From the NCBI GenBank assembly GCA_016706425.1, contig JADJJR010000001.1, forward strand, positions 491,133-555,132: DNA of 64,000 nucleotides, written 5' to 3'. A program made the position numbers and the translations under genes. This DNA comes from Elusimicrobiota bacterium (GTDB lineage Bacteria; Elusimicrobiota; Elusimicrobia; FEN-1173). Positions within the stretch are counted from its first letter, which is position 1. Each line of letters starts with the position of its first letter. Shown piece after piece: positions 1 to 64,000 of this stretch. Under the pieces are notes generated by a model. It was not told the DNA's origin. It did no database searches and saw only the letters and a list, made by a program, of their open reading frames with translations.

Positions 1-177
1 TTGGGCACCGCGCCCTTTGGCAGCTTGTTCGCCGGAGCCGTGGCCGAGCGTTGGGGCGCGCCTTTTGCCTTGCAGATTGGTGGGGTCTGCTGCCTGGTGG
101 GGGCCCTGTGGTTTTTCCGCCAGTTGCCGTCCATTCGAGCCGCCATACGACCCATTTACGAACGATTGAATTTTTAG
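1..177 (+). CDS. 3' end of a transporter gene (likely MFS family), truncated at the window start
   Basis: Frame 1 is open from nt 1 to TAG at 175-177. Translation ...LGTAPFGSLFAGAVAERWGAPFALQIGGVCCLVGALWFFRQLPSIRAAIRPIYERLNF is hydrophobic and helix-like, typical of an MFS C-terminus. No start codon in the window. Confidence 0.4.
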   Translation: MGTAPFGSLFAGAVAERWGAPFALQIGGVCCLVGALWFFRQLPSIRAAIRPIYERLNF

Positions 178-316
178 CGGGGGAAAGTGTGAGTTTTGAC
201 GGGAGGCAATCCATTACAACTCGTTTACAATTAATTAATGCAAATTTAACCCGAAGCCCTTAGAATACCTCCCTTGGCGTGACATTTATCGTTCGTTCCT
301 TTCCCCGGAGGTTTAA

Positions 317-3300
317 GTGAAAAAAATTCCGAGTCTGTTGGGTGCGATGTTCGTGGGAGCGTTGTCCTGGGCGGCCGCGGATTTGGAAATGGTTTCCTTC
401 GCCGCCGTGCCGGGCTACGGCGCGGCCAAGCCGGGGGAATCGATTCCCGTTAATGCCCAAATTCGGAACAACGGCGACGTTTCGGTCCCGAGCACCGTGA
501 TCCTTTTCAATTATTCCAACGGCACCTCGACCTCCACGGCGGTGGGGCCCGTCGCTCCCGGCCAAACGCGTGTCATCTCCCTCTTGCCCTTGCCCGGCGT
601 CGCGGCCGAAGGAGACCACACGATCGCGGCGACCGTGGACGGGATCAACGCCATCGCCGAGGGGAACGAATCCAACAACACCCTCTCCGCCCCCTTCACC
701 GTGGACGGGACCCCTCCCGCGTTGGCCTTCACGTCGCCCCTTAATAATCATGTGTCCACCGGTGCGGTCGCCTTTGACATCGCCGCCAACGACAACACGG
801 GGATCGTCCGCGTGGATTTGCAAATCAACGGCGGTCCTTCGATGACTTTCACAACGCCGCCGTTTCAATACGTTTGGAACACCGCGGGCGTCACCGCGGG
901 GAACCATTCGGCCGTCGCCATGGCTTTCGATAAGGCCTGGAACATCACCACATCGGTTGTGAATGTGTATGTCCCGCCGGCGGGATCCGCCCCCGATTTG
1001 GTGATTTCCACCGTCTCCCTCAGCCCCGCGGCGGTGTTGGCGGGTCAATCGGTCCCCTTGGCGATTCAGTTCACCGTGACCAACCAAGGCAATCTGCCGA
1101 TTTCGGCCCCTTTCCACGTCCGTTCGGCGAACACCGTCGCCGGCCAGGTGCGAATCAGCAGCGTGTCCGTCCCCGCGCCGTTGGCCGCCGGGGCGTCGTA
1201 CACCGGGATGTTGTATTCCCTAACGCCGTCGGTGTCGGGCTTGAACACCGTTTCGGTTTTCGCCGATCAAGGCAATCTTATCGCCGAAGGCGATGAAACG
1301 AACAACACCCGAAGGGCTTATTTGGCGGTCGACGGGTCGGGCCCCACGGTCCTCGTGTCCACCGACGCCCTGGTTTCCCCGGTCTCCGGGATCGTTGCGT
1401 TTCCCGTTCAATCCGCCGATGGGGAAAGCGGGTTGGACCGGGTTCAATTTCTTGTGGACGGCGTCGTGGTCAACACCGTCCCGGCGGCGGTGTACCCGAT
1501 CCCGGGCGCGGAATTCCCGTATTACGTCGTGGACACGACCTTTACGTGGGATTCCCGAACCGTGCAAAACGGCGCCCACGCTCTCGGGGCGCGCGGCATC
1601 GATCGGTTGGGTTTGACAACGGACGTGACGTTGCCGATCACGGTGTCCAACCCGGACCAAAGCCAATTGATTTCCGTGTCCCCCGCTGTCGGGGCCACGG
1701 TGTTGGCCAGAAAGACATTTTCCACCGTCGTGACGGTGAAAAACACGGGCACCACCGCCTGGACCCGGTCCGGGGGATACCAATTGTCCGCCGTGAACGG
1801 AACCCCCGCGCTGTGGGGCCCCACCGGTGTGTTGTTGGGGGTTTCCGAAACCATCGTCCCCGCGGTCAATAAAGCGTTTTCATTGAGTTTGGTGGCGCCG
1901 TCCACGCCGGGGGTTTATGCGCTGCAGTACCAAATGACGCACAACGGTCCGTCGTTCGGCCAGCCCGGGTTGAATCAAACGGTCACGGTGTTGGCCGACA
2001 CCGTTCCGCCGACGGTTCCGGGTTCGCCCGCGTTGTCGGCCGCGAGCACCACGACGCTGACATTGTCCTGGGGCGCGGCCTCCGACAACGTGCGGGTGGC
2101 CTCCTACGTGGTGGATGTTTCCACGAACCCCACGTTCGCCCCCGCCTGGCCGGGTTACAACGGCTTGAACGTGGGGAACGTGACCTCTCGCGTCCTCACC
2201 GGGTTGGCCACGGGCACAACGTACCACGCCCGGGTGAACGCCGTGGACGCCAACGCCCTTGTGGGCGCCAAATCCGCGACCGCTTCGCGCGCGACCTTGG
2301 CAACGGTGGACGTCACGCCGCCCGCGGTGCTCCTCTCCACCCCCACCGGCGGACAGGTGTTGACCAGCAACCTGACCGCCTCGGCGACGGCCAGCGACGA
2401 CAATCAAGTCAAGTCCGTGGTGTTTGCGATGGACGGGGCGGTGAAGCTCACGGACACGGCGGCGCCCTATCAATACGCCATCCCGGTTTCCACTCTGGTG
2501 AACGGGTCGCACACGTTGACCGCGACCGCGACCGATTACGCCAACAACGCCTCCTCCCACACCATCGTGTTTGTGGCGTCCTACGACCGCACGCCCCCGG
2601 GCGACCCCGCGTCGGTGTTTATTAAATATCCAACGGTGAGCGGGTTCACCGTCACTTGGAGTGCGGCCACCGACAACGTGGGGGTCGCGGGCCACCGGCT
2701 GGATCTTTCTCTGACGCCGACCTTCGCCACCTATGTGTCGGGTTATCAGAATCTCAACGTGGGCAACGTTTTGAGCCGCGCCATCACGGGCCTCGCCGCC
2801 GGGACGACCTATCATGCCCGTGTTCGGGCCTACGACGCCAACGGGAATGTTTCCGTCAATAACATCACCGGCGTCGGCGCCACCTTGGCCACCCCCGACA
2901 CGGTCAATCCGGTGGTGGCGATCTCCACCCCCTTCGCCGGAAGCACGGTGAGCGGGGTGGTCCCGGTGAGCGCCATCGCGTCGGACGCCAACGGGGTCAC
3001 GCAGGTTCGGTTCAACGTGGACGGTTCTTGGAAGTTCACCGACACCGAAGCGCCCTACGCCTTTGTTTGGGACACGTCGCTGTTGGCCACGGGCAATCAC
3101 AGCCTGCAGGCCGTGGCCCACGACCCCTCGGGGCGCACCGGAACCCACACCGTCACGGTGAACGTATCGCGCCCCGGCATGGCCGCGGCGGCCGTTGCGG
3201 CGCCCGAACCCGAGACGTTATTCGGTTTGAAGGAGGCCCTGGTGTTTCCCTCCCCGGTCCGTGGGTCCGCTGGGACGGTCCGGGTCGTGACGGGTTCGGC

Positions 3301-3505
3301 CGACCGGGTGCGGGCCGAAGTCGATAGCTTGCGTGGAGAACGGGTGTGGGAAATGACTTGGGAGGGGGGCTCCAACGCGGGCGGGGTCTACGAGGCCGCG
3401 ATCCCCACGTCGGGCTTGACCACGGGGGTCTACGTTCTCCGGGTGGAATCCCAAAAAGGCGGGGAAATTCAAAAAACCACGCGCAAATTCGCCGTCGTTC
3501 GATAA
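317..3505 (+). CDS. Large secreted surface protein with CARDB-like, FN3 and Ig-like domains and a T9SS-type C-terminal sorting domain
   Basis: GTG start preceded by GGAGG. The signal peptide is MKKIPSLLGAMFVGALSWAAAD. Two CARDB-like segments are present (PDLVISTVSLSP...FTVTNQGNLPISAPF...EGDETNN). FN3 motifs occur (LSWGAASDNV...TGLATGTTYHARVNAVD). The C-terminal ~85 aa (LVFPSPVRGSAGTVRVVTGS...GVYVLRVESQKGGEIQKTTRKFAVVR) resemble a T9SS CTD or FlgD Ig-like domain. A strong terminator follows. Confidence 0.75.
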   Translation: MKKIPSLLGAMFVGALSWAAADLEMVSFAAVPGYGAAKPGESIPVNAQIRNNGDVSVPSTVILFNYSNGTSTSTAVGPVAPGQTRVISLLPLPGVAAEGDHTIAATVDGINAIAEGNESNNTLSAPFTVDGTPPALAFTSPLNNHVSTGAVAFDIAANDNTGIVRVDLQINGGPSMTFTTPPFQYVWNTAGVTAGNHSAVAMAFDKAWNITTSVVNVYVPPAGSAPDLVISTVSLSPAAVLAGQSVPLAIQFTVTNQGNLPISAPFHVRSANTVAGQVRISSVSVPAPLAAGASYTGMLYSLTPSVSGLNTVSVFADQGNLIAEGDETNNTRRAYLAVDGSGPTVLVSTDALVSPVSGIVAFPVQSADGESGLDRVQFLVDGVVVNTVPAAVYPIPGAEFPYYVVDTTFTWDSRTVQNGAHALGARGIDRLGLTTDVTLPITVSNPDQSQLISVSPAVGATVLARKTFSTVVTVKNTGTTAWTRSGGYQLSAVNGTPALWGPTGVLLGVSETIVPAVNKAFSLSLVAPSTPGVYALQYQMTHNGPSFGQPGLNQTVTVLADTVPPTVPGSPALSAASTTTLTLSWGAASDNVRVASYVVDVSTNPTFAPAWPGYNGLNVGNVTSRVLTGLATGTTYHARVNAVDANALVGAKSATASRATLATVDVTPPAVLLSTPTGGQVLTSNLTASATASDDNQVKSVVFAMDGAVKLTDTAAPYQYAIPVSTLVNGSHTLTATATDYANNASSHTIVFVASYDRTPPGDPASVFIKYPTVSGFTVTWSAATDNVGVAGHRLDLSLTPTFATYVSGYQNLNVGNVLSRAITGLAAGTTYHARVRAYDANGNVSVNNITGVGATLATPDTVNPVVAISTPFAGSTVSGVVPVSAIASDANGVTQVRFNVDGSWKFTDTEAPYAFVWDTSLLATGNHSLQAVAHDPSGRTGTHTVTVNVSRPGMAAAAVAAPEPETLFGLKEALVFPSPVRGSAGTVRVVTGSADRVRAEVDSLRGERVWEMTWEGGSNAGGVYEAAIPTSGLTTGVYVLRVESQKGGEIQKTTRKFAVVR
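2003..3175 (+). repeat. Tandem duplication inside the surface-protein gene: two ~195-aa FN3 plus Ig-like modules (about 2003-2589 and 2590-3175)
   Basis: Both protein segments run P(P)xxPGxPA...(S/T)W(G/S)AA(S/T)DNVxVA...NLNVGNV(T/L)SR...TGLAxGTTYHARV(N/R)A(V/Y)DAN...TPxAV...STPxxG...V...SA(T/I)ASD(D/A)N...V.F..DG..K.TDT.APY... Confidence 0.5.
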
Positions 3506-3520
3506 CAGGATCTTTACAAC

Positions 3521-3558
3521 GGGGGTCGGGAATTTATTTCCCGACCCCCGTTTTTTTT
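3521..3558 (+). terminator. Rho-independent terminator of the surface-protein gene
   Basis: The hairpin GGGGGTCGGGAA-TTTATT-TCCCGACCCCCG is a perfect ~12-bp GC stem. An 8-T tract follows at 3551-3558. Confidence 0.85.
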
Positions 3559-3700
3559 GTGGTCCATTTGACAAAGCGATGGCGAAACCGGCATAATGGA
3601 TCTGATTTCCGGCGAGGCTTTAATTTCCAACTTGCCCCGGCCGGCCCGAACGGGCGAACAGGGCGCTAAAGCGGTCGCGATCCCACCGGCTTATTCGATG

Positions 3701-3734
3701 GCCCGCGCCGCAATCTTCGGCGCGGGCTTTTTCG
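3701..3734 (+). promoter_or_regulatory. Intrinsic-terminator hairpin inside the ~240-nt metY leader: candidate attenuator or riboswitch expression platform
   Basis: A perfect 10-bp stem pairs GCCCGCGCCG (3701-3710) with CGGCGCGGGC (3718-3727) around a 7-nt loop. TTTTT follows (3728-3732), 65 nt upstream of the metY ATG. Methionine and SAM genes are classically riboswitch-controlled. I could not match a specific SAM-riboswitch consensus by eye. Confidence 0.4.
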
Positions 3735-3798
3735 TTGCCGCCAGGCAACGTACCGGTTTGTAGGACGGGATCAAAGCCGCTCCAAAACGGAGTCTTCC

Positions 3799-5091
3799 AT
3801 GACACAGTTCGACGCGAAGTTGAAACCCGAAACCATTGCCCTGCACGGCGGCCAAGAGTCGGACCCGACCACCGGGTCCCGGGCGGTGCCGATCTACCAA
3901 ACCACCAGCTACCAGTTTAAAAGCACCGACCACGCGGCCGCCCTGTTCGGCCTGCGGGAGTTCGGCAACATCTACACCCGACTCATGAACCCCACCACCG
4001 ACGTTCTGGAAAAACGGATCGCCGCCCTGGACGGCGGTGTCGGGGCGCTGGCGGTGGCCAGCGGCCAGTCGGCCATCACCCTGGCGATCTTGAACATCGC
4101 CCAGGCGGGCGACGAGATCGTCTCCGCCGACAACCTATACGGGGGCACCTACAACCTGTTCCACTACACCCTGCCCAAGTTCGGGGTCAATGTGAAGTTC
4201 GTAAAGTCCAACGACCTCGACGCTTTCCGCAAAGCCGTCACCCCCAAAACCAAGGCGTTCTACGCCGAATCCATTGGCAACCCGAAGCTGGATGTGGCCG
4301 ATTTGGAAGGCATCGCGAAGGTGGCCCACGACGCGGGGGTTCCGTTCCTCCTCGATAATACCGTCTCGCCCTACCTCCTGCGTCCCTTCGATCACGGGGT
4401 CGACATCGCCGTCTATTCGGCCACCAAATTCATCGGCGGACACGGCACCTCCATCGGCGGGCTGATTGTGGACTCCGGCAAATTCAACTGGACCAACGGC
4501 AAGTTCCCCCTCATCGCCGACCCGGACCCGTCCTACCACGGCGTCAACTTCGTGGAGGCGTTGAAACCCATCGGCAACATCGCCTACATCATCAAAGCGC
4601 GGGTGATACTCTTGCGCGACGTGGGTCCGGCGATGTCGCCCTTCAACGCCTTCCAGTTTCTGCAGGGGTTTGAGACCTTGCACCTGCGCATGCCGCGCCA
4701 TTCGGAAAACGCCTTGGCCGTGGCCACGTTCCTGAAAAAGCACCCCAAAGTCAGCTGGGTCAACTACCCCGGTTTGGCCGACAGCCCCGAACAGGCGCGG
4801 GTCAAAAAGTATTTGCCCAAGGGCGCCGGCGCCATCCTGGGTTTCGGTATCAAAGGGGGCCAAGAGGCGGGGGTGAAGTTCATTAACGGGCTCAAGCTCT
4901 TGTCCCATGTGGCCAACGTCGGCGACGCCAAATCCCTCGCCATCCACCCCGCCACCACGACCCATTCCCAGCTGTCCGCCGAAGAGCAAAAAGCCACCGG
5001 CGTGACGCCGGACTTCGTGCGCCTTTCCATCGGCATCGAGCACATCGACGACATCCTGGCGGACATCGACCAGGCTTTGAAGGGAGCTTAA
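3799..5091 (+). CDS. metY: O-acetylhomoserine sulfhydrylase (PLP-dependent Cys/Met metabolism family)
   Basis: The N-terminus [52 protein letters not shown]... and overall 430-aa pattern are characteristic of OAH/OAS sulfhydrylases. [10 protein letters not shown] holds the PLP-lysine. An RBS is present. Confidence 0.9.
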
Positions 5092-5095
5092 TCCC

Positions 5096-6229
5096 ATGTC
5101 AGACCCCGCGCCGGTATCGGCGTTGGGCGTGGTGGAAACCCGAACGTTCACGTTCGGGGAAAGGGACCCCCTGGTCCTGGCCTCGGGCCAAACCCTGGGC
5201 CCGGTGACCCTGGCCTACGAAACCTACGGCGCGCTATCGCCGGACAAATCGAACGCGGTGCTCCTGCTCCACGCGCTCACGGGGGACGCCCACGCGGCGG
5301 GCCTGCACGCGGGCGAACCCCGCCCCGGCTGGTGGGACCCCCTGGTCGGGCCCGGCAAGGCCTTCGACACCGACAAGTATTTCGTGGTCTGCTCCAACGT
5401 CATCGGCGGCTGTCGCGGCTCGACCGGTCCCGGGGCGGCGTCCGCCGCTTTAGGAGGAAAACCTTACGGAATAACCTTCCCCGTCATCACCATCGCCGAC
5501 ATGGTGGAGGCCCAGCGACGGCTCATGGACCACCTCGGCGTCCCCGCCTGGCTCGCGGTGTCGGGCGGGTCCATGGGCGGTATGCAGGCCTTGCAGTGGG
5601 CGGCGTCCTACCCCGACCGGGTGCGGAGCGTCATCCCCATCGCGACCACGCTCAAACACTCGCCCCAACAAATCGCTTTCGATGAAGTGGGGCGCCAAGC
5701 CGTCATGGCCGACCCGGATTGGCTGGGGGGCAATTACTACGACCACGGCCAGCCCGAACGCGGCCTCGCCGTCGCCCGCATGATCGGCCACATCACCTAC
5801 ATGTCCGACCAATCCATGGAAGAGAAATTTTCACGCCGCCTCAAAAACGAGGGGTTTAAATTTTCTTTCGACGCCGAGTTCGAGGTCGAAGGCTACCTCC
5901 GCTACCGTGGGGCCAACTTCGTTCGCCGTTTCGACGCCAACAGCTATTTGTACGTCACCCGCGCCATGGACTATTTCGATCTCTCGGGCGAAAAGCTGTT
6001 CAAGCCCGGCGCGCCGGTGCCGCGCTATTTGGTGATCTCCTTCAAATCGGACTGGCTCTACCCGTCCTACCAATCCCGGGACATCGTCGCCGCTGTGCGG
6101 GCGCACCGGGGGGACGTCACCTACGTGGAAGTCCATTCCACCTACGGCCACGACGCCTTCCTGGTGGAATACGACGAGCAAACGCGCCTCATCAAATCCT
6201 TTCTGGCCAAAACCCGGGAGGGCGCGTGA
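5096..6229 (+). CDS. metX: Homoserine O-acetyltransferase
   Basis: 377 aa. LLLHALTGDAHAAG..., GGSMGGMQALQWAASYPDRV (GxSxG nucleophile) and a C-terminal DAF motif are typical of the MetX alpha/beta-hydrolase. It sits directly upstream of metW. Confidence 0.9.
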   Translation: MSDPAPVSALGVVETRTFTFGERDPLVLASGQTLGPVTLAYETYGALSPDKSNAVLLLHALTGDAHAAGLHAGEPRPGWWDPLVGPGKAFDTDKYFVVCSNVIGGCRGSTGPGAASAALGGKPYGITFPVITIADMVEAQRRLMDHLGVPAWLAVSGGSMGGMQALQWAASYPDRVRSVIPIATTLKHSPQQIAFDEVGRQAVMADPDWLGGNYYDHGQPERGLAVARMIGHITYMSDQSMEEKFSRRLKNEGFKFSFDAEFEVEGYLRYRGANFVRRFDANSYLYVTRAMDYFDLSGEKLFKPGAPVPRYLVISFKSDWLYPSYQSRDIVAAVRAHRGDVTYVEVHSTYGHDAFLVEYDEQTRLIKSFLAKTREGA

Positions 6230-6828
6230 ACGTCCGCCCCGACCACGTCGCCATCGCCGGGCTGGTCACAGAGGGCGCCCGGGTGTTGGACCTGGGCTGC
6301 GGCACCGGCGACCTCCTGGCCGTGCTGGTGCGCGAGCGCGGCGTCCAGGCCCAGGGCATCGAGCTGCGCGAAGAGTCGATCTACCAGTGTGTGGAAAAAG
6401 GCCTGTCGGTCCACCACGGCGACATCGAAAGCGGCCTGGGGGAGTTCCCCGACGGGGATTTTGATTTCGTGATCTTGAACCAGACCATGCAGGAAACCCG
6501 CAACGTCGCCTTCGTCTTGAAAGAGGCCCTGCGGGTGGGCAAAAACGTGATCGTCGGCTTCCCCAACATGTGCCACTGGAAAGCCCGCGTCGACGTGTTC
6601 TTTCGCGGCCGCACCCCGGTCTCCCCCGCCCTGCCCCATCGGTGGTACAACACGCCCAACATGCACTTCTTGAGCCTGCGGGACTTCGAGGAGTTCTGCG
6701 CCGAAAAAGGGATCCGCGTCCTCGCGGCGCGGGGGCTCACGGCGCGCGGCCCCGTGGGCTGGGCCGCCAACCTGCGGGCGGAAACCGCGGTCTATCACAT
6801 CGCCCGCGGGAACGATTTTTCGCTGTGA
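6226..6828 (+). CDS. metW: Methionine biosynthesis protein MetW
   Basis: 200 aa. The methyltransferase-like fold VLDLGCGTGDLLAVL...FDFVILNQTMQ plus the metX-metW overlap (ATGA) give the canonical metXW pair. Confidence 0.85.
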   Translation: MNVRPDHVAIAGLVTEGARVLDLGCGTGDLLAVLVRERGVQAQGIELREESIYQCVEKGLSVHHGDIESGLGEFPDGDFDFVILNQTMQETRNVAFVLKEALRVGKNVIVGFPNMCHWKARVDVFFRGRTPVSPALPHRWYNTPNMHFLSLRDFEEFCAEKGIRVLAARGLTARGPVGWAANLRAETAVYHIARGNDFSL

Positions 6829-6848
6829 CACCCGATCGGAGGCGATTC

Positions 6849-8126
6849 ATGCGAAGACATTTTTGGCTGGGATTCCTGGCTCTGTCGGCGGCGGTTCTCC
6901 GCGCCGAGGAGCCCACGCTGGAACAACGGCTGAAAGCCCTGGAAGACCGCCTGGCGGCGTCTCCGGTCCTTGCGGTGGGCCCCGAGGGCGTGGCGGTGAA
7001 ATCCGCGGATGGCCAGACCACCACCAAGCTGTCCGGTGACCTGCAGGCCGATGGGCGTTTTTATTTCAGCGACGACGCCCGGTCTTTCACGGACACGTTT
7101 TTGCTTCGCCGGGTTCGGCCGGCCTTGGACGTCGCCCTGCCGGGCGCCGTGGACCTGCGCGTCCAGGCCAATTTGGTCTCCGCGTCGCCGAGCCTGGACG
7201 ACGCCTACCTGGATATCAAGCCCGCCCCCGGCTGGCGCGCGCGGTTCGGCCGATTCAAAGCGCCCTTCGCCCTGGAGACCATCCAGTCCAGCGCGCGGCT
7301 GGTGTTCGTGGAACGAAGCCTCGCGTCGGGGTTGGCGCCGGTGTACGAAAATGGCCTTGGACTCTATCGGGATTTCCCGGCGGGCCGCGGTTTGGCGGCG
7401 GTGTCCTACGGGAACGGCGCCGTCGACGGCGCCTCGGCCGACGCGGAAGGCGCTGAGCGAAAGGACGTTTCCGTCCGGCTGTGGGGGACGCCCTTCGCCG
7501 GGGGCTCTTTCAAGACGTTGTCGGTCGGCGTGGCCGCCACGCACGGCCGTGAAGACGGCACGACCGCGGCGCCGCGCCTCCCCTCGTTTCGGACCGAGGG
7601 GCAAAACGTTTTCTTTTCCTACAAGGCGGACCACGTGGCCGCCGGCGACCGTCGCCGTTTGTCGCCCCAACTGGCGTGGTGGATGGGGCCGATGGGCCTG
7701 TGGGCGGAGCACGTGACCGCCCGCCAGGTCGTCCGCTCCACGGTGACGGCCGTCGCCGTCGATTTAACGCACCGGGCCTGGCAGGTCACGACGGCCTGGG
7801 TGTTGACCGGGGAACCGCGGACCGATCGGGGCGTGAAACCCGCCCGACCTTTCGATCCCCGCCGCGGCGGGTGGGGCGCCTGGGAAGCCGCCGCGCGCGC
7901 CAGCGCTTTTCGCGCGGACAAAGCGACGTTTGATTCCGGCGCGGCCGACCCCGATCAATCCGCCGCCGCGGCCCGCGCTTGGACGGGAGGACTCACGTGG
8001 TACTGGAGCGCCAACGCCAAAGTCCAACTGAACCTCACCCGCACGTCTTTTGACGGCGGCGCCACCGCCGGCACCGACCGTCGAGTGGAACGGGCGTTCT
8101 TCACGCGGGCGCAAGTTTCTTTCTAA
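6849..8126 (+). CDS. Anion-selective outer-membrane porin, OprO/OprP (phosphate-selective porin O/P) family
   Basis: The ATG at 6849 has a GGAGG RBS. The signal peptide is MRRHFWLGFLALSAAVLRA. The N-terminal coiled segment EEPTLEQRLKALEDRLAA and the beta-strand-rich body ending in a terminal F match OprO/P-like porins. The track ORF 6570..8126 is an N-terminally over-extended version. Confidence 0.7.
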   Translation: MRRHFWLGFLALSAAVLRAEEPTLEQRLKALEDRLAASPVLAVGPEGVAVKSADGQTTTKLSGDLQADGRFYFSDDARSFTDTFLLRRVRPALDVALPGAVDLRVQANLVSASPSLDDAYLDIKPAPGWRARFGRFKAPFALETIQSSARLVFVERSLASGLAPVYENGLGLYRDFPAGRGLAAVSYGNGAVDGASADAEGAERKDVSVRLWGTPFAGGSFKTLSVGVAATHGREDGTTAAPRLPSFRTEGQNVFFSYKADHVAAGDRRRLSPQLAWWMGPMGLWAEHVTARQVVRSTVTAVAVDLTHRAWQVTTAWVLTGEPRTDRGVKPARPFDPRRGGWGAWEAAARASAFRADKATFDSGAADPDQSAAAARAWTGGLTWYWSANAKVQLNLTRTSFDGGATAGTDRRVERAFFTRAQVSF

Positions 8127-9110
8127 ATGCTCCGCTGGACCTGGGTCGCGTTGGCGTTAACGGCGGGCGTCTTCCCCGCCGGGGCGGCGACGCCGTCCCG
8201 GGAGATCCTCAACGCCTCCTACGACGCGACCCGGGCTTTCTACCAAGACTACAACCGCTGGTTTGAAACCCACTGGCGGGAAAAAACCGGGGAAACCGTC
8301 GTCGTGCGCCAATCCCACGGGGGATCGGGCAAACAGGCCCGCGCCGTCATCGACGGCCTGGGGGCCGACGTCGTCACTCTCGCCCTGGCGGGTGACATCG
8401 ACGCCATCGTGGAGCGCTCCGGCCACATCGCGCCCAATTGGCGCGAGCGCCTCCCGTCGGGGGGCGTGTCGTATTATTCCACCATCGTGTTCTTGACGCG
8501 GCGGGGCAATCCGAAAAACATTCGCGACTGGGAGGATCTTGCCCGTCCCGGGGTGTCGGTGATCACGCCCAACCCCAAAACCTCCGGCGGCGCCCGCTGG
8601 AATTTTCTGGCCGCCTGGGCCTTCGGCCTCGACCGCGCTCACACCGAGGCCGGCGCGCGGGAGTTCGTCGCGCGCCTCTACCGCAACGTGCCGGTGTTGG
8701 ATTCCGGCGCTCGGGGCGCCGCCATGACTTTCGGCCGCCGTCGCCTGGGAGACGCTCTCATCGCCTGGGAAAGCGAAGCCCTCCTCTTGCAACGGGACTT
8801 CCCCGAAGAGGGGTGGGCACTGGTTCGGCCGTCGATCTCCGTCCGCGCGGAACCCTGCGCCGCTTGGGTGGACGACGTTGTGGCGCGCCGCGGCACGCGG
8901 GACCTGGCCGAAGCTTATTTGAAGGGCCTTCACTCTCCCGCCGCGGCGGACTTGGCGCGCCGGCATTATTTTCGCGTGGGGGAAGAAAAAACCGTCGACG
9001 GGACCCGCCTGGTGTCCATCGACGCCTGGGGCGGTTGGCGGGTGGCCCAGCGAACCCATTTTTCCGAAGGCGGCACCTTTGATGAAATTTTCGATCCCGG
9101 ACGGCGTTGA
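8127..9110 (+). CDS. sbp: Sulfate/thiosulfate ABC transporter periplasmic substrate-binding protein
   Basis: 327 aa with a signal peptide. EILNASYDATRAFYQDYNRWFETHWREKTGETVVVRQSHGGSGKQARAVIDGLGADVVTLALAGDIDAI matches the Sbp/CysP family. Confidence 0.85.
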   Translation: MLRWTWVALALTAGVFPAGAATPSREILNASYDATRAFYQDYNRWFETHWREKTGETVVVRQSHGGSGKQARAVIDGLGADVVTLALAGDIDAIVERSGHIAPNWRERLPSGGVSYYSTIVFLTRRGNPKNIRDWEDLARPGVSVITPNPKTSGGARWNFLAAWAFGLDRAHTEAGAREFVARLYRNVPVLDSGARGAAMTFGRRRLGDALIAWESEALLLQRDFPEEGWALVRPSISVRAEPCAAWVDDVVARRGTRDLAEAYLKGLHSPAAADLARRHYFRVGEEKTVDGTRLVSIDAWGGWRVAQRTHFSEGGTFDEIFDPGRR

Positions 9111-9113
9111 CCT

Positions 9114-9944
9114 GTGCTGAAGCAACGAACCCCCCTGCCCGGTTTCGGCCTTTCTCTCGGAATCACGGTTTTTTATCTGGGCGTGATGGTGTTGTTGCCT
9201 TTGGCCGCTCTTTTCGCCACCTCCGGCGCGTTGCCGTGGGAGTCCTTCGCCCGGGCGGCGGGGTCGCCCCGGGCCCTGGCCGCTTTTCGACTCACGGTGG
9301 GGACGTCCGCGCTGGCGGCCGCCCTGAACGTGTTTTTCGGCGGCCTGACGGCCTGGGCGTTGGTGCGCTACCGCTTCCCCGGGAAAAAAATCATCGATGG
9401 TTTGATCGATCTGCCCTTCGCCCTGCCCACCGCCGTGGCCGGCATCACCCTCACCGAGCTTTGCGCCCCGACGGGGTGGTTGGGCCGCCCTTTGGCGGCC
9501 TTGGGGTTGCCCGTCGCTTTCTCCCGCGCGGGCATCGTCATCGCGCTCGTGTTCATCGGGCTGCCCTTTGTCGTGCGCACGCTCCAGCCGGTCCTGGAGG
9601 ACATGGACCGCGACATGGAGGAAGCCGCCTCCACCCTCGGCGCCGGGCGCTGGCAGATCTTTCGTCGGGTGGTGTTCCCGCCCTTGGTCCCCGCGCTCCT
9701 GACCGGTTTCGCGTTGACCTTGGCCCGGGGCATCGGCGAGTACGGCAGCGTGATCTTCATCGCCGGGAACATGCCGCTCAAAACCGAGATCGTCCCGCTC
9801 CTCATCATGACCCGGTTGGAGCAATACGACACCGGCGGCGCGGCCGCGCTCGCAACGGTGCTTCTCCTGGTGTCCTTCGTCCTGCTCTTTTCGATCAACG
9901 CGCTCCAGGCCTGGGCCCGGCGGCGGCAGGGGGCGTCCGCGTGA
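9114..9944 (+). CDS. cysT: Sulfate ABC transporter permease CysT
   Basis: 276 aa, polytopic. An ABC permease EAA-like loop is present (EEAASTLGAGRWQIFRRVVFPPLVPALLTG). It is directly followed by its cysW paralogue. Confidence 0.85.
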   Translation: MLKQRTPLPGFGLSLGITVFYLGVMVLLPLAALFATSGALPWESFARAAGSPRALAAFRLTVGTSALAAALNVFFGGLTAWALVRYRFPGKKIIDGLIDLPFALPTAVAGITLTELCAPTGWLGRPLAALGLPVAFSRAGIVIALVFIGLPFVVRTLQPVLEDMDRDMEEAASTLGAGRWQIFRRVVFPPLVPALLTGFALTLARGIGEYGSVIFIAGNMPLKTEIVPLLIMTRLEQYDTGGAAALATVLLLVSFVLLFSINALQAWARRRQGASA

Positions 9945-10759
9945 ACGACAGCCATTGGGTCCGTCGTCTGGTGTTGGTTGTGGTGTTTGCCTTTTTGGGG
10001 CTTTTTCTGGCGCTGCCGCTGTTGGTCGTTTTCGCCAACGCTTTCGGCGGCGGGGCCGCGGTTTTTGTCGGGGCCCTGGTTCACCCGGACACGCGCGCGG
10101 CCCTCGGCTTGACCCTGGCCGCCGCGGCCGTGGCGGTGCCACTCAACACGCTGTTCGGCCTGGCCGCGGCCTGGGCCGTGACGCGGTTCCGCTTCCCCGG
10201 GAAAAACCTCCTGGTCACGCTCATTGATCTGCCTTTTTCGGTGTCGCCGGTCATCGCCGGCCTTTTGTTCGTGTTGTTGTTCGGCACCCATGGGTGGTTC
10301 GGCCCCTGGCTGGCGTCCCACGGCGTCAAGATCGTCTTCGCCGTGCCGGGGGTGATCCTGGTGACCGCGTTCGTCACCGCGCCCTTCGTCGCGCGCGAGC
10401 TCATCCCGCTCATGCAAACCCAAGGCATCGAGGAGGAGGAGGCCGCGCATGTCCTGGGGGCCAGCGGGGTTCAAATGTTTTGGCGCGTCACCTTGCCTAA
10501 AATCAAATGGGGCCTGCTCTACGGCGTGGTGTTGTCGGCGGCCCGGGCGGTGGGCGAGTTCGGCGCCGTCTCCGTCGTCAGCGGTCACATTCGGGGCAAG
10601 ACCAACACCCTTTCCCTGCACATTGAATCGCTCTACGACGACTACCAGTTCGCCGCGGCCTTCGCTGTGGCGTCGTTGCTGGTGGCCGGGGCGTTGTTGT
10701 CCCTGGTTCTGAAGTCCTGGTTGGAGTATCGCGTCGAACGGCGGGGTCTCTCCCGATAG
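9941..10759 (+). CDS. cysW: Sulfate ABC transporter permease CysW
   Basis: The GTG at 9941 overlaps the cysT stop (GTGA). 272 aa with the CysW-type motif (EEEAAHVLGASGVQMFWRVTLPKIKWGLLYGVVLSAARAVGEFGAV). The track ORF 9107..10759 is an artefactual upstream extension. Confidence 0.85.
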   Translation: MNDSHWVRRLVLVVVFAFLGLFLALPLLVVFANAFGGGAAVFVGALVHPDTRAALGLTLAAAAVAVPLNTLFGLAAAWAVTRFRFPGKNLLVTLIDLPFSVSPVIAGLLFVLLFGTHGWFGPWLASHGVKIVFAVPGVILVTAFVTAPFVARELIPLMQTQGIEEEEAAHVLGASGVQMFWRVTLPKIKWGLLYGVVLSAARAVGEFGAVSVVSGHIRGKTNTLSLHIESLYDDYQFAAAFAVASLLVAGALLSLVLKSWLEYRVERRGLSR

Positions 10760-10827
10760 GTCCGAGGCGTTGAAAACCGACGCTTCGCCGTGTAGGCTTG
10801 AAGACCCTTTTCACACAGGAGGTTTCC

Positions 10828-11772
10828 GTGGGCAAGCTCGAAGATCGCGTGGCGGAGGCGGGGCAACTGCTGGGGCTGCCGCCCCGCTTGAACGCCCGAG
10901 TCCCTTTTGGCGTCAAAGATTCGTTCCCGGTTCAATTGTCCGTTGTAAAAAAAGGCGATTCCCAGGCGTTCCAGTTGATCGTCCGCTGGGACGCCCCGAC
11001 CAAAGACGCTCTGGTCGTCGAACGGCTGAAAACCTCCTCCGCCCTCACGGAGGCGAAGGTCAAGGGGTCCGACGTCAAAGTGGAGAACGGTCTGTTGGTC
11101 TACACGTTGGGGTTGGCTTTCTCTTTTGGAACGCCTTCGGCCGAATCGCTCGTTCAGCGGGTGCGGGCCCTCCTGGACGAGGTGAAAGCCGCCGTGGGCG
11201 CGGCGGCGGTCGCCTGCCGCGCCTGCGGCCAGGGGACCCCCGAGGTCGCGCTGGTGAACGGCGTGGTGGACCGGATTTGCGCCGGGTGCCTGCAGAAGGC
11301 CGACACCGAGGCCCGGGCCCTGCAAGAGGCCTACGACGCCCTGCCCACGCGGTGGGGGCGGGCGATCCTGGTCGGGGGCGTTCTGGCCCTTGTCGGCGCG
11401 GTGTTGTGGGACGCCGTTCTCTTTTGGACCCAACGCATGTTTTGGCTTTTGGCCATCGCCATCGGCGGCGCCATCGGCTGGGGCACCACGAAGGCGGCGG
11501 GCAAGGGCGGCCGGGGGGTTCAATTCCTGGCGGGGGCCTTCACCTTAGTGTCCGTGGTCGGGGCGATGGTCGCCCTGTACGCGTTTGTCGCGATGGGGTC
11601 TTCCTTTGAAAACGGCCAATGGAACGCCGCCCTCTTTTGGGGCCAACTGCGGGAGGCGGTGGTCCAGGCCTGGGGCGATTTGGCCTTCACGGCCGCCGGC
11701 GCATTGATCGGCGCCTGGGTCGCCGCCGGCGCGGCGGGCAAACCGACGTTTCAAGTGACCGTGGAAAAATAA
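10828..11772 (+). CDS. Hypothetical membrane protein with an N-terminal soluble domain, a CxxC...CxxC zinc-ribbon-like motif and several TM helices
   Basis: GTG start with AGGAGG 7 nt upstream. The cysteine motifs read CRACGQG...RICAGC. Four predicted TM helices are rich in G, A and W. No family recognised. Confidence 0.5.
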   Translation: MGKLEDRVAEAGQLLGLPPRLNARVPFGVKDSFPVQLSVVKKGDSQAFQLIVRWDAPTKDALVVERLKTSSALTEAKVKGSDVKVENGLLVYTLGLAFSFGTPSAESLVQRVRALLDEVKAAVGAAAVACRACGQGTPEVALVNGVVDRICAGCLQKADTEARALQEAYDALPTRWGRAILVGGVLALVGAVLWDAVLFWTQRMFWLLAIAIGGAIGWGTTKAAGKGGRGVQFLAGAFTLVSVVGAMVALYAFVAMGSSFENGQWNAALFWGQLREAVVQAWGDLAFTAAGALIGAWVAAGAAGKPTFQVTVEK

Positions 11773-11813
11773 TCCCGTCATCCCGCCCGGGGCCAAAGAG
11801 GTATGATAGAGGC

Positions 11814-12569
11814 ATGCGGTCCTGGGTCCTCGCCCCGCTGTTGGTGTTGGCAAGCCCCGGGGTCTCCCGCGCCGAAATGTTTGTCGATGTTCTGGGCGGG
11901 GGTCTCAACACCGGCCGCGCCTCCGTCGATTGGGTCGAAGAGACCAACGGCGTCCCCACCGCGTCGGGTTCGTTACAAACCACGTTAAAAAAAGGAACTC
12001 TCGTCGGCTTCCGTGCCGGGGGCTGGGTCGAGACCGCTCCGAACTTCGGCCTCGGGATGGAGCTGTCCCACGGCAAGCTCGAGGGGGAAGGCGTCGAGGC
12101 CCTTGTCCTGCCCCTGTCGTTTTTTGTGGCCGGGCGCGCCCGCCTGTTTGCCAACGCCAAATACCCGCACGGGCGCCTGCAACCCTACGCTTTGGGGGGT
12201 CTAAGCATCACTTTCACCCGCCTTCAGCTCGATTCCAGCGCCTTGGGATGGAGCGGCATGGCCGGCGACGATTACGGGGAAAAACCGCCCACGGGCGCCT
12301 ACTTCGCCTTGGGGGCCGCGGGGGCGCTGACACCGAACCTCTTCCTCTTCGCCGAAGTCCGCCCCGGCACGCTCTCGGGCGAGGACGACGAAGTCCTCAG
12401 CTACATTTTTCCGTCCATACACCGCCGAATTGATTTTTCCTTTCACGCCACCCGCTGGGTGGTGGGAATTTCCCGGCGCTTCACGGTGCCGACCGGCGGC
12501 CGCCCCGCGGTTCCGGCGGCCCCTCCTTCGCCAGCCCCGCCTCCATCGACGGAAGAATTGCGGTTTTAA
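11814..12569 (+). CDS. Outer-membrane beta-barrel protein (OmpA-like or small porin family)
   Basis: The signal peptide MRSWVLAPLLVLASPGVSRA is followed by alternating hydrophobic beta-strand patterns. Aromatic girdle residues are present and the C-terminal residue is F (...EELRF). Confidence 0.55.
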   Translation: MRSWVLAPLLVLASPGVSRAEMFVDVLGGGLNTGRASVDWVEETNGVPTASGSLQTTLKKGTLVGFRAGGWVETAPNFGLGMELSHGKLEGEGVEALVLPLSFFVAGRARLFANAKYPHGRLQPYALGGLSITFTRLQLDSSALGWSGMAGDDYGEKPPTGAYFALGAAGALTPNLFLFAEVRPGTLSGEDDEVLSYIFPSIHRRIDFSFHATRWVVGISRRFTVPTGGRPAVPAAPPSPAPPPSTEELRF

Positions 12570-12593
12570 CGAAAGGGATGCATAATTAAGAGG

Positions 12594-12989
12594 ATGAAAC
12601 GATTCGCCGGGAGCGTCTTAACCGCTGTGTTCCTCGTGGGGGCCTTCGCCCTCCCGGGGAAGGTCTGCCCCAGCGCCCACGGTCGGCCCGTGGCCCGCGC
12701 GGCCGAAACCGACCTCCCGCCCTGTCATCGGGCCGCGCGACAAAACCCCTCCGCCACGCCCTGTGACCAAATGGTTTGTTGTCTGGTCCCCGAGGCGGAA
12801 CGTTCCGCCGTTCTTCCTCCCGCGCTCCCGGCGCCCACCGCTCTGTGGGTGGGCCGGACTCTGGAAACGGTGGAGCCCGGACCGATCTTTGATCGGGTCG
12901 TTGACGCCGTTTTTTTTCACCCCCCGCCCGGCGTCTCCGCCGGGTTTCGTCTCGCCTTTTCCCTTCGCGCCCCGCCCGCCTCGGCCTAA
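12594..12989 (+). CDS. Small secreted Cys-containing hypothetical protein upstream of czcC
   Basis: The RBS AAGAGG precedes it. The signal peptide MKRFAGSVLTAVFLVGAFALPG is followed by five Cys in the mature part. Codon usage is coding-like. The position mirrors small periplasmic accessory genes of czc/cus operons. Confidence 0.4.
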   Translation: MKRFAGSVLTAVFLVGAFALPGKVCPSAHGRPVARAAETDLPPCHRAARQNPSATPCDQMVCCLVPEAERSAVLPPALPAPTALWVGRTLETVEPGPIFDRVVDAVFFHPPPGVSAGFRLAFSLRAPPASA

Positions 12990-13072
12990 CGCCGGGGCCC
13001 GGGCTTTTCTTCCACATCCCTAAATAATTTTCGCCCGCCCCGCTGGGATCACCTTTTCCATAGGAGCGTGCG

Positions 13073-14311
13073 ATGAAACATTGGATTTTCCTTTTTCTTT
13101 TCCTGCCGTGCGGGGTTCGGTCCCTAGGGGCTGTCCCGTTGGAGACCGTTCTGATCGAGGTCGAGGCGGCGAACCCGGGTCTGGCCGCCCTGCGGGCCGA
13201 AGCGCGGGCCCTGGCGGCGGAGGCGCGGGCCCGGGGGACGTGGCCCGATCCGGAGGTCGGGCGCGCCTGGGAGAAAACCCCCGCCGGCGACCGCATGACC
13301 CATTGGCGCACGTCGCAAACGGTGCCTTTCCCCGGAAAAAAGTCCCTGGAAGCGGCGGTGGCGCGGCAGGGGGCGCGGGCCGCCGACGCTGGGGTTCGTC
13401 AACAGGCCCTCGCGCTGCGGGCCGAAGCCCGGGCCCTGGCCGCACGGGTCGCCCGGGGGGACGCGGTCATCGCCCGTTGGACGGAACAGCGAGATCTTGT
13501 GAGCGGGCTTATGGCGTCCTTGCGGGGGCGGGTCGCGGGCGTTCGGGGCGGCATGGAAACCGGCGGCGGGCCGGTCCTGGACCTCTATGCGCTGGAGGCC
13601 GAACGCGGCCGCATGGACAACATGATCCGCATGGAACGGCTGGAACGGGACACGGCGTTGTTCCGATTGAACGCGCTTGCGGGGCGGCCGTGCACCGCGC
13701 CCTGGTCCATCGAGCCGAGCCCCCTGGCCGAACCGCCCGCCGTGGACGTTCTGTTGGAACGGGCCGGGCGCGAGAACCCCTCCCTGGCCGCGGCCCGCGC
13801 CCGGGCGCACGGCGGCGACCTCGAAAAAACGCGGGCCCGCCTCGATTGGGCGCCGGACATCGGTCTCATGTGGGACGAACAGCGCATGGACGACGCGCGG
13901 GGGCGGGAAGCCGGCGTCTCCTTGATGCTGCCGCTGTGGGGCGCGCCGCGGGGGGCAAACCGCGCGGCGGGCGCCCGGACCGCGGCGGCCGAGGCTGAGC
14001 GGGCGGCCATGCAAAACGAGGTTGCCCGGGATGTCCGGACGGAGCACACCGAAGTCCGGACGCGCCTGGACGCGGTCCGGTCCTACGAGCGGGACATTCT
14101 GCCCGCGTCCCGCAGCGCCCTCGCCTTGACCCGCCGTCAATACGAAGCCGGCCGCGCCGACTTTCTCCGCATGCTGGAGGCGTTGCGGAGCGCGTCGCAG
14201 GCGGAGGTGGAACACCAAGACGCGCTCCACGAATACGCGCGCCATTGGGGCATGTTGGAAGTCGCCGCGGGCGCCCCCTTGGACCCTTTACCGACAGGAG
14301 ATCGACGATGA
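13073..14311 (+). CDS. czcC: Outer-membrane efflux protein (TolC-like OMF) of a heavy-metal RND system, CzcC/CusC-like
   Basis: 412 aa with a signal peptide. Two OEP-like helical repeats carry conserved L..A......A motifs (AANPGLAALRAEARA...). It sits first in a C-B-A RND operon. Confidence 0.8.
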   Translation: MKHWIFLFLFLPCGVRSLGAVPLETVLIEVEAANPGLAALRAEARALAAEARARGTWPDPEVGRAWEKTPAGDRMTHWRTSQTVPFPGKKSLEAAVARQGARAADAGVRQQALALRAEARALAARVARGDAVIARWTEQRDLVSGLMASLRGRVAGVRGGMETGGGPVLDLYALEAERGRMDNMIRMERLERDTALFRLNALAGRPCTAPWSIEPSPLAEPPAVDVLLERAGRENPSLAAARARAHGGDLEKTRARLDWAPDIGLMWDEQRMDDARGREAGVSLMLPLWGAPRGANRAAGARTAAAEAERAAMQNEVARDVRTEHTEVRTRLDAVRSYERDILPASRSALALTRRQYEAGRADFLRMLEALRSASQAEVEHQDALHEYARHWGMLEVAAGAPLDPLPTGDRR

Positions 14312-15324
14312 AAACCTTGATATTGGCGATGGGATTGCTGACGGGCGCCGTTCTTTTCACGGCCTGCGCGCCGGCGTCCGCCCCCAGCGACGTTAAAAAA
14401 GCGATGGTCCACTGCCCCATGCATCCGACGTACACGTCGGACCGGCCCGGGGAATGCCCCATCTGCCACATGAGCCTGGTGCCCATCGAACCGGCGGCCC
14501 CCGCGGCCGACGGCGCGCCGGCGATGGCGGACCGCGCCGAGGTCTTCGTTCCCGCCGACAAGGAACAGTGGATCGGCGTACGGACGGCCCCGGTGGAAAC
14601 CCGGGACCTCGAATTGTGGGTGCGGGCCAGCGCCCGGGTCTCCCACGACCCGGATCTCTTCGCCGCTTTGGCGGAACACCGCGAGGTGCTCGCCACCCGG
14701 GAACGGGACGGCGCGCGCGCCGAGGAATTGTTGCGCTCATCGCGCCTGCGGCTGGCCCAATTCGGCCTGACCGAGGGACAAATGGACCGCATGGCCCGGG
14801 CGGGGGGCGCGGGTCTTCTGGCCGGCACGGGGCCGGGGCTCGTGTACGTCCAGGTTTACGAGGACGAGGCGGGGGTCGTCAAGCCCGGCCAATCCGTGGA
14901 CTTGACCTCCCCCGCGCTGCCAGGCGAAACCTTGAGGGGCCGGGTGGAGTCCCTCGACCGGGTGGTGGACCCGGCGACGCGGACCTTGCGGGCGCGCGTG
15001 CGCGTCGCCGCGGGGGCGGAGCGCCTGCGGCCGGAAATGTTCCTCGAGGCGGTCCTCCATGTCTCCCTGGGAAAGCGCCGCGTCCTGCCCAAGGAGGCCG
15101 TGATCGACACGGGTCTGCGCCGCCTTGTCTACGTCAAGACCGCCCCGGGGCATTACAGGCCCCGCGAAGTCACGCTCGGCCGCGAGGGGGAGGACGCCTT
15201 CGAGGTGTTGGCGGGGGTGGCGGACGGGGACGAGGTGGTGGCGTCGGCCCAATTCCTGATCGACTCGGAATCGCGGCTCAAGGCGGTGGTGGGCCCGGCG
15301 ACCGGCGGACACGCCCATGATTAA
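14308..15324 (+). CDS. czcB: Efflux RND periplasmic adaptor (membrane fusion protein) with an N-terminal metal-binding motif, CzcB/CusB-like
   Basis: The ATG at 14308 overlaps the czcC stop. A lipoprotein-like signal reads LFTAC. The motif HCPMHPTYTSDRPGECPICHM is typical of CusB/CzcB/SilB N-termini. An MFP barrel-sandwich signature follows. Confidence 0.8.
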   Translation: MKTLILAMGLLTGAVLFTACAPASAPSDVKKAMVHCPMHPTYTSDRPGECPICHMSLVPIEPAAPAADGAPAMADRAEVFVPADKEQWIGVRTAPVETRDLELWVRASARVSHDPDLFAALAEHREVLATRERDGARAEELLRSSRLRLAQFGLTEGQMDRMARAGGAGLLAGTGPGLVYVQVYEDEAGVVKPGQSVDLTSPALPGETLRGRVESLDRVVDPATRTLRARVRVAAGAERLRPEMFLEAVLHVSLGKRRVLPKEAVIDTGLRRLVYVKTAPGHYRPREVTLGREGEDAFEVLAGVADGDEVVASAQFLIDSESRLKAVVGPATGGHAHD

Positions 15325-18300
15325 TAAAATCATCGCTTTTTCGGCCCACAACAAGTTTCTGGTCCTTCTCCTGACCTTGATCGGGGCCCTGGCGGCCACC
15401 TGGTGCGTCAAGAACGTGCCCCTGGACGCGTTGCCCGATTTGTCGGACACACAGGTCATCGTCTATTCCCAATGGGACCGAAGCCCGGACATCATTGAGG
15501 ACCAGGTCACCTACCCCATCGTGTCCTCCCTTTTGGGCGCCCCCCGGGTGAAGGCGGTGCGCGGGTTCTCGGATTTCGGGTTTTCCTACGTCTACGTGAT
15601 CTTCCAAGACGGGACCGATCTCTATTGGGCGCGGAGCCGCGTGTTGGAATATTTGTCGAAGATCCAGTCGCGCCTGCCCGACGGGGTCAAGACGGAGCTG
15701 GGCCCCGACGCCACCGGCGTGGGGTGGGTGTACCAATACGCCCTCGTCGATAAAACCGGTCGGCACGACCTGGCCCAGCTGCGGGGTTTCCAGGACTGGA
15801 CCCTCCGCTATTGGTTGCAATCGGTGCCGGGCGTGGCCGAGGTGGCGTCCCTGGGGGGCTTTCAAAAACAATACCAGGTGAACGTGAACCCCCACGCCCT
15901 GGCGGCCCACGGGGTGCCGCTCCTGAAGGTCGTCGAGGCCGTGCGCCAGGGCAACAACGATGTCGGGGCCCGGCTGGTGGAATTCGCCGGCGCGGAATAC
16001 ATGGTCCGCGGGCGGGGTTACGCCCGGGGGGTCGCCGACATTGAAAACATCGCGGTGGGGCGGGGCGCGGACGGCACGCCGGTGTTGGTGAAAAATGTCG
16101 CCCGCGTGGTCGTGGGGCCCGACATCCGCCGGGGGGTGGCCGACCTGGACGGTCTGGGGGAAACCGTGGGCGGGATCGTGGTCATGCGCTCGGGGGAAAA
16201 CGCCCTCAACGTGATTGACCGGGTGAAGGCCAAGATCCGGGATGTGAAGGCGTCCCTCCCCGAAGGGATGGAGATCGTTCCCGTCTACGACCGGTCGGAT
16301 CTCATTCACCGGGCCATCGACACCCTCACGCACGAATTGGTCCTGGCCATGATCGTCGTGAGCGTGGTGATCCTCCTGTTCCTCTGGCACATTCCGTCGG
16401 CGCTCGTGCCCATCCTCACCATCCCGGTGAGCGTGTTGCTGGCTTTCATCCCCATGTACGGCTTGGGGCTCACGACCAACATCATGTCCCTGGCCGGCAT
16501 CGCCATCTCCATCGGGGTCCTCGTGGACGGGGCCATCGTCGAGGTGGAAAACGCCTACAAGCGTCTCGAGGAATGGGAGGCCGGAGGACGGAAGGGGGAC
16601 TTTCACGCCGTGCGTTTGGCCGCGCTCCAGGAAGTGGGTCCGTCGGTGTTCTTTTCCCTGCTCGTGATCGCGGTGGCCTTCCTCCCCATCTTCACCTTGG
16701 TGGACCAGGAGGGGCGGCTCTTTAAACCCCTGGCCACCACGAAGAACCTGACGATGTTCCTGGCGGCGGTCCTGGCGATCACTCTCGACCCGGCCATGCG
16801 CATGCTCTTCACGCGCATGAACCCCTGGCGGTTCAAACCGGCCTGGGCCGCCCGGATCGCGAACGCCGTGACGGTCGGGACCTATTACCCGGAGGAGAAA
16901 CACCCCGTCAGCCGGCGCCTCTTCGCCCTTTACGACCCCGTCTGCCGATGGACCCTGCGGCATCCCATGCGCACGCTCGGGGCCGCGCTCCTGTTGATGG
17001 CGGCGACGGCGCCGGTTTTTTTCAAGCTCGGGTCCGAGTTCATGCCGCCCTTGAATGAGGGCGTCCTGCTTTACATGCCGACCACGATGCCGGGGATTTC
17101 CGTCACCGAGGCCCAGCGGCTGCTGCAGACCCAGGACAAAATCCTCAAAAGCTTTCCCGAAGTCGACCGGGTGCTCGGCAAGGCGGGGCGCGCCGAGACC
17201 GCCACGGACCCCGCGCCCTTTTCCATGATGGAGACGACGGTGGTCCTCCAGCCCAAGGGAAAATGGCGAAAGGAATTCGGCGGGGAATTGGATCGGTTGG
17301 TCGCCGCGCTGGACAAGGCCCTCAAGTTGCCCGGGGTGGTCAACGCCTGGACGATGCCGATCAAGGCCCGCATCGACATGCTCACCACCGGCGTTCGCAC
17401 GCCCGTGGGGATCAAGGTGTTCGGCGACGACCTGGGAAAAATCGAAAAAGTGGGGGCCGAACTCGAGCGGTTGCTGCCCGCCGTCCCGGGCACGCGCAGC
17501 GTCTACGCCGAGCGGGCCGCGGGCGGTTACTTCCTCGATGTGGACCTGCGGCGGGACCGGCTGGCCCGTTTCGGGCTCACCGTGGAGGAGGCGCAAAGGG
17601 TGTTGATGTCGGCGGTCGGTGGGGAGACCGTCACGACGACCATCGAGGGCCGCGAACGTTACGGGGTGAGCGTGCGCTACGCCCGGGAATTCCGCGATGA
17701 TTTGCCCAAATTGAAGAGGGTGCTCGTGACCGCGATGTCCGGGGCCCAGGTGCCCCTGGGCCAATTGGCGGAGTTCCGCCTGGTGGCGGGACCCGCCATG
17801 ATCCGCGACGAGGACGGGCAATTGGCGGGCTACGTTTACGTCGATATCGAGGGCCGCGACGTGGGCGGGTACGTCGAGGCCGCGAAGAAACGGGTGGACG
17901 AGGGGCTGTCCTTGCCCCCGGGGATCGCCTTGGTTTGGAGCGGGCAATACGAAAATATGTTGCGGGTGCGACAACGGCTCAAAATCGTGGTCCCCGTGAC
18001 GCTCTTCCTGATTTTCGTCCTGCTCTACATGAACACGGGTTCCGCCGCCAAGACCTGGATCGTTCTGTTGGCCGTGCCGTTTTCCATGGTCGGCGCGGTG
18101 TGGTTGCTTTGGGCGTTGGATTACAACCTGTCCATCGCCGTGGGAGTGGGGCTCATCGCGCTGTTGGGCCTGGACGCCGAAACCGGGGTTTTCATGCTCC
18201 TTTACTTGGACCTTTCGTACGAAGACGCCAAAAAGCGCGGGGGCCTGGGACGCCCCGGCGCTCTGGAGGAGGCCCTCGTGCACGGCGCCGTCAAGCGCAT

Positions 18301-18499
18301 CCGCCCCAAACTCATGACGGTCCTGACGTCCATGGTCGGTCTGTTGCCCATCATGTTCAGTTCCGGCACCGGGGCCGATATGATGAAGCGCGTCGCCGCG
18401 CCGCTCGTCGGTGGCCTCGCGACGAGTTTCGTCCTGGAATTGTTGGTGTACCCGCCGCTTTACCTGCTGTGGAAACGACGCAAAGGAGACAACGCATGA
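15317..18499 (+). CDS. czcA: Heavy-metal efflux RND pump, CusA/CzcA (HME-RND) family
   Basis: 1060 aa with 12 TM helices. The N-terminus MINKIIAFSAHNKFLVLLLTLIGALAATWCVKNVPLDALPDLSDTQVIVYSQW is a hallmark of CusA/CzcA. Confidence 0.9.
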   Translation: MINKIIAFSAHNKFLVLLLTLIGALAATWCVKNVPLDALPDLSDTQVIVYSQWDRSPDIIEDQVTYPIVSSLLGAPRVKAVRGFSDFGFSYVYVIFQDGTDLYWARSRVLEYLSKIQSRLPDGVKTELGPDATGVGWVYQYALVDKTGRHDLAQLRGFQDWTLRYWLQSVPGVAEVASLGGFQKQYQVNVNPHALAAHGVPLLKVVEAVRQGNNDVGARLVEFAGAEYMVRGRGYARGVADIENIAVGRGADGTPVLVKNVARVVVGPDIRRGVADLDGLGETVGGIVVMRSGENALNVIDRVKAKIRDVKASLPEGMEIVPVYDRSDLIHRAIDTLTHELVLAMIVVSVVILLFLWHIPSALVPILTIPVSVLLAFIPMYGLGLTTNIMSLAGIAISIGVLVDGAIVEVENAYKRLEEWEAGGRKGDFHAVRLAALQEVGPSVFFSLLVIAVAFLPIFTLVDQEGRLFKPLATTKNLTMFLAAVLAITLDPAMRMLFTRMNPWRFKPAWAARIANAVTVGTYYPEEKHPVSRRLFALYDPVCRWTLRHPMRTLGAALLLMAATAPVFFKLGSEFMPPLNEGVLLYMPTTMPGISVTEAQRLLQTQDKILKSFPEVDRVLGKAGRAETATDPAPFSMMETTVVLQPKGKWRKEFGGELDRLVAALDKALKLPGVVNAWTMPIKARIDMLTTGVRTPVGIKVFGDDLGKIEKVGAELERLLPAVPGTRSVYAERAAGGYFLDVDLRRDRLARFGLTVEEAQRVLMSAVGGETVTTTIEGRERYGVSVRYAREFRDDLPKLKRVLVTAMSGAQVPLGQLAEFRLVAGPAMIRDEDGQLAGYVYVDIEGRDVGGYVEAAKKRVDEGLSLPPGIALVWSGQYENMLRVRQRLKIVVPVTLFLIFVLLYMNTGSAAKTWIVLLAVPFSMVGAVWLLWALDYNLSIAVGVGLIALLGLDAETGVFMLLYLDLSYEDAKKRGGLGRPGALEEALVHGAVKRIRPKLMTVLTSMVGLLPIMFSSGTGADMMKRVAAPLVGGLATSFVLELLVYPPLYLLWKRRKGDNA

Positions 18500-18837
18500 A
18501 AAAGCGCGTTCTGTGGGGAACGTTGTTGTTGGGGGGGATGACCGCCGTCGCGGCGCCCGTGAAAAAAGCGGCGCCGCTCGCGCCGGGGGAATACGGGGCG
18601 ACGCTCCCCGCCTTCGTCTGCGGCGGGTGCGCCGAATGGGTCCAAAGCCGTCTGGAAAAAGACAAGCGCCTGACGGCCGTGGCCGTCGACCCGATCCCCC
18701 GGGCGTTGCGGTTTCGGGTCAAGCCCGGCCCCGGTGTGACGTCCGCCGAACTTCAAGAGGTCCTCGACGGGGCCGCGACCCAAATGGGCATGGGGGCGGA
18801 TTACACGATGAAGAATTTGAAACCGCGGGGGCGCTGA
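18496..18837 (+). CDS. Small periplasmic HMA-like metal-binding protein (CGGC motif), candidate metallochaperone of the RND system
   Basis: The ATG overlaps the czcA stop (ATGA). The signal peptide is MKKRVLWGTLLLGGMTAVAA. The ferredoxin-like HMA pattern ATLPAFVCGGCAEWVQSRLEKDKRLTAVAVD...ALRFRV follows. The track ORF 17935..18837 is over-extended. Confidence 0.5.
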   Translation: MKKRVLWGTLLLGGMTAVAAPVKKAAPLAPGEYGATLPAFVCGGCAEWVQSRLEKDKRLTAVAVDPIPRALRFRVKPGPGVTSAELQEVLDGAATQMGMGADYTMKNLKPRGR

Positions 18838-18844
18838 GAGGGGG

Positions 18845-19267
18845 TCAGGGCGCCGGTTCGGGGAGCCGGTCCTGATCCTTAAGCCAATCGGTGAACTGGG
18901 TGTCCTGCTCGATGATGTGGTGGGTGATCCAATCCGAGACGAAAAGCGTCAGCTCCGTCGTCAGGATGATCAGCCCTTCGGCGTGCAGCTCGATGAAACG
19001 CTGGACGCGCTCGGCGAAATCGTTGTGGAGCGCGCGGTGGGCCTCGAGTCCGGGATAGCCGGCCGCGCGCATCTGTTTTTCCTCTTCGTGGAAGTGGATG
19101 CGGGTGTAGGAGGCCAAAAACGCCAGGGTTTTCGGGACAACCTCCTTCTCCGCGGGATCCACCAGCGCGTCGTGAAGGGCGTTAAGGCGGCGGAATAATT
19201 CCTGGTGTTGAGCGTCGATGGTCTTGTAACCCGTGGCGAATTTGTCCGACCAGGCGATCAATGGCAT
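18845..19267 (-). CDS. Hemerythrin-like (bacteriohemerythrin) metal-binding protein
   Basis: 140 aa from MPLIAWSDKFATGYKTIDAQHQELF...HFHEEEKQM...HNDF...DWITHHIIEQD. It carries the H/HxxxE/HxxxD iron-ligand pattern of hemerythrin. The true start has an AGGAAA RBS; the first 38 codons of the track ORF are an extension. Confidence 0.8.
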   Translation of the reverse strand: MPLIAWSDKFATGYKTIDAQHQELFRRLNALHDALVDPAEKEVVPKTLAFLASYTRIHFHEEEKQMRAAGYPGLEAHRALHNDFAERVQRFIELHAEGLIILTTELTLFVSDWITHHIIEQDTQFTDWLKDQDRLPEPAP

Positions 19268-19277
19268 GGATTTCCTC

Positions 19278-19622
19278 TCAGCCGCGAAAAATAAAGTAGA
19301 CGGCGCCCAGAACGCAAAGGCCGGCCCACACGTAATTCCATTTGAGGGGCTGGCCCATGTAATAGACCGTGAAGGGGACAAAGACCGTCAAACTCACGAC
19401 TTCCTGGAGGATTTTGAGTTGGGGAAGGGGCATCGCCCCGTGGCCGATTCGATTGGCGGGCACTTGCAGGCAGTATTCAAAAAACGCGACGCCCCAACTG
19501 ACCAGGGCGACGAAAAACCAAGGGCGGTGGGCCATGTCCTTCAAATGGGCGTACCACGCGAAGGTCATGAACAGGTTGGAGCCGATCAAAAGGCCCGTGG
19601 TCTTGAGGAACACCGGATTCAT
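19278..19622 (-). CDS. Small DMT-superfamily membrane protein (DUF486-like)
   Basis: 114 aa, MNPVFLKTTGLLIGSNLFMTFAWYAHLKD..., with 4 TM helices. It starts at an ATG with a GGAGG RBS. The upstream 86 codons of the track ORF are an artefact overlapping the opposite-strand gene. Confidence 0.65.
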   Translation of the reverse strand: MNPVFLKTTGLLIGSNLFMTFAWYAHLKDMAHRPWFFVALVSWGVAFFEYCLQVPANRIGHGAMPLPQLKILQEVVSLTVFVPFTVYYMGQPLKWNYVWAGLCVLGAVYFIFRG

Positions 19623-19725
19623 CGTGCCTCCCTGGGGCGACGCGGCGCCATTATATCTTTTGTTGTTTGCGAAACGCCCTCCGCTTTGTTTAAAATCATG
19701 GATACGATCGATTGAAGGAGGACCC

Positions 19726-20181
19726 ATGGCGCCCCAAAAGAAAAAAACGGTTCGACGTTCGGCCCCGAAGAAAAAAGCGGTGAAAAAGGCCGTCGCCCGC
19801 GCGAAAAAGCCCGCGGCGAAGAAGACGAAGAAAACCCCGGCGAAAAAGACCGCGGCCCGCGCCGCGAAGCCGGCGCGCAAGACCGCCGTGGCGGAGGCCG
19901 CCGTTCTGCCCTGGCGCCAACCCTTGGCCGGCGAAACATGGATCGGCGTGGTCGAAGACTATTTTTCCCATGTCGGGGTGATCGCGGCCACGCTCAAGGC
20001 CGCGCTCGCCGTGGGGGACAAGATTCACGTGCGCGGCCACACCACCGACATGGCCGAAACCGTGGAATCCCTCCAGATCGACCACGCGCCCGTGGCGGCG
20101 GCGGCCGCCGGGGATTCCGTGGGCATCAAGGCGATCGGCAAATGCCGTGCGGGGGATTACATTTACAAGGCCAAGGCGTGA
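19726..20181 (+). CDS. Histone H1-like Lys/Ala-rich DNA-binding N-terminal region fused to an EF-Tu domain-2-like beta-barrel
   Basis: GAAGGAGGA RBS. The N-terminal region MAPQKKKTVRRSAPKKKAVKKAVARAKKPAAKKTKKTPAKKTAARAAKPARK has H1/Hc1-like low complexity. The C-terminal region VGDKIHVRGHTTDMAETVESLQIDHAPVAAAAAGDSVGIKAIG matches the EF-Tu domain 2 barrel pattern. Confidence 0.55.
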   Translation: MAPQKKKTVRRSAPKKKAVKKAVARAKKPAAKKTKKTPAKKTAARAAKPARKTAVAEAAVLPWRQPLAGETWIGVVEDYFSHVGVIAATLKAALAVGDKIHVRGHTTDMAETVESLQIDHAPVAAAAAGDSVGIKAIGKCRAGDYIYKAKA

Positions 20182-20813
20182 CCCCGCGCGTTCGCCGCGC
20201 CGCGACCGCGGCGGGGCTCTTGACCACCCTGGCCGTCGCCGTGGCGATCGGGCGGCAGACCCCGTCCGTCGCCTCGGGCGCGCCCCCCTACCGTTGGTTG
20301 GGCCCCCCCAACGCGACGGTCGTCTTGGAGGAGTTCTCGGATTTCGAGTGCCCCAAGTGCGCCCAAGCCCAGACCGATATTAAAAATCTCCAGAACGCCG
20401 CCCCCGACCGGATCGCCCTGGTGTTTCACCACGCGCCGCTCCGCCAGCACGCGCACGCGGTTCCCGCGGCCCGGGCCGCCGAGGCGGCCGGGCTCCAGGG
20501 CAAGTTTTGGGAATACGCGGAGCGGTTGTTTGAACGCCAAAAAGAGTGGGCGCCCCACCCGCCGGTGGCGGGGCACGACCCGCGCCCTTTTCTGTTGGCC
20601 TACGCCCGGGACCTCGGCCTCGACGCGGCGCGCTTCACGGCGGACATGGACGGGACGTTGACCGCCGACCGCGTCCGTCAGGACCGGGAAACCGCCGACC
20701 GGATCGCCATCCCCGCCACGCCGACGGTGTTTGTGAAAGACCGGATGCTGGTGGGGTCCTCCCAAATCGCTTCCCTGGGCCCCCGGTTCGTGCAGTGGGC
20801 GCTGGACCAATGA
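20178..20813 (+). CDS. DsbA-family thiol:disulfide oxidoreductase (thioredoxin fold, CPKC active site)
   Basis: The GTG overlaps the preceding stop. A signal/TM segment is followed by EEFSDFECPKCAQ (CxxC). The pattern ...FHHAPL...KFWEYAERLFERQKEW is DsbA-like. Confidence 0.75.
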   Translation: MTPRVRRAATAAGLLTTLAVAVAIGRQTPSVASGAPPYRWLGPPNATVVLEEFSDFECPKCAQAQTDIKNLQNAAPDRIALVFHHAPLRQHAHAVPAARAAEAAGLQGKFWEYAERLFERQKEWAPHPPVAGHDPRPFLLAYARDLGLDAARFTADMDGTLTADRVRQDRETADRIAIPATPTVFVKDRMLVGSSQIASLGPRFVQWALDQ

Positions 20814-21292
20814 CCCCGCGCGTCCGCACCGGGGTGGGTTTGGCGGCGGCCGTCCTTCGGATTTTGCCGGGAGCCGTTCTGGTGTTTTCCGGATTTCTGA
20901 AGGCCATCCGGCCCCCCGAGGAATTCGCCGCCCTGCTGTCCGATTATTGGATCCTGCCGCCGGCCTTGCTTGTGCCCTTGGCCCGGGGGGTGCCCTGGGT
21001 GGAAATGTGGGTCGGTCTTTGCCTGTTGACGGGGTTCGGCGTGCGTCGCGCGGCGACGGCCGCGGCGGTCCTGTACGGGGCCTTCATCGTTTTCCTGGCG
21101 CAGTCCTTGCTCCGCCAATTGCCCATGAACGACTGCGGCTGTTTCGGTCGCCTCGGCCCGGCCCTGCGGCCGGCGCAAACCCTGGTCATGGACATCGTTC
21201 TGGGGGCCCTGTGCGTTTTGGCGGCCTGGGACCGCGAGGCGCGCTTCAGCCTCGACCGTTGGATCGATCCCGCGCGGTTCAATAAAAATTGA
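20810..21292 (+). CDS. MauE/DoxX-family membrane protein (typical partner of DsbA-like proteins)
   Basis: 160 aa with 4 TM helices. A Cys pair in the MNDCGCFG motif is characteristic of MauE-like proteins. The ATG overlaps the upstream stop. Confidence 0.6.
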   Translation: MTPRVRTGVGLAAAVLRILPGAVLVFSGFLKAIRPPEEFAALLSDYWILPPALLVPLARGVPWVEMWVGLCLLTGFGVRRAATAAAVLYGAFIVFLAQSLLRQLPMNDCGCFGRLGPALRPAQTLVMDIVLGALCVLAAWDREARFSLDRWIDPARFNKN

Positions 21293-22569
21293 ACCGCCCC
21301 CGTTTCGCCCTGCGCCTCCTCGTCGTGGGGACGCTCGCCCTTTCCGCCTGCGCCCGCAACCCCGTCACCAACCGGGCGCAAACCAAACTCATTTCCGAAG
21401 CCACCGAGCGGCAAATCGGCGCGGAGACCAAAAAAAACCTTCTCAAGGAATACGGCGAAATCAAAGACCCGGTGGTGCGCCAATACGTCGCCAACCTGGG
21501 CCGCCGTCTCGTGGCCGTCAGCGATCGACCGCGCCTTCCCTACGAGTTCACGGTGCTCGACGCCGATTTGGTCAACGCCTTCGCCGCCCCCGGCGGCTAC
21601 ATTTTCGTGACGCGGGGTTTGTTGGAGGAGGTTGAAAACGAGGCGGAGTTGGCGTCGGTGCTGGCCCACGAGATCGTGCACGTGGCGGGTTGGCATTCCA
21701 TCGGGATGATCCAACGCCAAATGGGGATGGGCACCCTGACGACCCTCGGGGCCATCGCCTCGGGGGTGAGCCTCGGCCCCGAAGCCATGCTCCTGGTGAT
21801 GCAGACCGGGCAACTGTTCACCGGCCTTTACTTGTTGGGGTACAGTCGGGAGCACGAGTTGGAGGCCGACCGGGTGGGGCTGCGTTACATGCTTTCGGCG
21901 CGCTACGACCCGGAGGCGGCCCTGAGTTTCTTTGAGCGTTTGGCGACCCTGGAGAAAAAAGAAGGGCCCGATGAGTGGGAACCCTACCTGCGCTCCCACC
22001 CGCCCACCGAACAACGCATTCGGGAAGCCAAAGCCTATCTCAACAGGCCGTATTTTTTCAGGCGGGAAACCGAGCGCGGCGAGCGCGTTTACCGGGAGCT
22101 CAAGAGCCGCTTGCCCCGCTTGAAGCCCGAAGAACGGGGGGAAATCAAGGGGCGACGGTTCGAGCTGGCGCAACAGGGCGTGGTGCTGACGATCCCGGAG
22201 GGGTTTTCCTGGGAACCGGTGGGCGCGACCACCCTGGTGGCGTTCCGTCGGGACGGCGGCGAGGCCTTTGGCGAGCTCCGACGGGAGGTCCTGACCGAGA
22301 CCTTGACCCCCGAAGAATTCGCAAAAAAATTCTCCGAAGACCGGAAGTGGCGGTTCCTCCAGGGGCGTCCCGTCCTTTACCCCGCCGGGTACGGTTACCT
22401 GGGCCAATTCGCCGGACCGAGCGCCCTGGGCGGCCTTTACGTGTTCCGGGGCCTCTTTTTGGTCCGGGACGGGGCCGGGTGGGCGGTTTTGTTCGCCGCC
22501 AAACCGGACCGGGCCTTTGAATCCCTCGTTCCCGCCGAACAAATTTTCCGCGGTTTCGAGCTTCGTTAG
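21289..22569 (+). CDS. M48-family zinc metalloprotease (BepA/HtpX-like, periplasmic)
   Basis: Signal peptide or lipobox (LALSAC). HExxH occurs in ELASVLAHEIVHVAGWHS. The third ligand lies in GYSREHELEADRVGLRYM, the M48 signature. Confidence 0.8.
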   Translation: MNRPRFALRLLVVGTLALSACARNPVTNRAQTKLISEATERQIGAETKKNLLKEYGEIKDPVVRQYVANLGRRLVAVSDRPRLPYEFTVLDADLVNAFAAPGGYIFVTRGLLEEVENEAELASVLAHEIVHVAGWHSIGMIQRQMGMGTLTTLGAIASGVSLGPEAMLLVMQTGQLFTGLYLLGYSREHELEADRVGLRYMLSARYDPEAALSFFERLATLEKKEGPDEWEPYLRSHPPTEQRIREAKAYLNRPYFFRRETERGERVYRELKSRLPRLKPEERGEIKGRRFELAQQGVVLTIPEGFSWEPVGATTLVAFRRDGGEAFGELRREVLTETLTPEEFAKKFSEDRKWRFLQGRPVLYPAGYGYLGQFAGPSALGGLYVFRGLFLVRDGAGWAVLFAAKPDRAFESLVPAEQIFRGFELR

Positions 22570-22642
22570 AGGGAGTCCCGGCCCGGGGCGGGGGCCTTGG
22601 GTGTCGGCGGAACCGGCCCGGCTTTGCTATAATGCGATCGCG

Positions 22643-22715
22643 GCCGAGGTAGCTCAGTCGGTAGAGCACAGGTCTGAAAAACCTGGTGTCGTCAGTTCGA
22701 TTCTGACCCTCGGCA
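22643..22715 (+). tRNA. tRNA-Phe (anticodon GAA)
   Basis: A 73-nt cloverleaf: the acceptor stem GCCGAGG pairs with CCTCGGC. The D-arm is GCTCAGTCGGTAGAGC. The anticodon stem-loop is CAGGT-CTGAAAA-ACCTG with GAA at positions 34-36. The T-arm is GTCAG-TTCGATT-CTGAC and the discriminator is A. There is no encoded CCA. The sequence is near-identical in architecture to canonical bacterial tRNA-Phe. Confidence 0.85.
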
Positions 22716-22725
22716 CATTTTAAAA

Positions 22726-22780
22726 CAAGTCGGCTTCGGACCGCGGACCGCGTCCTCCGGGCCGACTTTTCCATTTTTAT
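22726..22780 (+). terminator. Possible terminator hairpin downstream of tRNA-Phe
   Basis: An 8-bp stem pairs AAGTCGGC (22727-22734) with GCCGACTT (22761-22768). The loop is GC-rich and structured. TTCCATTTTT follows. Confidence 0.3.
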
Positions 22781-23255
22781 GGCTTGGCCCCCGCACGTTT
22801 TTGAATCGGCGTTCCTTTTGCCCCGGCCCCGGTCGGAGGTCTTTCCCTTTTTCGCCAACGCCGAAAATCTTGAGCGCCTGACTCCCCGGGAACTCCGTTT
22901 CAAAATCCTCACCCCCACGCCCATCACGATTCAAACGGGGGCCCTCATCGATTACCGGATACGGCTTTTTGGTTTTCCGCTTCGCTGGCGGACCGGAATC
23001 TCCCTCTGGAACCCGCCTTTTGAATTCGTCGACACCCAATTGAAGGGGCCCTACGCCCAATGGGTCCACCATCATGTGTTCGATGAAAAAGGGCCCCGCG
23101 AAACCCGGATAAGGGACCGCGTGACGTACCGGCTGCCTTTGGATCCCTTGGGACGTGTGGGCCTGCCCTTGGTGCGCCGCGAATTGAAGCGCATTTTCGA
23201 ATTCCGCCGCCGCGCGGTGGCCGATGCCTTCGGGGTCGATGCGCGCCCGTGTTGA
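22779..23255 (+). CDS. SRPBCC-superfamily (polyketide cyclase/dehydrase-like) protein
   Basis: 158 aa with Bet v1-like fold hallmarks. It is co-oriented with, and overlaps, the photolyase gene. Such a small SRPBCC gene is commonly found 5' of phr genes. Confidence 0.55.
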
Positions 23256-24607
23256 AACCCTTTCCCGCCTCGCGACGGGTCCGCGCCCTCAACGCCGCGC
23301 CTCCCGGTCCCGGGCCGGTGGTCTATTGGATGAGTCGTGACCAACGCGTGGCCGCCAATTGGGCCCTGTTGCACGCGCGGGCGCTGGCGGGGGAGCGGGG
23401 CGTGCCCCTGGGGGTCGTCTTTTGCTTGACCGAAAACTTCCCCGGCGCCACCCGCCGGGCCTACGATTTTATGCTGGGCGGCCTGGAGGCGTTGGAGGCG
23501 CGTCTCGCCGCCCTTAAAATCCCGTTTTTCCTTTTGATCGGGGACCCGCCGGCGACGTTGGCCGCCTTTGTCGTCAAAAACAAAATCGGCGCCGTGGTGA
23601 CGGATTTCGATCCCCTTCGAATCAAACGACGATGGAAATCGCGTTTGGCGGAAACCCTTCCTGTGGCCTTCATCGAGGTGGACGCCCACAACGTCGTGCC
23701 CGCTTGGGTGGCGTCCCCCAAACGGGAATACGGGGCCCACACCCTGCGGCCCAAAATCCATAAGTTGTTGGAGGAATTCCTGACGGATTTTCCGCCGTTG
23801 GCGGCGGCGACCGTTCCCTGGACGACGCCGGTTCCCCGGGTGAATTGGGCGCGCGTGAAGGTCGCCCCGCGGGTGGACGAGCGGGTGGGCCCGGTGGCGC
23901 GCTGGACGCCGGGGGAGGCGGCGGGCGCAAAAAAGATGGGGCGGTTCCTGACCGATGGTCTGTCCGCCTACGCGGAACAACGCAACGACCCGACGCGCGC
24001 GGGCCCATCGGATCTGTCGCCCTATTTGCACTTCGGTCAGGTTTCGGCGCAAAAATTGGCTTGGGAGGTTCGCCGCCGGGCGCTCGACACCCCGTCGGGG
24101 GGCGCCTTTCTGGAGGAGTTGATCGTTCGCCGGGAGTTGGCGGACAATTTTTGTTGGTACAACGAGCGCTACGACGCCTTCGAGGGGTTCCCCGATTGGG
24201 CGAAAAAAACCCTCAACGCCCACCGGCGCGACAAGCGGGCTTGGCTCTACACCCGCGCGCAATTTGAAAACGCGGCGACCCACGACGCCCTTTGGAACGC
24301 CGCCCAACGGGAAATGGTCGTCAAGGGGAAAACCCACGGCTATATGCGGATGTACTGGGCGAAGAAAATCTTGGAATGGTCGGAGAGTCCTGAAGAGGCC
24401 CTGGCGACCGCCATTGAGCTCAACGACCGCTACGAACTTGACGGGCGGGACCCCAACGGGTACGCGGGCGTGGCCTGGTCCATCGGCGGCGTCCACGACC
24501 GGCCCTGGTTCGACCGCCCGGTATACGGCCAAATTCGTTACATGAGCGAAGGGGGATGCCGCTCGAAATTCAATGTCGACCGTTACATCGCGACCGTCGA
24601 TGAATAG
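23249..24607 (+). CDS. phr: Class II CPD deoxyribodipyrimidine photolyase
   Basis: 452 aa. [20 protein letters not shown] (N-terminal alpha/beta domain) and C-terminal [15 protein letters not shown]...[17 protein letters not shown] are class II photolyase signatures. Confidence 0.85.
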
Positions 24608-24747
24608 TCCTTTGTTTCTTGGGGCCCCTGTCTGATCCGGTTTCCGAACAGAAGAACCATTGAAAATACCCCCTCCCGGGGGTAGGCTTTAATAGGGGTT
24701 TCCATGGCGGCAACGGTCGGAAAAAACTGTTGGTTTCTGAGGGGATT

Positions 24748-26745
24748 ATGAGCCAGAATCGCGGCGTTTTGGGACAAAAGAATCACGGAGTTACCCTCTT
24801 CGAAGTGGTTATTTCCATGGCCGTGATCGGCATTATGATTATTGTCTTCGTGGGATCGTTGCGTGTCGCCTCGACCAGCATGGTGAAAAGTCGAGAACTC
24901 ATTCGGCGCAGCCGCGTGGCCAAACACACCTACACCCAAGTAAAAGCCATGAATTTTTTTGACCTCTTTTCGTGCGATTCTTCGCTCCCTCAATACGGGT
25001 TTCTCTCCATCGCCGATGGCGGTCTCCATTCCCGGGCGTACAACGGCATTAACGCGACGTCTTTCGCCGATTTTAAGAGCTCCGCTTCCCTGTTGGCCGT
25101 TCAGGCATCGGTGGAAGAAAACGGCTTCGGCCATTTTGATCTGACCGTTGAGCACATGCGCAGAGACAAAACAGCGAGTGTGACGCCCGGCGTCGTCACG
25201 AATTTGGTCCCCTTCGCGGACTCTCTGCTCACCATTGTCCCCATTCCCCCCGCCGCCCTGACCAATTACACGACCGGGGACGGCTACGACGACTTGGACG
25301 CCGGCATCCGATACAATGATTGGAACGGCGACGGTGATTATTACGACAGTTGGTTGGTGTTTTATGTTAATCCGCCCATAGGCGCTCTGCCGCCCGACAC
25401 GTTCGTCGTTCCCCCGGCTTTTATGGGTGTGGGCCCTCAGATTTACGCCTTGCACTCGAAGGACGAGATTCCCGGGGGCAGCGTTTTCCTCAATATAGTG
25501 CCGTCGCGGATCGTCGAGATGCCGGACACGCGCTTGAAACGGGTGACCTTTCGTTTGTGGAACAGGAAGGGGGGGCTGGTGTCGACGGAAGTCTGGTTGA
25601 TCTCCGAAAAGGACATCACCGGGGAAACCACGGACGACATGGAGTCCCCGCTGCTCTTGGACGTCACGAACCCGCTCCCCGGCATTTTCCTCTTTGAAAG
25701 GATGAATCTTCTCCAAATCAACGCCCTGGATCTGCCGATCAACAACAGTTACGCGGCGAGCAATATTTCCGTGCGGGCCGATGCGGGCCAACCTCTGGTT
25801 GTCACGGGGAAAACCGGACCTTTGGCGAACGTTTTCCTCAGCAGCGCGCCCTATTGGACTCCGGGGTTTATCCTTTCTGTCTTGGACAACGGGTCCGCGG
25901 ACGTTTTGGGGGCCTTTTCCATCCCCGCCAACAACATCTCTTTGAACATTGTCGAAGGCACCAACACTCTGGGCGGAATCGCCCAAAACCCCGTCAGCGG
26001 GGCTCTTTCGCCCTTTTGGAAGGTGAACGTCACTTATGACCGCCGGGCTCCGGTTTTTGATCCGGGGGCCGAAATCCCCACCGACAACACCGCGGTCGTA
26101 ACACGAACGCCCTTTGTCGGCGTTCGTTTTTTTGATGACACCGCGTTCACCCCCGCGGTCGCGGGAATCGCGCGCGAAACGGTATGGGTCGGGACCGGTC
26201 CCGCGGCCGTCTCCATCAGCACGACGACGGGGCTGTACATGGACAACTGGGCCGTTTACAGCGACAGCTGGGTGGTTGTGGCCAGCTCCGTGTCGGGATT
26301 GATTGAGCCGCTTCCGAACGGGGCCTGGGTTTATGTCAAGGCGGAAGGCGGGGACCGGGCCGGGTACAAGGCCGACAAGTCCTGGAGGTTTTTTGTCAAC
26401 AGCAACCCGGCCGATGTAACACCGCCGGACATTGACACCATCAACATCGCGCCCGGATATCCAACGGAGATCTCCTGCCACATCTACGACAATCAATCCG
26501 GCGTGGACTGGCGGACGGTGGATTTGACGGTGCGCGATTCGGCGCTGAATGTGAAAGCACGGGTCAACAGGGTGTCCACCCCGCGCATGGCCGATTATTT
26601 CAACCCGATGACGGTGCCCAACGGGGGGGTCCTGGTCTTTCGGTCAACGGAGCCCTGGAGCGCCGGGAATTACACGGCGACGATCTCCGCGGAAAATTTT
26701 AACGGGATCAGTTTCAGCGTCTCCCCGGGTTTTGTGGTGCCATAA
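24748..26745 (+). CDS. Large (about 665 aa) prepilin-type protein: class III (type IV pilin-like) signal peptide followed by a long beta-rich domain
   Basis: The N-terminus MSQNRGVLGQKNHG|VTLFEVVISMAVIGIMIIVFVG has Gly at -1, Glu at +5 and a hydrophobic helix (prepilin peptidase motif). The remainder is Thr, Ser, Asn and Val-rich. The ATG at 24748 is preferred over the upstream TTG of the track ORF. Confidence 0.6.
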   Translation: MSQNRGVLGQKNHGVTLFEVVISMAVIGIMIIVFVGSLRVASTSMVKSRELIRRSRVAKHTYTQVKAMNFFDLFSCDSSLPQYGFLSIADGGLHSRAYNGINATSFADFKSSASLLAVQASVEENGFGHFDLTVEHMRRDKTASVTPGVVTNLVPFADSLLTIVPIPPAALTNYTTGDGYDDLDAGIRYNDWNGDGDYYDSWLVFYVNPPIGALPPDTFVVPPAFMGVGPQIYALHSKDEIPGGSVFLNIVPSRIVEMPDTRLKRVTFRLWNRKGGLVSTEVWLISEKDITGETTDDMESPLLLDVTNPLPGIFLFERMNLLQINALDLPINNSYAASNISVRADAGQPLVVTGKTGPLANVFLSSAPYWTPGFILSVLDNGSADVLGAFSIPANNISLNIVEGTNTLGGIAQNPVSGALSPFWKVNVTYDRRAPVFDPGAEIPTDNTAVVTRTPFVGVRFFDDTAFTPAVAGIARETVWVGTGPAAVSISTTTGLYMDNWAVYSDSWVVVASSVSGLIEPLPNGAWVYVKAEGGDRAGYKADKSWRFFVNSNPADVTPPDIDTINIAPGYPTEISCHIYDNQSGVDWRTVDLTVRDSALNVKARVNRVSTPRMADYFNPMTVPNGGVLVFRSTEPWSAGNYTATISAENFNGISFSVSPGFVVP

Positions 26746-26757
26746 AAGGAGCGACGA

Positions 26758-27558
26758 TTGAAACCGACCAACCGAGGCGTCACTTTGGTGGAATTGACAA
26801 TCGTATCCGCCCTCGTCGCCGTATTGGCCGTTTTCGCCGGTCGGATCCTCACCGGGGGCACGCGGACCACGGTGCGGTGGACCTTGAGCGCCGACGCCAT
26901 GGAAAAAACCCAGGTGGCCTTAACCAAAATTGAATTTGACCTGGAGGAAATGACGGTGGTGTCTTCCAGCACCCCCCGGTTCCTTGAATTTCAATTGGAT
27001 TCGAACCGATTGCCCGGGTATAACCCAACCGGGGACTTCGACGCCGACGGATTGACCAACGAATTCGACGTGGACGACGACGCCGATATGATCGGGGTGG
27101 GGGGCGTTCCCATCCCCGCCACCGACATGAACGGGAACGACCTCTGGGACCAAGACGACGACAACGATGGGAACATCGATGTCCAATGCCGTTATTACAT
27201 CGACGCGAACCAAAATTTGGTTCGGGATTTCAATTACCAGGAATCGGGATGGGGCAACAACGTTGAAATTCTGTTGGATTCAATTTCCGGTTCCATTTTC
27301 AAATATTTTGGATCCGTCAACCAAATTCCCGGGCCCAGCGCGGACAGCAATCGAGACAACATCGTGACCTGGCAGGAAATCGATCAAAACCCCGCGACCG
27401 GCAACAGCAACGGAGTGATCGACACCACCGCGGAGCGGCTTTACATCAATTCAATCAGCGTCCACTTGGTTATAGATAAAAACAACGACACGCTCCCCGA
27501 TTTTTCGACGGAGCTTCGGATTCGTCCGCCGTTGTTGATGGTCAACCGGAGGGTGTGA
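26758..27558 (+). CDS. Prepilin-type (pseudopilin-like) protein with Asp-rich calcium-binding-type repeats
   Basis: The N-terminus MKPTNRG|VTLVELTIVSALVAVLAVFAG is a class III signal. Repeated DxDxDG-like motifs occur (DFDADGLTNEFDVDDDADMIGVGG...DLWDQDDDNDGNIDV). AAGGAG precedes a TTG start. Confidence 0.6.
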   Translation: MKPTNRGVTLVELTIVSALVAVLAVFAGRILTGGTRTTVRWTLSADAMEKTQVALTKIEFDLEEMTVVSSSTPRFLEFQLDSNRLPGYNPTGDFDADGLTNEFDVDDDADMIGVGGVPIPATDMNGNDLWDQDDDNDGNIDVQCRYYIDANQNLVRDFNYQESGWGNNVEILLDSISGSIFKYFGSVNQIPGPSADSNRDNIVTWQEIDQNPATGNSNGVIDTTAERLYINSISVHLVIDKNNDTLPDFSTELRIRPPLLMVNRRV

Positions 27559-28913
27559 TGAGGAAATTCCAGGTAAAGGGTTTCGCCCTGGGAATGGTCG
27601 CCCTGTTTATGCTGTTCCTCATCCCCATGGCCTTCACTTTGATTCAGCGCACCGTTCGTTTAAACCGGACGGTCTGGCGGGAGCAGGCCTCCGGCGTGGG
27701 TCGCCGTTTGGCCAGCGAGGTCATGGTGGACTACATGAGCCAATTCTCCAAAGGGTCCGGGTACTATGAAGACCACTTCAGCGCCTCGAGTTTGGCCCGG
27801 ACGGCCTCGATTTTCTCGGCCGGGGGCTCGACGGCCACCGTGATCCCGAACCCGGCGGCGCGGACAATTCTGATCCGCGCCCAAGGGAAGGCGAGGACAA
27901 CGGGCCAATCCACCCCGGAAAAAAACATCGAGGCGCTGATCCGTTTCATCCCCCTGGTGGGACAATTTGCCTTTGAGTTTCCCTTTAATTTTACGGACAA
28001 CGTTCCCGGGGATGTTTACGACGGTCCGGTCCGGGTGGGCATGAATTTTAATGTCGCCGGGGCGAACATTATTTTCAATCAGCCCGTGCTGGTGGGGCAA
28101 AACTTGAACGCGCGGATGGACACTCGATTCAATTCCCAGGTGTATCACGGCGGGACCCTCAACCCCGCGTACACCCCCGTGGTCTACACGGCCGGAGTTC
28201 CGATCCCCGATGTCTCTCCGACAAAATATTTCTCCATCGATCCCGTCTACTACGCCAACATATGCACGACGAGCTCCTTGGTCACGACCTGGTGGGAGTT
28301 TCAGGACAACGCGGGCGTGGGGGAATTCCGGTCCACCATGGATCAAAACGGGGATTTTAATATTGATGGGGCCGATGGGCTCCCAGGGCCTTGGACCCCC
28401 GTTCCCGCGTCCGGCGGCGTGTTTTTCACGTGGAACGTGAAAACCTTCGTGTCGGGCACCGTTCGGGGGAGAGTGACCATCGTTTCGGGATGCAGCGGGG
28501 GGGCCCCCAACGACGGTGTGCGCGGGGCCATCGAGGTTGTCGGGGCGTTTGGGTATCCCGGGGCCCAACTTTACGCCAACCCGCAGAGTTCTATTTTTCT
28601 CCTTGCGGGTCGACGGTTCATCTTGGACATCGTGGTGAATGGTCCGACAACCATGGCGGGGGCTTTCTATGTGGAAAACCCGATTTACAACAGCCCGGAA
28701 TGCGGGGGGGGGGGCGACGCCAGCCTTATAAGAAGGCGGGGGGTGGGGGCTGTGGGGGGCGACCAAATCAATATTTACGGTTCTTGGAACAACTCAGGCT
28801 CATGCGAGGCCTTTAATTGGAGGGTTTTCCACGATCCCAGTTTAACCCTTTATCCCGCTCCCGGCGTCCCCGAATACCCGGCCCTCATGAGCTGGCGGCG
28901 TTACAGGAATTAG
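27558..28913 (+). CDS. PilX-like N-terminal hydrophobic-helix protein (minor pilin or pilus assembly-like), third gene of the pilin-like operon
   Basis: GGAGG RBS. MMRKFQVKGFALGMVALFMLFLIPMAFTLIQ resembles PilX N-terminal domains. The 451-aa beta-rich body carries a Gly-rich stretch. It overlaps the previous gene's stop. Confidence 0.45.
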   Translation: MRKFQVKGFALGMVALFMLFLIPMAFTLIQRTVRLNRTVWREQASGVGRRLASEVMVDYMSQFSKGSGYYEDHFSASSLARTASIFSAGGSTATVIPNPAARTILIRAQGKARTTGQSTPEKNIEALIRFIPLVGQFAFEFPFNFTDNVPGDVYDGPVRVGMNFNVAGANIIFNQPVLVGQNLNARMDTRFNSQVYHGGTLNPAYTPVVYTAGVPIPDVSPTKYFSIDPVYYANICTTSSLVTTWWEFQDNAGVGEFRSTMDQNGDFNIDGADGLPGPWTPVPASGGVFFTWNVKTFVSGTVRGRVTIVSGCSGGAPNDGVRGAIEVVGAFGYPGAQLYANPQSSIFLLAGRRFILDIVVNGPTTMAGAFYVENPIYNSPECGGGGDASLIRRRGVGAVGGDQINIYGSWNNSGSCEAFNWRVFHDPSLTLYPAPGVPEYPALMSWRRYRN

Positions 28914-29191
28914 ATCGGCCGAATCGCCCGTCGGGGATCTCCACCGGTCGACGCTTTCCCTGTGTTTAATCGCCCAGAATCGGTTCACGGCGCTCCCCCT
29001 TTGGCTTGGGTTAGAGCCCGGATTTTTCAATAGAACGCGGGATTCGACGAACGACGTCGGACATTTTCTTCCTCAAAAAGCTCGTCCGATGTCCCTGTGA
29101 CCGCGCTAGCGGAAGTGCCGTAGGGGAACGGCCGTCGACCTCGCTTTTTTCGTCGAAAATGCCACAGCCTCGTTCGTCTCGGTCCACACGC

Positions 29192-29692
29192 CTATTGCAA
29201 AGTCCGGGTTAGAACGCTCCGGGGAATTTGGGTTTCCCGGGCGGGTCGCAACCAGCGCGGCGGGGGCCGACGGGTCCAGGTGGCGAACCCCAATTTTTCT
29301 CCCCGGTAAAAAGCGCGATAGGCGGCCACCGCGTCCCCCGGGACCCGGTATTTTTCGGGCATGGCCTGGGCGAAGGGCGTCAATCCGCGCCGCGGGAAAC
29401 GCGCCCCGGCGATGGCCTTTAACACCGCGATGGATTTGTGATCGGTGCTTTTAGGATATCGGTGCCGGTATTCCTCGTTCAGCGCCAGGGCCAAGGACCG
29501 CAACCAACAAAAGTTGTCGTGGGATTCACCCGCCCAGAGCACGCAGGGGTGGTTGACGTGGGTGGAACGGTAGGGGGTTTTGAATCCCTTCCCATTGAGG
29601 ACGGTGCAGAGAATCTGCACGCTCTCCAAGATCATCTTGATCACGTGCTGGTCGCAGTGGGCGCGCGCGCAGCGGGCAATGGCGCGATCCAA
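29192..29692 (-). CDS. Candidate pyrimidine-dimer DNA glycosylase (T4 endonuclease V / DenV-like, Pyr_excise family)
   Basis: 166 aa. The N-terminus ...RAHCDQHVIKMILESVQIL... and HVNHPCVLWAGESHDNFCWLRSLALALNEEYRHRYPKS parallel T4 endoV (..ADQHLMAEYRELPRV.., ..HVTFFYDKLEFLRKRQIEL..). This is weak, motif-level similarity only. Confidence 0.4.
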   Translation of the reverse strand: MDRAIARCARAHCDQHVIKMILESVQILCTVLNGKGFKTPYRSTHVNHPCVLWAGESHDNFCWLRSLALALNEEYRHRYPKSTDHKSIAVLKAIAGARFPRRGLTPFAQAMPEKYRVPGDAVAAYRAFYRGEKLGFATWTRRPPPRWLRPARETQIPRSVLTRTLQ

Positions 29693-29718
29693 AATAAAAA
29701 TGTTCAGAGTGCCCCCGT

Positions 29719-32700
29719 TTAGGCTTGGGTGAGGAGGGTCCGGAGGTTCTCGATTTCCCGGGCGATGGCCGCGGACAGCCGGGCCACACCGATGATAACA
29801 AAACCCTCGAGCGGGACGACCGCCTCGTCGTTGCGCGCGATGACGCGCGAACCCCGACCGATGGGGTTCTCGGCGCCCGCGGCGTTCCAGCGGTCAATCC
29901 AATCCACCAACGCCGTGAGCACCAACCGACCCGCGCCGTCCGCCAGGCCCGGGGCTTCGCCGGGGGTGACGAAACGGACGCGCGCGCCACGCCGCGCCGC
30001 TTCGGTCCAAAGGTCCCCCAGGGGGCCCGGTCGGTCCGCCGGCACCACCAGCGTCGTCCCCGGTTGGAGGGCGCCGACGAGGCCGGAGAGATAACGCCGG
30101 GTTCGATCCCGTTCTTCCGCTTCCCAGGAGTCAAACCCCAAGAGGTTCACGTGCAGAGTGGTTTCATTGCGCCTCTCCGCTTCCCGCGCGGCGGCGGCGC
30201 CGGTTTCCCGCAGGGCCGACCCTTCCAGGGCCGCCGCGGTCACCCGGCCGTCGAGAATCGCCCGGGCGGTGGGCGCGTCCGCCGCCAAAAGGCGGACGGT
30301 GGGGACAAATCCTTCTTCCAGTTGATCATCGGAAGCCCCGACGACGCGCCGGCGCAGGTCCTCCAGACCGGTGGCCCCCCAATAATTGTCCCCGTTCTTA
30401 AAGACGGCGGGGGGCACGTCGAAACGGACGGGCCCGGCCTCGCCCAAAAGCAAGGATCGCAACAGCGCCGCGCGCGCGGCGCTGTCGTCCGTCAGTCGGC
30501 CGGTCCCGCGCCGCAGGAAAACGACGCCTCCCAGCATGGCCAAAGCCGTGGCGGGCGTCCCCGGGGCCTCGGACACCCGTTGCGGTTTGACGTCCACCAC
30601 GATTTCCGCCCCGCTGTAGGGCACCCGGAAACGGACTTCGTACCGCCCCCCGCCCAGATTTTTCGAACTCAGATAGACAACGCCCGGGTAACGCCGCTGT
30701 TCGGCCAGGCGAACGGCCGCCCGCAGGGGGGCCGTGAGCAGGTCCACCTCCTTGGGGGAGAGGACGTGGGGAGCCGCGGTAATACTTCCATCGAGAAAAC
30801 GGTGGGCCATCCAGCGTTGTGCGTTGATTTGATTTTGGTCGTAGGCGATCCGAACCACGGACAAACCCGCGTAAAACTCCATGGCGCGGGCGGTGTCTTC
30901 AAGCGCCATGCCCTCGTCCTGGGTGGGTGTGATTTTCTTGGAGCGGAGCCGCTCGCTCCGTTCCAAATGGGACAGTTCGTGAACCAGGGCCACAAACACA
31001 TACGCCGGTTGAGCGTCCGCCCCCCCGATGTAAATAACAGAACGTCCGTTTCTTAATTCGGCCGCGGCCGCGGCCTCCGGCCCTTTCGGCGCCACGACGA
31101 TGTGGGGGCGCGTCTTTTCCAGGACGTGGCGAAAACGTCCCTTTTCGAATCTCCCCAAATGTTCGATGGTGGAGGCCAGGACGGAGGCGCTGGTGGCGTC
31201 GTTCGCGTTCCTCAGGAGGGCCGCGAGGTCGGTCCCGGCCGGAAGCGACCTGGCCAACTCCTTTTTTAAAGCCGGAGCAATTTTTTGCGTCACCAGGGCT
31301 TCGTTGAGGGACCAGGCCGGGGGGGGCGTCCCTTGGGCAACGACCAAAAGGGGAAGAACGAACAACGCCGCGGCCAGCATCAATGGAGCGACGGCGCGCG
31401 CCAACGGGCCGCCCAGCCGGGGCATGTTCTCGATAACGTTTCGTGCGGCCCGGGACCAACGACGCATCCCGGCCAACACCGCCCCCGCCGGTGGAATGGC
31501 GGGGGGGATCGTTGCCTCCGCGGTGGGGACCCGACGCGGCGCCCGGGCGATCGTCTCGCTGAGCGCCATCCGGACCGAAACGATTTGGGGAACCAGCCGG
31601 GCGCGGGTTTCAGGGCCCGCGTCCGTTCCCGCCATCTTCCAGGACAGGGCCAAACTCATTTCAAGGCCGACAGCGGCGGGCGCGCCCAGGGAGAGGGCCC
31701 GCGCCGCCGCGGAGGCGTGGGCGGCGGTGACTTTTTCACGAATCTCCTCTCGAAGCTTCGCGATCAATTCGGCGCGCGACTCCTCCGGGGAGCGGTCGGG
31801 GCGGTCGGCCAGGCCCGCCAGTTCCGCGGGTGCGAAATGCAACAACACATAGTCCGCCACGGCATCCAGACTTCCCAGATGGATGTTCTCCGAACGGAGG
31901 GATTCGCCAATTCCCCAGGCGACTTCCACCTGGGTCACCAGGGGCTCCCCGGAGGGAAACCGCAGGGTTTCCCCTCCAAAAAAAGCCTGTTCCTCCCGGG
32001 GCGATAAACCGACGCCGCGGGGGTAGCCCTCGCGGGTCCCACGCCACCACATCTTGAAGAAGAAGGGCCACGCCGCCCACGCGGGGATGTTGACCAGCAA
32101 TTTTTCGGCGGAGGGATCGTGCATGACACCCCCGGTGATTTTGTCCCTCAACAGAGCCGCGAGGCGAACGGGGAACCGATCGGGGGTGTTCGCGCCCCGC
32201 GCTTCCCCCGGAAGGCGCAGCCAACCCTCGTTGTTCAGAAAAGTCAGAGCGTAGCCCAAATCTTTTCCCAGGGGCACGCCCAGCCAACGGCGCGCGGCCA
32301 ACCGGAGTCGAATCGCCCGAACGGCCGCGCGGGGGAAAGGGATTTCAATCAACACATTTTCGCCGTCGCCGTAGGTCATGAGGGACGGCGGCACGTCGAA
32401 CAATCCCTCCTCTTGCCATTTCTCGGCCAGACGGCCGCTTTGCCCGTTCAAGGCCCGGTCCATGGAGGACAACGACCCCAGCGGGGCGGGGGTCGCGTCG
32501 GGCATGGCTTCGAGGGCCCCCAGGGTGAGGTCGGGGGCGATGGCCAAGGCCTCGCGGCCCCCGGCGGGGACGGCCGGGGGGCGGCGGTTTATCCAGCCAT
32601 ACAATGTCGCGGCAAACCGGCTCATTCGCGTGGGTTCCACGGCCGGGGACGGCCCGGCCGGATCGCCAAAGCCGGTGCGGGTGTGGGCGAAGAAGGTGGA

Positions 32701-35700
32701 CGGGTCCTCGTAACCGGCCCGGTGTTTTTCATACCGGGTTTTCAATCGGTGGGGGGTGTCGAAGAGCCAGTGAATTCCATTGCCCAAGAACGTCCCCAAT
32801 CCCAGGGCCCCTCGAATGGGGGCGCGCCATAAAGCGTTGAACGCATGGGGCAGAGCGCGCCTCGCCCAACGGGCCGCGACGACGGCCGTTAACGCCCACG
32901 GAAGGGGGGACCCAATTTGGTGTGGAGCGGGTGGGCCCGCCGGCGGGGTCGCCGGCGAGTCGCCAAAGTCCGCCACGCTTTCCCAATGGATCTGGGAATC
33001 CAAGAAGGTTGTGTCCGATGGGGGGCGGGGTTTTTGCCGCGCCCACCGCGCCACGATCGCGCCGGCCAACCCCAATCCTGTCACCGCCATCAAAATCGGG
33101 TTGGTCAGGCGGAAAGTCGCCGCTGCCAGGCCGCCTGTTTCAGAAACGGGGGCGACCGCGAGGGAGCCGACCGACGGGACCAAGGGAACCGCCGCGCCCG
33201 CCGCGGCGGTTTCAACGGCCGCCGGCGCCCCCTCGATCGCCGCGCGCAGGAAGATTTCCTGGCCGGGGAAGATCAAATTGGGATCGACCAAACCGTTTAA
33301 GCGGGCCACGTCCATCACGCGGGCGACGAGTTCCGCGTTGTTGCCCCCCTCCGCGAATTGGAGGATGCGCCACAGGGAATCGCCCTGTTCGACGAGAGCT
33401 TTCAGACCGCCTCCTTCCAACGGGATCAGAGTGGCGGCGCCGGCGACGTCAACGGGCGCCAAAAACAGGGCGGTCAGGAGGAGGGCGCCTAAAGCGACGC
33501 CCCAAAGGCTCCCTCGCCGCGTCGGCAAAGGATCGAAAACGGTGGCCTCCCGGGTCTCGGCAAAGTCCCGCCGGGCGGGGGTCAGAGTGCCGTTGGTGGA
33601 AAAATCATGGATGATGATGTCGTTGCCGTCGCGAACCACCTCAAAGTGGAGCCGGGACACCCCCCCCAACATCGCGGGGGCGAGGCCCAGGCGACGTTCC
33701 ATCACCCCCCGACCCATCACAAGGGGGCGTTGACCGTCCCCTCCCGTCGGCGCGTCGCGGCGCGCCCCGTTGGGCGCGAGGAGGAAAAGCGCTCCGTTCG
33801 TCGGATCGATGTCGAGTACGAAAGTCGGGCCGGCGACCACGGGAACCGGCAAATCCGATATGGGCAATCGCGAGACGCGGCGCTCGCTGTTTCGCAAAAG
33901 ACGGACGGTTTGGGTCGCATGGCCCCAGGCTTCAACGACCCGGGTCTCATAAAGCGTGGGGTCGGCTGTGGTTTTGAAAGCGTTCCGCAACCGGACCACC
34001 CCGGGTTTGAGGGCCTCCGGGCTCAGGGGTTCCCGGGCCAAATCGAGGAGGGCCGCGGTCAAATGGTCCTGGGCGGGGACGGTGGGGGGACGCGGGGTCT
34101 CGAGGCCGGGGTTCGCCGGGGCCCGCCGGTCCTGAAAAAGCGCGTTCGGGGAAGGCGCAAGCACGGTGGGCTCGAAGGATGGCCCCACGGGGGGCCGGGC
34201 CCCATCGGGGGAGGGCGATCCCGCGAATGGGTTCCATCGCGTTTCTTCCACGCCCTCCATCAACCAACGGAAAAAGGCGGACCCCCGCAACGCCGCGGGC
34301 AGCGGACGCGCCCCAAACCAGGTCGTGACGGGGGCCGCCAACCAGGTCACCAAGAGAAAAATCACCAAAGGGGTAAAGGAGATGTTGTACGCCCAGAAGG
34401 CGACGATCCAAGCGGTTGCGGCCAATGCGACGATGCCGGTGGATCGAAAAGCGTCCGCGAGCGTGAGCCCCCGGGAGGCCCTTTCGGCCTCGGATTGAAC
34501 TTTCCAGGTCAATCGGTTTCCAAGGATTCGAGCCGTTGCTCGGAAAGCGCGCAAGGGCCCGAAAACGATTTCCGGGAAATACATGAAGGGGGATGTCACT
34601 ATTTCCATCCCGCCGATCAAGAGGTCCCGGGCCGCGTTGGTCCCCGCCCGAGCGGCGGTTGACCGGTCGCCCGCCCACAACGCTCGAAGCGCGTCGATCG
34701 CGGAGCGGGCGGGCTGGTACAGTTTGGGCAAGAGAACCAACCCCACCCCGACGATCAAGAACGAAGCCCACATTAAAACGGGGTTGGAGTGCACGATCGG
34801 GGAGCCGGGAAAAGCCGACAGCATTGTCATGGATGTCCAGACAATGAAAAGGGGCGCTTGCACGAAAATGCGCGTGGAGTAATGGGCGATATAAAGCGCC
34901 TCAAAAGAGAAAGGAACGACCTCCTTGGACCACGACCAACTCCAGGGCGCCTTTTGCCCCGCGGTGCGGGCGGTTCCGCGAGCGAAGAGGTCGAACAGGC
35001 GCCCGAAAATCCCCGGCGATAAGTAGGCGGCGTTCAACAGGTCGCCGACGGTCCATCGAAGGGCCTGTTCTTGTCGACTGATCGGGTTGGCCGGGGTGTC
35101 CTCGTAGAACGCAACATCTCCGGTGTACGCCGGGTTGAGAAACAGAGCTTCAATCGTGTCGTGGCTGAGCAGGGCGGGGGGCAAAACCTCCCGGGGGGAG
35201 GCGGGGGTCCCGACAAATTGGTCCAAAAAGGTTTCGTTGCGGGCGAGTCCTTTGCCGTAGGCCCCTCCCCGCCCGAGAAGTTGAAACTGGGTTTCCGGGA
35301 TGCGGGACATCCACCGGTGGGTCAGGGTGCTGCGGAATTGGGTCCACGTTTCGAGGCGGGCCGGAAGAAGGCCGGGTTGAATGAACCCACGGTCCGGGTT
35401 GGCGGCGCCGATTTCAACCAAACGGCGAATTGTTCCCGGTGGCGCTCGGTTGTCGGCGTCCATTAAAATGCTGAAGACAACGGGACGGGGGTTTTCCCCG
35501 AACGAGGAGCGCCCTTCCCGCAGGCCGGCAATGTCCGCGGCCATTCGTTGGTCCAACGCGTCGATTTCGGGGTCGTTGGGGCCGGGGGGCGGTTCAATGT
35601 TGCCGCGCGCGCCGAACGTCGGTTTCTCCGCGCTGCGATCGCCCCGGTCCAAATAGTTGATCGGGCGTTCTTGGCCCCGCGTCGCCAACGCCATGAAATC

Positions 35701-38700
35701 AAGGTACTGACCGGGTTTCTTTAATACGGTCGAGGCGCGGTGGAGGTATTTGAGACCTTGGGCGGTCCGCTCGATCAGATCGAGAACGGCGGCGTCCCGC
35801 GCGCCTCCCGTCAGACCCGCGGCCTCCCAGCGGGTCTCATGGAACAACCAAAAATCGTCCCGCGGTCCGGGGACGGCCCGACCCGCGCGTCGTGCCCCGG
35901 CTTCTTCGGATAAAATCCGCCGTATCTGTTCACGCGCGTTTTCGATCGAATCCAATTCGTGGGTCACGATGCCCCGGGGCGCGGAGGCGCTGACGAGCAC
36001 GGCGATCACGTTCCCCCGGGGATCCAGATTGTCGAGGTACGACCGCGTCATATTGTCCACGGCTTCCGCCGAGCTTTCCCGGTGGGTCGACCGGAGCATG
36101 TACGTCAACGCCGTCCGGGCACCGTCGGGGACACCGTCGCTGAAATTCGAACGCCGCAACACCGCGGCGCCCTTCACGGGGAAAGCGGAACGAAGCGTGA
36201 GGAGAATCAAATCGGCCACGCCCCCGTTCAAAACGAAGGTGATGGCCAAATACAGCGCGGCGATCGGGGTCGAGGAGGCCGACCAATCGAGCGTCAGCGC
36301 GAAGAGCCCGGTCAAGGCCGTTGCGAGAACGAGGACTTCTCCCAGATAACGACGCGTCGCGGGCAATGCGGGAGCCGTCCGGCGGCCCGGCTCCATCGGT
36401 TGGTTTCGAAAATCCGCCCCCCGCCCTTCGCCGTCCCGGCCGCGCAGGCCATCCACAAAGCCCGCCCAGGCCGCCGTTAGCACGCGGGGATTCCGGGTCC
36501 GGACCGCCACCCGGAGGACTCGGAGAATGGTTAACGTTGTTTCGACCAGTCGCAACAGGGGTTTGGAAGCGAGGGGGGAATTGTAAGTGAAGATCAAAAC
36601 CATAGATCGGACAATGTAGTAAGTGCGCGCGGGAGAAAAATTGCCATAAAGGTCCCCGTCCAAACTCTGATGGACGTTGTGTAAAATTTTTTCCCGCACG
36701 GGCGCCATGGCGATTTGGTCGCCGCCTTGTCGCACACGGGAAAACCAATCGCGGTCTTCGTTGCCGAAAAAGTAGCCTGATTTAAAAAGCCCGTGTTTGG
36801 AAAAAGCCTCCAAACGGACCAGGACCGCCGCTGTGGCCACCCCATCCACAGCGGCCTTCTCCCCGGTGGGGACGCCGTTGCCCCGGTCCGAGGCCCATTG
36901 CCCGGGCCAGCGCCACACGTTGTGGTACCAGTTTCGCCACACCCGATCGGGACGGTTTTCAAAGTGGAGGGGCGGCGCCCAGGCCACCCGGTCCGGGGAA
37001 TCGGACTCCGCCGCCACGACCATATCCTCCAAGCTGGACGCCGTGAGGCGCACATCGCTGTCGACCAGGAAAACATAATCCGGTCTGTCGGCGGGCGCCC
37101 GTTCGAGGAGGCGCCTCAGTCCGACGTTGCGACCCTCCGCGGCCCCGGTGTTCCGGTCGTTGACGATCAATGTGCTCCGGGGGACTTGCGCCACGGCCCG
37201 GGCCAGGGTTTCGGCCGGCGCGTCGGTCGAGGCGTTGTCGACCACGATCAACTCCCAAGGGGTTTTCCCAGCGGGCCAGGCGGCCATTCGTTCGATGGCG
37301 CGCACCGTGTCGCCGGTGTCGTTGTGGGTCAATATCAGGATCGCCGCCCGGGGGACGGTGCCAACGGGGCGCGCGGGTCGGGGGGTGGGAGGCGTGGGTC
37401 GTCCCGCGCGGGGGAATCGAATGACGAGAAGGTTCACGGTCGCGTGCAGGCCGAGAAAAACGAGATAGGCCACTTGGGCGGGGGTCAAACCCACGACGGC
37501 CGTTCCATCGGCGGGCAGGCCCAACAGGAGACCCGCCACCGCGACGAGCCCCGCCGCCAAGGCGGCGTTGCCCTTGGCACGGCGGCGATCGCGGGTGAGG
37601 AAATCCCCGAGGTGGAGCACGGCGTAAGCGGCGAGGGACAGACGGACGAACAAATCGAAATCCCCCGGCAGGCCGACGGCCGCGCCGATCCCGGCGGCGA
37701 TGAGCCCGGCGAGACCGGCTTCCGTCGGCACCGAAAGGCCTCGGTAGCGGGCCGCGGTGACATGCAACGCCTTGGGGGTGGACGCGTTCCACAATCGCGG
37801 GAGCCAGAACATCATTCCGCCGACCGTGTTTGGTCCCGGGTCGAAGTTGTTTCGCCAGCGGGCCGCCCAGGTTTCGGCGGCGTCGTTGAACCGGGCGTGG
37901 AGGTCGTTGGTGCCGATGCGGAACGACACGCCGCCCCGCAGGGGGTCGCGGGACACCGTCACGCCGGGTTCGGCGACGGTGGTCCGTCCGGTTTGCATCA
38001 GGTGCTGGAGGGCCAAGTAAAAACGCTGAACCACGCCCGGCCCCGCCAGCGCGATGGGGCGCGAGAGGTAAACCCGCTCGCCCGAGACCAGCTTTTCGAT
38101 GGGCAGGGGGTCCTGGGCGAGGAGGTCCAGATAGGGGTTGTCGGCGGGGATCTCGCGCATCGCGGGAGCGACCACCACGTAGGACACCTGTTGGCGCCGC
38201 CAGAGGGCCATCAAACCGTCGGTGTGGAAGCCCCCCGCCACCAGCACGCCCCGGTCGGCGCCGCGGGCGGCGATGGCGTCGAGGAGGTTTTGGGACAGGG
38301 CCGCGTTCCGGCTCAAGGCCAATTCGCAGAAATCCTCAAAGGGTTTTAATTCCGCGGCCGTGAAGTCCGTCGCGTCCGCGGCCGGGTCAAGGCCCTGGTA
38401 CCGGGCGTTCAGGGCGAGGAGCCCGTCGCGCCGCGCCGTGTAATCGCGCCAGTCCGTCGGGGCCAGCGTGTGGGCGAAGGCTTTTTCCAAAAGCGCCAGG
38501 TCCCGCGCGATTCCGACCAGCGCCCGTTCCCGGGGGGTCCGGGCCAAGGCGTTTTGGACGCGATTTCGACGGACGGCGATTTCCTCCAAAAGGGCCGCGC
38601 GATCGATGGCGTCGGCCGAGGACACGTAATCGATGTAAGCGGAAAGGGGGGCGAAGGCGCGGAGGTCGACGCCGTGGGCGCGCGCCACGGACCGGAGGCG

Positions 38701-39735
38701 CGCGTGGTATCGACCCACGCTCATCCGGCCCGCCCGCACGTCGAGGCCGCTGGAAACGAGGTCCGCCAAGGCGGGCCTTGGCAGACGGTCCACCAGGGCG
38801 TTGACCAGTCGGCGCCGCTCGACTTCCACCGCCTTGAAATCCAGCGTTCTTTCGAGTCGGGCGATTTTATTCAGCGCCTCGATGTTGGGCGCCTTCGGTA
38901 ACGCGCGCGCCGGAACCGCTCCGTTCAAATACTCCAAATACGCCGTGAGCGACAATCGACCTTCGTCGTGGTCGCGCGTCCGCCGGTGAAACGCCCGCAG
39001 GGCCGGCGAAGCGTGGGCGAGCTCCGCGCGGTCGAGGCGGTCTTGGAATCGCCGGAGACGGTCCCGAAGCGGGGCCGCGTTGGCCCGCGCGGCGCGGAGC
39101 GCGGCCACGTTTTGGTGGTAAAGGTCGTCGTCCTCGGCGCCGATGACGAGAGGGCTTCGGGGCGCGGTGAGCGCCGCGTGTTCCGGGCCGGCGATGAGGC
39201 CCCGCTGAAGGAGAAAATCGGCGATGGTTCCGGTTGTCGCGCTGTCGGGAAAACGCCGCAGGGCTTCGACATCGATGGGGCCCGAAGCCCCTTCGAGCGC
39301 CACGGGGCCCGCGGGATCGGCGTCGGCCAGGCGGCCCACCAAGGCGGCGATGTGCCGTTGGGCGTCCTCAACGCCGTGGGCGTCTTGAATGTGGACGATG
39401 AGCGGCGCTCCGGAACGCGGGGAAATGTGTGCTTCGCGCACCCAGCCGTGTTCGGCCACCAGGGCCGAGAGCCAATCGGACGGCGAAGCCGGTGGGGCGG
39501 CTGGTCGGTCGAAAGCGAGGGGAGCCGCGCCCGGGAGGGCCGCCAGAAGGGGGGAAGGATTCACACTCGGGGCGTGTGTCGATTCTTGTGATCGCAACCG
39601 GCGGGAAATCTCCCGCCGGGAATCCCAAAGAGAGCTTTCTTGGGCGTAGAGGCCCACCCCTTGAACCGCGAAAACAACGGCGGCCAGGGCGAAACGCAAA
39701 ACAGGGGCGGGGCGGGGAATCAAAGTAAAGTTCAT
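29719..39735 (-). CDS. Giant (about 3338 aa) membrane-anchored multidomain protein. Order: signal peptide, conserved N-terminal module, TM cluster, GT2 glycosyltransferase, OpgH-like processive glucan synthase with TM helices, FHA domain, TM, LysM domain, large unknown region, zincin-like HExxH, C-terminal region
   Basis: The ORF is continuous. Its start is taken at ATG 39735 (MNFTLIPRPAPVLRFALAAVVFAVQGVGLYAQE, a signal-like segment with an AGGAA RBS) rather than the track's upstream ATG at 39858. Domain evidence is given in the separate domain entries. Confidence 0.8.
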   Translation of the reverse strand: MNFTLIPRPAPVLRFALAAVVFAVQGVGLYAQESSLWDSRREISRRLRSQESTHAPSVNPSPLLAALPGAAPLAFDRPAAPPASPSDWLSALVAEHGWVREAHISPRSGAPLIVHIQDAHGVEDAQRHIAALVGRLADADPAGPVALEGASGPIDVEALRRFPDSATTGTIADFLLQRGLIAGPEHAALTAPRSPLVIGAEDDDLYHQNVAALRAARANAAPLRDRLRRFQDRLDRAELAHASPALRAFHRRTRDHDEGRLSLTAYLEYLNGAVPARALPKAPNIEALNKIARLERTLDFKAVEVERRRLVNALVDRLPRPALADLVSSGLDVRAGRMSVGRYHARLRSVARAHGVDLRAFAPLSAYIDYVSSADAIDRAALLEEIAVRRNRVQNALARTPRERALVGIARDLALLEKAFAHTLAPTDWRDYTARRDGLLALNARYQGLDPAADATDFTAAELKPFEDFCELALSRNAALSQNLLDAIAARGADRGVLVAGGFHTDGLMALWRRQQVSYVVVAPAMREIPADNPYLDLLAQDPLPIEKLVSGERVYLSRPIALAGPGVVQRFYLALQHLMQTGRTTVAEPGVTVSRDPLRGGVSFRIGTNDLHARFNDAAETWAARWRNNFDPGPNTVGGMMFWLPRLWNASTPKALHVTAARYRGLSVPTEAGLAGLIAAGIGAAVGLPGDFDLFVRLSLAAYAVLHLGDFLTRDRRRAKGNAALAAGLVAVAGLLLGLPADGTAVVGLTPAQVAYLVFLGLHATVNLLVIRFPRAGRPTPPTPRPARPVGTVPRAAILILTHNDTGDTVRAIERMAAWPAGKTPWELIVVDNASTDAPAETLARAVAQVPRSTLIVNDRNTGAAEGRNVGLRRLLERAPADRPDYVFLVDSDVRLTASSLEDMVVAAESDSPDRVAWAPPLHFENRPDRVWRNWYHNVWRWPGQWASDRGNGVPTGEKAAVDGVATAAVLVRLEAFSKHGLFKSGYFFGNEDRDWFSRVRQGGDQIAMAPVREKILHNVHQSLDGDLYGNFSPARTYYIVRSMVLIFTYNSPLASKPLLRLVETTLTILRVLRVAVRTRNPRVLTAAWAGFVDGLRGRDGEGRGADFRNQPMEPGRRTAPALPATRRYLGEVLVLATALTGLFALTLDWSASSTPIAALYLAITFVLNGGVADLILLTLRSAFPVKGAAVLRRSNFSDGVPDGARTALTYMLRSTHRESSAEAVDNMTRSYLDNLDPRGNVIAVLVSASAPRGIVTHELDSIENAREQIRRILSEEAGARRAGRAVPGPRDDFWLFHETRWEAAGLTGGARDAAVLDLIERTAQGLKYLHRASTVLKKPGQYLDFMALATRGQERPINYLDRGDRSAEKPTFGARGNIEPPPGPNDPEIDALDQRMAADIAGLREGRSSFGENPRPVVFSILMDADNRAPPGTIRRLVEIGAANPDRGFIQPGLLPARLETWTQFRSTLTHRWMSRIPETQFQLLGRGGAYGKGLARNETFLDQFVGTPASPREVLPPALLSHDTIEALFLNPAYTGDVAFYEDTPANPISRQEQALRWTVGDLLNAAYLSPGIFGRLFDLFARGTARTAGQKAPWSWSWSKEVVPFSFEALYIAHYSTRIFVQAPLFIVWTSMTMLSAFPGSPIVHSNPVLMWASFLIVGVGLVLLPKLYQPARSAIDALRALWAGDRSTAARAGTNAARDLLIGGMEIVTSPFMYFPEIVFGPLRAFRATARILGNRLTWKVQSEAERASRGLTLADAFRSTGIVALAATAWIVAFWAYNISFTPLVIFLLVTWLAAPVTTWFGARPLPAALRGSAFFRWLMEGVEETRWNPFAGSPSPDGARPPVGPSFEPTVLAPSPNALFQDRRAPANPGLETPRPPTVPAQDHLTAALLDLAREPLSPEALKPGVVRLRNAFKTTADPTLYETRVVEAWGHATQTVRLLRNSERRVSRLPISDLPVPVVAGPTFVLDIDPTNGALFLLAPNGARRDAPTGGDGQRPLVMGRGVMERRLGLAPAMLGGVSRLHFEVVRDGNDIIIHDFSTNGTLTPARRDFAETREATVFDPLPTRRGSLWGVALGALLLTALFLAPVDVAGAATLIPLEGGGLKALVEQGDSLWRILQFAEGGNNAELVARVMDVARLNGLVDPNLIFPGQEIFLRAAIEGAPAAVETAAAGAAVPLVPSVGSLAVAPVSETGGLAAATFRLTNPILMAVTGLGLAGAIVARWARQKPRPPSDTTFLDSQIHWESVADFGDSPATPPAGPPAPHQIGSPLPWALTAVVAARWARRALPHAFNALWRAPIRGALGLGTFLGNGIHWLFDTPHRLKTRYEKHRAGYEDPSTFFAHTRTGFGDPAGPSPAVEPTRMSRFAATLYGWINRRPPAVPAGGREALAIAPDLTLGALEAMPDATPAPLGSLSSMDRALNGQSGRLAEKWQEEGLFDVPPSLMTYGDGENVLIEIPFPRAAVRAIRLRLAARRWLGVPLGKDLGYALTFLNNEGWLRLPGEARGANTPDRFPVRLAALLRDKITGGVMHDPSAEKLLVNIPAWAAWPFFFKMWWRGTREGYPRGVGLSPREEQAFFGGETLRFPSGEPLVTQVEVAWGIGESLRSENIHLGSLDAVADYVLLHFAPAELAGLADRPDRSPEESRAELIAKLREEIREKVTAAHASAAARALSLGAPAAVGLEMSLALSWKMAGTDAGPETRARLVPQIVSVRMALSETIARAPRRVPTAEATIPPAIPPAGAVLAGMRRWSRAARNVIENMPRLGGPLARAVAPLMLAAALFVLPLLVVAQGTPPPAWSLNEALVTQKIAPALKKELARSLPAGTDLAALLRNANDATSASVLASTIEHLGRFEKGRFRHVLEKTRPHIVVAPKGPEAAAAAELRNGRSVIYIGGADAQPAYVFVALVHELSHLERSERLRSKKITPTQDEGMALEDTARAMEFYAGLSVVRIAYDQNQINAQRWMAHRFLDGSITAAPHVLSPKEVDLLTAPLRAAVRLAEQRRYPGVVYLSSKNLGGGRYEVRFRVPYSGAEIVVDVKPQRVSEAPGTPATALAMLGGVVFLRRGTGRLTDDSAARAALLRSLLLGEAGPVRFDVPPAVFKNGDNYWGATGLEDLRRRVVGASDDQLEEGFVPTVRLLAADAPTARAILDGRVTAAALEGSALRETGAAAAREAERRNETTLHVNLLGFDSWEAEERDRTRRYLSGLVGALQPGTTLVVPADRPGPLGDLWTEAARRGARVRFVTPGEAPGLADGAGRLVLTALVDWIDRWNAAGAENPIGRGSRVIARNDEAVVPLEGFVIIGVARLSAAIAREIENLRTLLTQA
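30800..31200 (-). other. Zincin-like HExxH motif region (DUF4157-like) near the C-terminal third
   Basis: AQPAYVFVALVHELSHLERSE (about 30961-31020) is an HExxH motif with a downstream Glu. This is motif-level evidence only. Confidence 0.35.
33270..33420 (-). other. LysM (peptidoglycan/glycan-binding) domain
   Basis: GLKALVEQGDSLWRILQFAEGGNNAELVARVMDVARLNGLVDPNLIFPGQEIFL matches the LysM consensus (..V..GDTL..IA.......l..lN.l..p.l..GQ.l.iP). A predicted TM helix precedes it. Confidence 0.65.
33560..33850 (-). other. FHA (forkhead-associated, phosphothreonine-binding) domain
   Basis: PLVMGRGVMERRLGLAPAMLGGVSRLHFEVVRDGNDIIIHDFSTNGTLTP shows the GR...D..L....VSR.H..I.......i.D.gStNGT pattern. 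Confidence 0.7.
34100..36400 (-). other. OpgH/MdoH-like processive beta-glucan synthase region (GT2 with QxxRW) flanked by TM helices
   Basis: The motifs read ...ILMDADNRAPPGTIRRLVEIGAANPDRGFIQPGL..., LLSHDTIEAL (about 35150-35176, compare OpgH LSHDfvEA) and QEQALRWTVGDL (about 35041-35075, compare RDRRWCQGNL). Multiple hydrophobic helices lie on either side. Confidence 0.7.
36650..37350 (-). other. GT2 (GT-A fold) glycosyltransferase domain of the giant protein
   Basis: AAILILTHND...WELIVVDNASTDAP...NDRNTGAAEGRNVGL...DYVFLVDSDVRL: DNASTD at about 37221-37240, a DxD-like motif and a nucleotide-sugar binding pattern. Confidence 0.75.
38150..39450 (-). other. Conserved N-terminal module shared with the plus-strand giant protein (unknown function)
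   Basis: Colinear with the plus-strand gene: ..HIQDAHG.E.AQRH...LV..L......V.LEGA.G..., APRSP, LDFK.VE.ER..L..ALV, GRY.A.L, L.AYI.Y, L.P.EW..Y, L.PFE.FC..AL.RN.AL..NLL, GVLV.GGFHT.GL, VV.AP. Confidence 0.6.
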
Positions 39736-39857
39736 TCCTAATAGCTTAATGACCCTAGGCGAATGTCGCATTAAGTGGATGTAAATTGCTTGTAACAGTG
39801 AGCCGGCGGGGAAATCGGAAAAATTTCGTGTATGATTCCCTGGAAAGGAGGAAATCA

Positions 39858-40229
39858 ATGCTTTGGCGATTGGCGGCCGATGGGGTCGCCCTCATTCACG
39901 GTTTGTGGGTGCTGGCGGTGGTCCTGGGACCCTTTTGGGCTTTGCGGCGACCGGTGGGTCGGACCTGGGTGGTGACTCTCTTGCTCGCGACGGCTTTTTT
40001 TTGGGCGTTTTATTGCCCTCTGACCGTCCTTGAAAATTTCCTCCGTTCAAATTACGATCCCGCCGGGGTGTACACCGAGGGTTTCCTGGCCCGTTACGTG
40101 CGGCCCTGCGCCGACGCCCGCCGCTGCGGTCCCGCCCTGGCGTGGGGGGTTCGTTTGTGGGCGGGCCTGTGGGTGGTCGTGTACGCTTTTTTGTGGGGGC
40201 GGGAACGCCGCCGAGCGTTGCGGAATTAA
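39858..40229 (+). CDS. DUF2784-like small membrane protein, divergent from the giant minus-strand gene
   Basis: A strong RBS GGAAAGGAGGAAATCAATG precedes it. 123 aa from MLWRLAADGVALIHGLWVLAVVLGPFW... with 3-4 TM helices. Confidence 0.55.
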   Translation: MLWRLAADGVALIHGLWVLAVVLGPFWALRRPVGRTWVVTLLLATAFFWAFYCPLTVLENFLRSNYDPAGVYTEGFLARYVRPCADARRCGPALAWGVRLWAGLWVVVYAFLWGRERRRALRN

Positions 40230-40768
40230 TTCGCCGTTTTCGGTTGTTGGACTTTGGCCTTCCGGGGGACCCCCGCGTTCACCCGGTCCAACACCTTTTG
40301 CCGGTGGGTGGGCACAAGCCATTCGAGGATCAGCCAAATCTCCCTTTTGTCGGTGGATTGAAGCACCAGGGCGGCGTTGCTTTGGTCGGGGGCCCGGTCG
40401 TCGAAACGGACCGAGGCCACCTCCGACCAGGCCATTTTGGCCGGCCCGTTCAAGCTTTGAATCGCAAGGCCGTCCTTGGTAAAACGCCACTCGATCACCG
40501 GCCGGGCGGGTCGAGCGAATAACAATCCCACCCCGCAAAGGATGGACAGCGTCGGGGCCAAAAACCCCAGGGCGCGCGCGCTCAATCCCCAATGCAAATG
40601 ACGGACCGTCCAAGGCGCCACCCGCGCGCGGAAGAAAAACGCCAAAGGCATCAACACCAACCCGACCATGGCCAGCACCGTGAAAAACAACGGCAGGGTG
40701 GGGCTCATCCAAATCAGGGTCAAATCCGCCCCTTTTTCCATCAAAGTGTAACCGGTGGAAAGCGTCAT
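40226..40768 (-). CDS. Membrane protein with two N-terminal TM helices and a PH-like (bPH/YdbS-like) soluble domain
   Basis: 180 aa. TM segments LPLFFTVLAMVGLVLMPLAFFF and ALGFLAPTLSILCGVGLLF are followed by the beta-rich ...VIEWRFTKDGLAIQSLNG...SVRFDD.... The stop overlaps DUF2784 (TTAA). Confidence 0.45.
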   Translation of the reverse strand: MTLSTGYTLMEKGADLTLIWMSPTLPLFFTVLAMVGLVLMPLAFFFRARVAPWTVRHLHWGLSARALGFLAPTLSILCGVGLLFARPARPVIEWRFTKDGLAIQSLNGPAKMAWSEVASVRFDDRAPDQSNAALVLQSTDKREIWLILEWLVPTHRQKVLDRVNAGVPRKAKVQQPKTAN

Positions 40769-40795
40769 GGGTCTCCTATCCTAGCATAGCCGCCG

Positions 40796-42406
40796 TCAAA
40801 ACACGTGCCCGGTGGCGAACGTGAAAACCGGGGAACGGTTTCCGTCGTCGTGCGCCCGCGTTGGCCAGGCCAAATCGAACCGCAGGACGTTGCCCAGGCT
40901 CGCCCGGGACAGGTGAAGGCGGAGCCCCACGCCGTAATCGCCCCGCAGATCGGCGGCTTTGACGGGCTCGCCCCGGGCCCAGGCGTATCCCACGTCGGCG
41001 AAGGCCGCCGCGCCCAGACCGAAGAAGTTCAAAATGTCGTCGACAATGAAAATCCGGTTTTCCAGGTTGGCGACAAACAGGCGGTTGCCCTCGAACGCGC
41101 TCACGGGGTAACCGCGCAGGCCCCGGTCCCCGCCCAGAAGAAGTTGGGTGTCCACCGAGGGGTTCAGCACGTTCTCCCAGGCCGCGTGGGCCGCCCAGGT
41201 CGTCCATTTTTTCGCGTGATTGTAATATTCGAGGTCCCACCGCTGTTGGGCGTTTTCCCACCCGTTTTCGTAGCGGCCGCGCCCGGCGACGGTCAGCAAC
41301 GCGAACGCGTGGCGGGACCGGGCGATCCCCCGGCTCCAGACGCCTTCAACGGAGGTCGCGTTGCGGGATCCCGTGACCCATCGTTGGCTTGAGAAGCCCG
41401 CGCGCAGGTCCAGCGTGGGGCCCATGTTGTAGTCCTCCTCGCGGCTGAACAATCGGATGTGGTCGGTCGTGATGAACCGGTTGCGGCTCCATTCCAGGGT
41501 CGGGCCGAAATAATGGTAGACCCGGTCGGTCTCCAGGCCGGGGACGGGGACCGGGGTTTCCAGCCGTTCGTGTTCGTACCGGTAGGCCACGCCCAGGCGG
41601 CGGATCCGACGGGGGGTGGACCAGAGGGACACGCCCACGCCGCCGCCCAAGGACCGGTCCTCGTTGGTGAACCGGGCGACTTCGTCCCCGTCGGCGTAGA
41701 GGAGGGTGTCTTTTTTATTGTAGTCGCCGGAACCCTTGAAAGCGAAAGGGGTCAAGCTGGAAAAGAAGGGCCGCTCCAGTTTGAGCGCCCGCGCGGAGCC
41801 CTCGTCGGTGTCCTCGTAGACCCCGGCCAGGCGCAGGCGCGTGCCGAACAAGCCGGGGTCGTCGTAGGAAAGCCCGCGGCTGATGTTGTCGAGGTCTTTT
41901 TTGTACGACACGTTGATCTGCTTGCCGAGCCCGAAGAGGTTGCGTTCGCGCACCCCGAACCGGTACTTGGTTTCCCCGCCCGTGCTCGAGACCGAGGCGT
42001 AGGGTTCCGTGGTCCAGGTGTCCTGGGTTTCCACCACCACATCCACCCGCCGGTTGCCGACCGGCATCGGGCGGACGTGCACGTCGCGCAAGCGGAGGAT
42101 CCGCCGCAACGCGCGTTCGGTCTCCTCCGCGAGATCCGGGTCGTAAGGGTCGCCCGGTTTGAAAAGCAATTGATTGCGAATGGTGTTGTCCCGGGTGGAA
42201 AAATGCAGATGGTTGACGAACCGGTACAAACGCTTGTTTTCCGAGGGGACGCTCGTGTCGAAAATGGCCCGCCGCAAAATATAGACCCGGGCGATGCGGT
42301 GGCCCCGGAAGGACGGGGGCGCGGCGGTCGCGGCGGGGGGGAAAGCCAGCGCCAGGCCCAAAAGAGAGGCCAGAGCGGGGCGGGGGAGGGCCCAACGGGG
42401 TTTCAT
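40796..42406 (-). CDS. Short Omp85-family outer-membrane protein (bacterial surface antigen D15 beta-barrel; TamA/TpsB-like size with 1-2 POTRA)
   Basis: 536 aa with the signal peptide MKPRWALPRPALASLLGLALAFPPAATAA and a POTRA-like N-terminal region. A long beta-barrel follows, with alternating strands, G-rich turns and the terminal ...FATGHVF (C-terminal F). Confidence 0.7.
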   Translation of the reverse strand: MKPRWALPRPALASLLGLALAFPPAATAAPPSFRGHRIARVYILRRAIFDTSVPSENKRLYRFVNHLHFSTRDNTIRNQLLFKPGDPYDPDLAEETERALRRILRLRDVHVRPMPVGNRRVDVVVETQDTWTTEPYASVSSTGGETKYRFGVRERNLFGLGKQINVSYKKDLDNISRGLSYDDPGLFGTRLRLAGVYEDTDEGSARALKLERPFFSSLTPFAFKGSGDYNKKDTLLYADGDEVARFTNEDRSLGGGVGVSLWSTPRRIRRLGVAYRYEHERLETPVPVPGLETDRVYHYFGPTLEWSRNRFITTDHIRLFSREEDYNMGPTLDLRAGFSSQRWVTGSRNATSVEGVWSRGIARSRHAFALLTVAGRGRYENGWENAQQRWDLEYYNHAKKWTTWAAHAAWENVLNPSVDTQLLLGGDRGLRGYPVSAFEGNRLFVANLENRIFIVDDILNFFGLGAAAFADVGYAWARGEPVKAADLRGDYGVGLRLHLSRASLGNVLRFDLAWPTRAHDDGNRSPVFTFATGHVF

Positions 42407-42503
42407 GGCCTTTCAGTATAATGGATTTGGTCGCCTCGGCGAGGGGTTTTCCGGGGCCGACGCATCTGTTAAAATGCCCCATTCGCTTTTAAAGGAGCCG
42501 CGC

Positions 42504-43241
42504 ATGTCGGGCCACAGCCGTTGGGCAGGGATCAAGCACAAAAAAGGCGCCGCGGACGCTAAACGAGGGAAGGTGTTCACGCGCATCGTCCGCGAATTGA
42601 CCATCGCCGCCAAAACGGGGGGCGGTTTACCGGAAAACAACCCCCGCCTGCGCAAGGCGATCGAGGACGCCAAGGCGGCGAATATGCCGTCGGACAACGT
42701 CAAAAAGGCCATTCAACGCGGCACCGGGGAAATCCCCGGCGTGGTGTTCGAAGAGGTCTCCTACGAAGGCTACGGCCCCGGCGGGGCCGCCGTCCTGGTG
42801 ACGGGCACGACCGACAACAAAAACCGGACCACCTCGGAGTTCCGCAAAATGTTTTCCACCCACGGGGGCAATCTCGGGGAATCGGGTTGCGTGGGCTGGA
42901 TGTTTCAGGCCAAGGGCCAGATCGTGGTGGAAAAAAGCGCTTGGAAGGACGAGGACAAATTGATGACCGTGGCCCTGGACGCCGGCGCCGAGGACATGAA
43001 GTCCGACGACCCCGAAGTCTACGAAGTGCTGTCGGCGCCCGCCGATTTTGAAAAAGTCCGGTCCGCCGTGGCCGCCGCCGGGATCCCGACCGCGGTCGCC
43101 GCGGTCACGTTGGTGCCCTCCACGCGGGTGGCGTTGGCGGGCGCCGACGGCGGCAAGATGGCGCAACTGCTGGAGGATTTGGAAAACCACGACGACGTCA
43201 AGGACGTTTACGCCAACGCCGATGTCGAGGACCGGGACTGA
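42504..43241 (+). CDS. yebC: YebC/PmpR-family transcriptional regulator
   Basis: [49 protein letters not shown] is the universal YebC N-terminus. 245 aa, upstream of ruvC as in many bacteria. The track ORF 42294.. is over-extended. Confidence 0.9.
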   Translation: [245 protein letters not shown]

Positions 43242-43257
43242 GCCGCCGGCCGACGGC

Positions 43258-43740
43258 ATGAAAGTTCTCGGCATCGACCCCGGCATGGCCACCACCGGCT
43301 GGGCCGTGGTCGAGCGGGCCGGGGACGGCTACCGCGCTCACGGGTACGGCGCCATCGTCACCGGCCCCCGGACCCCCTGGCCCCAGCGCCTTCAGGAAAT
43401 CGCCCGGGCCCTGCGCGACGTGGTCGCTCGGGAAGCCCCCGCCGTGGCCGCCATCGAAGATTTGTTCATCGCCAAGGACAGCCGCACCGCCAGCTCCGTG
43501 GGCCACGGGCGCGGCGTCCTCTTGTACACCCTGGCCGAACTGGGTCTGCCCATCCACGAATACAACCCCCGCCAGGTGAAGGTCGCCTTGACCGGCTACG
43601 GCGCGGCCGACAAATCCCAAATGCAAAACATGGTGCAAAGGCTGCTGCGCCTGCCCGCCCCGCCCAAACCCGACGACGCGGCCGACGCCTTGGCCATCGC
43701 TCTCTGCCACTTGAACACGGCGGCGGTGCTCGTTCGATGA
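43258..43740 (+). CDS. ruvC: Crossover junction endodeoxyribonuclease RuvC
   Basis: MKVLGIDPGMATTGWAVVE...LVAAIEDLFIAKDSRTASSVGHGRGV...DAADALAIALCH matches the RuvC catalytic D/E/D/D pattern. 160 aa. Confidence 0.9.
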   Translation: MKVLGIDPGMATTGWAVVERAGDGYRAHGYGAIVTGPRTPWPQRLQEIARALRDVVAREAPAVAAIEDLFIAKDSRTASSVGHGRGVLLYTLAELGLPIHEYNPRQVKVALTGYGAADKSQMQNMVQRLLRLPAPPKPDDAADALAIALCHLNTAAVLVR

Positions 43741-44348
43741 TCGCCCGACTGCGGGGCGCCGTGGTGGAACGCCGCGACGGGGGGGTCGTGCTGGACGTCG
43801 CCGGCGTGGGGTACGAGGTCGCGCTCGGCGCCTCGGCCGTCGCGCGGCTGCCCCCCGACGGGCAGGAGGTCCGGCTTTTTGTCGTGGAGTCCACCGCCAT
43901 GTACGGCGGGGGCACCACCCTCTACGGTTTCCTGTCCGAGGACGAGCGCCGCCTCTTCGACGTTTTTCGGGACCACATCCCCAACACCGGCGCCAAAAAA
44001 GCCCTGGAACTGCTCGACAAAGCCGTCAAATCCCTGCCCGATTTTCACCGCGCGGTGTCCACCAAGACCCCCGCCGCGCTCGTGGGCCTGTTCGGCTTCA
44101 CGGCCAAAACGGCCGAAAAATTGGTGGTCGCCCTGCAGGGCAAGCTGGACGCCGCCCTCCCCGCCGCGCCGGGCGCCCCGCTCCTCGACAGCGCTTTTGA
44201 GGAAGCCGTCGCCGGCCTGGTCGCGCTCGGCTACCGCGAACCCAGCGCCCGCGCCGCCGCCGAGGCGGCCCGCGCCGCCCGGGGCACCGAGGGATCCCCG
44301 CAGGACTTGATTCGCGACGCCCTCGGTCGGCTGGTGGGTCGGTCGTGA
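43737..44348 (+). CDS. ruvA: Holliday junction DNA helicase RuvA
   Basis: MIARLRG.VVE...[12 protein letters not shown]...LFV.E.....[18 protein letters not shown], then [11 protein letters not shown]-type HhH motifs. 203 aa. Confidence 0.9.
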
Positions 44349-45400
44349 CGGAGGCGATCCGGCCCGTCGGGCCCGAGCTCCTCGGCGGCGAGGAACCGGT
44401 GGACACGGCCCTCCGCCCGAAACGCCTCGCGGATTTCGTGGGCCAGGACAAACTCAAGAAAAATCTCTCCGTGTTCATCCAGGCGGCCCGTCAGCGGAAC
44501 GAACCCCTGGACCATTGCCTTTTTTCCGCGCCGCCGGGCCTGGGGAAGACCACCCTGGCCCACATCATCGCCCAGGAAATGGGCGTCGGGCTTCGGCAAA
44601 CCTCCGGGCCAGTGCTCGAGCGCGTCGGCGATCTGGCCGCGATTTTGACGGGCCTCAAAGAGGGGGACGTTTTTTTCATCGACGAGATCCACCGCCTGAA
44701 CCACGCGGTCGAGGAGGCCCTCTACCCCGCCATGGAGGATTTTGCCCTCGACATCATCATCGGGCAGGGGCCCTCGGCCAAGACGATCAAACTGCCCCTG
44801 CCGCGGTTCACCCTCGTGGGGGCCACCACCCGGGCCGGGCTTTTGACCGGCCCCCTGCGGGACCGGTTCGGCATCGTGGCGCACCTGGATTTTTATGACG
44901 AGGCGGACCTCGGCGTCATCGTCGAGCGGTCGAGCGCGCTTCTGAACGCGCCCATCGACGGCGAGGCCGCCCGGGAAATCGCCCACCGCGCCCGGGGCAC
45001 GCCCCGCGTCGCCAACCGCCTGCTTCGCCGGGTCCGGGATTTCGCGACCGTTGAAACCGGCGGTCGGATCGTGCCGGCCGTGGCCCGCCAGGCGCTCGAC
45101 GCCCTGGAGGTGGACCGCGTGGGGCTTGACGCCATCGATCGGAAAATCCTTTCGACCCTGATCACGAAATTCGCGGGCGGGCCCGTGGGGGCGGACACCC
45201 TCTCCGTCGCCGTCAGCGAGCAGCGGGACACCCTGGAGGACGTGTACGAGCCGTTTTTAATCAAGGCGGGGTTCCTGCTGCGCACCCCCCGCGGTCGAGT
45301 GGCCACCCCCGCGGCCTGCGCCCACCTGGGCCTCAAGCCTCCGCCCTCCGTCCAGGGCGCTCTTTTTCCCTCCGCCGAGCCCGAAACCCCCACGGCGTGA
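44345..45400 (+). CDS. ruvB: Holliday junction branch-migration ATPase RuvB
   Basis: [18 protein letters not shown]...[26 protein letters not shown] (Walker A) and [11 protein letters not shown] (Walker B) are present. 351 aa. The GTG start overlaps the ruvA stop. Confidence 0.92.
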
Positions 45401-46572
45401 ACCCATCGACGCGCATCGCCGCGGCGCTGGTCGTCTCCCTCGCCGTGGCCGGAACAAGTCCCCTCGCCGCGCCGTCGGCGGATCTGCGGGCGCCCGATCC
45501 CCGGCGCGACCGGTCCACGGTCCTGCGGGTCGGCCTGGCCGACGCCGCTCCCGAAATCGTCCTGGGTCCCGGGGCCTATCGCGTTCGGGCCAAGGGCCTG
45601 GACCGCGTCCACCGATGGAAAGACGAGCAACGCCTGCGTTTGACCGACCGGGGTTTCTCCCTGGGGAAAGTCCTCTGGTCCTCTCCCGTCGTCCTGAGCG
45701 CCCCAAAGGAGGACGACCCCGTCTTGATCAACCGGCGCCCCTACCGGGGAAAAGTGGAATTGGAACGGGTGGGGCGCGCGGTGCGAATCGTCAATGTCGT
45801 GGGGGTGGAGACCTATTTGCGGGGGGTTCTCCACATGGAAACCAACGAGGCCTGGCCCACCGAAGCGCTGAAAGCCCAGGCCGTCATCAGTCGGACCTAT
45901 GCCGTTTTGAACCGCGGCCGACACGGGAGCCGCGGCTACGATTTGTGCGCCACCCCCCATTGCCAGGCCTACGGCGGCGCGGCGGCGGAACGGCCCGCCA
46001 CCGACGCGGTCCTTCGCCGCACGCGCGGCGAGGTGGTCATGGACCGCAAAAAACGGTTGGTCAGCACGGTCTATCATTCCTGTTGCGGAGGCTCGACCGA
46101 ATCCGCCCAGAACGTCTGGCGGCACGCGGGGCAACCCCATCTCAAAGCGGCCCGTTGCGGCTGGTGCCGGGGTTCGCCCCACTATTTTTGGAAGGCGCGC
46201 GTTCCGACGGAACTGGTGACCGCTCGCCTGAACGCCGCCGGTTACGATTTGGGCGAGGTGCGCGCCATCGGCGTCCTCAGCCGGACCGGGACGGGGCGCG
46301 TGCACCGCTTTCGCGTGTACGGGCAAAAAAGGTCCCGGGACATTCCCGCCAACGAATTCCGCAACATCGTCGACCCGCGCCGAATCCGCAGCACGCTCAT
46401 CGCCGGAATCTCCAAGCTCGACGGGGCGTGGCAGTTTCACGGGCGCGGCTGGGGGCACGGTGTGGGGCTGTGCCAGTGGGGCATGAAGGAATTGGCCGAC
46501 CAAAGCATGGCCTACGGGCAGATTTTGCGCATTTATTACCGCGCGGTCGAGGTGCGCGATTGGAAGGATTGA
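45397..46572 (+). CDS. SpoIID/LytB-domain protein (lytic transglycosylase or amidase-enhancer family)
   Basis: A signal peptide is present. ...[39 protein letters not shown]...[14 protein letters not shown]...[19 protein letters not shown] is the SpoIID signature. Confidence 0.8.
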
Positions 46573-47639
46573 CCCCCCCCGCCGCGGACTTGGGTTTTCC
46601 CGCTTTGCCCGAGGACTTGATCGCCCAGACCCCGTTGGCGGAGCGGGACGCGGCGCGCCTGTTGGTGGTCGATCGATCCACCGGGCGGCTGGACCACCGC
46701 GTGTTCCGTGACCTGCCCGACTGGTTGGCCCCCGGCGACGCTTTGGTTTTGAACGACGTGCGCGTGGCGCCCGTTCGGTTGCGGGGACGCAAGGGCACGG
46801 GCGGGAAAATCCAGTTTTTGCTGCTCGCGCGGTTTCCCGGGGGGGACGCGCGGTGGACGTCCCTGGTCACGCCGCGGCCGAAAGTCGGTCAAGCGGCCAC
46901 CCTGTCCGACGGAACGACCGTTCGTGTCGCCGCCGCGCGCCCCGAGGGGGAATACGAGCTGGTGTTCGATCGTCCCCCGGACCTGGAGCGGTGCGGGGAA
47001 GTCCCCCTGCCGCCCTACATCAAGCGGCCGACGGGCGACGCCCCCGGCGATCGGGAGTACTATCAAAACGTTTACGCCCGGGCGACGGCCGCGGAGTATC
47101 CCGCCGCCGGACCGGCGGCGCCGCTCCCCCCGGGGGCCGTGGCCGCGCCGACCGCGGGGCTCCATTTCACCCCGGCTTTGTTGAAAAAAATTGAGGACGC
47201 CGGGGTCGATGTGGTCCGTGTGACCCTGTGGGTCGGCTGGGGCACCTTCCGCCCGGTGACCGCTTCCGATTACCGGGCCCACCCAATGCTGCCCGAACTT
47301 TACCGAGTGACCGAGGACGCCGCCCGGCGGATCAACGCCGCCCGGTCCGCCGGGCGCCGCGTTTGGGCGGTGGGCACCACCGTGGTCCGCACGTTGGAAT
47401 CGGCGTTCCGGGGCGGGGCGGTTGTTCCCGAAACGGCCGAAGCGCGCCTTTTTATCACCCCCGGCCACAGGTTTCGATCCGTCGATCGATTGGTGACCAA
47501 CTTCCACATGCCGGGGCACACCCCGTTGCTGTTGACCGCGGCTTTCACGGGCGTTCCCCTCCTCCGTTCCGCCTACCAAGAAGCCATGGACCGTCGCTAC
47601 CGTTTCCTTTCTTACGGCGACGCCATGGCCGTCCTTTAA
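46569..47639 (+). CDS. queA: S-adenosylmethionine:tRNA ribosyltransferase-isomerase QueA
   Basis: RLLVVDRSTGRLDHRVFRDLPDWLAPGDALVLNDVRV, ...LPPYIKRP... and ...AAPTAGLHFT...VTLWVGWGTF..V are QueA hallmarks. The TTG start overlaps the upstream stop. The track ORF 45615..47639 has a spurious 318-codon N-terminal extension. Confidence 0.85.
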   Translation: MTPPAADLGFPALPEDLIAQTPLAERDAARLLVVDRSTGRLDHRVFRDLPDWLAPGDALVLNDVRVAPVRLRGRKGTGGKIQFLLLARFPGGDARWTSLVTPRPKVGQAATLSDGTTVRVAAARPEGEYELVFDRPPDLERCGEVPLPPYIKRPTGDAPGDREYYQNVYARATAAEYPAAGPAAPLPPGAVAAPTAGLHFTPALLKKIEDAGVDVVRVTLWVGWGTFRPVTASDYRAHPMLPELYRVTEDAARRINAARSAGRRVWAVGTTVVRTLESAFRGGAVVPETAEARLFITPGHRFRSVDRLVTNFHMPGHTPLLLTAAFTGVPLLRSAYQEAMDRRYRFLSYGDAMAVL

Positions 47640-47777
47640 ACAAACGCGTTCTTTTTAACGGCACGCTCGCCCACACCGGCGGGAATATTGTTTACAACTT
47701 ATTTACATTTCCAAAAGGTCATCTTAAGGGCGGTTGGGTTTAATAGGGGTGTCGGGAAGGCGTCCAAGGAGGCCTTT

Positions 47778-47990
47778 ATGGGAAACACCACGATCGAAAA
47801 TACCTCTTGCAAAGAACCCCAAATCGCTTATCTTTGGATCAACGGTCCTCGACGGCGAATCCATCCGGTGGACGCCGACCTGCCCCTTCCGTTGGGGCGC
47901 GGCGTCGGCGGGAGCGGGATCTGTCGCCTTTGTGAAAAATTATTGACACCTTTTTATGCGGACAAACGAGACAAAAACCAAGTCCATTAA
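47778..47990 (+). CDS. Speculative small ORF (70 aa) with a strong Shine-Dalgarno, immediately upstream of and overlapping the start of the giant plus-strand gene
   Basis: AGGAGG lies 6 nt before the ATG. The product is MGNTTIENTSCKEPQIAYLWINGPRRRIHPVDADLPLPLGRGVGGSGICRLCEKLLTPFYADKRDKNQVH. It lies in a lower-GC intergenic region, has no homolog recognised and could be non-coding. Confidence 0.2.
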   Translation: MGNTTIENTSCKEPQIAYLWINGPRRRIHPVDADLPLPLGRGVGGSGICRLCEKLLTPFYADKRDKNQVH

Positions 47991-50900
47991 CCTTCATCGG
48001 CGTATAACGGCGGGCGGCCTGGCGGTCGCCTACGTTTTTAGCAACGTCGTTGGCGCCCACGCCGCGGAAGCGAGCGTGTGGAAGGAGCGCCGCGCGGCCG
48101 CCGTTCGGCAGCGCGCCGCCGGGGCCCAATACGCCCGTCTGCCCGGGGGATTGGCCTCCCCGGCGACCGACGCCATTTTCCCCACCCGACCCTCAACCCT
48201 GTTCCCGACCGACAACCCGCCCGGGACGGAAGAAAACGCCCCCCTGTCTCCGGCGGCGACCCGGGCCTTCGGCTGGTTGCCGGCGGCGGTGACTGCCCAC
48301 GGCGAAATCCGGCGGTTGCATGTGGCCCCCGGGGCGAACACGCCGGTGGTCATTCACCTGCAGGACGTGCACGAAATCGAAGAGGCGCAGCGCCACCTCG
48401 GGGGATTGGTGGAAGCGTTGTCCGCCGCGCGGCGCGCCGACGTGGTGGGCCTCGAAGGCGCCGTCGGCGCATTCAATTTAACCCCCTATCGCGCCGCGTC
48501 CCCCGACGTGGCCCGCGCCCTGGCCGGTGAATTTGTCCGCCTGGGTTACCTCACGGGACCCGAAGCCGCCGCCGTCGCGGCCCCCCGGTCCCCGACCCTT
48601 TGGGGGGTGGAGGACGCCGCCCTCTACAAAAAACACGTGGATGCTTTCGTCGCGTCGGAGCGGACGCGCGCCGTTTTCCTCAAACGCCTTGAGGCGCTGG
48701 ACGCCTCGGCCGCGGCCTTGCGCGGCCGGGTTTACCCCCCGGCCCTGCGCGCCTTGGACGACCGTCGCCTGGCCCACCTTGCGAAAAAGGAATCCCTGGG
48801 GGAATACACCCAATCCCTCTGGGCGGTCGCGGCCGACAAGGCCCGATTTCCGAACGTCGAGCGGTTGGTGAAGGTTTTGATGGAGGAAAAACGCCTCGAT
48901 TTTAAACGGGTGGAAGCGGAGCGGCAGGTCCTTATAGAGGCGTTGGTGCGGGTTCTTTCCCCGGCCGCCCTCGACCGCCTCATCAACCAAAGCCTGCGTT
49001 TCCGGGCCGGCGCGATGACCCACGGCCGATACTTCGCGTTTCTCCAGAATTTCTGCCGGGATCACGGCCTGCGCCTCGCCGCTTACCCGGCCCTTAACGC
49101 CTACATCGCCTACAGCCTATCGGCCGAAACGATTCACCGCGAACGGCTTTTGGAGGAGTTGGACGCCCTGGAACGGACCGCCCTGAAGGGTCTTGCCACC
49201 ACGGACGAGGCCCGGCGTCTTGTGGCGGCCCGCCGCGGTTTGGTTTTGCTTGAGAAACTCGCCCGCCACACCCTGACGCCCGCGGAGTGGGACGCCTATC
49301 GCGGGGACCGCGACGCCCTGCGTCAAATTCCAACCATCCTGGCCGGGTTGACGGGGAAAGGCGCCGAGGCCGAATTGCCCGAGGACTTGCTGGCCCCCTT
49401 CGAAGGTTTTTGCGCCGCCGCGTTGGAGCGCAACCGCGCCCTGGCCGAGAACCTCTTGAATAAAATGAAGGTTGAAAAAGCCTCGACCGGGGTGTTGGTC
49501 ACGGGAGGGTTTCACACGGCGGGCTTGTCCGAGATTTTGCGTGAAAAAGGCGTGTCGTTCGCCGTGGTCGCGCCGCGCTTGTCCCGTGTTCCCGAGGCGT
49601 CCCGCCCGCTGGACGTCTTCGCCCGCGCGCCGCTCCCCATCGAGACGCTGCTCGCCGGGGACGTCATCAATTTGGCCTACGCGCCGCTCACCCAAGTGGA
49701 GGGGACGCTGGCCGACGTCCCCCAGGGGGACGCCCGGCGGCAGGCGGCGGAAGCCCTGTGGGACACGCTTGATTCATTCCTTGGCGAAGTCAAAACCGGT
49801 TTCCAAGGCGAAGACCAAGCCCGGTTTGAGACCTGGGCCTCGGGGTTCAAGTCCATCAAGGCCGTGACCGCCCGGCCCGTAAAATTCCGCGAAACGCTCG
49901 ACGCCGTTTCCATCTATCTTGAGACGCGGTCGGGGGTGCAAAAACCCTTTGTTGTGCTGGCGGCGCCTTTGGGGGGCGAAGAAAGTTTTCCCGCCGCGAC
50001 CCCGGTCTACAGCGGTCGGTTCGCGCTGGATGGAATGGAGGCGAACGTCCGGGTTTACGATGCGCAAGACATTCCCCGCGGCGATTTGGGCGCGGTCGCC
50101 TGGGTGGACGCGGCGTCCGCTCTGCCCCGCCGTTTGTTTGCCGCGCTGCGGCGTCAGATCAACCTTCGCCGTTTGACGTCGGAGGAGCGCCGCATCGAAA
50201 GGGCCCACCGCGTCGCGATCGAAGAGGTTTCGAGGAAGAACGGCATCCCCGTCGAGAAATTGAGTCCTATTTTGGGCCACATCCGGCGCACGCGGGACCT
50301 GGTTTTGCGTTTGGGGGAAGAGCAAAACCTCCCCCTCGTGGACCGACAAATTCTTGCCGTGGCGGCCGCCGCCCACGACATGGGCAAGTTTCACGAAGAT
50401 TGCGCGGAAAGTATATTGGAAAAGCGGTACCACGAGCGCGGGTCGGCGGCGCACAGGGCGCTCGCCGCCCACGAGGAAGCGGTGTTTGAAATGTTGGCCC
50501 GGCACCAATTGAATCTGGGGCCGGACGCTGAATTGGTCCTTCGCGCCCACAGCGCCATCGGACCGCTGGGCCAACACCCGCCGAACGCCATCGAGGGCAT
50601 GACCGAACGCCACGTCCGAATGGCGTTGATCCTCGCCATGGCCGACGTCGGGGACGGTTACCGGGACATGAACCGCGATTATTTGAGAACCCGAATTGAG
50701 ACGGCCGGCTTCCCGGACACGACGGCCCTTTCGACGGAATTTCAAAAGTACGTCCGGGGAGCGGACCGCGGCGGGTTCGGCGGCGCCGCTTCCACCGCCC
50801 AGGCCGCCTTCCAAGAAACGCTGGGTCGCGGCTGGTTCGGCGTGGCCACGGAGCGGACCCTGATCGATCACGCGGTGCGCACGGTCGAAGAGGGGTTGGC

Positions 50901-53900
50901 CGCGGGGACCGATCCAAGCGACGCTCGTCGGTTGGCGCTGACGGTCGCGGCCGTTCAGAAATACAATCTCCCCGGTCTCGCCACGCCCCCGGATGTTTGG
51001 TGGCCACGGCTCGTGGAGTCCCTTTGGCTGCGGGGCGCCACGGGAGCCCCCCGCGGGGAACGTCTCGGGGCCCTGCGGGAAGAGATCAAAAAAGTCGTTG
51101 AGGGGAATCCTTCTCTGGACGCCCTGGGGTTGGACCTGCTGACTCTTTCCCTCCTGTCGCCCGACCGCGTCATCGGGTCCGCCCTCTGGAAAACCCGCGC
51201 CGAAGCGGAATCCTCCGAGACCGGGTTTGTTGAGTCGGTGCGGGGGGAACTTTCGGACGCGGAATACGAACAGATCCGATTCGTTTTAACTTTGACGATT
51301 CAAAACATCCTTCAACACGGGGCTTTTGATCCCCGAACACCGGTGGCCTTGACGGTCTCGCGCAAGGCCGGGTATCTCGTGATCGAGGCGTCCAACGGTT
51401 CTTTCTCCGAATTGCCGCTCCATCCCGACGCGGGCGCGCGAAAGACTCCGTCGGATACGATCACCTTGCCCGGCCGCGTCTACACCAAAACATCCTCCTT
51501 GCTTTTTGGGTTAATGGCCGATGAAAATCTACGGGGGCCCAGCACCAACGACGGGGAAGGGACGTCTTACGTGATCGGCGAGGTTCGTCAAAGCCCGGGG
51601 CCGGTCTCCCGGAAAGCCCTGTGGAGCGATTCCGGTCCCGTGATTAAACGTGCGGAGGGGGCGCCGCTGCGCAAAGTGTCATTCACTTACGTGGCTCCGG
51701 TGATAGAGGCGGACACGCCGACGGCGGTCTCTCTTTTAATGGCGGACGAAGCGTGGAAAAGCGCCGAGAACGCCGCGATCGCTTGGCGGACCGCGCTGGA
51801 CAACCAATTTTTGAAGAATCTGAGCGATCGGGACCGGGAAATGCGAATCGAGGAAATCTTCAACACGCTAACGTCTCTGCGGTCGCGTTTCCCCGACATC
51901 GATCGGTTCAACCTGGAAGCGGAAACGTTGTCTTTGGCCCGTGGGCCCGTGACTCTGTTGGAATGGACGGGCGCGGGTCATGCCGTGGCGGCCAAACGCG
52001 GTGAAATGGAAAACGCCCCCGACCTGGCGCGCCTCGCCCGCGTGGTGCCGACTTTGAACCTGTACCGGTTTTCCAAAATCTTGGAACAGCCCCTGGACAA
52101 TATCGCCCAGCACGGGGACCCCAATGGACCGGCGGCGGTCCGTCTGGTGTTCAATCGCGGCGCCCTCTCTTTGACGGTGTCCAACAGGACCTCGGAACCC
52201 CTTCCGGCGGAATTGGCGGCCGTTCTGTTAAAAACGCACACGCCGGCCGATGAGACCCCCCGTTTTCCCCGGGGACCGCGGTCCGGCCACGGCATCGGGG
52301 CGGCGAGCATGATCATCATGGCCAAGGGACTTTTCGCGCCCGAGGCGCAAGAGCGGCACGCGCGGGACATCCGCATCCGGTTCGCCCGGGAGGAACAGGG
52401 GGACCAGGCCCTGTTTACAACCGCGGTGGATATTCCGGCCCTGCCCCTCGGGGATTCCCAAACAAACACCAACGACGGCCAATCCGGCGCCGCGGCGGTG
52501 GCCCGTTGGTTGAACGATCACCGCGCCGAATTCCGTTTGGTGGCCACGGTCGCCAAAGCGAGCCGTGACACGGACGCGGCCATAACCACCGAGCGGGGGT
52601 CCCAAGGCTACACCGCCGTTGCGCTCCATCCTTATCCGGTGTGGCGCCACCGCGCCAAACTCGATGAACTGGTGGCCGGTTTGGAAGCGGCCGCCCCGGC
52701 CTTAACGGAACCCGGCCTTTTGCGGAACGAATGGCGGGCGCTTCTCTGGCGGGAGTTGGGGCACGCGCGCGCCGCGATCGGACCCGCCGAACCGACCGCG
52801 CCCGGGGCCGCCATCCGACTGGTGGGGGGCGACCTGTCGTCCGCGGAACACGCGCGGGTCAACCGGGCCATCCAGGCCCTCATCAAAGCGGGAAAAGCGG
52901 CGGCCGTTTACGGGGATCGCCCCGGGGTTCAAGAAAACGACAAAGCCCTCGCGACCTTGTCCCCCGCCGAGGCGACCGACGGTTTCGTCCTGGGGTTGCG
53001 CGGGATTTTGCGCCACGCTTTCGACACCGGGGAATGGCCCTCGGATTTCGATTTGATCGTGGTGGAGGGGGACATCCCGGCGGATGTGGCTTTGCACCCC
53101 GGCCATCGTCGCCACCAGGCCTATTTGCCCCGGGCCCTCTTTGACGGGTTGAGGAACCTGCTCCCCACGCTTTCCGGGCGTGCCGACCGAGAGAGCTTCT
53201 GGGAATTGATCCGGGAAATGATTCGCCACGAAATGGAACACATCCGCCACTTTGAAAAAACGGGGAAACCGGGGGGGGAGTCCGCGGTCGACGCGGTGGC
53301 CGCGTCCTCGCGGCCGCGGGCGCTCTTCCGGGTTTTGCACAGCGCGGTGGCCGCGCGGGCGGCGGGGGCCGCGCCGCGGTGGGACAATTTTTTTGACCGT
53401 TTTCGCGGAGAACGGACTTCTTATTTGCACGCCTACCTCCACCTGACGCCGGACCAACACCTGGCCATGGCCACGACCCTGGTCCGGCGGCAATACACCC
53501 GGGAAGACCGGGTCTTGGCGCAGCTTCACCTGGGGGCTGTGTTCGGCGGGTCCGACCCCTGGTCCGTCGTGTTCAAGAAAGCGCTCGCCCTGCTTAAAAA
53601 GAAGAACCTCGTCGACCAGGACCCCGAAACGGGAGACGCGTTCCCTCTCTGGAAGTTCGTTCAAGAATTGACCCGCCAGCACGCCCTGATCCGCGATCCG
53701 CGTCCGATCGGTGAAATCAACGTGATCGCGCAATCCCTGGACCAGTTCGACCCCTGGACACGGGGGGACGACGCCCGCGTCGGCGATTCCCTGCGGTTCC
53801 CCGGCCCCGGTCAATCGATGGCTTTGCCGTTGACGCGGGAGCAATTTGAAAAGCTCTTGGCGGACGGATGGTCGTCGATGAAAACCGCCGACCGGGCGGC

Positions 53901-56900
53901 GTTGTTGGCCCGGGTGTCGTACAACGAGGAAGGCCATTTACGAATAACGCGGGAGGATCTGGATCTGCTGGGCCGGCCGCTCGAGAAATTGAGCCTGGCG
54001 TCCCGGAGCGCGGCCGGTAAAGGCACGCGCTACGCGCGGGAAGATTTCGATGAGACGGGCCAAAAAATCATCCTCGACATCGCCAAGGGTGTTTACACCG
54101 TGCCGGTCGAAGAAGGCTCGCCCCGGGGGATCCTGGAGATCGTTTTGGCCCAGGCGCGGGCCCGCAACCTCGAGACCGGGGCGGGTTTCGAGGTGGATGT
54201 CCACACCAGCCATTTGACCGACCAACAAATCCGCTTAGAGCTCATCCGGCTCGGCTACGAGCCCAATTTCATGGAACGCTTCATGCCCGGATTTGTTCTC
54301 GAAAACCTGCCGGAATGGTTGTACACGCCCGGACTGTACACGCACCCCGCCGAAGGCTCCGCGCCGGTGAAAGTGCTTCGGGTGCGGGAAGCCCATCTCT
54401 TGGACGCGCGGTCCGGCGACTTTTACAAACACAGCGTGCCGGACCTCGATCTGTTGGAGGTGATGTGGCCCGACGCCCACGACACATCCTTCATCGACTT
54501 CATCGTCAGCGGACGGGCTTACGAGGTGTTCAAGCAAGGCAAACGTTTTCAGTTCATCGCCAACATCGACAACTTGGCGGCGGTCCCCTCCCCGGCGTTG
54601 CTCGCGGTGATGCGCCTGACCGGCGCCCCGCTCATCAACGAAGTCGCCCAAAAGCCGAAAGGCGCCAAGGGCGGTTCGGCCATCAAGTTTAGAGCGGGGC
54701 GGGTCCCGGGACCGGTCAATTTCGGCCAGCGGCGGGGTTTGGCCGAAGAGTTCCAGTTCGACGCGGCCTTCTTAAAGGGGTTGTCCCCCGATGAGGCTTC
54801 GGCCTATTTCCCGATGTTCAATACGGCCAACTACGTGGTCGACATCGCGCAATTCTCACGACGGTTCTTCAACGCCCCGGACGCCACGGAATCGGATGTC
54901 GAAGGGATGCTCAAGCGGTTTTACGACGCGCGCAACGACCCGGAGGAACTGCTGGCGATGCGGTTTGATTTGATCAACGATTACCGCCGCCAGACCCAGT
55001 TGTGGGAAAAAGACAAAACCCACCCCGCCCTCCAACCGGCGAGCTTGGCGGGCATGGTGACCTGGCGGGTTCCGACGCTCTTTGTGGAGGTGCCGGCGGG
55101 CGTGGCCGGGGGCTCGGATTCGCGTTTCGAACCCTTAAAAGAGAACATCGATAATTTCACCGCGAACCTCGCCCTGGTGGAACGTTTGGCGGGGGCCGGG
55201 CTTTCCGCCGGGACCCCGGTCGAGACCCTGCGCCCCGACGGCCTCTCCCCGGCCGACGCCGCCCGGTGGAAAAGTCTGGTGACGAAATTCAAAGGCAAGA
55301 CGTTGACGCAGGCGCAAGCGGATTTGGCGTCCAACGTCCGCTCGATTCGGGATTCCTTGGCCCGGGTCGCCGGCAAGCAAGCGCGGGACTACGCGGTCGG
55401 GCCCCCTCCCGCGGCGCCAAAGCCCCGGGCTCCCCCGATCGAACCGATCATCCCGGATTTGGGGGCCGTGAGCGCGGACATCGACCCTCTCGGCAAACTG
55501 AACCAGAGCATTCACAGCCTGAAGAGCATCGGGGACGTGGTTCTTCCCTCCGATCACCCGCTTTACGACCGGGGCGTTCCCCGGGACTTCGAAGTCCACC
55601 TGATCGGCGGCAAGGGCAATTTTCAATATGTGTTCAACGGTCCCTTCGGCCGCGTCCGCGCCCACGCCAGCGGTTTGACGTCCAAGAACAGCGACGATCC
55701 CCGGAAAATCCTTTACGTCGCCCAGGCTTATTTTGATGAGAACTTCGTCCAAGTCCCGGACCGCGTGGCCGCCGATCTGATCCGGGAGACGGACCGGTTT
55801 GATAAGTGGTGGCAAGCGACCCACCCTCCGTTGGAAGGCGCCGGTGATTTCGTCGGCTGGCTGGGGGCCTGGGCGCGAAAATTGCTCACCAACGTCGATT
55901 CCGGTCTCGAAGGCGGCGTCCAGGTGGCGCGTCCACAAGACGCGGCCATCCACGGGGAGGTCGTGCACATTTCCTACGAGGGCCCCTTTTGGGGGGCGGG
56001 GGGGGTGCAGGACGTCGTCACGGAACTGTTGCCGGAATTATCGCGGCAAGGGGTCAAAACCCGTCTTTTCGTTCCTCTTCATCAATTGGGTGTTTCGCGG
56101 GAGGTTCGTGACCTCTTCTTGAGCCGGGGGGTGGAGGGGGTGTCCCAATTCCCCTTGACCCGGGGCAAACACACCCACACCGCCCTGCGGGTAACGACGG
56201 TGGTTGTGGACGGAAAAACTTTTGGCGTTTACGAAACGGAATTCGAGGGCGTGACCGTGAATTTCATCGCCCACCCCGAAATGTTCTCGAATGGCTACGA
56301 GGGCCAGGAAGCCTTTTGGTCGAACGTCCCCGCGGACGTGCGCGAGCGGGTGGCGAACGGGGAAGCGGTGGAATCCTTCCGGTGGGCCTACGCCGGGAAA
56401 GAATACGACGCCCGCCTTCTTCGAACGGCCACGGTGGACGGTCGGGGGTCCTTTGTGTACCGGACCAACTACGGCGGGAAGGAAATCGATTTCGCCGGAT
56501 CCGTCGAGATGTTCCGGGCGCAGCGCACCACACGGGACCTTTATTGGGAAGCCACGTTGTTCTCGGCGGTTTCCGTCCGAGCGATGGAGGCCTTGAATCT
56601 GAAGCCCAGCGTCGTCCAGGCCCACGATTGGCAAGCCGCACAGGCCCTGGCGTACGTTCGAGGACACGCCCCGACCCGGGCGATTCCCGGGCGACGGGCG
56701 TTCCGGGTGGCGGTCAGTGACCGGTACGGGCACGAGCTTTTGACGGAACTGGGCAGCGGGGAGCTGGTCGGGGTTTTCCGCGAAGACGAAGAGGGCCTTT
56801 TGGGCATCACCAACGGGATCAGCCACAAAGGTTGGGACCCCGCCCAGCCCAAGCCCCGTCGGCAACAGCCGGCCCCGGAGGAGAACAAGCCGGTCTTGCT

Positions 56901-59900
56901 CGATTACGACTACGCCCCCTTCAGCGCGGAGAGCCCCGGCGGGAAGGTCAAGAACAAAACACAATTTCAGGAGGCGTCCGGGTTGACGGTGGATCCCACC
57001 GCCCCCCTGTTCGCGAGCGCGTTTCGCATCACCGGTCAAAAAGGCATCGAGGAAATCCTCGGCGCCGCGGCGCGGATCCTCGACAGCGGTGGGCAGATCG
57101 CCATTCAAGGGGTCGCCCACCCCGAAGAGGAGAAGCAGTACAAATACGTCGCGCGGCTGAAGGAATTGCAGAACCGGTTCCCCGGGAAGATGGTGTTCCG
57201 CGAGACCTTCGATAAAGACGCCGTCCCCTATTTGCTCGCGGCCGCGGATTTCTCCCTTTGGCCCTCGGAGTTCGAGCCCTGCGGGGTGGCCCACCAACAA
57301 GCCATGCGCTACGGGGCGGTGCCCATCGGTCGACGCGTTGGCGGTCTGGACACGACGATCATCGATGAGCGGGAGTACCCGGGGCACGGGACGGGATTCA
57401 AATTTAATTTAAAAACGGCGGATTCCCTTTGGTCCGCGGTGGAGCACGCTCTGGCCGTTTACCAAACCGACCCCGCCGCTTACGGGGATATTCAAAAGCG
57501 GGCCATGGTCGGCCCCCGGGATTGGTCGGAGGTCGCGCCGGAATATCTTGACGCCTACACGGCCCTGGACCGGGGCGAAATCCGCGAGACGGACGGGTTG
57601 GGGGACGCCGCCTTGATCACCGTGATTCACAACGCGGGCGCCGGTTACCAAGGGCGTTTGCCGCCGGGCGAGGCCGCGGGCCGGTTCGCCTGGGCCAAAA
57701 GTTTGACCGGGGGGTTCCCCCCGGGATTGAATTTCGACCCGCAGGGCGGGGAGTTTTATGGGTACTTGAACGCGTTGAAAATCGGCCTGGTCGCGCAGAA
57801 CCACCAGCGCCCGGTGCAGTCCGACGCGCTCATCGGCCACCTGCCCGTCGGGGTGGACTTGGCCGCCATCCCCCTTCAACGGGCGGCCGAGGTCCGGTCT
57901 GTCTATTCGGCCTTGGAGGGTTGGTTGGCGACCAAACTGGCCGGCCCCCCGCCCGCCACGGGAAAACAGAACCGGGCGGACACCGTCTGGAACAAGGCGG
58001 CCCTGTTGCGGGACGAGGTCGCCGGGCTGCTTCAAAACACCGATGTGGGCGTCTTCGACGCCGATGGAATTCAACGCCATTCCCAGGCCCGTGTTTTGGG
58101 GTATGGGTTCTCTCAGGATCCGACGGGCGGCGCCCGCGGTCGGTTGGGCCTGAGCGATGAGTTCTTTGAAAGAAACTCCGTCTTGCACCCCCACCTTTTG
58201 GAAGCCGCTTTTCACGAAGCGTACCACGTTCTTTTTGGTCTCGACGCCAAAACCACCCATCACCGCGACGCCCTGCGTCTGCAAGCCGTGCTTTTCTGGG
58301 GGCTTTCGGTCGAGGAGGCCTTCGCCCTTTCTTTAGACCAACTCGAAAACCACCCCAAAAACGCCCTGGGCCGCGCCCTCCGCATTCGCCGGCTCATGCG
58401 GGATTTCCGGGGCGAAGACATTTACGCCCTCCGCGCGCTCCTGCGCGAAAAAATGGTCCAGGGGCGGTTGATCGAGTTTTTGTCCGAAGCCGACGACGCC
58501 CTGTTCGCACCGCTCGCCCTGTCGCCCACCTCCCTGGAACGGCGCGTCCAGGAGCGGATTGATTTGATGCGCCGGGTGGAGGGGGAGGCCCCCCGTTCCC
58601 CTGGACAGGACGACCCCCGTTACGCCGAAGCCCGGCGCACCGAAGAGGATTGGGCCAAGCCCCTCATGGATACGGGCCCCGTGGAGGCGATCCATCCTGT
58701 TTTGAAAGCCATCGCGCTTTTGGACGATGTTGAGGAAACCCAATTGCTGGACGCCCTGGGCGCCGCGGTTGTCAAAGACGCGAAACTCGCGGATCGCCCC
58801 CTGGTGGACAGCGTTTTGTTGATGACCGGCCGCGTCCCCGCCAAATGGGCGAAGTTGCACGGCATCGCTTACCAACGCGTCTACCACCTATCGGCCGAAG
58901 GTCGGAAAGTGTGGGCCGGGGGCCTGGGTCCGGTGCAGGTGTTTCACAGCGACGCGGAGCGCGAAATCACCCGGGATTCTTCGGTCGATATTGCCGACAT
59001 CGAGCCCGATTACACCCATCGGCGCACGGCGGAGGGGTTGGTGCCCGCGGACGGCGTGGCCCCTTCGACCCCGCTCCTGCCCTCCGACGAACCGGTTTTT
59101 GATCTGGAAGTGGTGTTCGAGGACCGTCCGGTGAAAATCCGGGTGCGGCCCATGAAAGGCCCCGAGGGCAACCCGGTGTACCTCTTCCGCGACAACCCGG
59201 ACGGAGAGGCGTTTTTCACGAAACAACTCTACGATTACCGCGGCGGGGGGGACAACCCCGCCAGTTGGGAGGATTTCACCGCTTTTTTCAGCGTCGCCTC
59301 CTTGGCCATCATCGCGCATTTGGAAGAGGCCCGGCTCCGCGTGTTGGGGGCGGCCTGGCGTCCCCCGGTCATCCACGGCAACGACGCCCAGACGGCCATG
59401 GTCAACGTGCTGGTGTCCGAAGCCGTGGCGGGCGGCAACCCGCGGGCCGAGGCCCTGGCGAAAAAAATCCCATTTTTTAAACCCTTGGCCCGGTGGATCG
59501 CGCCCAGTTTTAAAACCCACACCTACGGCAACCGGCAGGGTTACACCTGGGGCCGCCCCACGGATCATTTCGGACTCCTCTCGTTTTTGAGCGGCATTCC
59601 GGCTTGGGACCACAATCGATTGATGGGTTATTTCGCGCGCAGGGGTCCCGAACAGAACGGGTACCCCGACGTCACCTCGGCGGGTATCGCCGCGACCCCC
59701 GGCCACGTGCAGGGTGTGGCCCGCAAGCACGCCTGGGACGTGGCCCGGAAATACGACGATCCCCATCGGGTGGTCGGTATCACCAACGGCGCCAATTTGG
59801 AATGGTCGGCCGGCTTGTTTCGCCGTCTATTGAAACAGGTGGGGGGAGAGAGCGTCGACCAGAACCGGCCCACCGCCGCCCAGGTGAAGGACGCCAAACG

Positions 59901-62900
59901 GTTCGCCAAACAGGAATTTTTCACGGAGCTTTTGGCCGTCAACGACCAAGGCCAACCCAAACATTTGGAATCGGAAGTCTTCAACCGGTTCCAGGATGTC
60001 CTGCGGGACCGCACCACCGGCACCCCCGCGCGGGTGGACCCCGCGATTTTGGCCCAGCCGACCGTCGGTTTTGTCGGTCGTTTGGTGGTTGAAAAGTTCA
60101 ACATGGGCCGGGCCTGGGCGCGTTTTGTGATCCGCGCGTTGGTTCGCGCGGGGGTCAACGTGGTTCTTTTCGCGCCGATTCAGCAAAAAAGCGACCCCTC
60201 GAGCCCCAGCTCGACCATCGCTCTCGCGCTCACGCAATTGGCCGCCAACCTTGACCGCGAATGGAAACCGGGGCACGGTCGCCTTTTGTTTATCGATTCC
60301 CGGGATTCGGAATTGAAAAAGAAGGCGTTGACCTCGCTCGATATCCTCGTTTTGGATTCCGACAAAGACACCGAAGCGAACGGCTACACCGAAGTGGCGG
60401 CCTCCGCGTCGGGCGCTTTGGTGATGGCCCCGCCGTTCCACAACGGCGAGGGGCTGATCCGCGGGCAGGGGATTCCCATCGACTGGTCGGCGCCGGGGCA
60501 CGGCAACACCATTTTGCCCGAAAATCAAAAATCCGAAGCCTACTTGCAATCCCTGCTCCAGGCGACGGAAGTGTATTTTGATCGACCCGACGATTTTGCC
60601 GCCCATCAGGCCACCTCGGTGCGTTTGAGTCGGCCCCTGGAAGCCCGGTTGACGGCGGCGGCCTCCCTGCGCGATTTCAACTTGAGCTACCAACTGCCGG
60701 TGGATGTTCGCAGCGACGGGCGGTGGCGGACGGGCGTTGTGGCCCCCGCGGGCGTCCCGGTCAAGATCGACGCCGTCGTGCGGCTCCGACCGGGAGTGGA
60801 CACACGCCACGTGGAGACCCGCGTTCGCCTGGCCCCGGTGCGGGCCTGGGGCATGGACTGGGGCGCGGTCCAGGAAATAACCCTCCAGCCCACGAATTGG
60901 GTGGTGACGGGCGAACTCGGGTCCCAAAACGTCACCTACGCCGTGGAAGTGGAATTGGCGCCCGGGCAATATGAATTTATCGTGGAAACCCGCGACCGAC
61001 GCGAACGGGAATGGCTGGTGCAGGAGGGGATTTCCTGGGGACAAAACAATCGTTTGACGATCGGGGCGCCCTCGGACCCCGCGGGGCTTCTGCCCTTCTG
61101 GCGTCCCGTGATTCAACAGCTCCGCTTCCTGGGGTGGTCGGATCGGCGGATCGGCGCGGGTCTGGGTTTCCTGGAGGAAGTGCTCCTGATGGGGGGCGTT
61201 TCCTTGATCGCCGGGGCGATGGGGGGCCTGTTCGGCCTGGGGGCGACGGCGGGTTTCTTGTCCGCCTCCGCGGCCGCGGCGGTCCTCTTCCCGTTGGGGC
61301 ACGTCGGCCGTATTTTCTATTACGATTATTCCGGACGGTTGAAGACGCGGCAAACGTCCGCGCGCGAGCTTGTCCGTCTTTTGACGGTGGGCGGGCTGTT
61401 GCGCGCGATCCACGCCGGGCTCTTTTTCGCTTTGCCGTGGGTGTTGACTCTCCTGGCCGGGGCGCCGTTGGCGGGTCCGCCGAGCGGGGTGGTGATCTGG
61501 GCCGCTCAAATCCTTCCTTTCCTGGTTGTTCCCGCTCTCCACGCGCGTTACGATTTCCGCCCCCCGGCCGGCTGGCCGCTCGCCGTTTTCGACCCCCTCG
61601 CCCCTGTAAAAAAATTGGTCCCTGTTCTTCGAGCCATTCGATTCATCCCGACGACAGGCGCGCCGGTAGACGGCGGCGCCTACAACGCGAACCCCCAACG
61701 CACGCGAATTTTGGACAAGGCCTTCGCCCGCTTGGTCAAAGCCGATCCGGCGGCTTTGGCCCAGGTGAACATGACCGCCTTGCGCGCCATCGCCGAATTG
61801 GTCCTCGAAAACACGGAACAACACGGGACACCGGGGGCGGAGGCCTCCCTCGGGCTCCGAATCCAGGATGGCCTAATCCGACTGGAAATATTTAACGAAT
61901 CGGCCGAAGCGCTTCCGACGGCGTTGAACGGGGAATTTTCGGTGGAGCGCCCGAACGGCGCCGTTCCTGAAGCCGAACGGGGCGTCGGCACGCGCTGGGG
62001 ACAAGGCGTGTCAAAAATCCCCACGCTCGCCGGGGTTCTTTACCGCGACGCGGAATCGGACCTTTCTTCAAAAATTCGTTGGTCTTGGCGGCGGGACCCG
62101 TCGGACGGAAAAATTGCCTTTGTCTTCACGGCCCCCGTCCCCGCCGCTCGACCCCAACGGCCGTCCCCCACCGAGTTCGCGACCGAATGGCAGATGTCCG
62201 GTCCCGCGTGGCGACAGGCCAAAACCGCCGCCCGGTCCGTGGTCTTGGTTCTGTTCCTTTCACTGGCCGGTTGGGGCCTGCCGGTGGAATCACCCCGGGC
62301 CCAACCCCCCATCGCCGCGCCCGCGGCGAGCGCAGACCACTACATTGACGCCGAGGCGTACCAGGCCTTCCTGCTCCAGCGCCCCGCCACGCCGGCGATC
62401 CCGCGGGAATACGCCCGGGCGATTTTGTTGGGTCTTTTGCAGGACCTGATCCCGAATCTTCTGGATAAATCAACGCCCGAGAGCTCCACGCCCTCGATCG
62501 AAGAATCCCTTTATTTCTATTCCAACGCCCGGCAGGCCATCGAGGCCATCTTGGATTCCCCGGCCCTCTTGAAGAACATCCAAGCGCCCGAAATCGTGGA
62601 CGCGCTGAAAGCGTTGCGCGCGGATCTTTACGACGAATTCGTTAATAAAGAGGTGGGAGCTCCGGACATCGTTTACTGGAAGAAACGCTTCGCGGCGGTG
62701 CGCGGTCTCCTCGAATTGAGCGCCCCGTTGGTCCGGGAGTTCCTGCGACGGCAACCGGCCGTTCCATCCACCGCCGGCACACGATTGGGGTCTTTGTCGC
62801 CCCTTCGGTCGGAGCGGGAAACCTTGCTGGCCATGGTCGGGGTGCTTGCGGCGGCTCCGCGACCGCGGCGGCGCAGCCTCTGGGAGAAAGCGGGGGCGAT

Positions 62901-64000
62901 AGACGAGGATCGGCCGGCCGAATGGTTGGGTTGGGAAGTGCGGTCCATTCAGTTGCCGGACGGGCAGACCCTGCGCGTGGCCCTGCGGCCGGGCAACCCG
63001 GCGGTCCCCGGCGTGGTTTACATATACGGAGGGGGGGAAGCGGCGTTCAACCCCGCCTTGGATTTTGGCGAAGCCACCGTCGTGATCATCGAGCGGCGCA
63101 CCGAGGTGAAAGCCCAAGAACTGATTCTGAAAGCCGCCGCGGATATTCGTCTGGTCCTTCCCCGACTCGAAAGCCAGAACATCCATTTCCCGCAGGGATT
63201 TTTCCTGGTGGGCCACTCCTTGGGGGGGCACATCGCGGCGGAACTGGCCACCGCGTCGCCGACGGCCTTCGCCCGGAAAATCCGCGGGATTGCCACCATC
63301 AATTGGGCGGTGCCGCAGCCGGCTTTCATCGGGCAAATGAACGCGGTGATCGGGTGGATGAATCAGTCGGTGCGGGTCTTCTCGCTGTTCACTTTCTGGC
63401 CTTTCGTGCCCGCCCAATGGGCGAAGTTCCGTGAAACCGCCATCAAAAATCTCGACCGTTTGATTGTTCCCCTCACGGCGCACGCCTATCAAATCGTGAC
63501 AGGCCGTACCCTGGTGTTCGACAAACACTTCGCGCCCCTCAGCCAGGCCGCGGCGGAATCGGAAGCTCTGCAGCACTATTTGCGGGACCGATTTTCTCAA
63601 ACTTGGGCAACTTTTGAACGGGAAAACACCCTCCCCATCCTCCTCATTCGGAACACAAACGATCCCTTGACCTACGGATTGGCGGCCCGCGTTCGCGACC
63701 TCCACGTTTCCGATGAATTCTCCGACCAACGTCCGGTCCGTTGGGCGGTCAATTTGATGACGGGCGACCACCCGGCGGAGTGGCACAGTCCTCACATGGA
63801 CGCGAGCCAAGTGGCGCTGGTGGCGGACGCCCTAAAGCAGTTTATGAAGCACGCGACGGCGCCGGCGGGGGAAAACGTGCTCGACTTCCCGCCCGCGGTG
63901 GCCCGCGCTCCCCGCGTTGAATTTCGCCAATGGGGCCTCTTGGGTTCCCTGGGTTTTGCGGTGGGGCTCGCGACCCTGTCGATGGTCTATTTGGCCGGTG
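47956..64000 (+). CDS. Giant multidomain protein, 5' part (at least 5348 codons open to the window end, so not in the ORF track). Order: signal-like N-terminus, conserved N-terminal module, HDIG, GHKL kinase-like x2, UGPase-like, glycogen-synthase-like GT-B, alpha-glucan-phosphorylase-like GT-B, beta-rich domain, TM cluster, GHKL #3, GxSxG alpha/beta-hydrolase, TM helix
   Basis: Frame 1 has no stop from the ATG at 47956 to nt 64000. The previous frame-1 stop is at 47944-47946. The N-terminus is [42 protein letters not shown]. I spot-translated multiple segments (listed in the domain entries) and all are in frame 1. Confidence 0.8.
   Translation, partial: [5348 protein letters not shown]
48250..49600 (+). 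other. Conserved N-terminal module paralogous to the minus-strand giant protein
   Basis: ...[26 protein letters not shown]...VVGLEGAVG...APRSP...[18 protein letters not shown]...GRYFAFL...[15 protein letters not shown]...[10 protein letters not shown]...[23 protein letters not shown]...[13 protein letters not shown]...FAVVAP. Confidence 0.6.
50250..50720 (+). other. HDIG-type HD phosphohydrolase domain
   Basis: [40 protein letters not shown] (HD at 50374-50379) with downstream conserved His/Asp (..[10 protein letters not shown].., ..[10 protein letters not shown]..). Confidence 0.6.
51230..51650 (+). other. GHKL/HATPase_c-like domain 1 (RsbW/SpoIIAB-type Ser kinase fold)
   Basis: The N-box-like motif is [42 protein letters not shown]. 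A G-rich segment lies downstream ([11 protein letters not shown]). Confidence 0.5.
52000..52450 (+). other. GHKL/HATPase_c-like domain 2
   Basis: [37 protein letters not shown]...[15 protein letters not shown]. Confidence 0.5.
53980..55000 (+). other. UDP-glucose pyrophosphorylase (UDPGP/UGPase family)-like nucleotidyltransferase domain with a divergent G-loop
   Basis: [16 protein letters not shown] corresponds to UGPase [30 protein letters not shown] corresponds to [36 protein letters not shown]...[15 protein letters not shown] corresponds to YIFVSNIDNLGATVDL...EVTNKTRADVKGGTL. Confidence 0.6.
55960..57600 (+). other. Glycogen/starch-synthase-like GT-B (GT5-like) domain
   Basis: The N-terminal motif is [40 protein letters not shown] (compare GlgA EvAPfaKtGGLgDVvgaLPkaL). 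The C-terminal half reads ...[37 protein letters not shown]... then ...[37 protein letters not shown]. Confidence 0.7.
58870..60520 (+). other. Second GT-B domain resembling the alpha-glucan phosphorylase (GT35/GlgP-like) and glycogen-synthase family
   Basis: [30 protein letters not shown] (compare aYFSmEfgl...YsGGLGvLAGD), ...[14 protein letters not shown]..., ...[20 protein letters not shown]... and the C-terminal Rossmann half [15 protein letters not shown]...VVLFAPI... Confidence 0.5.
61740..61960 (+). other. GHKL/HATPase_c-like domain 3 (clearest anti-sigma-factor-kinase-like N-box)
   Basis: [46 protein letters not shown] polytopic TM cluster precedes it (about 61130-61560). Confidence 0.55.
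62950..63800 (+). other. Alpha/beta-hydrolase (lipase/esterase-type) domain
   Basis: The nucleophile elbow is [16 protein letters not shown] (GHSLGG at about 63211-63228). It is preceded by [12 protein letters not shown] (an oxyanion-region-like motif). Downstream Asp/His candidates are ...NTNDPLT... and ...GDHPAEWH. Confidence 0.55.

Follow-up and report, generated by a model that had tools for sequence, protein, structure and literature searches.

Organization of the locus and integrity of the giant gene

The window analyzed here is a 64,000-nucleotide stretch from the genome of an activated-sludge Elusimicrobiota bacterium that is abundant in wastewater. Frame 1 is free of stop codons from position 47947 to 64000 (5,351 codons), with its first ATG at 47956, exactly as an earlier reading of the letters alone (hereafter the sequence-only reading) had described. 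The single giant membrane protein which that reading postulated is borne out by a 9,577-aa product predicted from the same ATG in five NCBI MAGs and one independent Logan short-read assembly, all of the same species. The whole gene measures 28.7 kb; the window holds its 5' 56%, and the stop codon lies approximately 12.7 kb past the window end. On contig JADJDY010000001.1 of assembly GCA_016702405.1, the calculated start of the gene is at about 612,910 and its calculated stop at about 641,643. The sequence beyond the window was read from the orthologue L016, up to about residue 9350 of 9,577. The features that concern us are, in window coordinates:

29722..39735, minus strand: paralogous 3,338-aa giant gene (tblastn, translation, PF00535)
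47778..47990, plus strand: conserved 70-aa upstream ORF with the Shine-Dalgarno sequence AAGGAGG, a C...CxxC pattern and a 35-nt overlap with the giant gene from its ATG
47956..64000, plus strand: giant gene, residues 1-5348 of 9,577 (open frame, coding signature, six assemblies, purifying selection)
48001..48069, plus strand: signal-peptide-like hydrophobic segment, aa 16-38, ending in ...VGAHA before AE (hydropathy)
48253..49590, plus strand: N-terminal module (N-module), aa ~100-545 (~450 aa), EreA/ChaN/TraB/Tiki-like fold
50212..50670, plus strand: phosphohydrolase domain of the HD type (HDIG/HD-GYP-like), aa ~753-905, with HDMGK at aa 807-811
51253..51705, plus strand: GHKL-like module 1, aa ~1100-1250, N-box IQNILQHG (alignment, profile matches to HATPase_c domains)
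52051..52446, plus strand: GHKL-like module 2, aa ~1366-1497, N-box LDNIAQHG (alignment, profile)
53227..53241, plus strand: HEMEH (HExxH) motif within the aa ~1540-1990 region (sequence)
53953..55215, plus strand: UDPGP-family (eukaryote-type UDP-sugar pyrophosphorylase-like) domain, aa ~2000-2420 (Pfam, PDB)
55951..57570, plus strand: GlgA-like GT5 glycogen/starch-synthase domain, aa ~2666-3205 (Pfam, TIGR02095, BLASTP)
57823..58515, plus strand: FHExxH domain, aa ~3290-3520, motif FHEAYH ... RLQAVLFWGLS (homology to relatives P0010/P0011)
58873..60690, plus strand: second GT-B domain, closest to GT35, aa ~3640-4245, PLP lysine absent: TEANGYTEVAASASGAL (Pfam piece, AF2, Foldseek)
61150..61551, plus strand: TM block of two helical hairpins, aa 4399-4532 (hydropathy, charge pattern)
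61753..62160, plus strand: GHKL-like module 3, aa ~4600-4735, N-box LENTEQHG (BLAST, alignment, profile)
62215..62295, plus strand: single hydrophobic helix, aa 4754-4780 (hydropathy, charge pattern)
62983..63825, plus strand: probable alpha/beta-hydrolase, aa ~5010-5290, GHSLGG at aa 5086-5091 (weak Pfam match)
63928..64000, plus strand: first part of a further TM hairpin, which in the orthologue spans aa 5325-5378 (hydropathy, charge pattern)

A chance ORF is ruled out because, at the stop probability of 0.026 per codon given by the base composition, a run of 5,351 codons has a probability of about 1e-61. The codon-position GC values (GC3 0.70-0.82 and GC2 0.40-0.55) are even along all 16 kb; hence, frame 1 is the true coding frame throughout. 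The shorter gene calls that occur in some assemblies trace to contig ends or to indel-bearing assemblies, such as L009, which differs from the window by 6 gaps.

Comparison across lineages adds a selective dimension to this picture. The product of a second lineage (L001/L004) shares about 80% amino acid identity with the window protein, and its frameshifts fall at differing sites in L001 and L004 although the two assemblies are 99.99% identical. A third lineage (L016, 79.5% amino acid identity) has a single unbroken frame of 7,269 codons, from residue 2086 to about residue 9350. Between lineages, dN/dS ranges from 0.02 to 0.55 in each block of 150 residues, mostly lying near 0.1, and the linkers are under purifying selection just as the domains are. 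The lowest values (0.02-0.1) fall in the UDPGP core, the GT5 domain and the C-domain of the GT35-like module, which argues that these are working domains rather than relics. The selective constraint throughout, together with the agreeing assemblies, establishes that the giant ORF is real, intact and conserved. An assembly chimera or interrupting stops, which the sequence-only reading had itself named as grounds for discarding its call, and likewise a pseudogene, are ruled out by the six agreeing 9,577-aa calls, the open frame of the third lineage and dN/dS values well below 1. Self-BLAST of the giant protein recovered no internal repeats, and a contig scan with the C-terminal 650 aa of the window part returned no match.

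The flanking genes code for YebC, RuvCAB, SpoIID, QueA, BamA, an RND efflux system and similar products, and an operon-level link of the giant gene to these neighbors was accordingly rejected. RuvA and SpoIID match proteins of Elusimicrobiota MAGs exactly, in agreement with the taxonomic assignment. No glycogen-branching enzyme or other glucan genes were found nearby, and neither a secretion system nor glycoside hydrolases adjoin the giant gene.

The small upstream ORF retains 57 of its 70 residues at equal length in L001 and was called on at least 38 contigs; it has no Pfam match. Since the giant ATG is not preceded by a Shine-Dalgarno sequence of its own, the arrangement of the two reading frames suggests that they may be translationally coupled.

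A signal-like start and a conserved N-module define a large family

The giant protein begins with a signal-peptide-like segment flanked on both sides by K/R-rich sequence, such that the early mature region would carry 4 K/R per 15 residues. Directly after this segment comes a conserved E-x-x-(F/V)-W-x-E-R-R motif, and the pattern of h-region, AXA and FWxxRR recurs in dozens of relatives. In the N-module that follows, a helical insertion of about 290 residues accompanies a small alpha/beta core, in which the motifs QDxH, LEGA and GGFH are invariant. Both its fold and its conserved His/Glu/GxxH set match the EreA/ChaN/TraB/Tiki superfamily, and its GGFH region gives a weak match to PF04187; no Pfam or NCBIfam model includes it at the sequence level. 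In contrast to the other members of that superfamily, the N-module invariably forms the N-terminal part of very large proteins.

This N-module stands at the N-terminus of 9,712 representative clusters, with protein lengths from 600 to more than 7,600 aa. Eighty N-module loci come from MAGs labelled as Elusimicrobiota, Omnitrophota or Planctomycetia, in which a genome has several paralogues. The cargo differs in each of the 13 members that were scanned and includes PPDK, GT5, GH77, UDPGP, HATPase_c, GlnD NTase, AAA_5 and other domains. One such paralogue, the 3,338-aa giant gene, lies in the window itself: it has the same signal-like N-terminus and an N-module of 37% identity, followed by a TM block, a GT2 domain, an HExxH motif and more TM segments. 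The giant protein is one of a very large family, as yet without a name, of large-to-giant proteins, whose members combine a signal-like segment and an EreA/ChaN/Tiki-like module with their own enzyme-like cargo set between TM hairpins. What is new here is this combination of a signal-like start and an approximately 450-aa N-module, which heads about 9,700 clusters with differing cargo.

Enzyme-like domains along the chain

The cargo of the giant protein includes domains related to glucan metabolism. The UDPGP-family domain displays the motifs AAGKGTR, NIDNLAA and KGGS and scores 29.6 bits against PF01704 (cut-off 22), this match covering only positions 161-237 of the 413 in the profile. All 16 of its PDB matches are UGPases (best E 1.8e-4), with PxxH, DNL(G/A)A and KGG in alignment, and its dN/dS is 0.03-0.08; the UGPase-like domain of the sequence-only reading is thus upheld by profile and PDB matches. 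Its proposal of a GlgA-like GT-B domain has strong backing: PF08323 matches with 58.5-84.8 bits (cut-off 22.7), PF00534 with 36.5-37.6 bits (cut-off 26.4) and TIGR02095 with 227 bits, the last lying under the family cut-off of 328. BLASTP against E. coli GlgA gives 4e-33, with AHDW, RxxxQKG (ITGQKG), FEPCG (EFEPCG) and GGLxDT retained, Lys15 of KTGGL replaced (WGAGGV) and about 50 residues deleted in the N-domain. Judged by these sequence features, this is a divergent GT5 domain and not a canonical GlgA.

A PF08323 piece matches the second GT-B domain in Pfam (25.8 bits), and the AF2 model of this domain has a pLDDT of 51.7 overall and of 70-90 in the C-terminal half. All of the top 50 Foldseek matches of this low-confidence model are GT35 phosphorylases (E 8e-8 to 7e-6; TM-scores 0.3-0.38), which speaks weakly for the GT35-like assignment; no Pfam, NCBIfam or PDB sequence match to the phosphorylase family was found. 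A search of PDB sequences with the profile of this domain gave none, and a homologue search with the same profile added two close fragments and nothing else. The segment aa 4037-4186 is strongly constrained (97% identity, dN/dS 0.02). In an alignment that is not statistically significant, TEANGYTEVA here corresponds to TEASGTSNMK of E. coli GlgP, with Ala in place of the PLP lysine, and the same Lys-to-Ala change at the GT35 PLP signature is seen in P0010/P0011. A canonical PLP-dependent phosphorylase is ruled out by the absence of this lysine, and the phosphorolysis that had been proposed lacks support. Likewise, a complete route from UDP-glucose to glucan had been deduced rather than observed, and it is not supported.

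Interspersed with these are modules of a potentially regulatory or hydrolytic character. The HD domain scores 19.7 bits in Pfam (cut-off 22), but its family profile finds HD-GYP phosphodiesterases in the PDB (4mcw, E 0.0036; 5z7c, E 0.045), its H, HD, H, H and D residues are all invariant in four relatives, and PF01966 is annotated on the proteins P0001-P0003 in precomputed matches. No Pfam HATPase_c match was obtained for the three GHKL-like modules, described at first as RsbW-like; yet a profile of seven module sequences matches histidine-kinase HATPase domains (E 0.0014) and SpoIIAB (E ~0.09). Their N-box NxxxHG is invariant, and the Asp of the G1-box is replaced by an equally invariant Asn. 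Within the gene, constraint is weakest in module 2 (50-55% identity, dN/dS 0.3-0.5), of which module 3 is a paralogue, a kinship visible by BLAST only through the orthologues. For both the HD and the GHKL-like modules, then, the original assignments survive in a weak form.

The HExxH region at aa ~1540-1990 has no match to a peptidase or any other family in Pfam, and the FHExxH domain has none in Pfam or the PDB. The latter always occurs just ahead of the second GT-B domain in relatives and is present twice in P0010/P0011. The GxSxG hydrolase of the sequence-only reading is indeed present as a GHSLGG-bearing alpha/beta-hydrolase, with a sub-threshold Pfam match to Abhydrolase_6 (22.9 bits, cut-off 26.3) and a weak precomputed match in L004. 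About 40% of the window part of the protein has no domain assignment, and a PDB single-sequence search with aa 3201-5348 and the 4,040-aa extension found designed TPR proteins only.

Past the window, the orthologous chain shows weak CofD/YvcK-like, GlnD-like nucleotidyltransferase plus ACT, and TPR matches, with every domain match in this part lying below the curated thresholds. A HAD-like DxDxT motif (IYDLDDT ... GDK) and a PGI/SIS-like stretch were seen by eye alone, and neither call has Pfam or NCBIfam support.

Membrane segments and topology

By hydropathy, the giant protein has about 16 hydrophobic helices in addition to its signal-peptide-like N-terminus, and the polytopic TM block expected from the sequence-only reading was found at aa 4399-4532. 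No hydrophobic segment occurs between aa 38 and aa 4399. The 14 hairpin flanks hold 48 K/R residues, a count that none of 20,000 random draws reached, and such K/R-rich outer flanks at all seven hairpins favor a cytoplasmic location for the large modules. This positive-inside reading is in conflict with the N-terminus, whose signal-peptide-like AXA site predicts export of the N-module. Were the signal peptide functional, the lack of TM segments between aa 38 and aa 4399 would mean that nucleotide-dependent enzymes totalling 4,360 residues lie outside the cytoplasm.

Relationship to known giant proteins and glucan enzymes

Giant multi-enzyme membrane proteins, a poorly understood kind of protein, occupy several percent of some small genomes. 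They have so far been described only in preprints on the neighboring phylum Omnitrophota, as 'multi-enzyme metabolic cluster' giant proteins (Nielsen and Lui, 2026, bioRxiv 10.64898/2026.06.07.730766) and as 'Archaeovorin'-type giant proteins (West-Roberts et al., 2023, bioRxiv 10.1101/2023.11.21.568195). Since these giants include GT5, GT1, HATPase_c, HD, HAD and PGM/PGI domains, the architecture cannot be called undescribed, as had been claimed. Like them, the protein reported here is a very long chain with a signal peptide and/or many TM segments (roughly one per few hundred residues), along which many differing and highly divergent enzyme domains are tiled. GT5 (PF08323), GT1 (PF00534), HATPase_c, HD, HAD, TPR and sugar-phosphate enzymes are common to both, and in both the metabolic domains are at odds with the predicted topology. 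With at least nine domain types, no dominant repeat, TM segments and a signal-peptide-like start, the window part has the domain composition by which the Omnitrophota giants are recognized.

There are differences as well. At 9,577 aa, the protein lies under the thresholds of 10 kAA (Nielsen and Lui, 2026) and 30 kAA (West-Roberts et al., 2023), its host phylum is Elusimicrobiota, and no secretion genes adjoin it. SecA_DEAD, which is common in the West-Roberts giants (West-Roberts et al., 2023), has no match in aa 1-5348 or the L016 extension, and neither have HEAT, C39 and S8. Going by their descriptions, the published Omnitrophota giants have N-termini without identifiable domains, as opposed to the EreA/ChaN/Tiki-like N-module here; at the N-module loci in Omnitrophota MAGs, ORF lengths range from 1,700 to over 3,800 aa.

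The succession of a pyrophosphorylase-like domain, a GT5 domain and a phosphorylase-like GT-B domain recalls the logic of glgC-glgA-glgP. Unlike GlgA, GlgC and GlgP, however, all three domains are fused in one membrane protein, a branching enzyme is absent, and the pyrophosphorylase, in contrast to GlgC, is of the UDPGP (PF01704) family. The resemblance to the cyclic-glucan synthases Cgs/NdvB noted in the sequence-only reading holds as a conceptual one, both being large polytopic membrane proteins that pair glucan synthesis with a phosphorylase-like domain. It does not extend to the domains themselves, Cgs/NdvB being GT84 + GH94 proteins and the transferases here being of GT-B alpha-glucan types; with no Pfam match to GT84 or GH94 anywhere in the window part or the L016 extension, a synthase of the Cgs/NdvB type is ruled out.

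Possible functions of the giant protein

The best reading of these observations, and one that we hold to be somewhat probable, is that modules for alpha-glucan metabolism and for regulation form a string stapled to the membrane. The chain would be fastened to the inner membrane as a string of enzymes holding a glycogen-like alpha-glucan synthesis/remodelling route, with its large modules on the cytoplasmic side. NDP-glucose would be formed first, followed by alpha-1,4 polymerization by the GT5 domain; the PLP-less GT35-like domain may serve as a glucan-binding or non-phosphorolytic partner, and the nucleotide-sensing/regulatory modules would be placed alongside this route. Speaking against it are the HD, GHKL and alpha/beta-hydrolase scores below curated thresholds, the Asn in the GHKL G1-box, the GT5 domain without the KTGGL lysine and a piece of its N-domain, and the pLDDT of 51.7 of the GT35-like domain, as well as the lack of a branching enzyme or glucan genes nearby and the signal-peptide-like N-terminus itself.

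That N-terminus, with its h-region and AXA site kept family-wide, argues for an alternative that we regard as rather unlikely, namely an exported or surface effector. Here, a functional signal peptide would bring aa 38-4400 into the periplasm or onto the cell surface, where carbohydrate-active and hydrolase-like domains would act on extracellular polymers or the envelope of another cell, as proposed for the Omnitrophota giants. The absence of TM segments between aa 38 and aa 4399 and the sharing of the N-module fold with the secreted effectors HopBA1 and RRSP fit such a role, and both preprints describe topologies with a signal peptide and TM segments, predict the metabolic domains to lie outside and favor effector/CAZyme roles (Nielsen and Lui, 2026; West-Roberts et al., 2023). 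However, the NTPs or NDP-sugars on which the UDPGP, GT5 and GHKL-like domains depend are unavailable outside the cell, 4 K/R within 15 early mature residues disfavor Sec export, the hairpins all have strongly positive outer flanks, and the gene adjoins no secretion system or glycoside hydrolases. Moreover, we know of no predatory or episymbiotic habit in this Elusimicrobiota lineage. An altogether different fate of the chain, which appears improbable to us, is that of a polyprotein: once inserted in the membrane, it would be processed into individual enzymes by the Tiki/TraB/EreA-like hydrolase at its own N-terminus, by the HExxH modules or by both. The invariant D-x-H, E and GxxH of the N-module belong to a fold group whose members include proteases, such as Tiki and RRSP, and HExxH motifs recur in the giant protein and its relatives. 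West-Roberts et al. (2023) also raise self-cleavage in the case of giant proteins with N-terminal peptidase domains. Yet not all relatives in that fold group are proteases, EreA and ChaN being two that are not; there is no peptidase-family match for the HExxH regions and no known cleavage site, and the linkers are as constrained as the domains.

One might instead suppose that most modules have ceased to be catalytic and play a binding or structural part in a membrane-associated lattice. The position of most domains far under family thresholds, the GT35-like domain without the PLP lysine, the GHKL modules without the G1 Asp and the GT5 domain without Lys15 are in keeping with such a pseudo-enzyme scaffold, as is the extreme divergence noted for the domains of giant proteins (West-Roberts et al., 2023). 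Nonetheless, we deem it highly improbable: GT5 keeps the E of FEPCG, the R/K of RxxxQKG and HD, UDPGP keeps DNL, KGG and GxGTR, and nowhere in the gene is constraint stronger than in these motif regions (dN/dS 0.02-0.1).

A broader extension of the membrane-stapled string reading, distinctly doubtful at present, is that the N-terminus and N-module constitute the unrecognized head of an 'enzyme-string' superfamily of about 10,000 clusters common to Elusimicrobiota and Omnitrophota, including the famous giants, with the head inserting, anchoring or self-processing the chains, and that the 9,577-aa protein is a complete, membrane-stapled glycogen metabolon. If true, sugar-phosphate handling, UDP-glucose formation, polymerization and regulation would all reside on one polypeptide.

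Implications

As a representative of such giants, a protein of 9.6 kAA is of manageable size; many assemblies carry its gene intact, close orthologues are at hand, and its UDPGP and GT5 domains are recognizable and strongly constrained, with an activity that can be assayed. If the reading as a membrane-stapled metabolon is true, it would represent an unusual organization of storage-polysaccharide metabolism; if the chain is exported, nucleotide-dependent folds would have been repurposed outside the cell. The conserved N-module unites proteins of Elusimicrobiota and Omnitrophota in a single family and provides a handle with which such proteins can be found, classified and mutated.

A real and conserved gene of 9,577 residues

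The giant ORF is a real, well-conserved gene of 9,577 aa. Frame 1 is free of stops from position 47947 to the end of the window (5,351 codons), with the ATG at 47956 as its first Met codon, and a random open run of this length has a chance of ~1e-61 at the stop probability set by the window's base composition (0.026 per codon). Codon-position GC is steady throughout the 16 kb (GC3 0.70-0.82, GC2 0.40-0.55), so the whole run is coding in a single frame. The adjacent upstream genes encode RuvA and SpoIID with sequences identical to those of several NCBI 'Elusimicrobia/Elusimicrobiota bacterium' MAGs, and a SpoIID look-up gave ten contig sites with one gene order (Omp85-YebC-RuvC-RuvA-RuvB-SpoIID-QueA-giant gene) and the same giant-gene ATG. 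A single 9,577-aa product is called in six assemblies of these sites (GCA_016702405.1, GCA_016720205.1, GCA_016707615.1, GCA_016715575.1, GCA_016711425.1 and an independent Logan assembly of SRR17331998); thus, the window covers residues 1-5348 (56%) of this product. Contig ends truncate the call at two sites (4,336 and 7,622 aa) and it is split at two (2,765 + 6,810 aa; 6,912 aa plus a remainder), the assembly with the former split differing from the window by six indels.

Orthologues occur in two further lineages. The second, represented by the JGI contigs L001 and L004, shows ~80% protein identity with synteny kept. These contigs are 99.99% identical in DNA, yet their frameshift positions differ, leaving fragments of 968 + 8,202 aa in one and of 2,765 + 2,289 + 387 + 610 aa and more in the other; judged by this comparison, the frameshifts are assembly errors and the gene itself is intact. 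The third lineage (contig L016; 79.5% protein identity) has 7,269 codons without interruption, from window residue 2086 to residue ~9350, ending short of the stop. The open frame noted by the sequence-only reading is thereby confirmed.

A 70-aa ORF (47778-47990, plus strand) with a C...CxxC pattern and a perfect ribosome-binding site, AAGGAGG, runs 35 nt into the start of the giant gene, whose ATG is not preceded by an SD. It is called on at least 38 contigs and lacks a Pfam match; both this ORF (57 of 70 residues conserved) and the preceding non-coding stretch (region 47690-47990) are conserved between lineages above the gene average. The ORF could be a leader that, through coupling, drives the giant ORF's translation.

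Domain architecture

Features of residues 1-5348 of the giant protein (plus strand; counted from Met 1)
aa 16-38: signal-peptide-like segment, ending AHA↓AE
aa ~100-545: N-module, an N-terminal module conserved across homologues
aa ~753-905: HD domain, motif HDMGK
aa ~1100-1250, ~1366-1497, ~4600-4735: GHKL-like modules 1-3, from profile search
aa ~2000-2420: UDPGP-family domain, from Pfam and PDB search
aa ~2666-3205: GlgA-like GT5, matching PF08323 + PF00534
aa ~3290-3520: FHExxH domain, without a Pfam or PDB match, always N-terminal to the second GT-B in relatives
aa ~3640-4245: second GT-B, from Foldseek on an AlphaFold model
aa 4399-4532: two TM hairpins
aa 4754-4780: single hydrophobic helix
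aa ~5010-5290: probable alpha/beta-hydrolase, motif GHSLGG, Pfam sub-threshold
from aa 5325: next hairpin

About 40% of these residues are without domain assignment; for the remainder, the domain reading made from sequence alone was largely right. The UGPase-like domain it proposed scores above the Pfam cut-off (29.6 versus 22 bits), all 16 of its PDB matches are UGPases (best E 1.8e-4), and the motifs DNL(G/A)A and KGG align between them. The GlgA-like GT-B likewise holds: it matches E. coli GlgA (BLASTP 4e-33) and retains AHDW, RxxxQKG, FEPCG and GGLxDT, while falling below the TIGR02095 cut-off (227 versus 328 bits) and differing from the E. coli enzyme in the absence of Lys15 and an N-domain deletion. 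In the second GT-B, Pfam recognizes only a GT5 fragment (25.8 bits) and a profile search of PDB sequences gave no match. Its AlphaFold model is of low quality (pLDDT 51.7 for the whole domain, rising to 70-90 in the C-terminal half), but the best 50 Foldseek matches are all GT35 glycogen/starch/maltodextrin phosphorylases (E 8e-8 to 7e-6, TM-scores 0.3-0.38). The motif TEANGYTEVAASASGAL parallels TEASGTSNMKFALNGAL of E. coli GlgP, with Ala where the PLP lysine stands. Therefore, going by its model, this domain is probably phosphorylase-like in fold; a canonical phosphorylase is ruled out, and the phosphorolysis earlier considered lacks support.

The regulatory-type assignments are weakly supported. 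The HD domain lies below the Pfam cut-off (19.7 versus 22 bits), but a four-sequence family profile matches HD-GYP phosphodiesterases in PDB (E 0.0036 and 0.045). The three GHKL-like modules, first read as RsbW-like, have no Pfam match, but a seven-sequence profile matches the HATPase domain of bacteriophytochrome histidine kinases (E 0.0014), as well as SpoIIAB (E ~0.09) and other kinases. Their N-box NxxxHG is invariant, an equally invariant Asn replaces the G1-box Asp, and modules 2 and 3 can be shown to be paralogous. For the proposed GxSxG hydrolase, the motif stands without a Pfam match above threshold.

Against both lineages, dN/dS per 150-residue block is 0.02-0.55 (typically ~0.1), being lowest in the UDPGP core, GT5 and the second GT-B's C-terminal half, and highest in GHKL-like module 2. 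Separately, dS against the L001 lineage drops to 0.15-0.32 at ~50815-51715 (aa 954-1253, including GHKL-like module 1), versus ~1.0 elsewhere in the gene, with unremarkable amino-acid identity; this suggests recent recombination between the lineages.

Observations past residue 5348 come from L016 and L004 and are all sub-threshold: a CofD/YvcK-like match (E 0.0066), a UPF0489 match (24 bits), a GlnD-like nucleotidyltransferase with ACT (NCBIfam E 6e-7, far under cut-offs), TPRs and five further hydrophobic blocks. A DxDxT HAD-like motif and a PGI/SIS-like stretch were seen by eye only, without tool support.

Taken together, the three carbohydrate modules parallel the GlgC-GlgA-GlgP scheme by which glycogen is metabolized, which suggests NDP-glucose formation by the UDPGP-like module followed by alpha-1,4 polymerization by the GT5 module. 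The PLP-less phosphorylase-like domain may be a glucan-binding or otherwise non-phosphorolytic partner, and a regulatory role would fall to the HD, GHKL-like and GlnD/ACT-like modules. Such a pathway would be a plausible reading.

Membrane topology

The polytopic block of the earlier reading corresponds to the hairpins at aa 4399-4532. Across residues 1-5348 and the L016 extension (composite aa 4402-8858), seven of seven hairpins have uncharged inner loops of 3-6 residues, whereas their 14 outer flanks hold 48 K/R, a count reached in 0 of 20,000 random draws; six K/R lie in the 24-residue loop separating the first two hairpins. By the positive-inside rule, these K/R-rich flanks would put the large modules on the cytoplasmic side, a fitting location for enzymes that need nucleotides. 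The N-terminus, however, looks like a cleavable signal peptide, given its family-wide h-region and AXA. As hydropathy reveals no hydrophobic segment at aa 38-4399, the hairpin charge pattern is at odds with a functional signal peptide, and the N-terminus itself has features that speak against one: the hydrophobic segment is K/R-rich on both flanks, and the conserved FWxxRR stretch that follows the presumed cleavage site is more basic than is usual in exported proteins. If two of the 'hairpins' were instead counted as single spans, most of the charge data would become compatible with a real signal peptide, and the UDPGP, GT5 and GT35-like modules would then lie outside the cell.

The N-module family

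The N-module is recognized by no model in Pfam-A or NCBIfam beyond a weak Pfam match to the ChaN/Tiki family, and its good AlphaFold model (pLDDT 81, pTM 0.73) found no Foldseek match. D137-x-H139, E167 and G-G-F-H520 are invariant, and the module starts every other homologue found (P0002-P0011, 960-2,560 aa). A 10-sequence profile run against 1.84 billion representative proteins retrieved 9,712 clusters (50% identity) at E <= 1e-3 and 6,597 at E <= 1e-30. Among the best 150 of the 9,712, protein length ranges from 579 to 7,623 aa and nearly all have the module starting within the first ~170 residues. The cargo differs in each of 13 members scanned with Pfam, comprising PPDK, GT5, GH77, UDPGP, HATPase_c, GlnD NTase, AAA_5, ABC1, LCM, LMW-PTP, M48, VWA, GT2 and transglutaminase. 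In species-representative genomes, 80 loci fall in Elusimicrobiota, Omnitrophota and Planctomycetia-labelled MAGs, with ORFs of 2,000 to at least 3,900 aa and, in nearly all, a signal-like N-terminus. Elusimicrobiota carry several loci per MAG, some single MAGs having at least four paralogues with differing enzyme cargo, including PPDK, GH77, AAA_5/VWA, ABC1 kinase and glutamate dehydrogenase (P0006).

One paralogue lies in the window itself, along with other genes:
29722-39735, minus strand: second giant gene, 3,338 aa, divergent, ~8 kb upstream of the giant gene
24730-28910, plus strand: three consecutive ORFs of 671, 266 and 452 aa
317-3502, plus strand: 1,062-aa protein of CARDB, fn3, Ig-like and three Big_7 domains

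The 3,338-aa protein is paralogous to the first 600 residues of the giant protein (37% identity) and has a signal-like N-terminus and N-module, continuing with a TM block, GT2, an HExxH motif and additional TM segments. Its C-terminus reads ...(T/I)(Q/N)A, as in several family members, which hints at a shared C-terminal element. The three ORFs have a GC of 0.57-0.58 against ~0.65 and no Pfam match at E <= 1e-5; the 1,062-aa protein is, by its domains, probably of surface or adhesin type.

Relationship to known giant proteins

The sequence-only reading took the architecture to be undescribed; in view of two preprints on Omnitrophota giants this is incorrect, and its novelty was overstated. West-Roberts et al. 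2023 (bioRxiv 10.1101/2023.11.21.568195) report many TM regions in all full-length giants, N-termini without identifiable domains, GT5 glycogen-synthase-like domains as the most prevalent glycosyltransferases (glycosyltransferases ranking second among domain types in the 'Archaeovorin' type), the additional presence of GT1, TPR, PGI, PGM/PMM, TPI, FBPase, aldolase and PPDK, and very large genes in Elusimicrobiota too. Nielsen & Lui 2026 (bioRxiv 10.64898/2026.06.07.730766) define a 'multi-enzyme metabolic cluster' class whose recurrent Pfam modules fall into two groups, one of HATPase_c, HD, HAD and methyltransferase and the other of starch synthase PF08323, PF00534 and PGM; they find SP+TM in 39% of proteins and keep four hypotheses: effectors, secreted CAZymes, membrane-anchored cytoplasmic enzymes and mobile passengers. 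The giant protein matches the published description in every qualitative respect, but differs in its lesser length (9.6 kAA), its phylum and the absence of SecA_DEAD, HEAT, C39 and S8 domains. As far as we could find, neither the UDPGP-GT5-GT35-like order nor the N-module has an earlier description in the literature. The giant protein is thus a further case of a known but barely understood kind, the giant multi-enzyme membrane proteins, on which the N-module family provides a useful new handle.

Follow-up and report, generated by a model that had tools for sequence, protein, structure and literature searches.

What might a nucleotidyltransferase-like domain and two glycosyltransferase-like domains, lying side by side in one Elusimicrobiota reading frame, do together? 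Within the window, the 64,000-nucleotide stretch of genomic DNA analysed here, an ORF scan finds a stop-free + strand frame at nt 47947-64000 whose first ATG lies at 47956. The initial annotation had placed a UGPase-like, a GlgA-like and a GlgP-like domain at 53980-60520; the three domains are real, correctly positioned and part of one ORF, although the third extends to ~60693. The motifs quoted for them all fall in a single + strand frame, but the host is a giant rather than a modest fusion protein. The window displays 5,348 codons of the gene, the C-terminal 4,229 residues lying outside it, and a 9,577-aa product with an identical start is called in two Elusimicrobiota MAGs, GCA_016702405.1 and GCA_016720205.1. 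The three-domain region (residues ~1989-4246) is the best-conserved enzymatic block of this single protein. The genes adjoining the giant ORF are ordinary housekeeping genes. The features, all on the + strand, are as follows.

47956..64000, +, giant ORF, first 5,348 codons; the gene extends past the window end
48004..48063, +, N-terminal hydrophobic segment, aa 17-36, ITAGGLAVAYVFSNVVGAHA, followed by AE (hydrophobicity heuristic)
52981..53919, +, HExxH helical module, HEMEH at nt 53227-53241; no Pfam family
53920..55239, +, domain 1, UDPGP-fold sugar-1-phosphate nucleotidyltransferase, aa 1989-2428; SAAGKGTR 54007-54030, WPDAHD 54466-54483, NIDNL 54562-54576, KGAKGG 54658-54675, FNTANY 54817-54834, RFEPLK 55123-55140
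55240..55959, +, linker/adapter region, aa 2429-2668; conserved, no recognised family
55960..56709, +, domain 2, N-terminal half of a GT5 glycogen/starch synthase, aa 2669-2918; GAGGV for KTGGL 55987-56007, insertion of ~145 aa 56089-56520, AHDWQ 56620-56634
56710..57567, +, domain 2, C-terminal donor-binding GT5 half, aa 2919-3204; FRITGQKG 57022-57045, SEFEPCG 57265-57285
57592..57816, +, displaced GT5 segment 'S', aa 3213-3287; ITVIHNAGAGYQG 57616-57654, LNALKIGL 57766-57789
57817..58665, +, inter-domain region, aa 3288-3570; second HExxH, HEAYH 58213-58227; no family
58666..60693, +, domain 3, GT-B between GT5 and alpha-glucan-family phosphorylases, aa 3571-4246; VWAGGLGPV 58909-58935, IHGNDAQ 59371-59391, KTHTYGNR 59512-59535, GITNGAN 59776-59796, GRLVVEK 60076-60096, DTEANGYTEVAAS 60367-60405
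60694..61125, +, post-domain-3 region, aa 4247-4390; collinear with P0081, dN/dS 0.11
61156..61539, +, cluster of TM-like hydrophobic segments, aa 4401-4528 (Kyte-Doolittle scan, heuristic)

Identity of the three domains

The sequence similarities of all three domains lie well outside chance expectation. Domain 1 has the fold of the eukaryote-type UGPases of PF01704 (Arabidopsis At3g03250, 1z90/2icx; sugarcane, 5weg; yeast Ugp1p, 2i5k), with which it shares only ~15-17% identity. Its recognition as UGPase-like is borne out by a Pfam UDPGP score of 27-29.7 bits (cut-off 22) over 77 of 413 model positions, by the match of a 12-sequence family profile to PDB UGPases (E 7.8e-11) and by an AF2 model (pLDDT 75.7) whose top 50 PDB matches in Foldseek are all UGPase or UAP. 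Ordinary UGPases were not recovered by a two-sequence profile among 1.84 billion representatives. The aligned central region holds the PGHGD-like, NxDNL, K..KGG and FNTNN motifs of these enzymes, together with the G-x-G-T loop and the RFxPxK lysine. However, where the eukaryote-type enzymes carry a GGLGT(S/T)MG loop and PGHGD, domain 1 carries a GxGTR-type loop with an arginine and PDAHD (within MWPDAHDT, nt 54463); unlike them, it also has a family-specific helical insertion, shows no C-terminal beta-helix in the AF2 model and invariably comes with an HExxH module fused upstream, within proteins that are exported or giant. A loop arginine of this kind is typical of UAP and bacterial nucleotidyltransferases.

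The loop, SAAGKGTR, had been taken as degenerate, but it retains G-x-G-T-R, and both glycines and the arginine are invariant in ~18 relatives. Also conserved across these relatives are the histidine of PGHGD, N-I-D-N, K..KGG (KGG at 54667), FNTxN and RFxPxK. The idea that domain 1 is a sensor pseudo-enzyme fails because its basis was the supposed degeneracy of the loop, and the domain has a dN/dS of 0.095 against L007, an independent JGI metagenome contig with 79% aa identity. Judged by its motifs, domain 1 is not a decayed pseudo-enzyme and is apparently an intact UDP-sugar-making domain; it may use a different NDP-sugar.

The GlgA-like assignment of domain 2 is confirmed by Pfam PF08323 (86 bits), with PF00534 also matched, and by E. 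coli GS, a GT5 enzyme (2qzs/3cop/3d1j), against which phmmer (E ~1e-30) aligns FRITGQKG with Arg300/Lys305 and SEFEPCG with Glu377, the RxxxQK and EPCG motifs. The best structural match of the AF2 model is 2qzs (TM 0.77 normalised on target), and the C half alone scores 186.6 bits over positions 214-477 of an HMM built from 56 GlgA sequences. Unlike GlgA, domain 2 has GAGGV in place of KTGGL, carries a 145-aa insertion in its N-domain, forms part of a 9,577-aa protein and scores 228.6 against TIGR02095, below the cut-off of 328.45.

A further departure is a change in segment order. In the N half, aa 2671-2711 correspond to HMM positions 5-46 and aa 2856-2905 to positions 104-154, while positions 155-213 are missing in place: the 'TxHN...LKAG' segment is absent from its usual site after AHDWQ. 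Its equivalent lies behind the C half as segment S, which matches positions 159-208; the TxHN strand and LKAG helix to which it corresponds would ordinarily follow AHDW and precede the C half. By blastp, segment S is 39% identical (E 3.5e-10) to residues 2194-2267 of the relative P0081, which sit at the canonical place, immediately ahead of the C half, in a contiguous PF08323 domain. The rearrangement is identical in L007, and dN/dS values against that contig are 0.055 for the N half, 0.064 for the C half and 0.045 for segment S. The displaced 'HN' strand could return to the N-domain on folding; since pLDDT is below 50 there, AF2 leaves its spatial position unplaced. By sequence, domain 2 is a GlgA-type synthase in which the donor half, with its Arg, Lys and Glu, is intact and the acceptor half, with its KTGGL lysine lost, has been remodelled.

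Domain 3 (dN/dS 0.059 against L007) is a GT-B that also leans towards GT5. It scores 25.7-37.8 bits against PF08323 and matches the GlgA profile in hhalign with 97.9% probability (E 2.8e-12, 467 columns), and GT5 models outscore GT35 models in Pfam, NCBIfam and hhalign alike. In a motif alignment it retains His, Arg, Lys and Glu. The KTGGL lysine is absent from both GT-B domains.

Flanking modules, export signals and selection

The HExxH module upstream of domain 1 gives no Pfam or PDB sequence match, yet a profile from 14 relatives finds it with 365 bits over aa 1676-1989. In relatives it always precedes the nucleotidyltransferase, and the two-module unit was recovered in ~20 clusters. Six proteins (that of the window, P0080, P0081, P0082, P0085 and P0107) combine this unit with a domain-3-type GT-B, in two different orders, which favours a coupling of NDP-sugar synthesis to glycosyl transfer; such co-occurrence is the pattern that would be expected of functionally linked modules. 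Of the remaining regions, the linker at aa 2429-2668 has no Pfam match and is 82% identical to L007 (dN/dS 0.084). The inter-domain region at aa 3288-3570, collinear with P0081 (dN/dS 0.13 against L007), is unmatched by the HExxH-module profile despite its own HExxH. The segment at aa 4247-4390, which has no Pfam match at E <= 1, could be a glycan-binding module.

The N-terminal segment at aa 17-36 resembles a Sec signal peptide or signal anchor, and the same hydrophobicity heuristic finds similar segments in 15/20 relatives that start with M and are 700 aa or longer. Among the relatives' export signals, P0100 shows a twin-arginine-like motif. As the first TM-like cluster after the N terminus begins at aa 4401 (Kyte-Doolittle heuristic), aa ~40-4400 would lie on one side of the membrane, and the signal-like segments here and in most relatives would place this stretch outside the cytoplasm. 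The giant protein is probably exported or membrane-anchored. NTPs and sugar phosphates are normally unavailable outside the cytoplasm, and the export signals therefore leave the source of nucleotide unexplained.

The three domains are under purifying selection. Against L007, dN/dS is 0.045-0.095 in the domains and the displaced segment and 0.17-0.19 from the TM region onwards, a contrast to be read with the linker and adjacent unassigned regions between the domains in mind, which are nearly as constrained (0.08-0.13).

Proposed function and alternative readings

We propose, with a probability of about one half, that the block forms the enzymatic core of a single giant multi-enzyme protein, probably exported or anchored in the membrane, that couples sugar activation to glycosyl transfer. 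Domain 1 would most likely still convert an NTP, probably UTP, and a sugar-1-phosphate into an NDP-sugar and PPi, its substrates being suggested by the nearest structures. The NDP-sugar, possibly UDP-glucose, would be passed to the adjoining retaining GT-B glycosyltransferases, which would add the sugar, most likely glucose, to an alpha-glucan or a different acceptor. Domain 2 would act as a GlgA-type synthase with an intact donor half and a remodelled acceptor half, and domain 3 as a GT-B of the synthase/phosphorylase clan that lacks the PLP lysine and more likely takes an NDP-sugar donor. Use of UDP-glucose by GT5 synthases has precedent (PMC11046441, section 5.1.2.4). Counting against this proposal are the extracytoplasmic placement of aa ~40-4400, where NTPs and sugar phosphates are normally unavailable, the loss of the KTGGL lysine in both GT-B domains, the domain 2 core strand that is out of its normal position and whose displaced copy AF2 does not place, and the restriction of the Pfam UDPGP match in domain 1 to 77 of 413 positions.

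In a first alternative reading, the three enzyme-like domains neither make nor use NDP-sugars; a giant exported surface protein would have co-opted them as scaffolds or as binding modules for glycans, sugar nucleotides or partner proteins. A predicted location without NTPs, the missing KTGGL lysines and a rearranged domain 2 with its 145-aa insertion would all fit, as would the metabolic enzyme domains, with unassignable roles, that preprints on Omnitrophota giant proteins place in predicted extracellular regions. However, residues needed only for catalysis are kept in domain 1 (the G-x-G-T-R loop, the His, NIDN and the Lys of RFEPLK), the Arg, Lys and Glu are kept in both GT-B domains, and dN/dS is ~2-4x lower than in and beyond the TM region. 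We consider a purely non-catalytic role unlikely.

A second, somewhat more doubtful reading accepts the external location and has the block run outside the cell, or within a host or prey cell, on sugar-1-phosphates or scavenged nucleotide sugars; in that case domain 1 might work pyrophosphorolytically, or a phosphate-activated donor might serve domain 3 directly. The export signals of most relatives, with the twin-arginine-like motif of P0100, and the kinship of domain 3 with phosphorylases are consistent with this. So is the precedent of Chlamydia trachomatis, which secretes enzymes of glycogen metabolism and whose glycogen synthase uses imported UDP-glucose outside the bacterial cytoplasm, in the inclusion (Gehre et al. 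2016, PMC4829429). The analogy is functional only: the chlamydial enzymes are separate proteins that reach a host vacuole through type 3 secretion, whereas the Elusimicrobiota protein is a single giant of predicted activity for which neither a host nor type 3 secretion is in evidence. The plain housekeeping genes alongside and the lack of a PLP site also speak against this speculative reading.

The initial annotation had instead envisaged a GlgA-like synthase physically coupled to a GlgP-like phosphorylase, so that polymer growth and phosphorolytic trimming would proceed together beside a sensor pseudo-enzyme. Domain 3 does bear some resemblance to phosphorylases: the best solved-structure match of its family profile is the alpha-glucan family phosphorylase of Segatella copri (9l6i, from the TIGR02094 branch of GT35; E 1e-8 over ~320 positions), with the H-x-N-(D/E), T-H-T, TNG, R..(Y/E)K and E-A-x-G motifs lining up, TIGR02094 weakly matches 3/7 domain-3 members, and an aromatic residue preceding GGLG recalls the phosphorylase 'YSGGLG'. 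But NCBIfam glgA matches 6/7 of these members, PF00343 is never matched by domain 3 or its relatives, and the position of the PLP lysine in 9l6i (EASGTSGEK) is Ala or Asp in 8/8 aligned domain-3-type sequences, that is, six distinct proteins and two close relatives of the window. The initial annotation had itself named the absence of this catalytic lysine as grounds for rejecting its reading. With the PLP lysine absent in all relatives, coupled phosphorolysis is unsupported; by its residues, domain 3 would not be a true phosphorylase and is therefore more likely NDP-sugar-dependent than phosphorolytic. Given also the intact, conserved catalytic motifs of domain 1, the synthase-phosphorylase arrangement is improbable.

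That the long frame or the odd segment order of domain 2 reflects mis-assembly or a decaying pseudogene is scarcely credible: the gene is called as two pieces (2,765 + 6,810 aa) in GCA_016706945.1 and the distant relative L001 is frameshifted, but two other MAGs are almost identical across 21 kb (4-6 mismatches), L007 holds a single open frame of 4,701 codons with identical segment order, and dN/dS between the window and L007 is far under 1 throughout.

Relation to giant multi-enzyme proteins

The closest setting is that of the giant single ORFs tiled with enzyme-like domains in Omnitrophota and related phyla, as recently described in two preprints (bioRxiv 10.1101/2023.11.21.568195; bioRxiv 10.64898/2026.06.07.730766). 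There, GT5 (PF08323) and GT1 (PF00534) are among the commonest domains, alongside HATPase-like and HD domains, metabolic domains occur in predicted extracellular regions, and giant genes are recorded in Elusimicrobiota. The protein described here is likewise one very long ORF tiled with enzyme-like domains; it comes from Elusimicrobiota and, at 9,577 aa, falls under the 10-kaa threshold of the 2026 survey (bioRxiv 10.64898/2026.06.07.730766). Term searches of the two texts found no mention of 'UDPGP' or 'pyrophosphorylase' (2026 preprint) or of 'UDP-glucose' (2023 preprint). Giant proteins rich in GT5 and GT1 domains are thus already known from the preprints, and the Elusimicrobiota block is an unusual variant of such multi-enzyme giants.

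A giant open reading frame and the domains within it

All the motifs quoted in the initial annotation lie, by a six-frame check, in one stop-free forward frame (SAAGKGT at nt 54007, MWPDAHDT at 54463, NIDNL at 54562 and KGG at 54667), which is open from nt 47947 to the end of the window, with its first ATG at 47956 and at least 5,348 codons. The mechanical ORF list omits ORFs that run off the window and therefore showed no long forward ORF in 53980-60520. With residues numbered from the ATG (nt = 47956 + 3(n-1)), the three carbohydrate-active domains that had been proposed there are present at those coordinates, not as a three-domain fusion enzyme but as aa about 1989-4246 of a giant protein. 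The enzyme-like content that Pfam recognises in this protein comprises UDPGP, GT5, GT1 and, weakly, HD and alpha/beta-hydrolase, and comparing the protein with itself by blastp revealed no internal repeat below E 0.01.

Features of the window discussed in the text
nt 317-3505: large Ig/CARDB/fn3 surface protein
nt 53227, + strand: HEMEH, the HExxH of the module upstream of domain 1 (sequence motif)
nt 53920-55239, + strand, aa 1989-2428: domain 1, UGPase-like (Pfam UDPGP, PDB profile matches, AF2 fold)
nt 55960-57816, + strand, aa 2669-3287: domain 2, GlgA-like GT5 (PF08323 and PF00534, GlgA HMM)
nt 58666-60693, + strand, aa 3571-4246: domain 3, GT-B near GT5 and phosphorylases (PF08323, hhalign to GlgA, profile match 9l6i)

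In the Elusimicrobiota MAGs GCA_016702405.1 and GCA_016720205.1 the gene is called at the same ATG, with a product of 9,577 residues, of which the C-terminal 4,229 lie beyond the window; in the former it starts at about 612910 of JADJDY010000001.1. It is called split, into 2,765 and 6,810 residues, in GCA_016706945.1; the window differs from two of these MAGs by 4-6 bases over 21 kb. The break in GCA_016706945.1 falls at about 56253 of the window (position 19685 of locus L006), inside an insertion in domain 2, and is probably a consensus error of that assembly. Contig Ga0268298_10001478 (hereafter L007), from a metagenome scan, holds one open frame of 4,701 codons that is collinear with window residues 1934-5348 at 79% identity and likewise carries the displaced segment of domain 2 described below. 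Nei-Gojobori dN/dS ratios between the window and L007, which are approximate since dS is saturated at 1.1-2.0, show that, within the visible protein, constraint is strongest in the enzyme-like domains. This argues against decay and against an assembly artefact, and a mis-assembly or pseudogene was rejected in view of the near-identical MAGs, the open frame and same segment order in L007, and the low dN/dS.

dN/dS by region, window against L007 (approximate, dS saturated)
Domain 1: 0.095
Domain 2, N part: 0.055
Domain 2, C half: 0.064
Displaced segment of domain 2: 0.045
Inter-domain region, aa 3288-3570: 0.13
Domain 3: 0.059
Region after domain 3: 0.11
TM region and remainder: 0.17-0.19

Several other parts of the protein carry recognisable features. 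The N-terminal ~700 residues, which are 40-42% identical to the N termini of the relatives P0081 and P0096, appear to form a head domain that is conserved across the family; aa about 130-525 (window 48355-49527) contain HLQDVHEIEEAQ and GGFHTAGL motifs and give a weak match to the ChaN/Tiki superfamily (PF04187, E 0.008). The ~900 residues at aa 705-1616 (window 50068-52803) are not in P0081 and include a weak HD-domain match at about nt 50272-50547. Motifs resembling the N-box of GHKL/histidine-kinase-type ATPases occur at nt 51298 (IQNILQHG), 52093 (LDNIAQHG) and 61804 (LENTEQHG), none of the three being detected by Pfam. Weak alpha/beta-hydrolase matches (Abhydrolase_6, E 1e-4) cover aa about 5060-5290 (window 63100-63800), with a GHSLGG nucleophile-elbow motif at nt 63211 and single hydrophobic segments on either side.

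A second giant ORF, on the minus strand at 29719-39858 (3,379 codons; 3,338 aa called in MAGs), has a GT2/rhamnosyltransferase-like domain and lies 8 kb upstream of the first giant gene in divergent orientation, with Omp85, YebC, RuvCAB, SpoIID and QueA genes between them. The remaining genes of window 1-47000 are ordinary for a diderm bacterium and include MetY, MetX, a phosphate porin, an ABC transporter, a CusB/AcrB/OEP efflux set, DsbA-like and M48 peptidase genes, a photolyase and a tRNA-Phe at 22643; glgB, glgC, glgX and glgP were not seen in this part.

A UGPase-like domain and its upstream module

Domain 1 exceeds the gathering threshold of PF01704 (27.0 and 29.7 bits, cut-off 22), over profile positions 161-237 of 413 only. 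A phmmer search of PDB sequences returned UGPases only, aligned across WPDAHD...NIDNL...KGG, and a 12-sequence family profile matched PDB UGPases at E 7.8e-11, with an alignment reaching the 'MNSFNT'-like and FNTNN motifs. The AF2 model (pLDDT 75.7, pTM 0.78) has a predicted UGPase/UAP fold, each of the top 50 Foldseek matches in the PDB being a UGPase or UAP (best E 9e-13, TM 0.5-0.56).

The PGHGD histidine, NxDNL, K..KGG and FNTNN align position by position with yeast and fungal UGPases and are kept in the family. Invariant or nearly so across an alignment of 18 domains are the G, G and R of the glycine loop, the W and H of WPDAHD, N-x-(D/E)-N, G..GG, the N of FNTAN and the K of RFEPLK, a family-invariant lysine that, by motif resemblance, may be the counterpart of the catalytic Lys of UGPase RFxPVK. 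The loop itself, SAAGKGTR at nt 54007-54030, had initially been described as degenerate; it is not, because G-x-G-T-R is kept across the family, with G, G and R invariant in 18 relatives. UGPases proper carry GGLGT(S/T)MG at this loop, and we take G-x-G-T-R to be the usual sugar-nucleotidyltransferase signature, as in GlmU (LAAGKGTRM) and UAP (GGQGTRLG).

A word-indexed protein search found a single relative of domain 1, and a genome-contig scan with the domain-1 alignment found none. A profile of domain 1 plus 300 residues upstream, run exhaustively with HMMER against 1.84 billion representatives, recovered 36 proteins, about 20 of which span the whole ~750-residue unit formed by the HExxH module (nt 52981-53919) and domain 1; there was no ordinary UGPase among these 36 matches. 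Many of the relatives are very long (3,140, 4,332, 2,429, 2,647 and 5,953 aa), and one carries the NCBI name 'UTP--glucose-1-phosphate uridylyltransferase'.

The HExxH module has no Pfam or PDB match. That such modules precede every enzyme domain was considered and rejected, since the module profile finds one copy only in the protein. A second HExxH (HEAYH, 58213-58227) lies between domains 2 and 3 in a region that this profile does not recognise, and the two are not detectably related. On the relative contig L001 (ENA ERZ25039529:contig_99937; 905-3754, 3940-7661; 42% GC) the unit is frameshifted at about nt 5613, and the product before it, of 949 aa, has a PIG-L (LmbE-type deacetylase) domain, the neighbouring domains being unlike those of the window.

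A rearranged GT5 and an intermediate GT-B domain

Domain 2 is over the Pfam gathering thresholds for PF08323 (86 bits) and PF00534 (34.7 bits) and below the NCBIfam cut-off for TIGR02095 glgA (228.6 vs 328.45 bits). E. coli glycogen synthase matches it at E about 1e-30, and a word-indexed protein search returned ordinary GlgA only. In alignment with the E. coli enzyme, FRITGQKG corresponds to RLTSQKG and SEFEPCG to SRFEPCG, so that the Arg and Lys of RxxxQK and the Glu of EPCG are kept, and the structure matches include 3cop, the entry for the E377A mutant; the Lys of KTGGL is absent, GAGGV being aligned there, likewise in L007. We take the KTGGL lysine to be Lys15, and the RxxxQK and EPCG residues to be Arg300, Lys305 and Glu377, of the E. 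coli enzyme.

The order of its parts sets domain 2 apart from a collinear GT-B. Against an HMM of 56 ordinary GlgA sequences, positions 5-46, 104-154 and 214-477 align to aa 2671-2711, 2856-2905 and 2919-3204, and positions 155-213 are missing in place, where 14 residues stand instead of the about 59 expected. Just past the C half, aa 3219-3280 (ITVIHNAGAGYQG...YLNALKIGL) align to positions 159-208. P0081, a homologous giant, is collinear here: its residues 2194-2267, directly before its C half and in a contiguous PF08323 match, align to window residues 3213-3287 (39% identity, E 3.5e-10), and its residues 2267-2570 match window residues 2920-3202. Judged from the canonical order in P0081 and the order in the window, the segment with the TxHN strand and LKAG helix has been transposed behind the C-terminal half of domain 2, and the resulting order is that expected from duplication of a block of segment and C half, followed by two deletions. 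AF2 predicts the GT-B core of domain 2 with confidence (best structural match E. coli glycogen synthase 2qzs, TM 0.77 on target); with the tail included, pLDDT falls below 50 in the tail and the displaced segment is not placed. Since GT-B enzymes have a C-terminal helix that runs back to the N-domain, re-insertion of the tail into the fold would be topologically plausible.

Domain 3 is further from known families. Alone it has no phmmer match among PDB sequences at E <= 1, and an indexed search found two relatives only, one an Omnitrophica MAG protein annotated glycogen/starch synthase. PF08323 is above its gathering threshold (25.7-37.8 bits), TIGR02095 scores 14.4 bits against a cut-off of 328.45, and a 3-sequence profile aligns by hhalign to the GlgA profile over 467 columns, covering both halves (97.9% probability, E 2.8e-12). 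Scanned member by member, the seven domains of this type match PF08323 in all cases (best E 1.9e-13), PF00534 in two, NCBIfam glgA in six (best 1.4e-14) and TIGR02094 in three (best E 1.2e-5); the Pfam phosphorylase-side model PF00343 matches none of them, nor the window domain. The view that domain 3 is simply GT5-like was nevertheless revised, since a 7-sequence profile search of the PDB puts the alpha-glucan-family phosphorylase 9l6i on top (E 1e-8, partial match), ahead of granule-bound starch synthase (E 0.15) and classical GlgP (E 0.4). These searches showed signals of both GT5 and phosphorylases, that of GT5 being the stronger.

At the residue level, H-x-N-D-(A/G)-Q and TNG are conserved, and eight sequences keep T-H-T, GRLVxEK and TEA(N/A)G, with the His (TxHN), Arg/Lys (RxxxxK) and Glu of GT5. 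In place of KTGGL stands W-x-GGLG, with Trp replacing Lys in all members, which resembles the 'YSGGLG' of the alpha-glucan-family phosphorylase. The column of the PLP lysine (K of EASGTSGEK in 9l6i) is occupied in seven members, by Ala in the window, L007 and P0081 and by Asp in P0080, P0082, P0085 and P0002; P0107 has a gap. The initial description of the third domain as GlgP-like thus stands in part: 9l6i is the best PDB match and TIGR02094 is found in three of seven members, but PF00343 is found in none, the PLP lysine was not found and the GT5 signal is stronger. Given the Ala or Asp in the PLP column and the mixed family matches, we place domain 3, which has no PLP site, between GT5 and the TIGR02094 branch of GT35 as an unclassified GT-B. 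GT3, GT4, GT5, GT20 and GT35 form one related cluster with catalytic Lys/Arg/Glu in common (review, PMC11046441). A carbohydrate-binding module after domain 3 was also considered and had no Pfam support.

A search of the 36 relatives with local HMMs finds the unit and a domain-3-type GT-B together in the window protein, P0080, P0081, P0082, P0085 and P0107. The unit comes first in the window protein, P0081 and P0107, and the GT-B first in P0080, P0082 and P0085; a GlgA-type domain stands between them only in P0081 and the window lineage. Fusions that recur in both orders classically mark modules that are functionally linked, as on sequence grounds these would be. P0080 and P0085 read as exported long proteins in which the pair is accompanied by further modules that look metabolic: one stretch of P0080 resembles a Glu/Leu-dehydrogenase and one of P0085 a phosphofructokinase.

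Predicted location and proposed role

At its N terminus the giant protein has a stretch of positive charge, then a hydrophobic segment of 20 residues and AHA-AE, and its next hydrophobic cluster is at aa 4401-4528. A comparable N-terminal segment is found in 15 of the 20 relatives that start with M and have at least 700 aa, and P0100 has a twin-arginine-like SRRTFLK. Hydrophobicity heuristics would put the entire enzymatic block outside the cytoplasm. Such a location is hard to reconcile with the need for NTPs, and this is the main point without explanation. The Omnitrophota preprint (bioRxiv 10.1101/2023.11.21.568195) meets this difficulty with glycolytic domains and names overlooked membrane spans as a possible cause.

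We tentatively propose that domain 1 would synthesise an NDP-sugar and that the GT-B domains would use it for glycosyl transfer, both steps being coupled within one giant multi-enzyme protein. This is the most likely mechanism, with a probability of about 0.5. The observations of the initial annotation are partly confirmed and its interpretation partly supported. A non-catalytic scaffold role of the enzyme-like domains is considerably less likely; the lost KTGGL lysine of both GT-B domains speaks for it, and the Arg, Lys and Glu retained in both speak against it. Somewhat less probable still is extracellular or host-side chemistry on scavenged substrates, for which the export signals of most relatives speak. 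The physical coupling of a synthase with a phosphorylase, proposed at the outset, is improbable: the partial match to 9l6i speaks for a phosphorylase relative, and the catalytic-residue check speaks against phosphorolysis, with Ala or Asp at the PLP-Lys column in the seven occupied members and PF00343 in none of seven. An artefact is scarcely credible, and the low dN/dS of the enzyme-like domains argues against it.

Coupled NDP-sugar synthesis and glycosyl transfer could also take a bolder form, which we consider rather unlikely: a self-contained, exported glycan-synthesis line on one polypeptide, with a signal, a UDP-sugar pyrophosphorylase and two synthase-type GT-Bs, one circularly rearranged and the other a PLP-less relative of phosphorylases, that would build an alpha-glucan or glycosylate a target outside the producer's cytoplasm, for example inside a host or prey cell, or in a periplasm of unusual kind that is supplied with nucleotides. 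If this were true, the unit would define a novel branch of the UGPase superfamily, exported in every case. The secreted glycogen enzymes of Chlamydia, which use imported UDP-glucose (PMC4829429), offer a functional analogy only.

The kind of giant protein is already known. Very large genes occur in Elusimicrobiota, as West-Roberts et al. (bioRxiv 10.1101/2023.11.21.568195) report, and a 2026 preprint (10.64898/2026.06.07.730766) defines a 'multi-enzyme metabolic' class of giant proteins and lists PF08323 in 153 and PF00534 in 127 long proteins, along with HATPase-like and HD domains. Compared by their descriptions, the multi-enzyme giant proteins of Omnitrophota and related phyla share with the 9,577-aa protein a single ORF, many thousands of residues long, made up of a series of different enzyme-like domains, PF08323 and PF00534 among them. 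In limited term searches, 'UDPGP' and 'pyrophosphorylase' did not occur in the 2026 preprint, nor 'UDP-glucose' in the 2023 preprint; within that scope, the fusion of a donor-making unit to transferases, the rearranged GT5 and the PLP-less intermediate appear to be new.

What is known of giant multi-enzyme proteins in Omnitrophota, Elusimicrobiota and related phyla consists mainly of Pfam lists, in which the roles of the many GT5 and GT1 domains are unassigned. The locus offers a concrete, testable sub-assembly, a putative donor-making enzyme fused to two candidate transferases, with a pairing that recurs in six proteins and two orders and is conserved more strongly than the TM region or the ~800 residues that follow it, and it sharpens the puzzle of nucleotide-dependent enzymes behind export signals. 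For protein evolution, it provides a natural transposition of a strand-helix segment of the GT-B core that has survived under strong purifying selection, and a GT-B that links glycogen synthases and alpha-glucan-family phosphorylases while having no PLP lysine.
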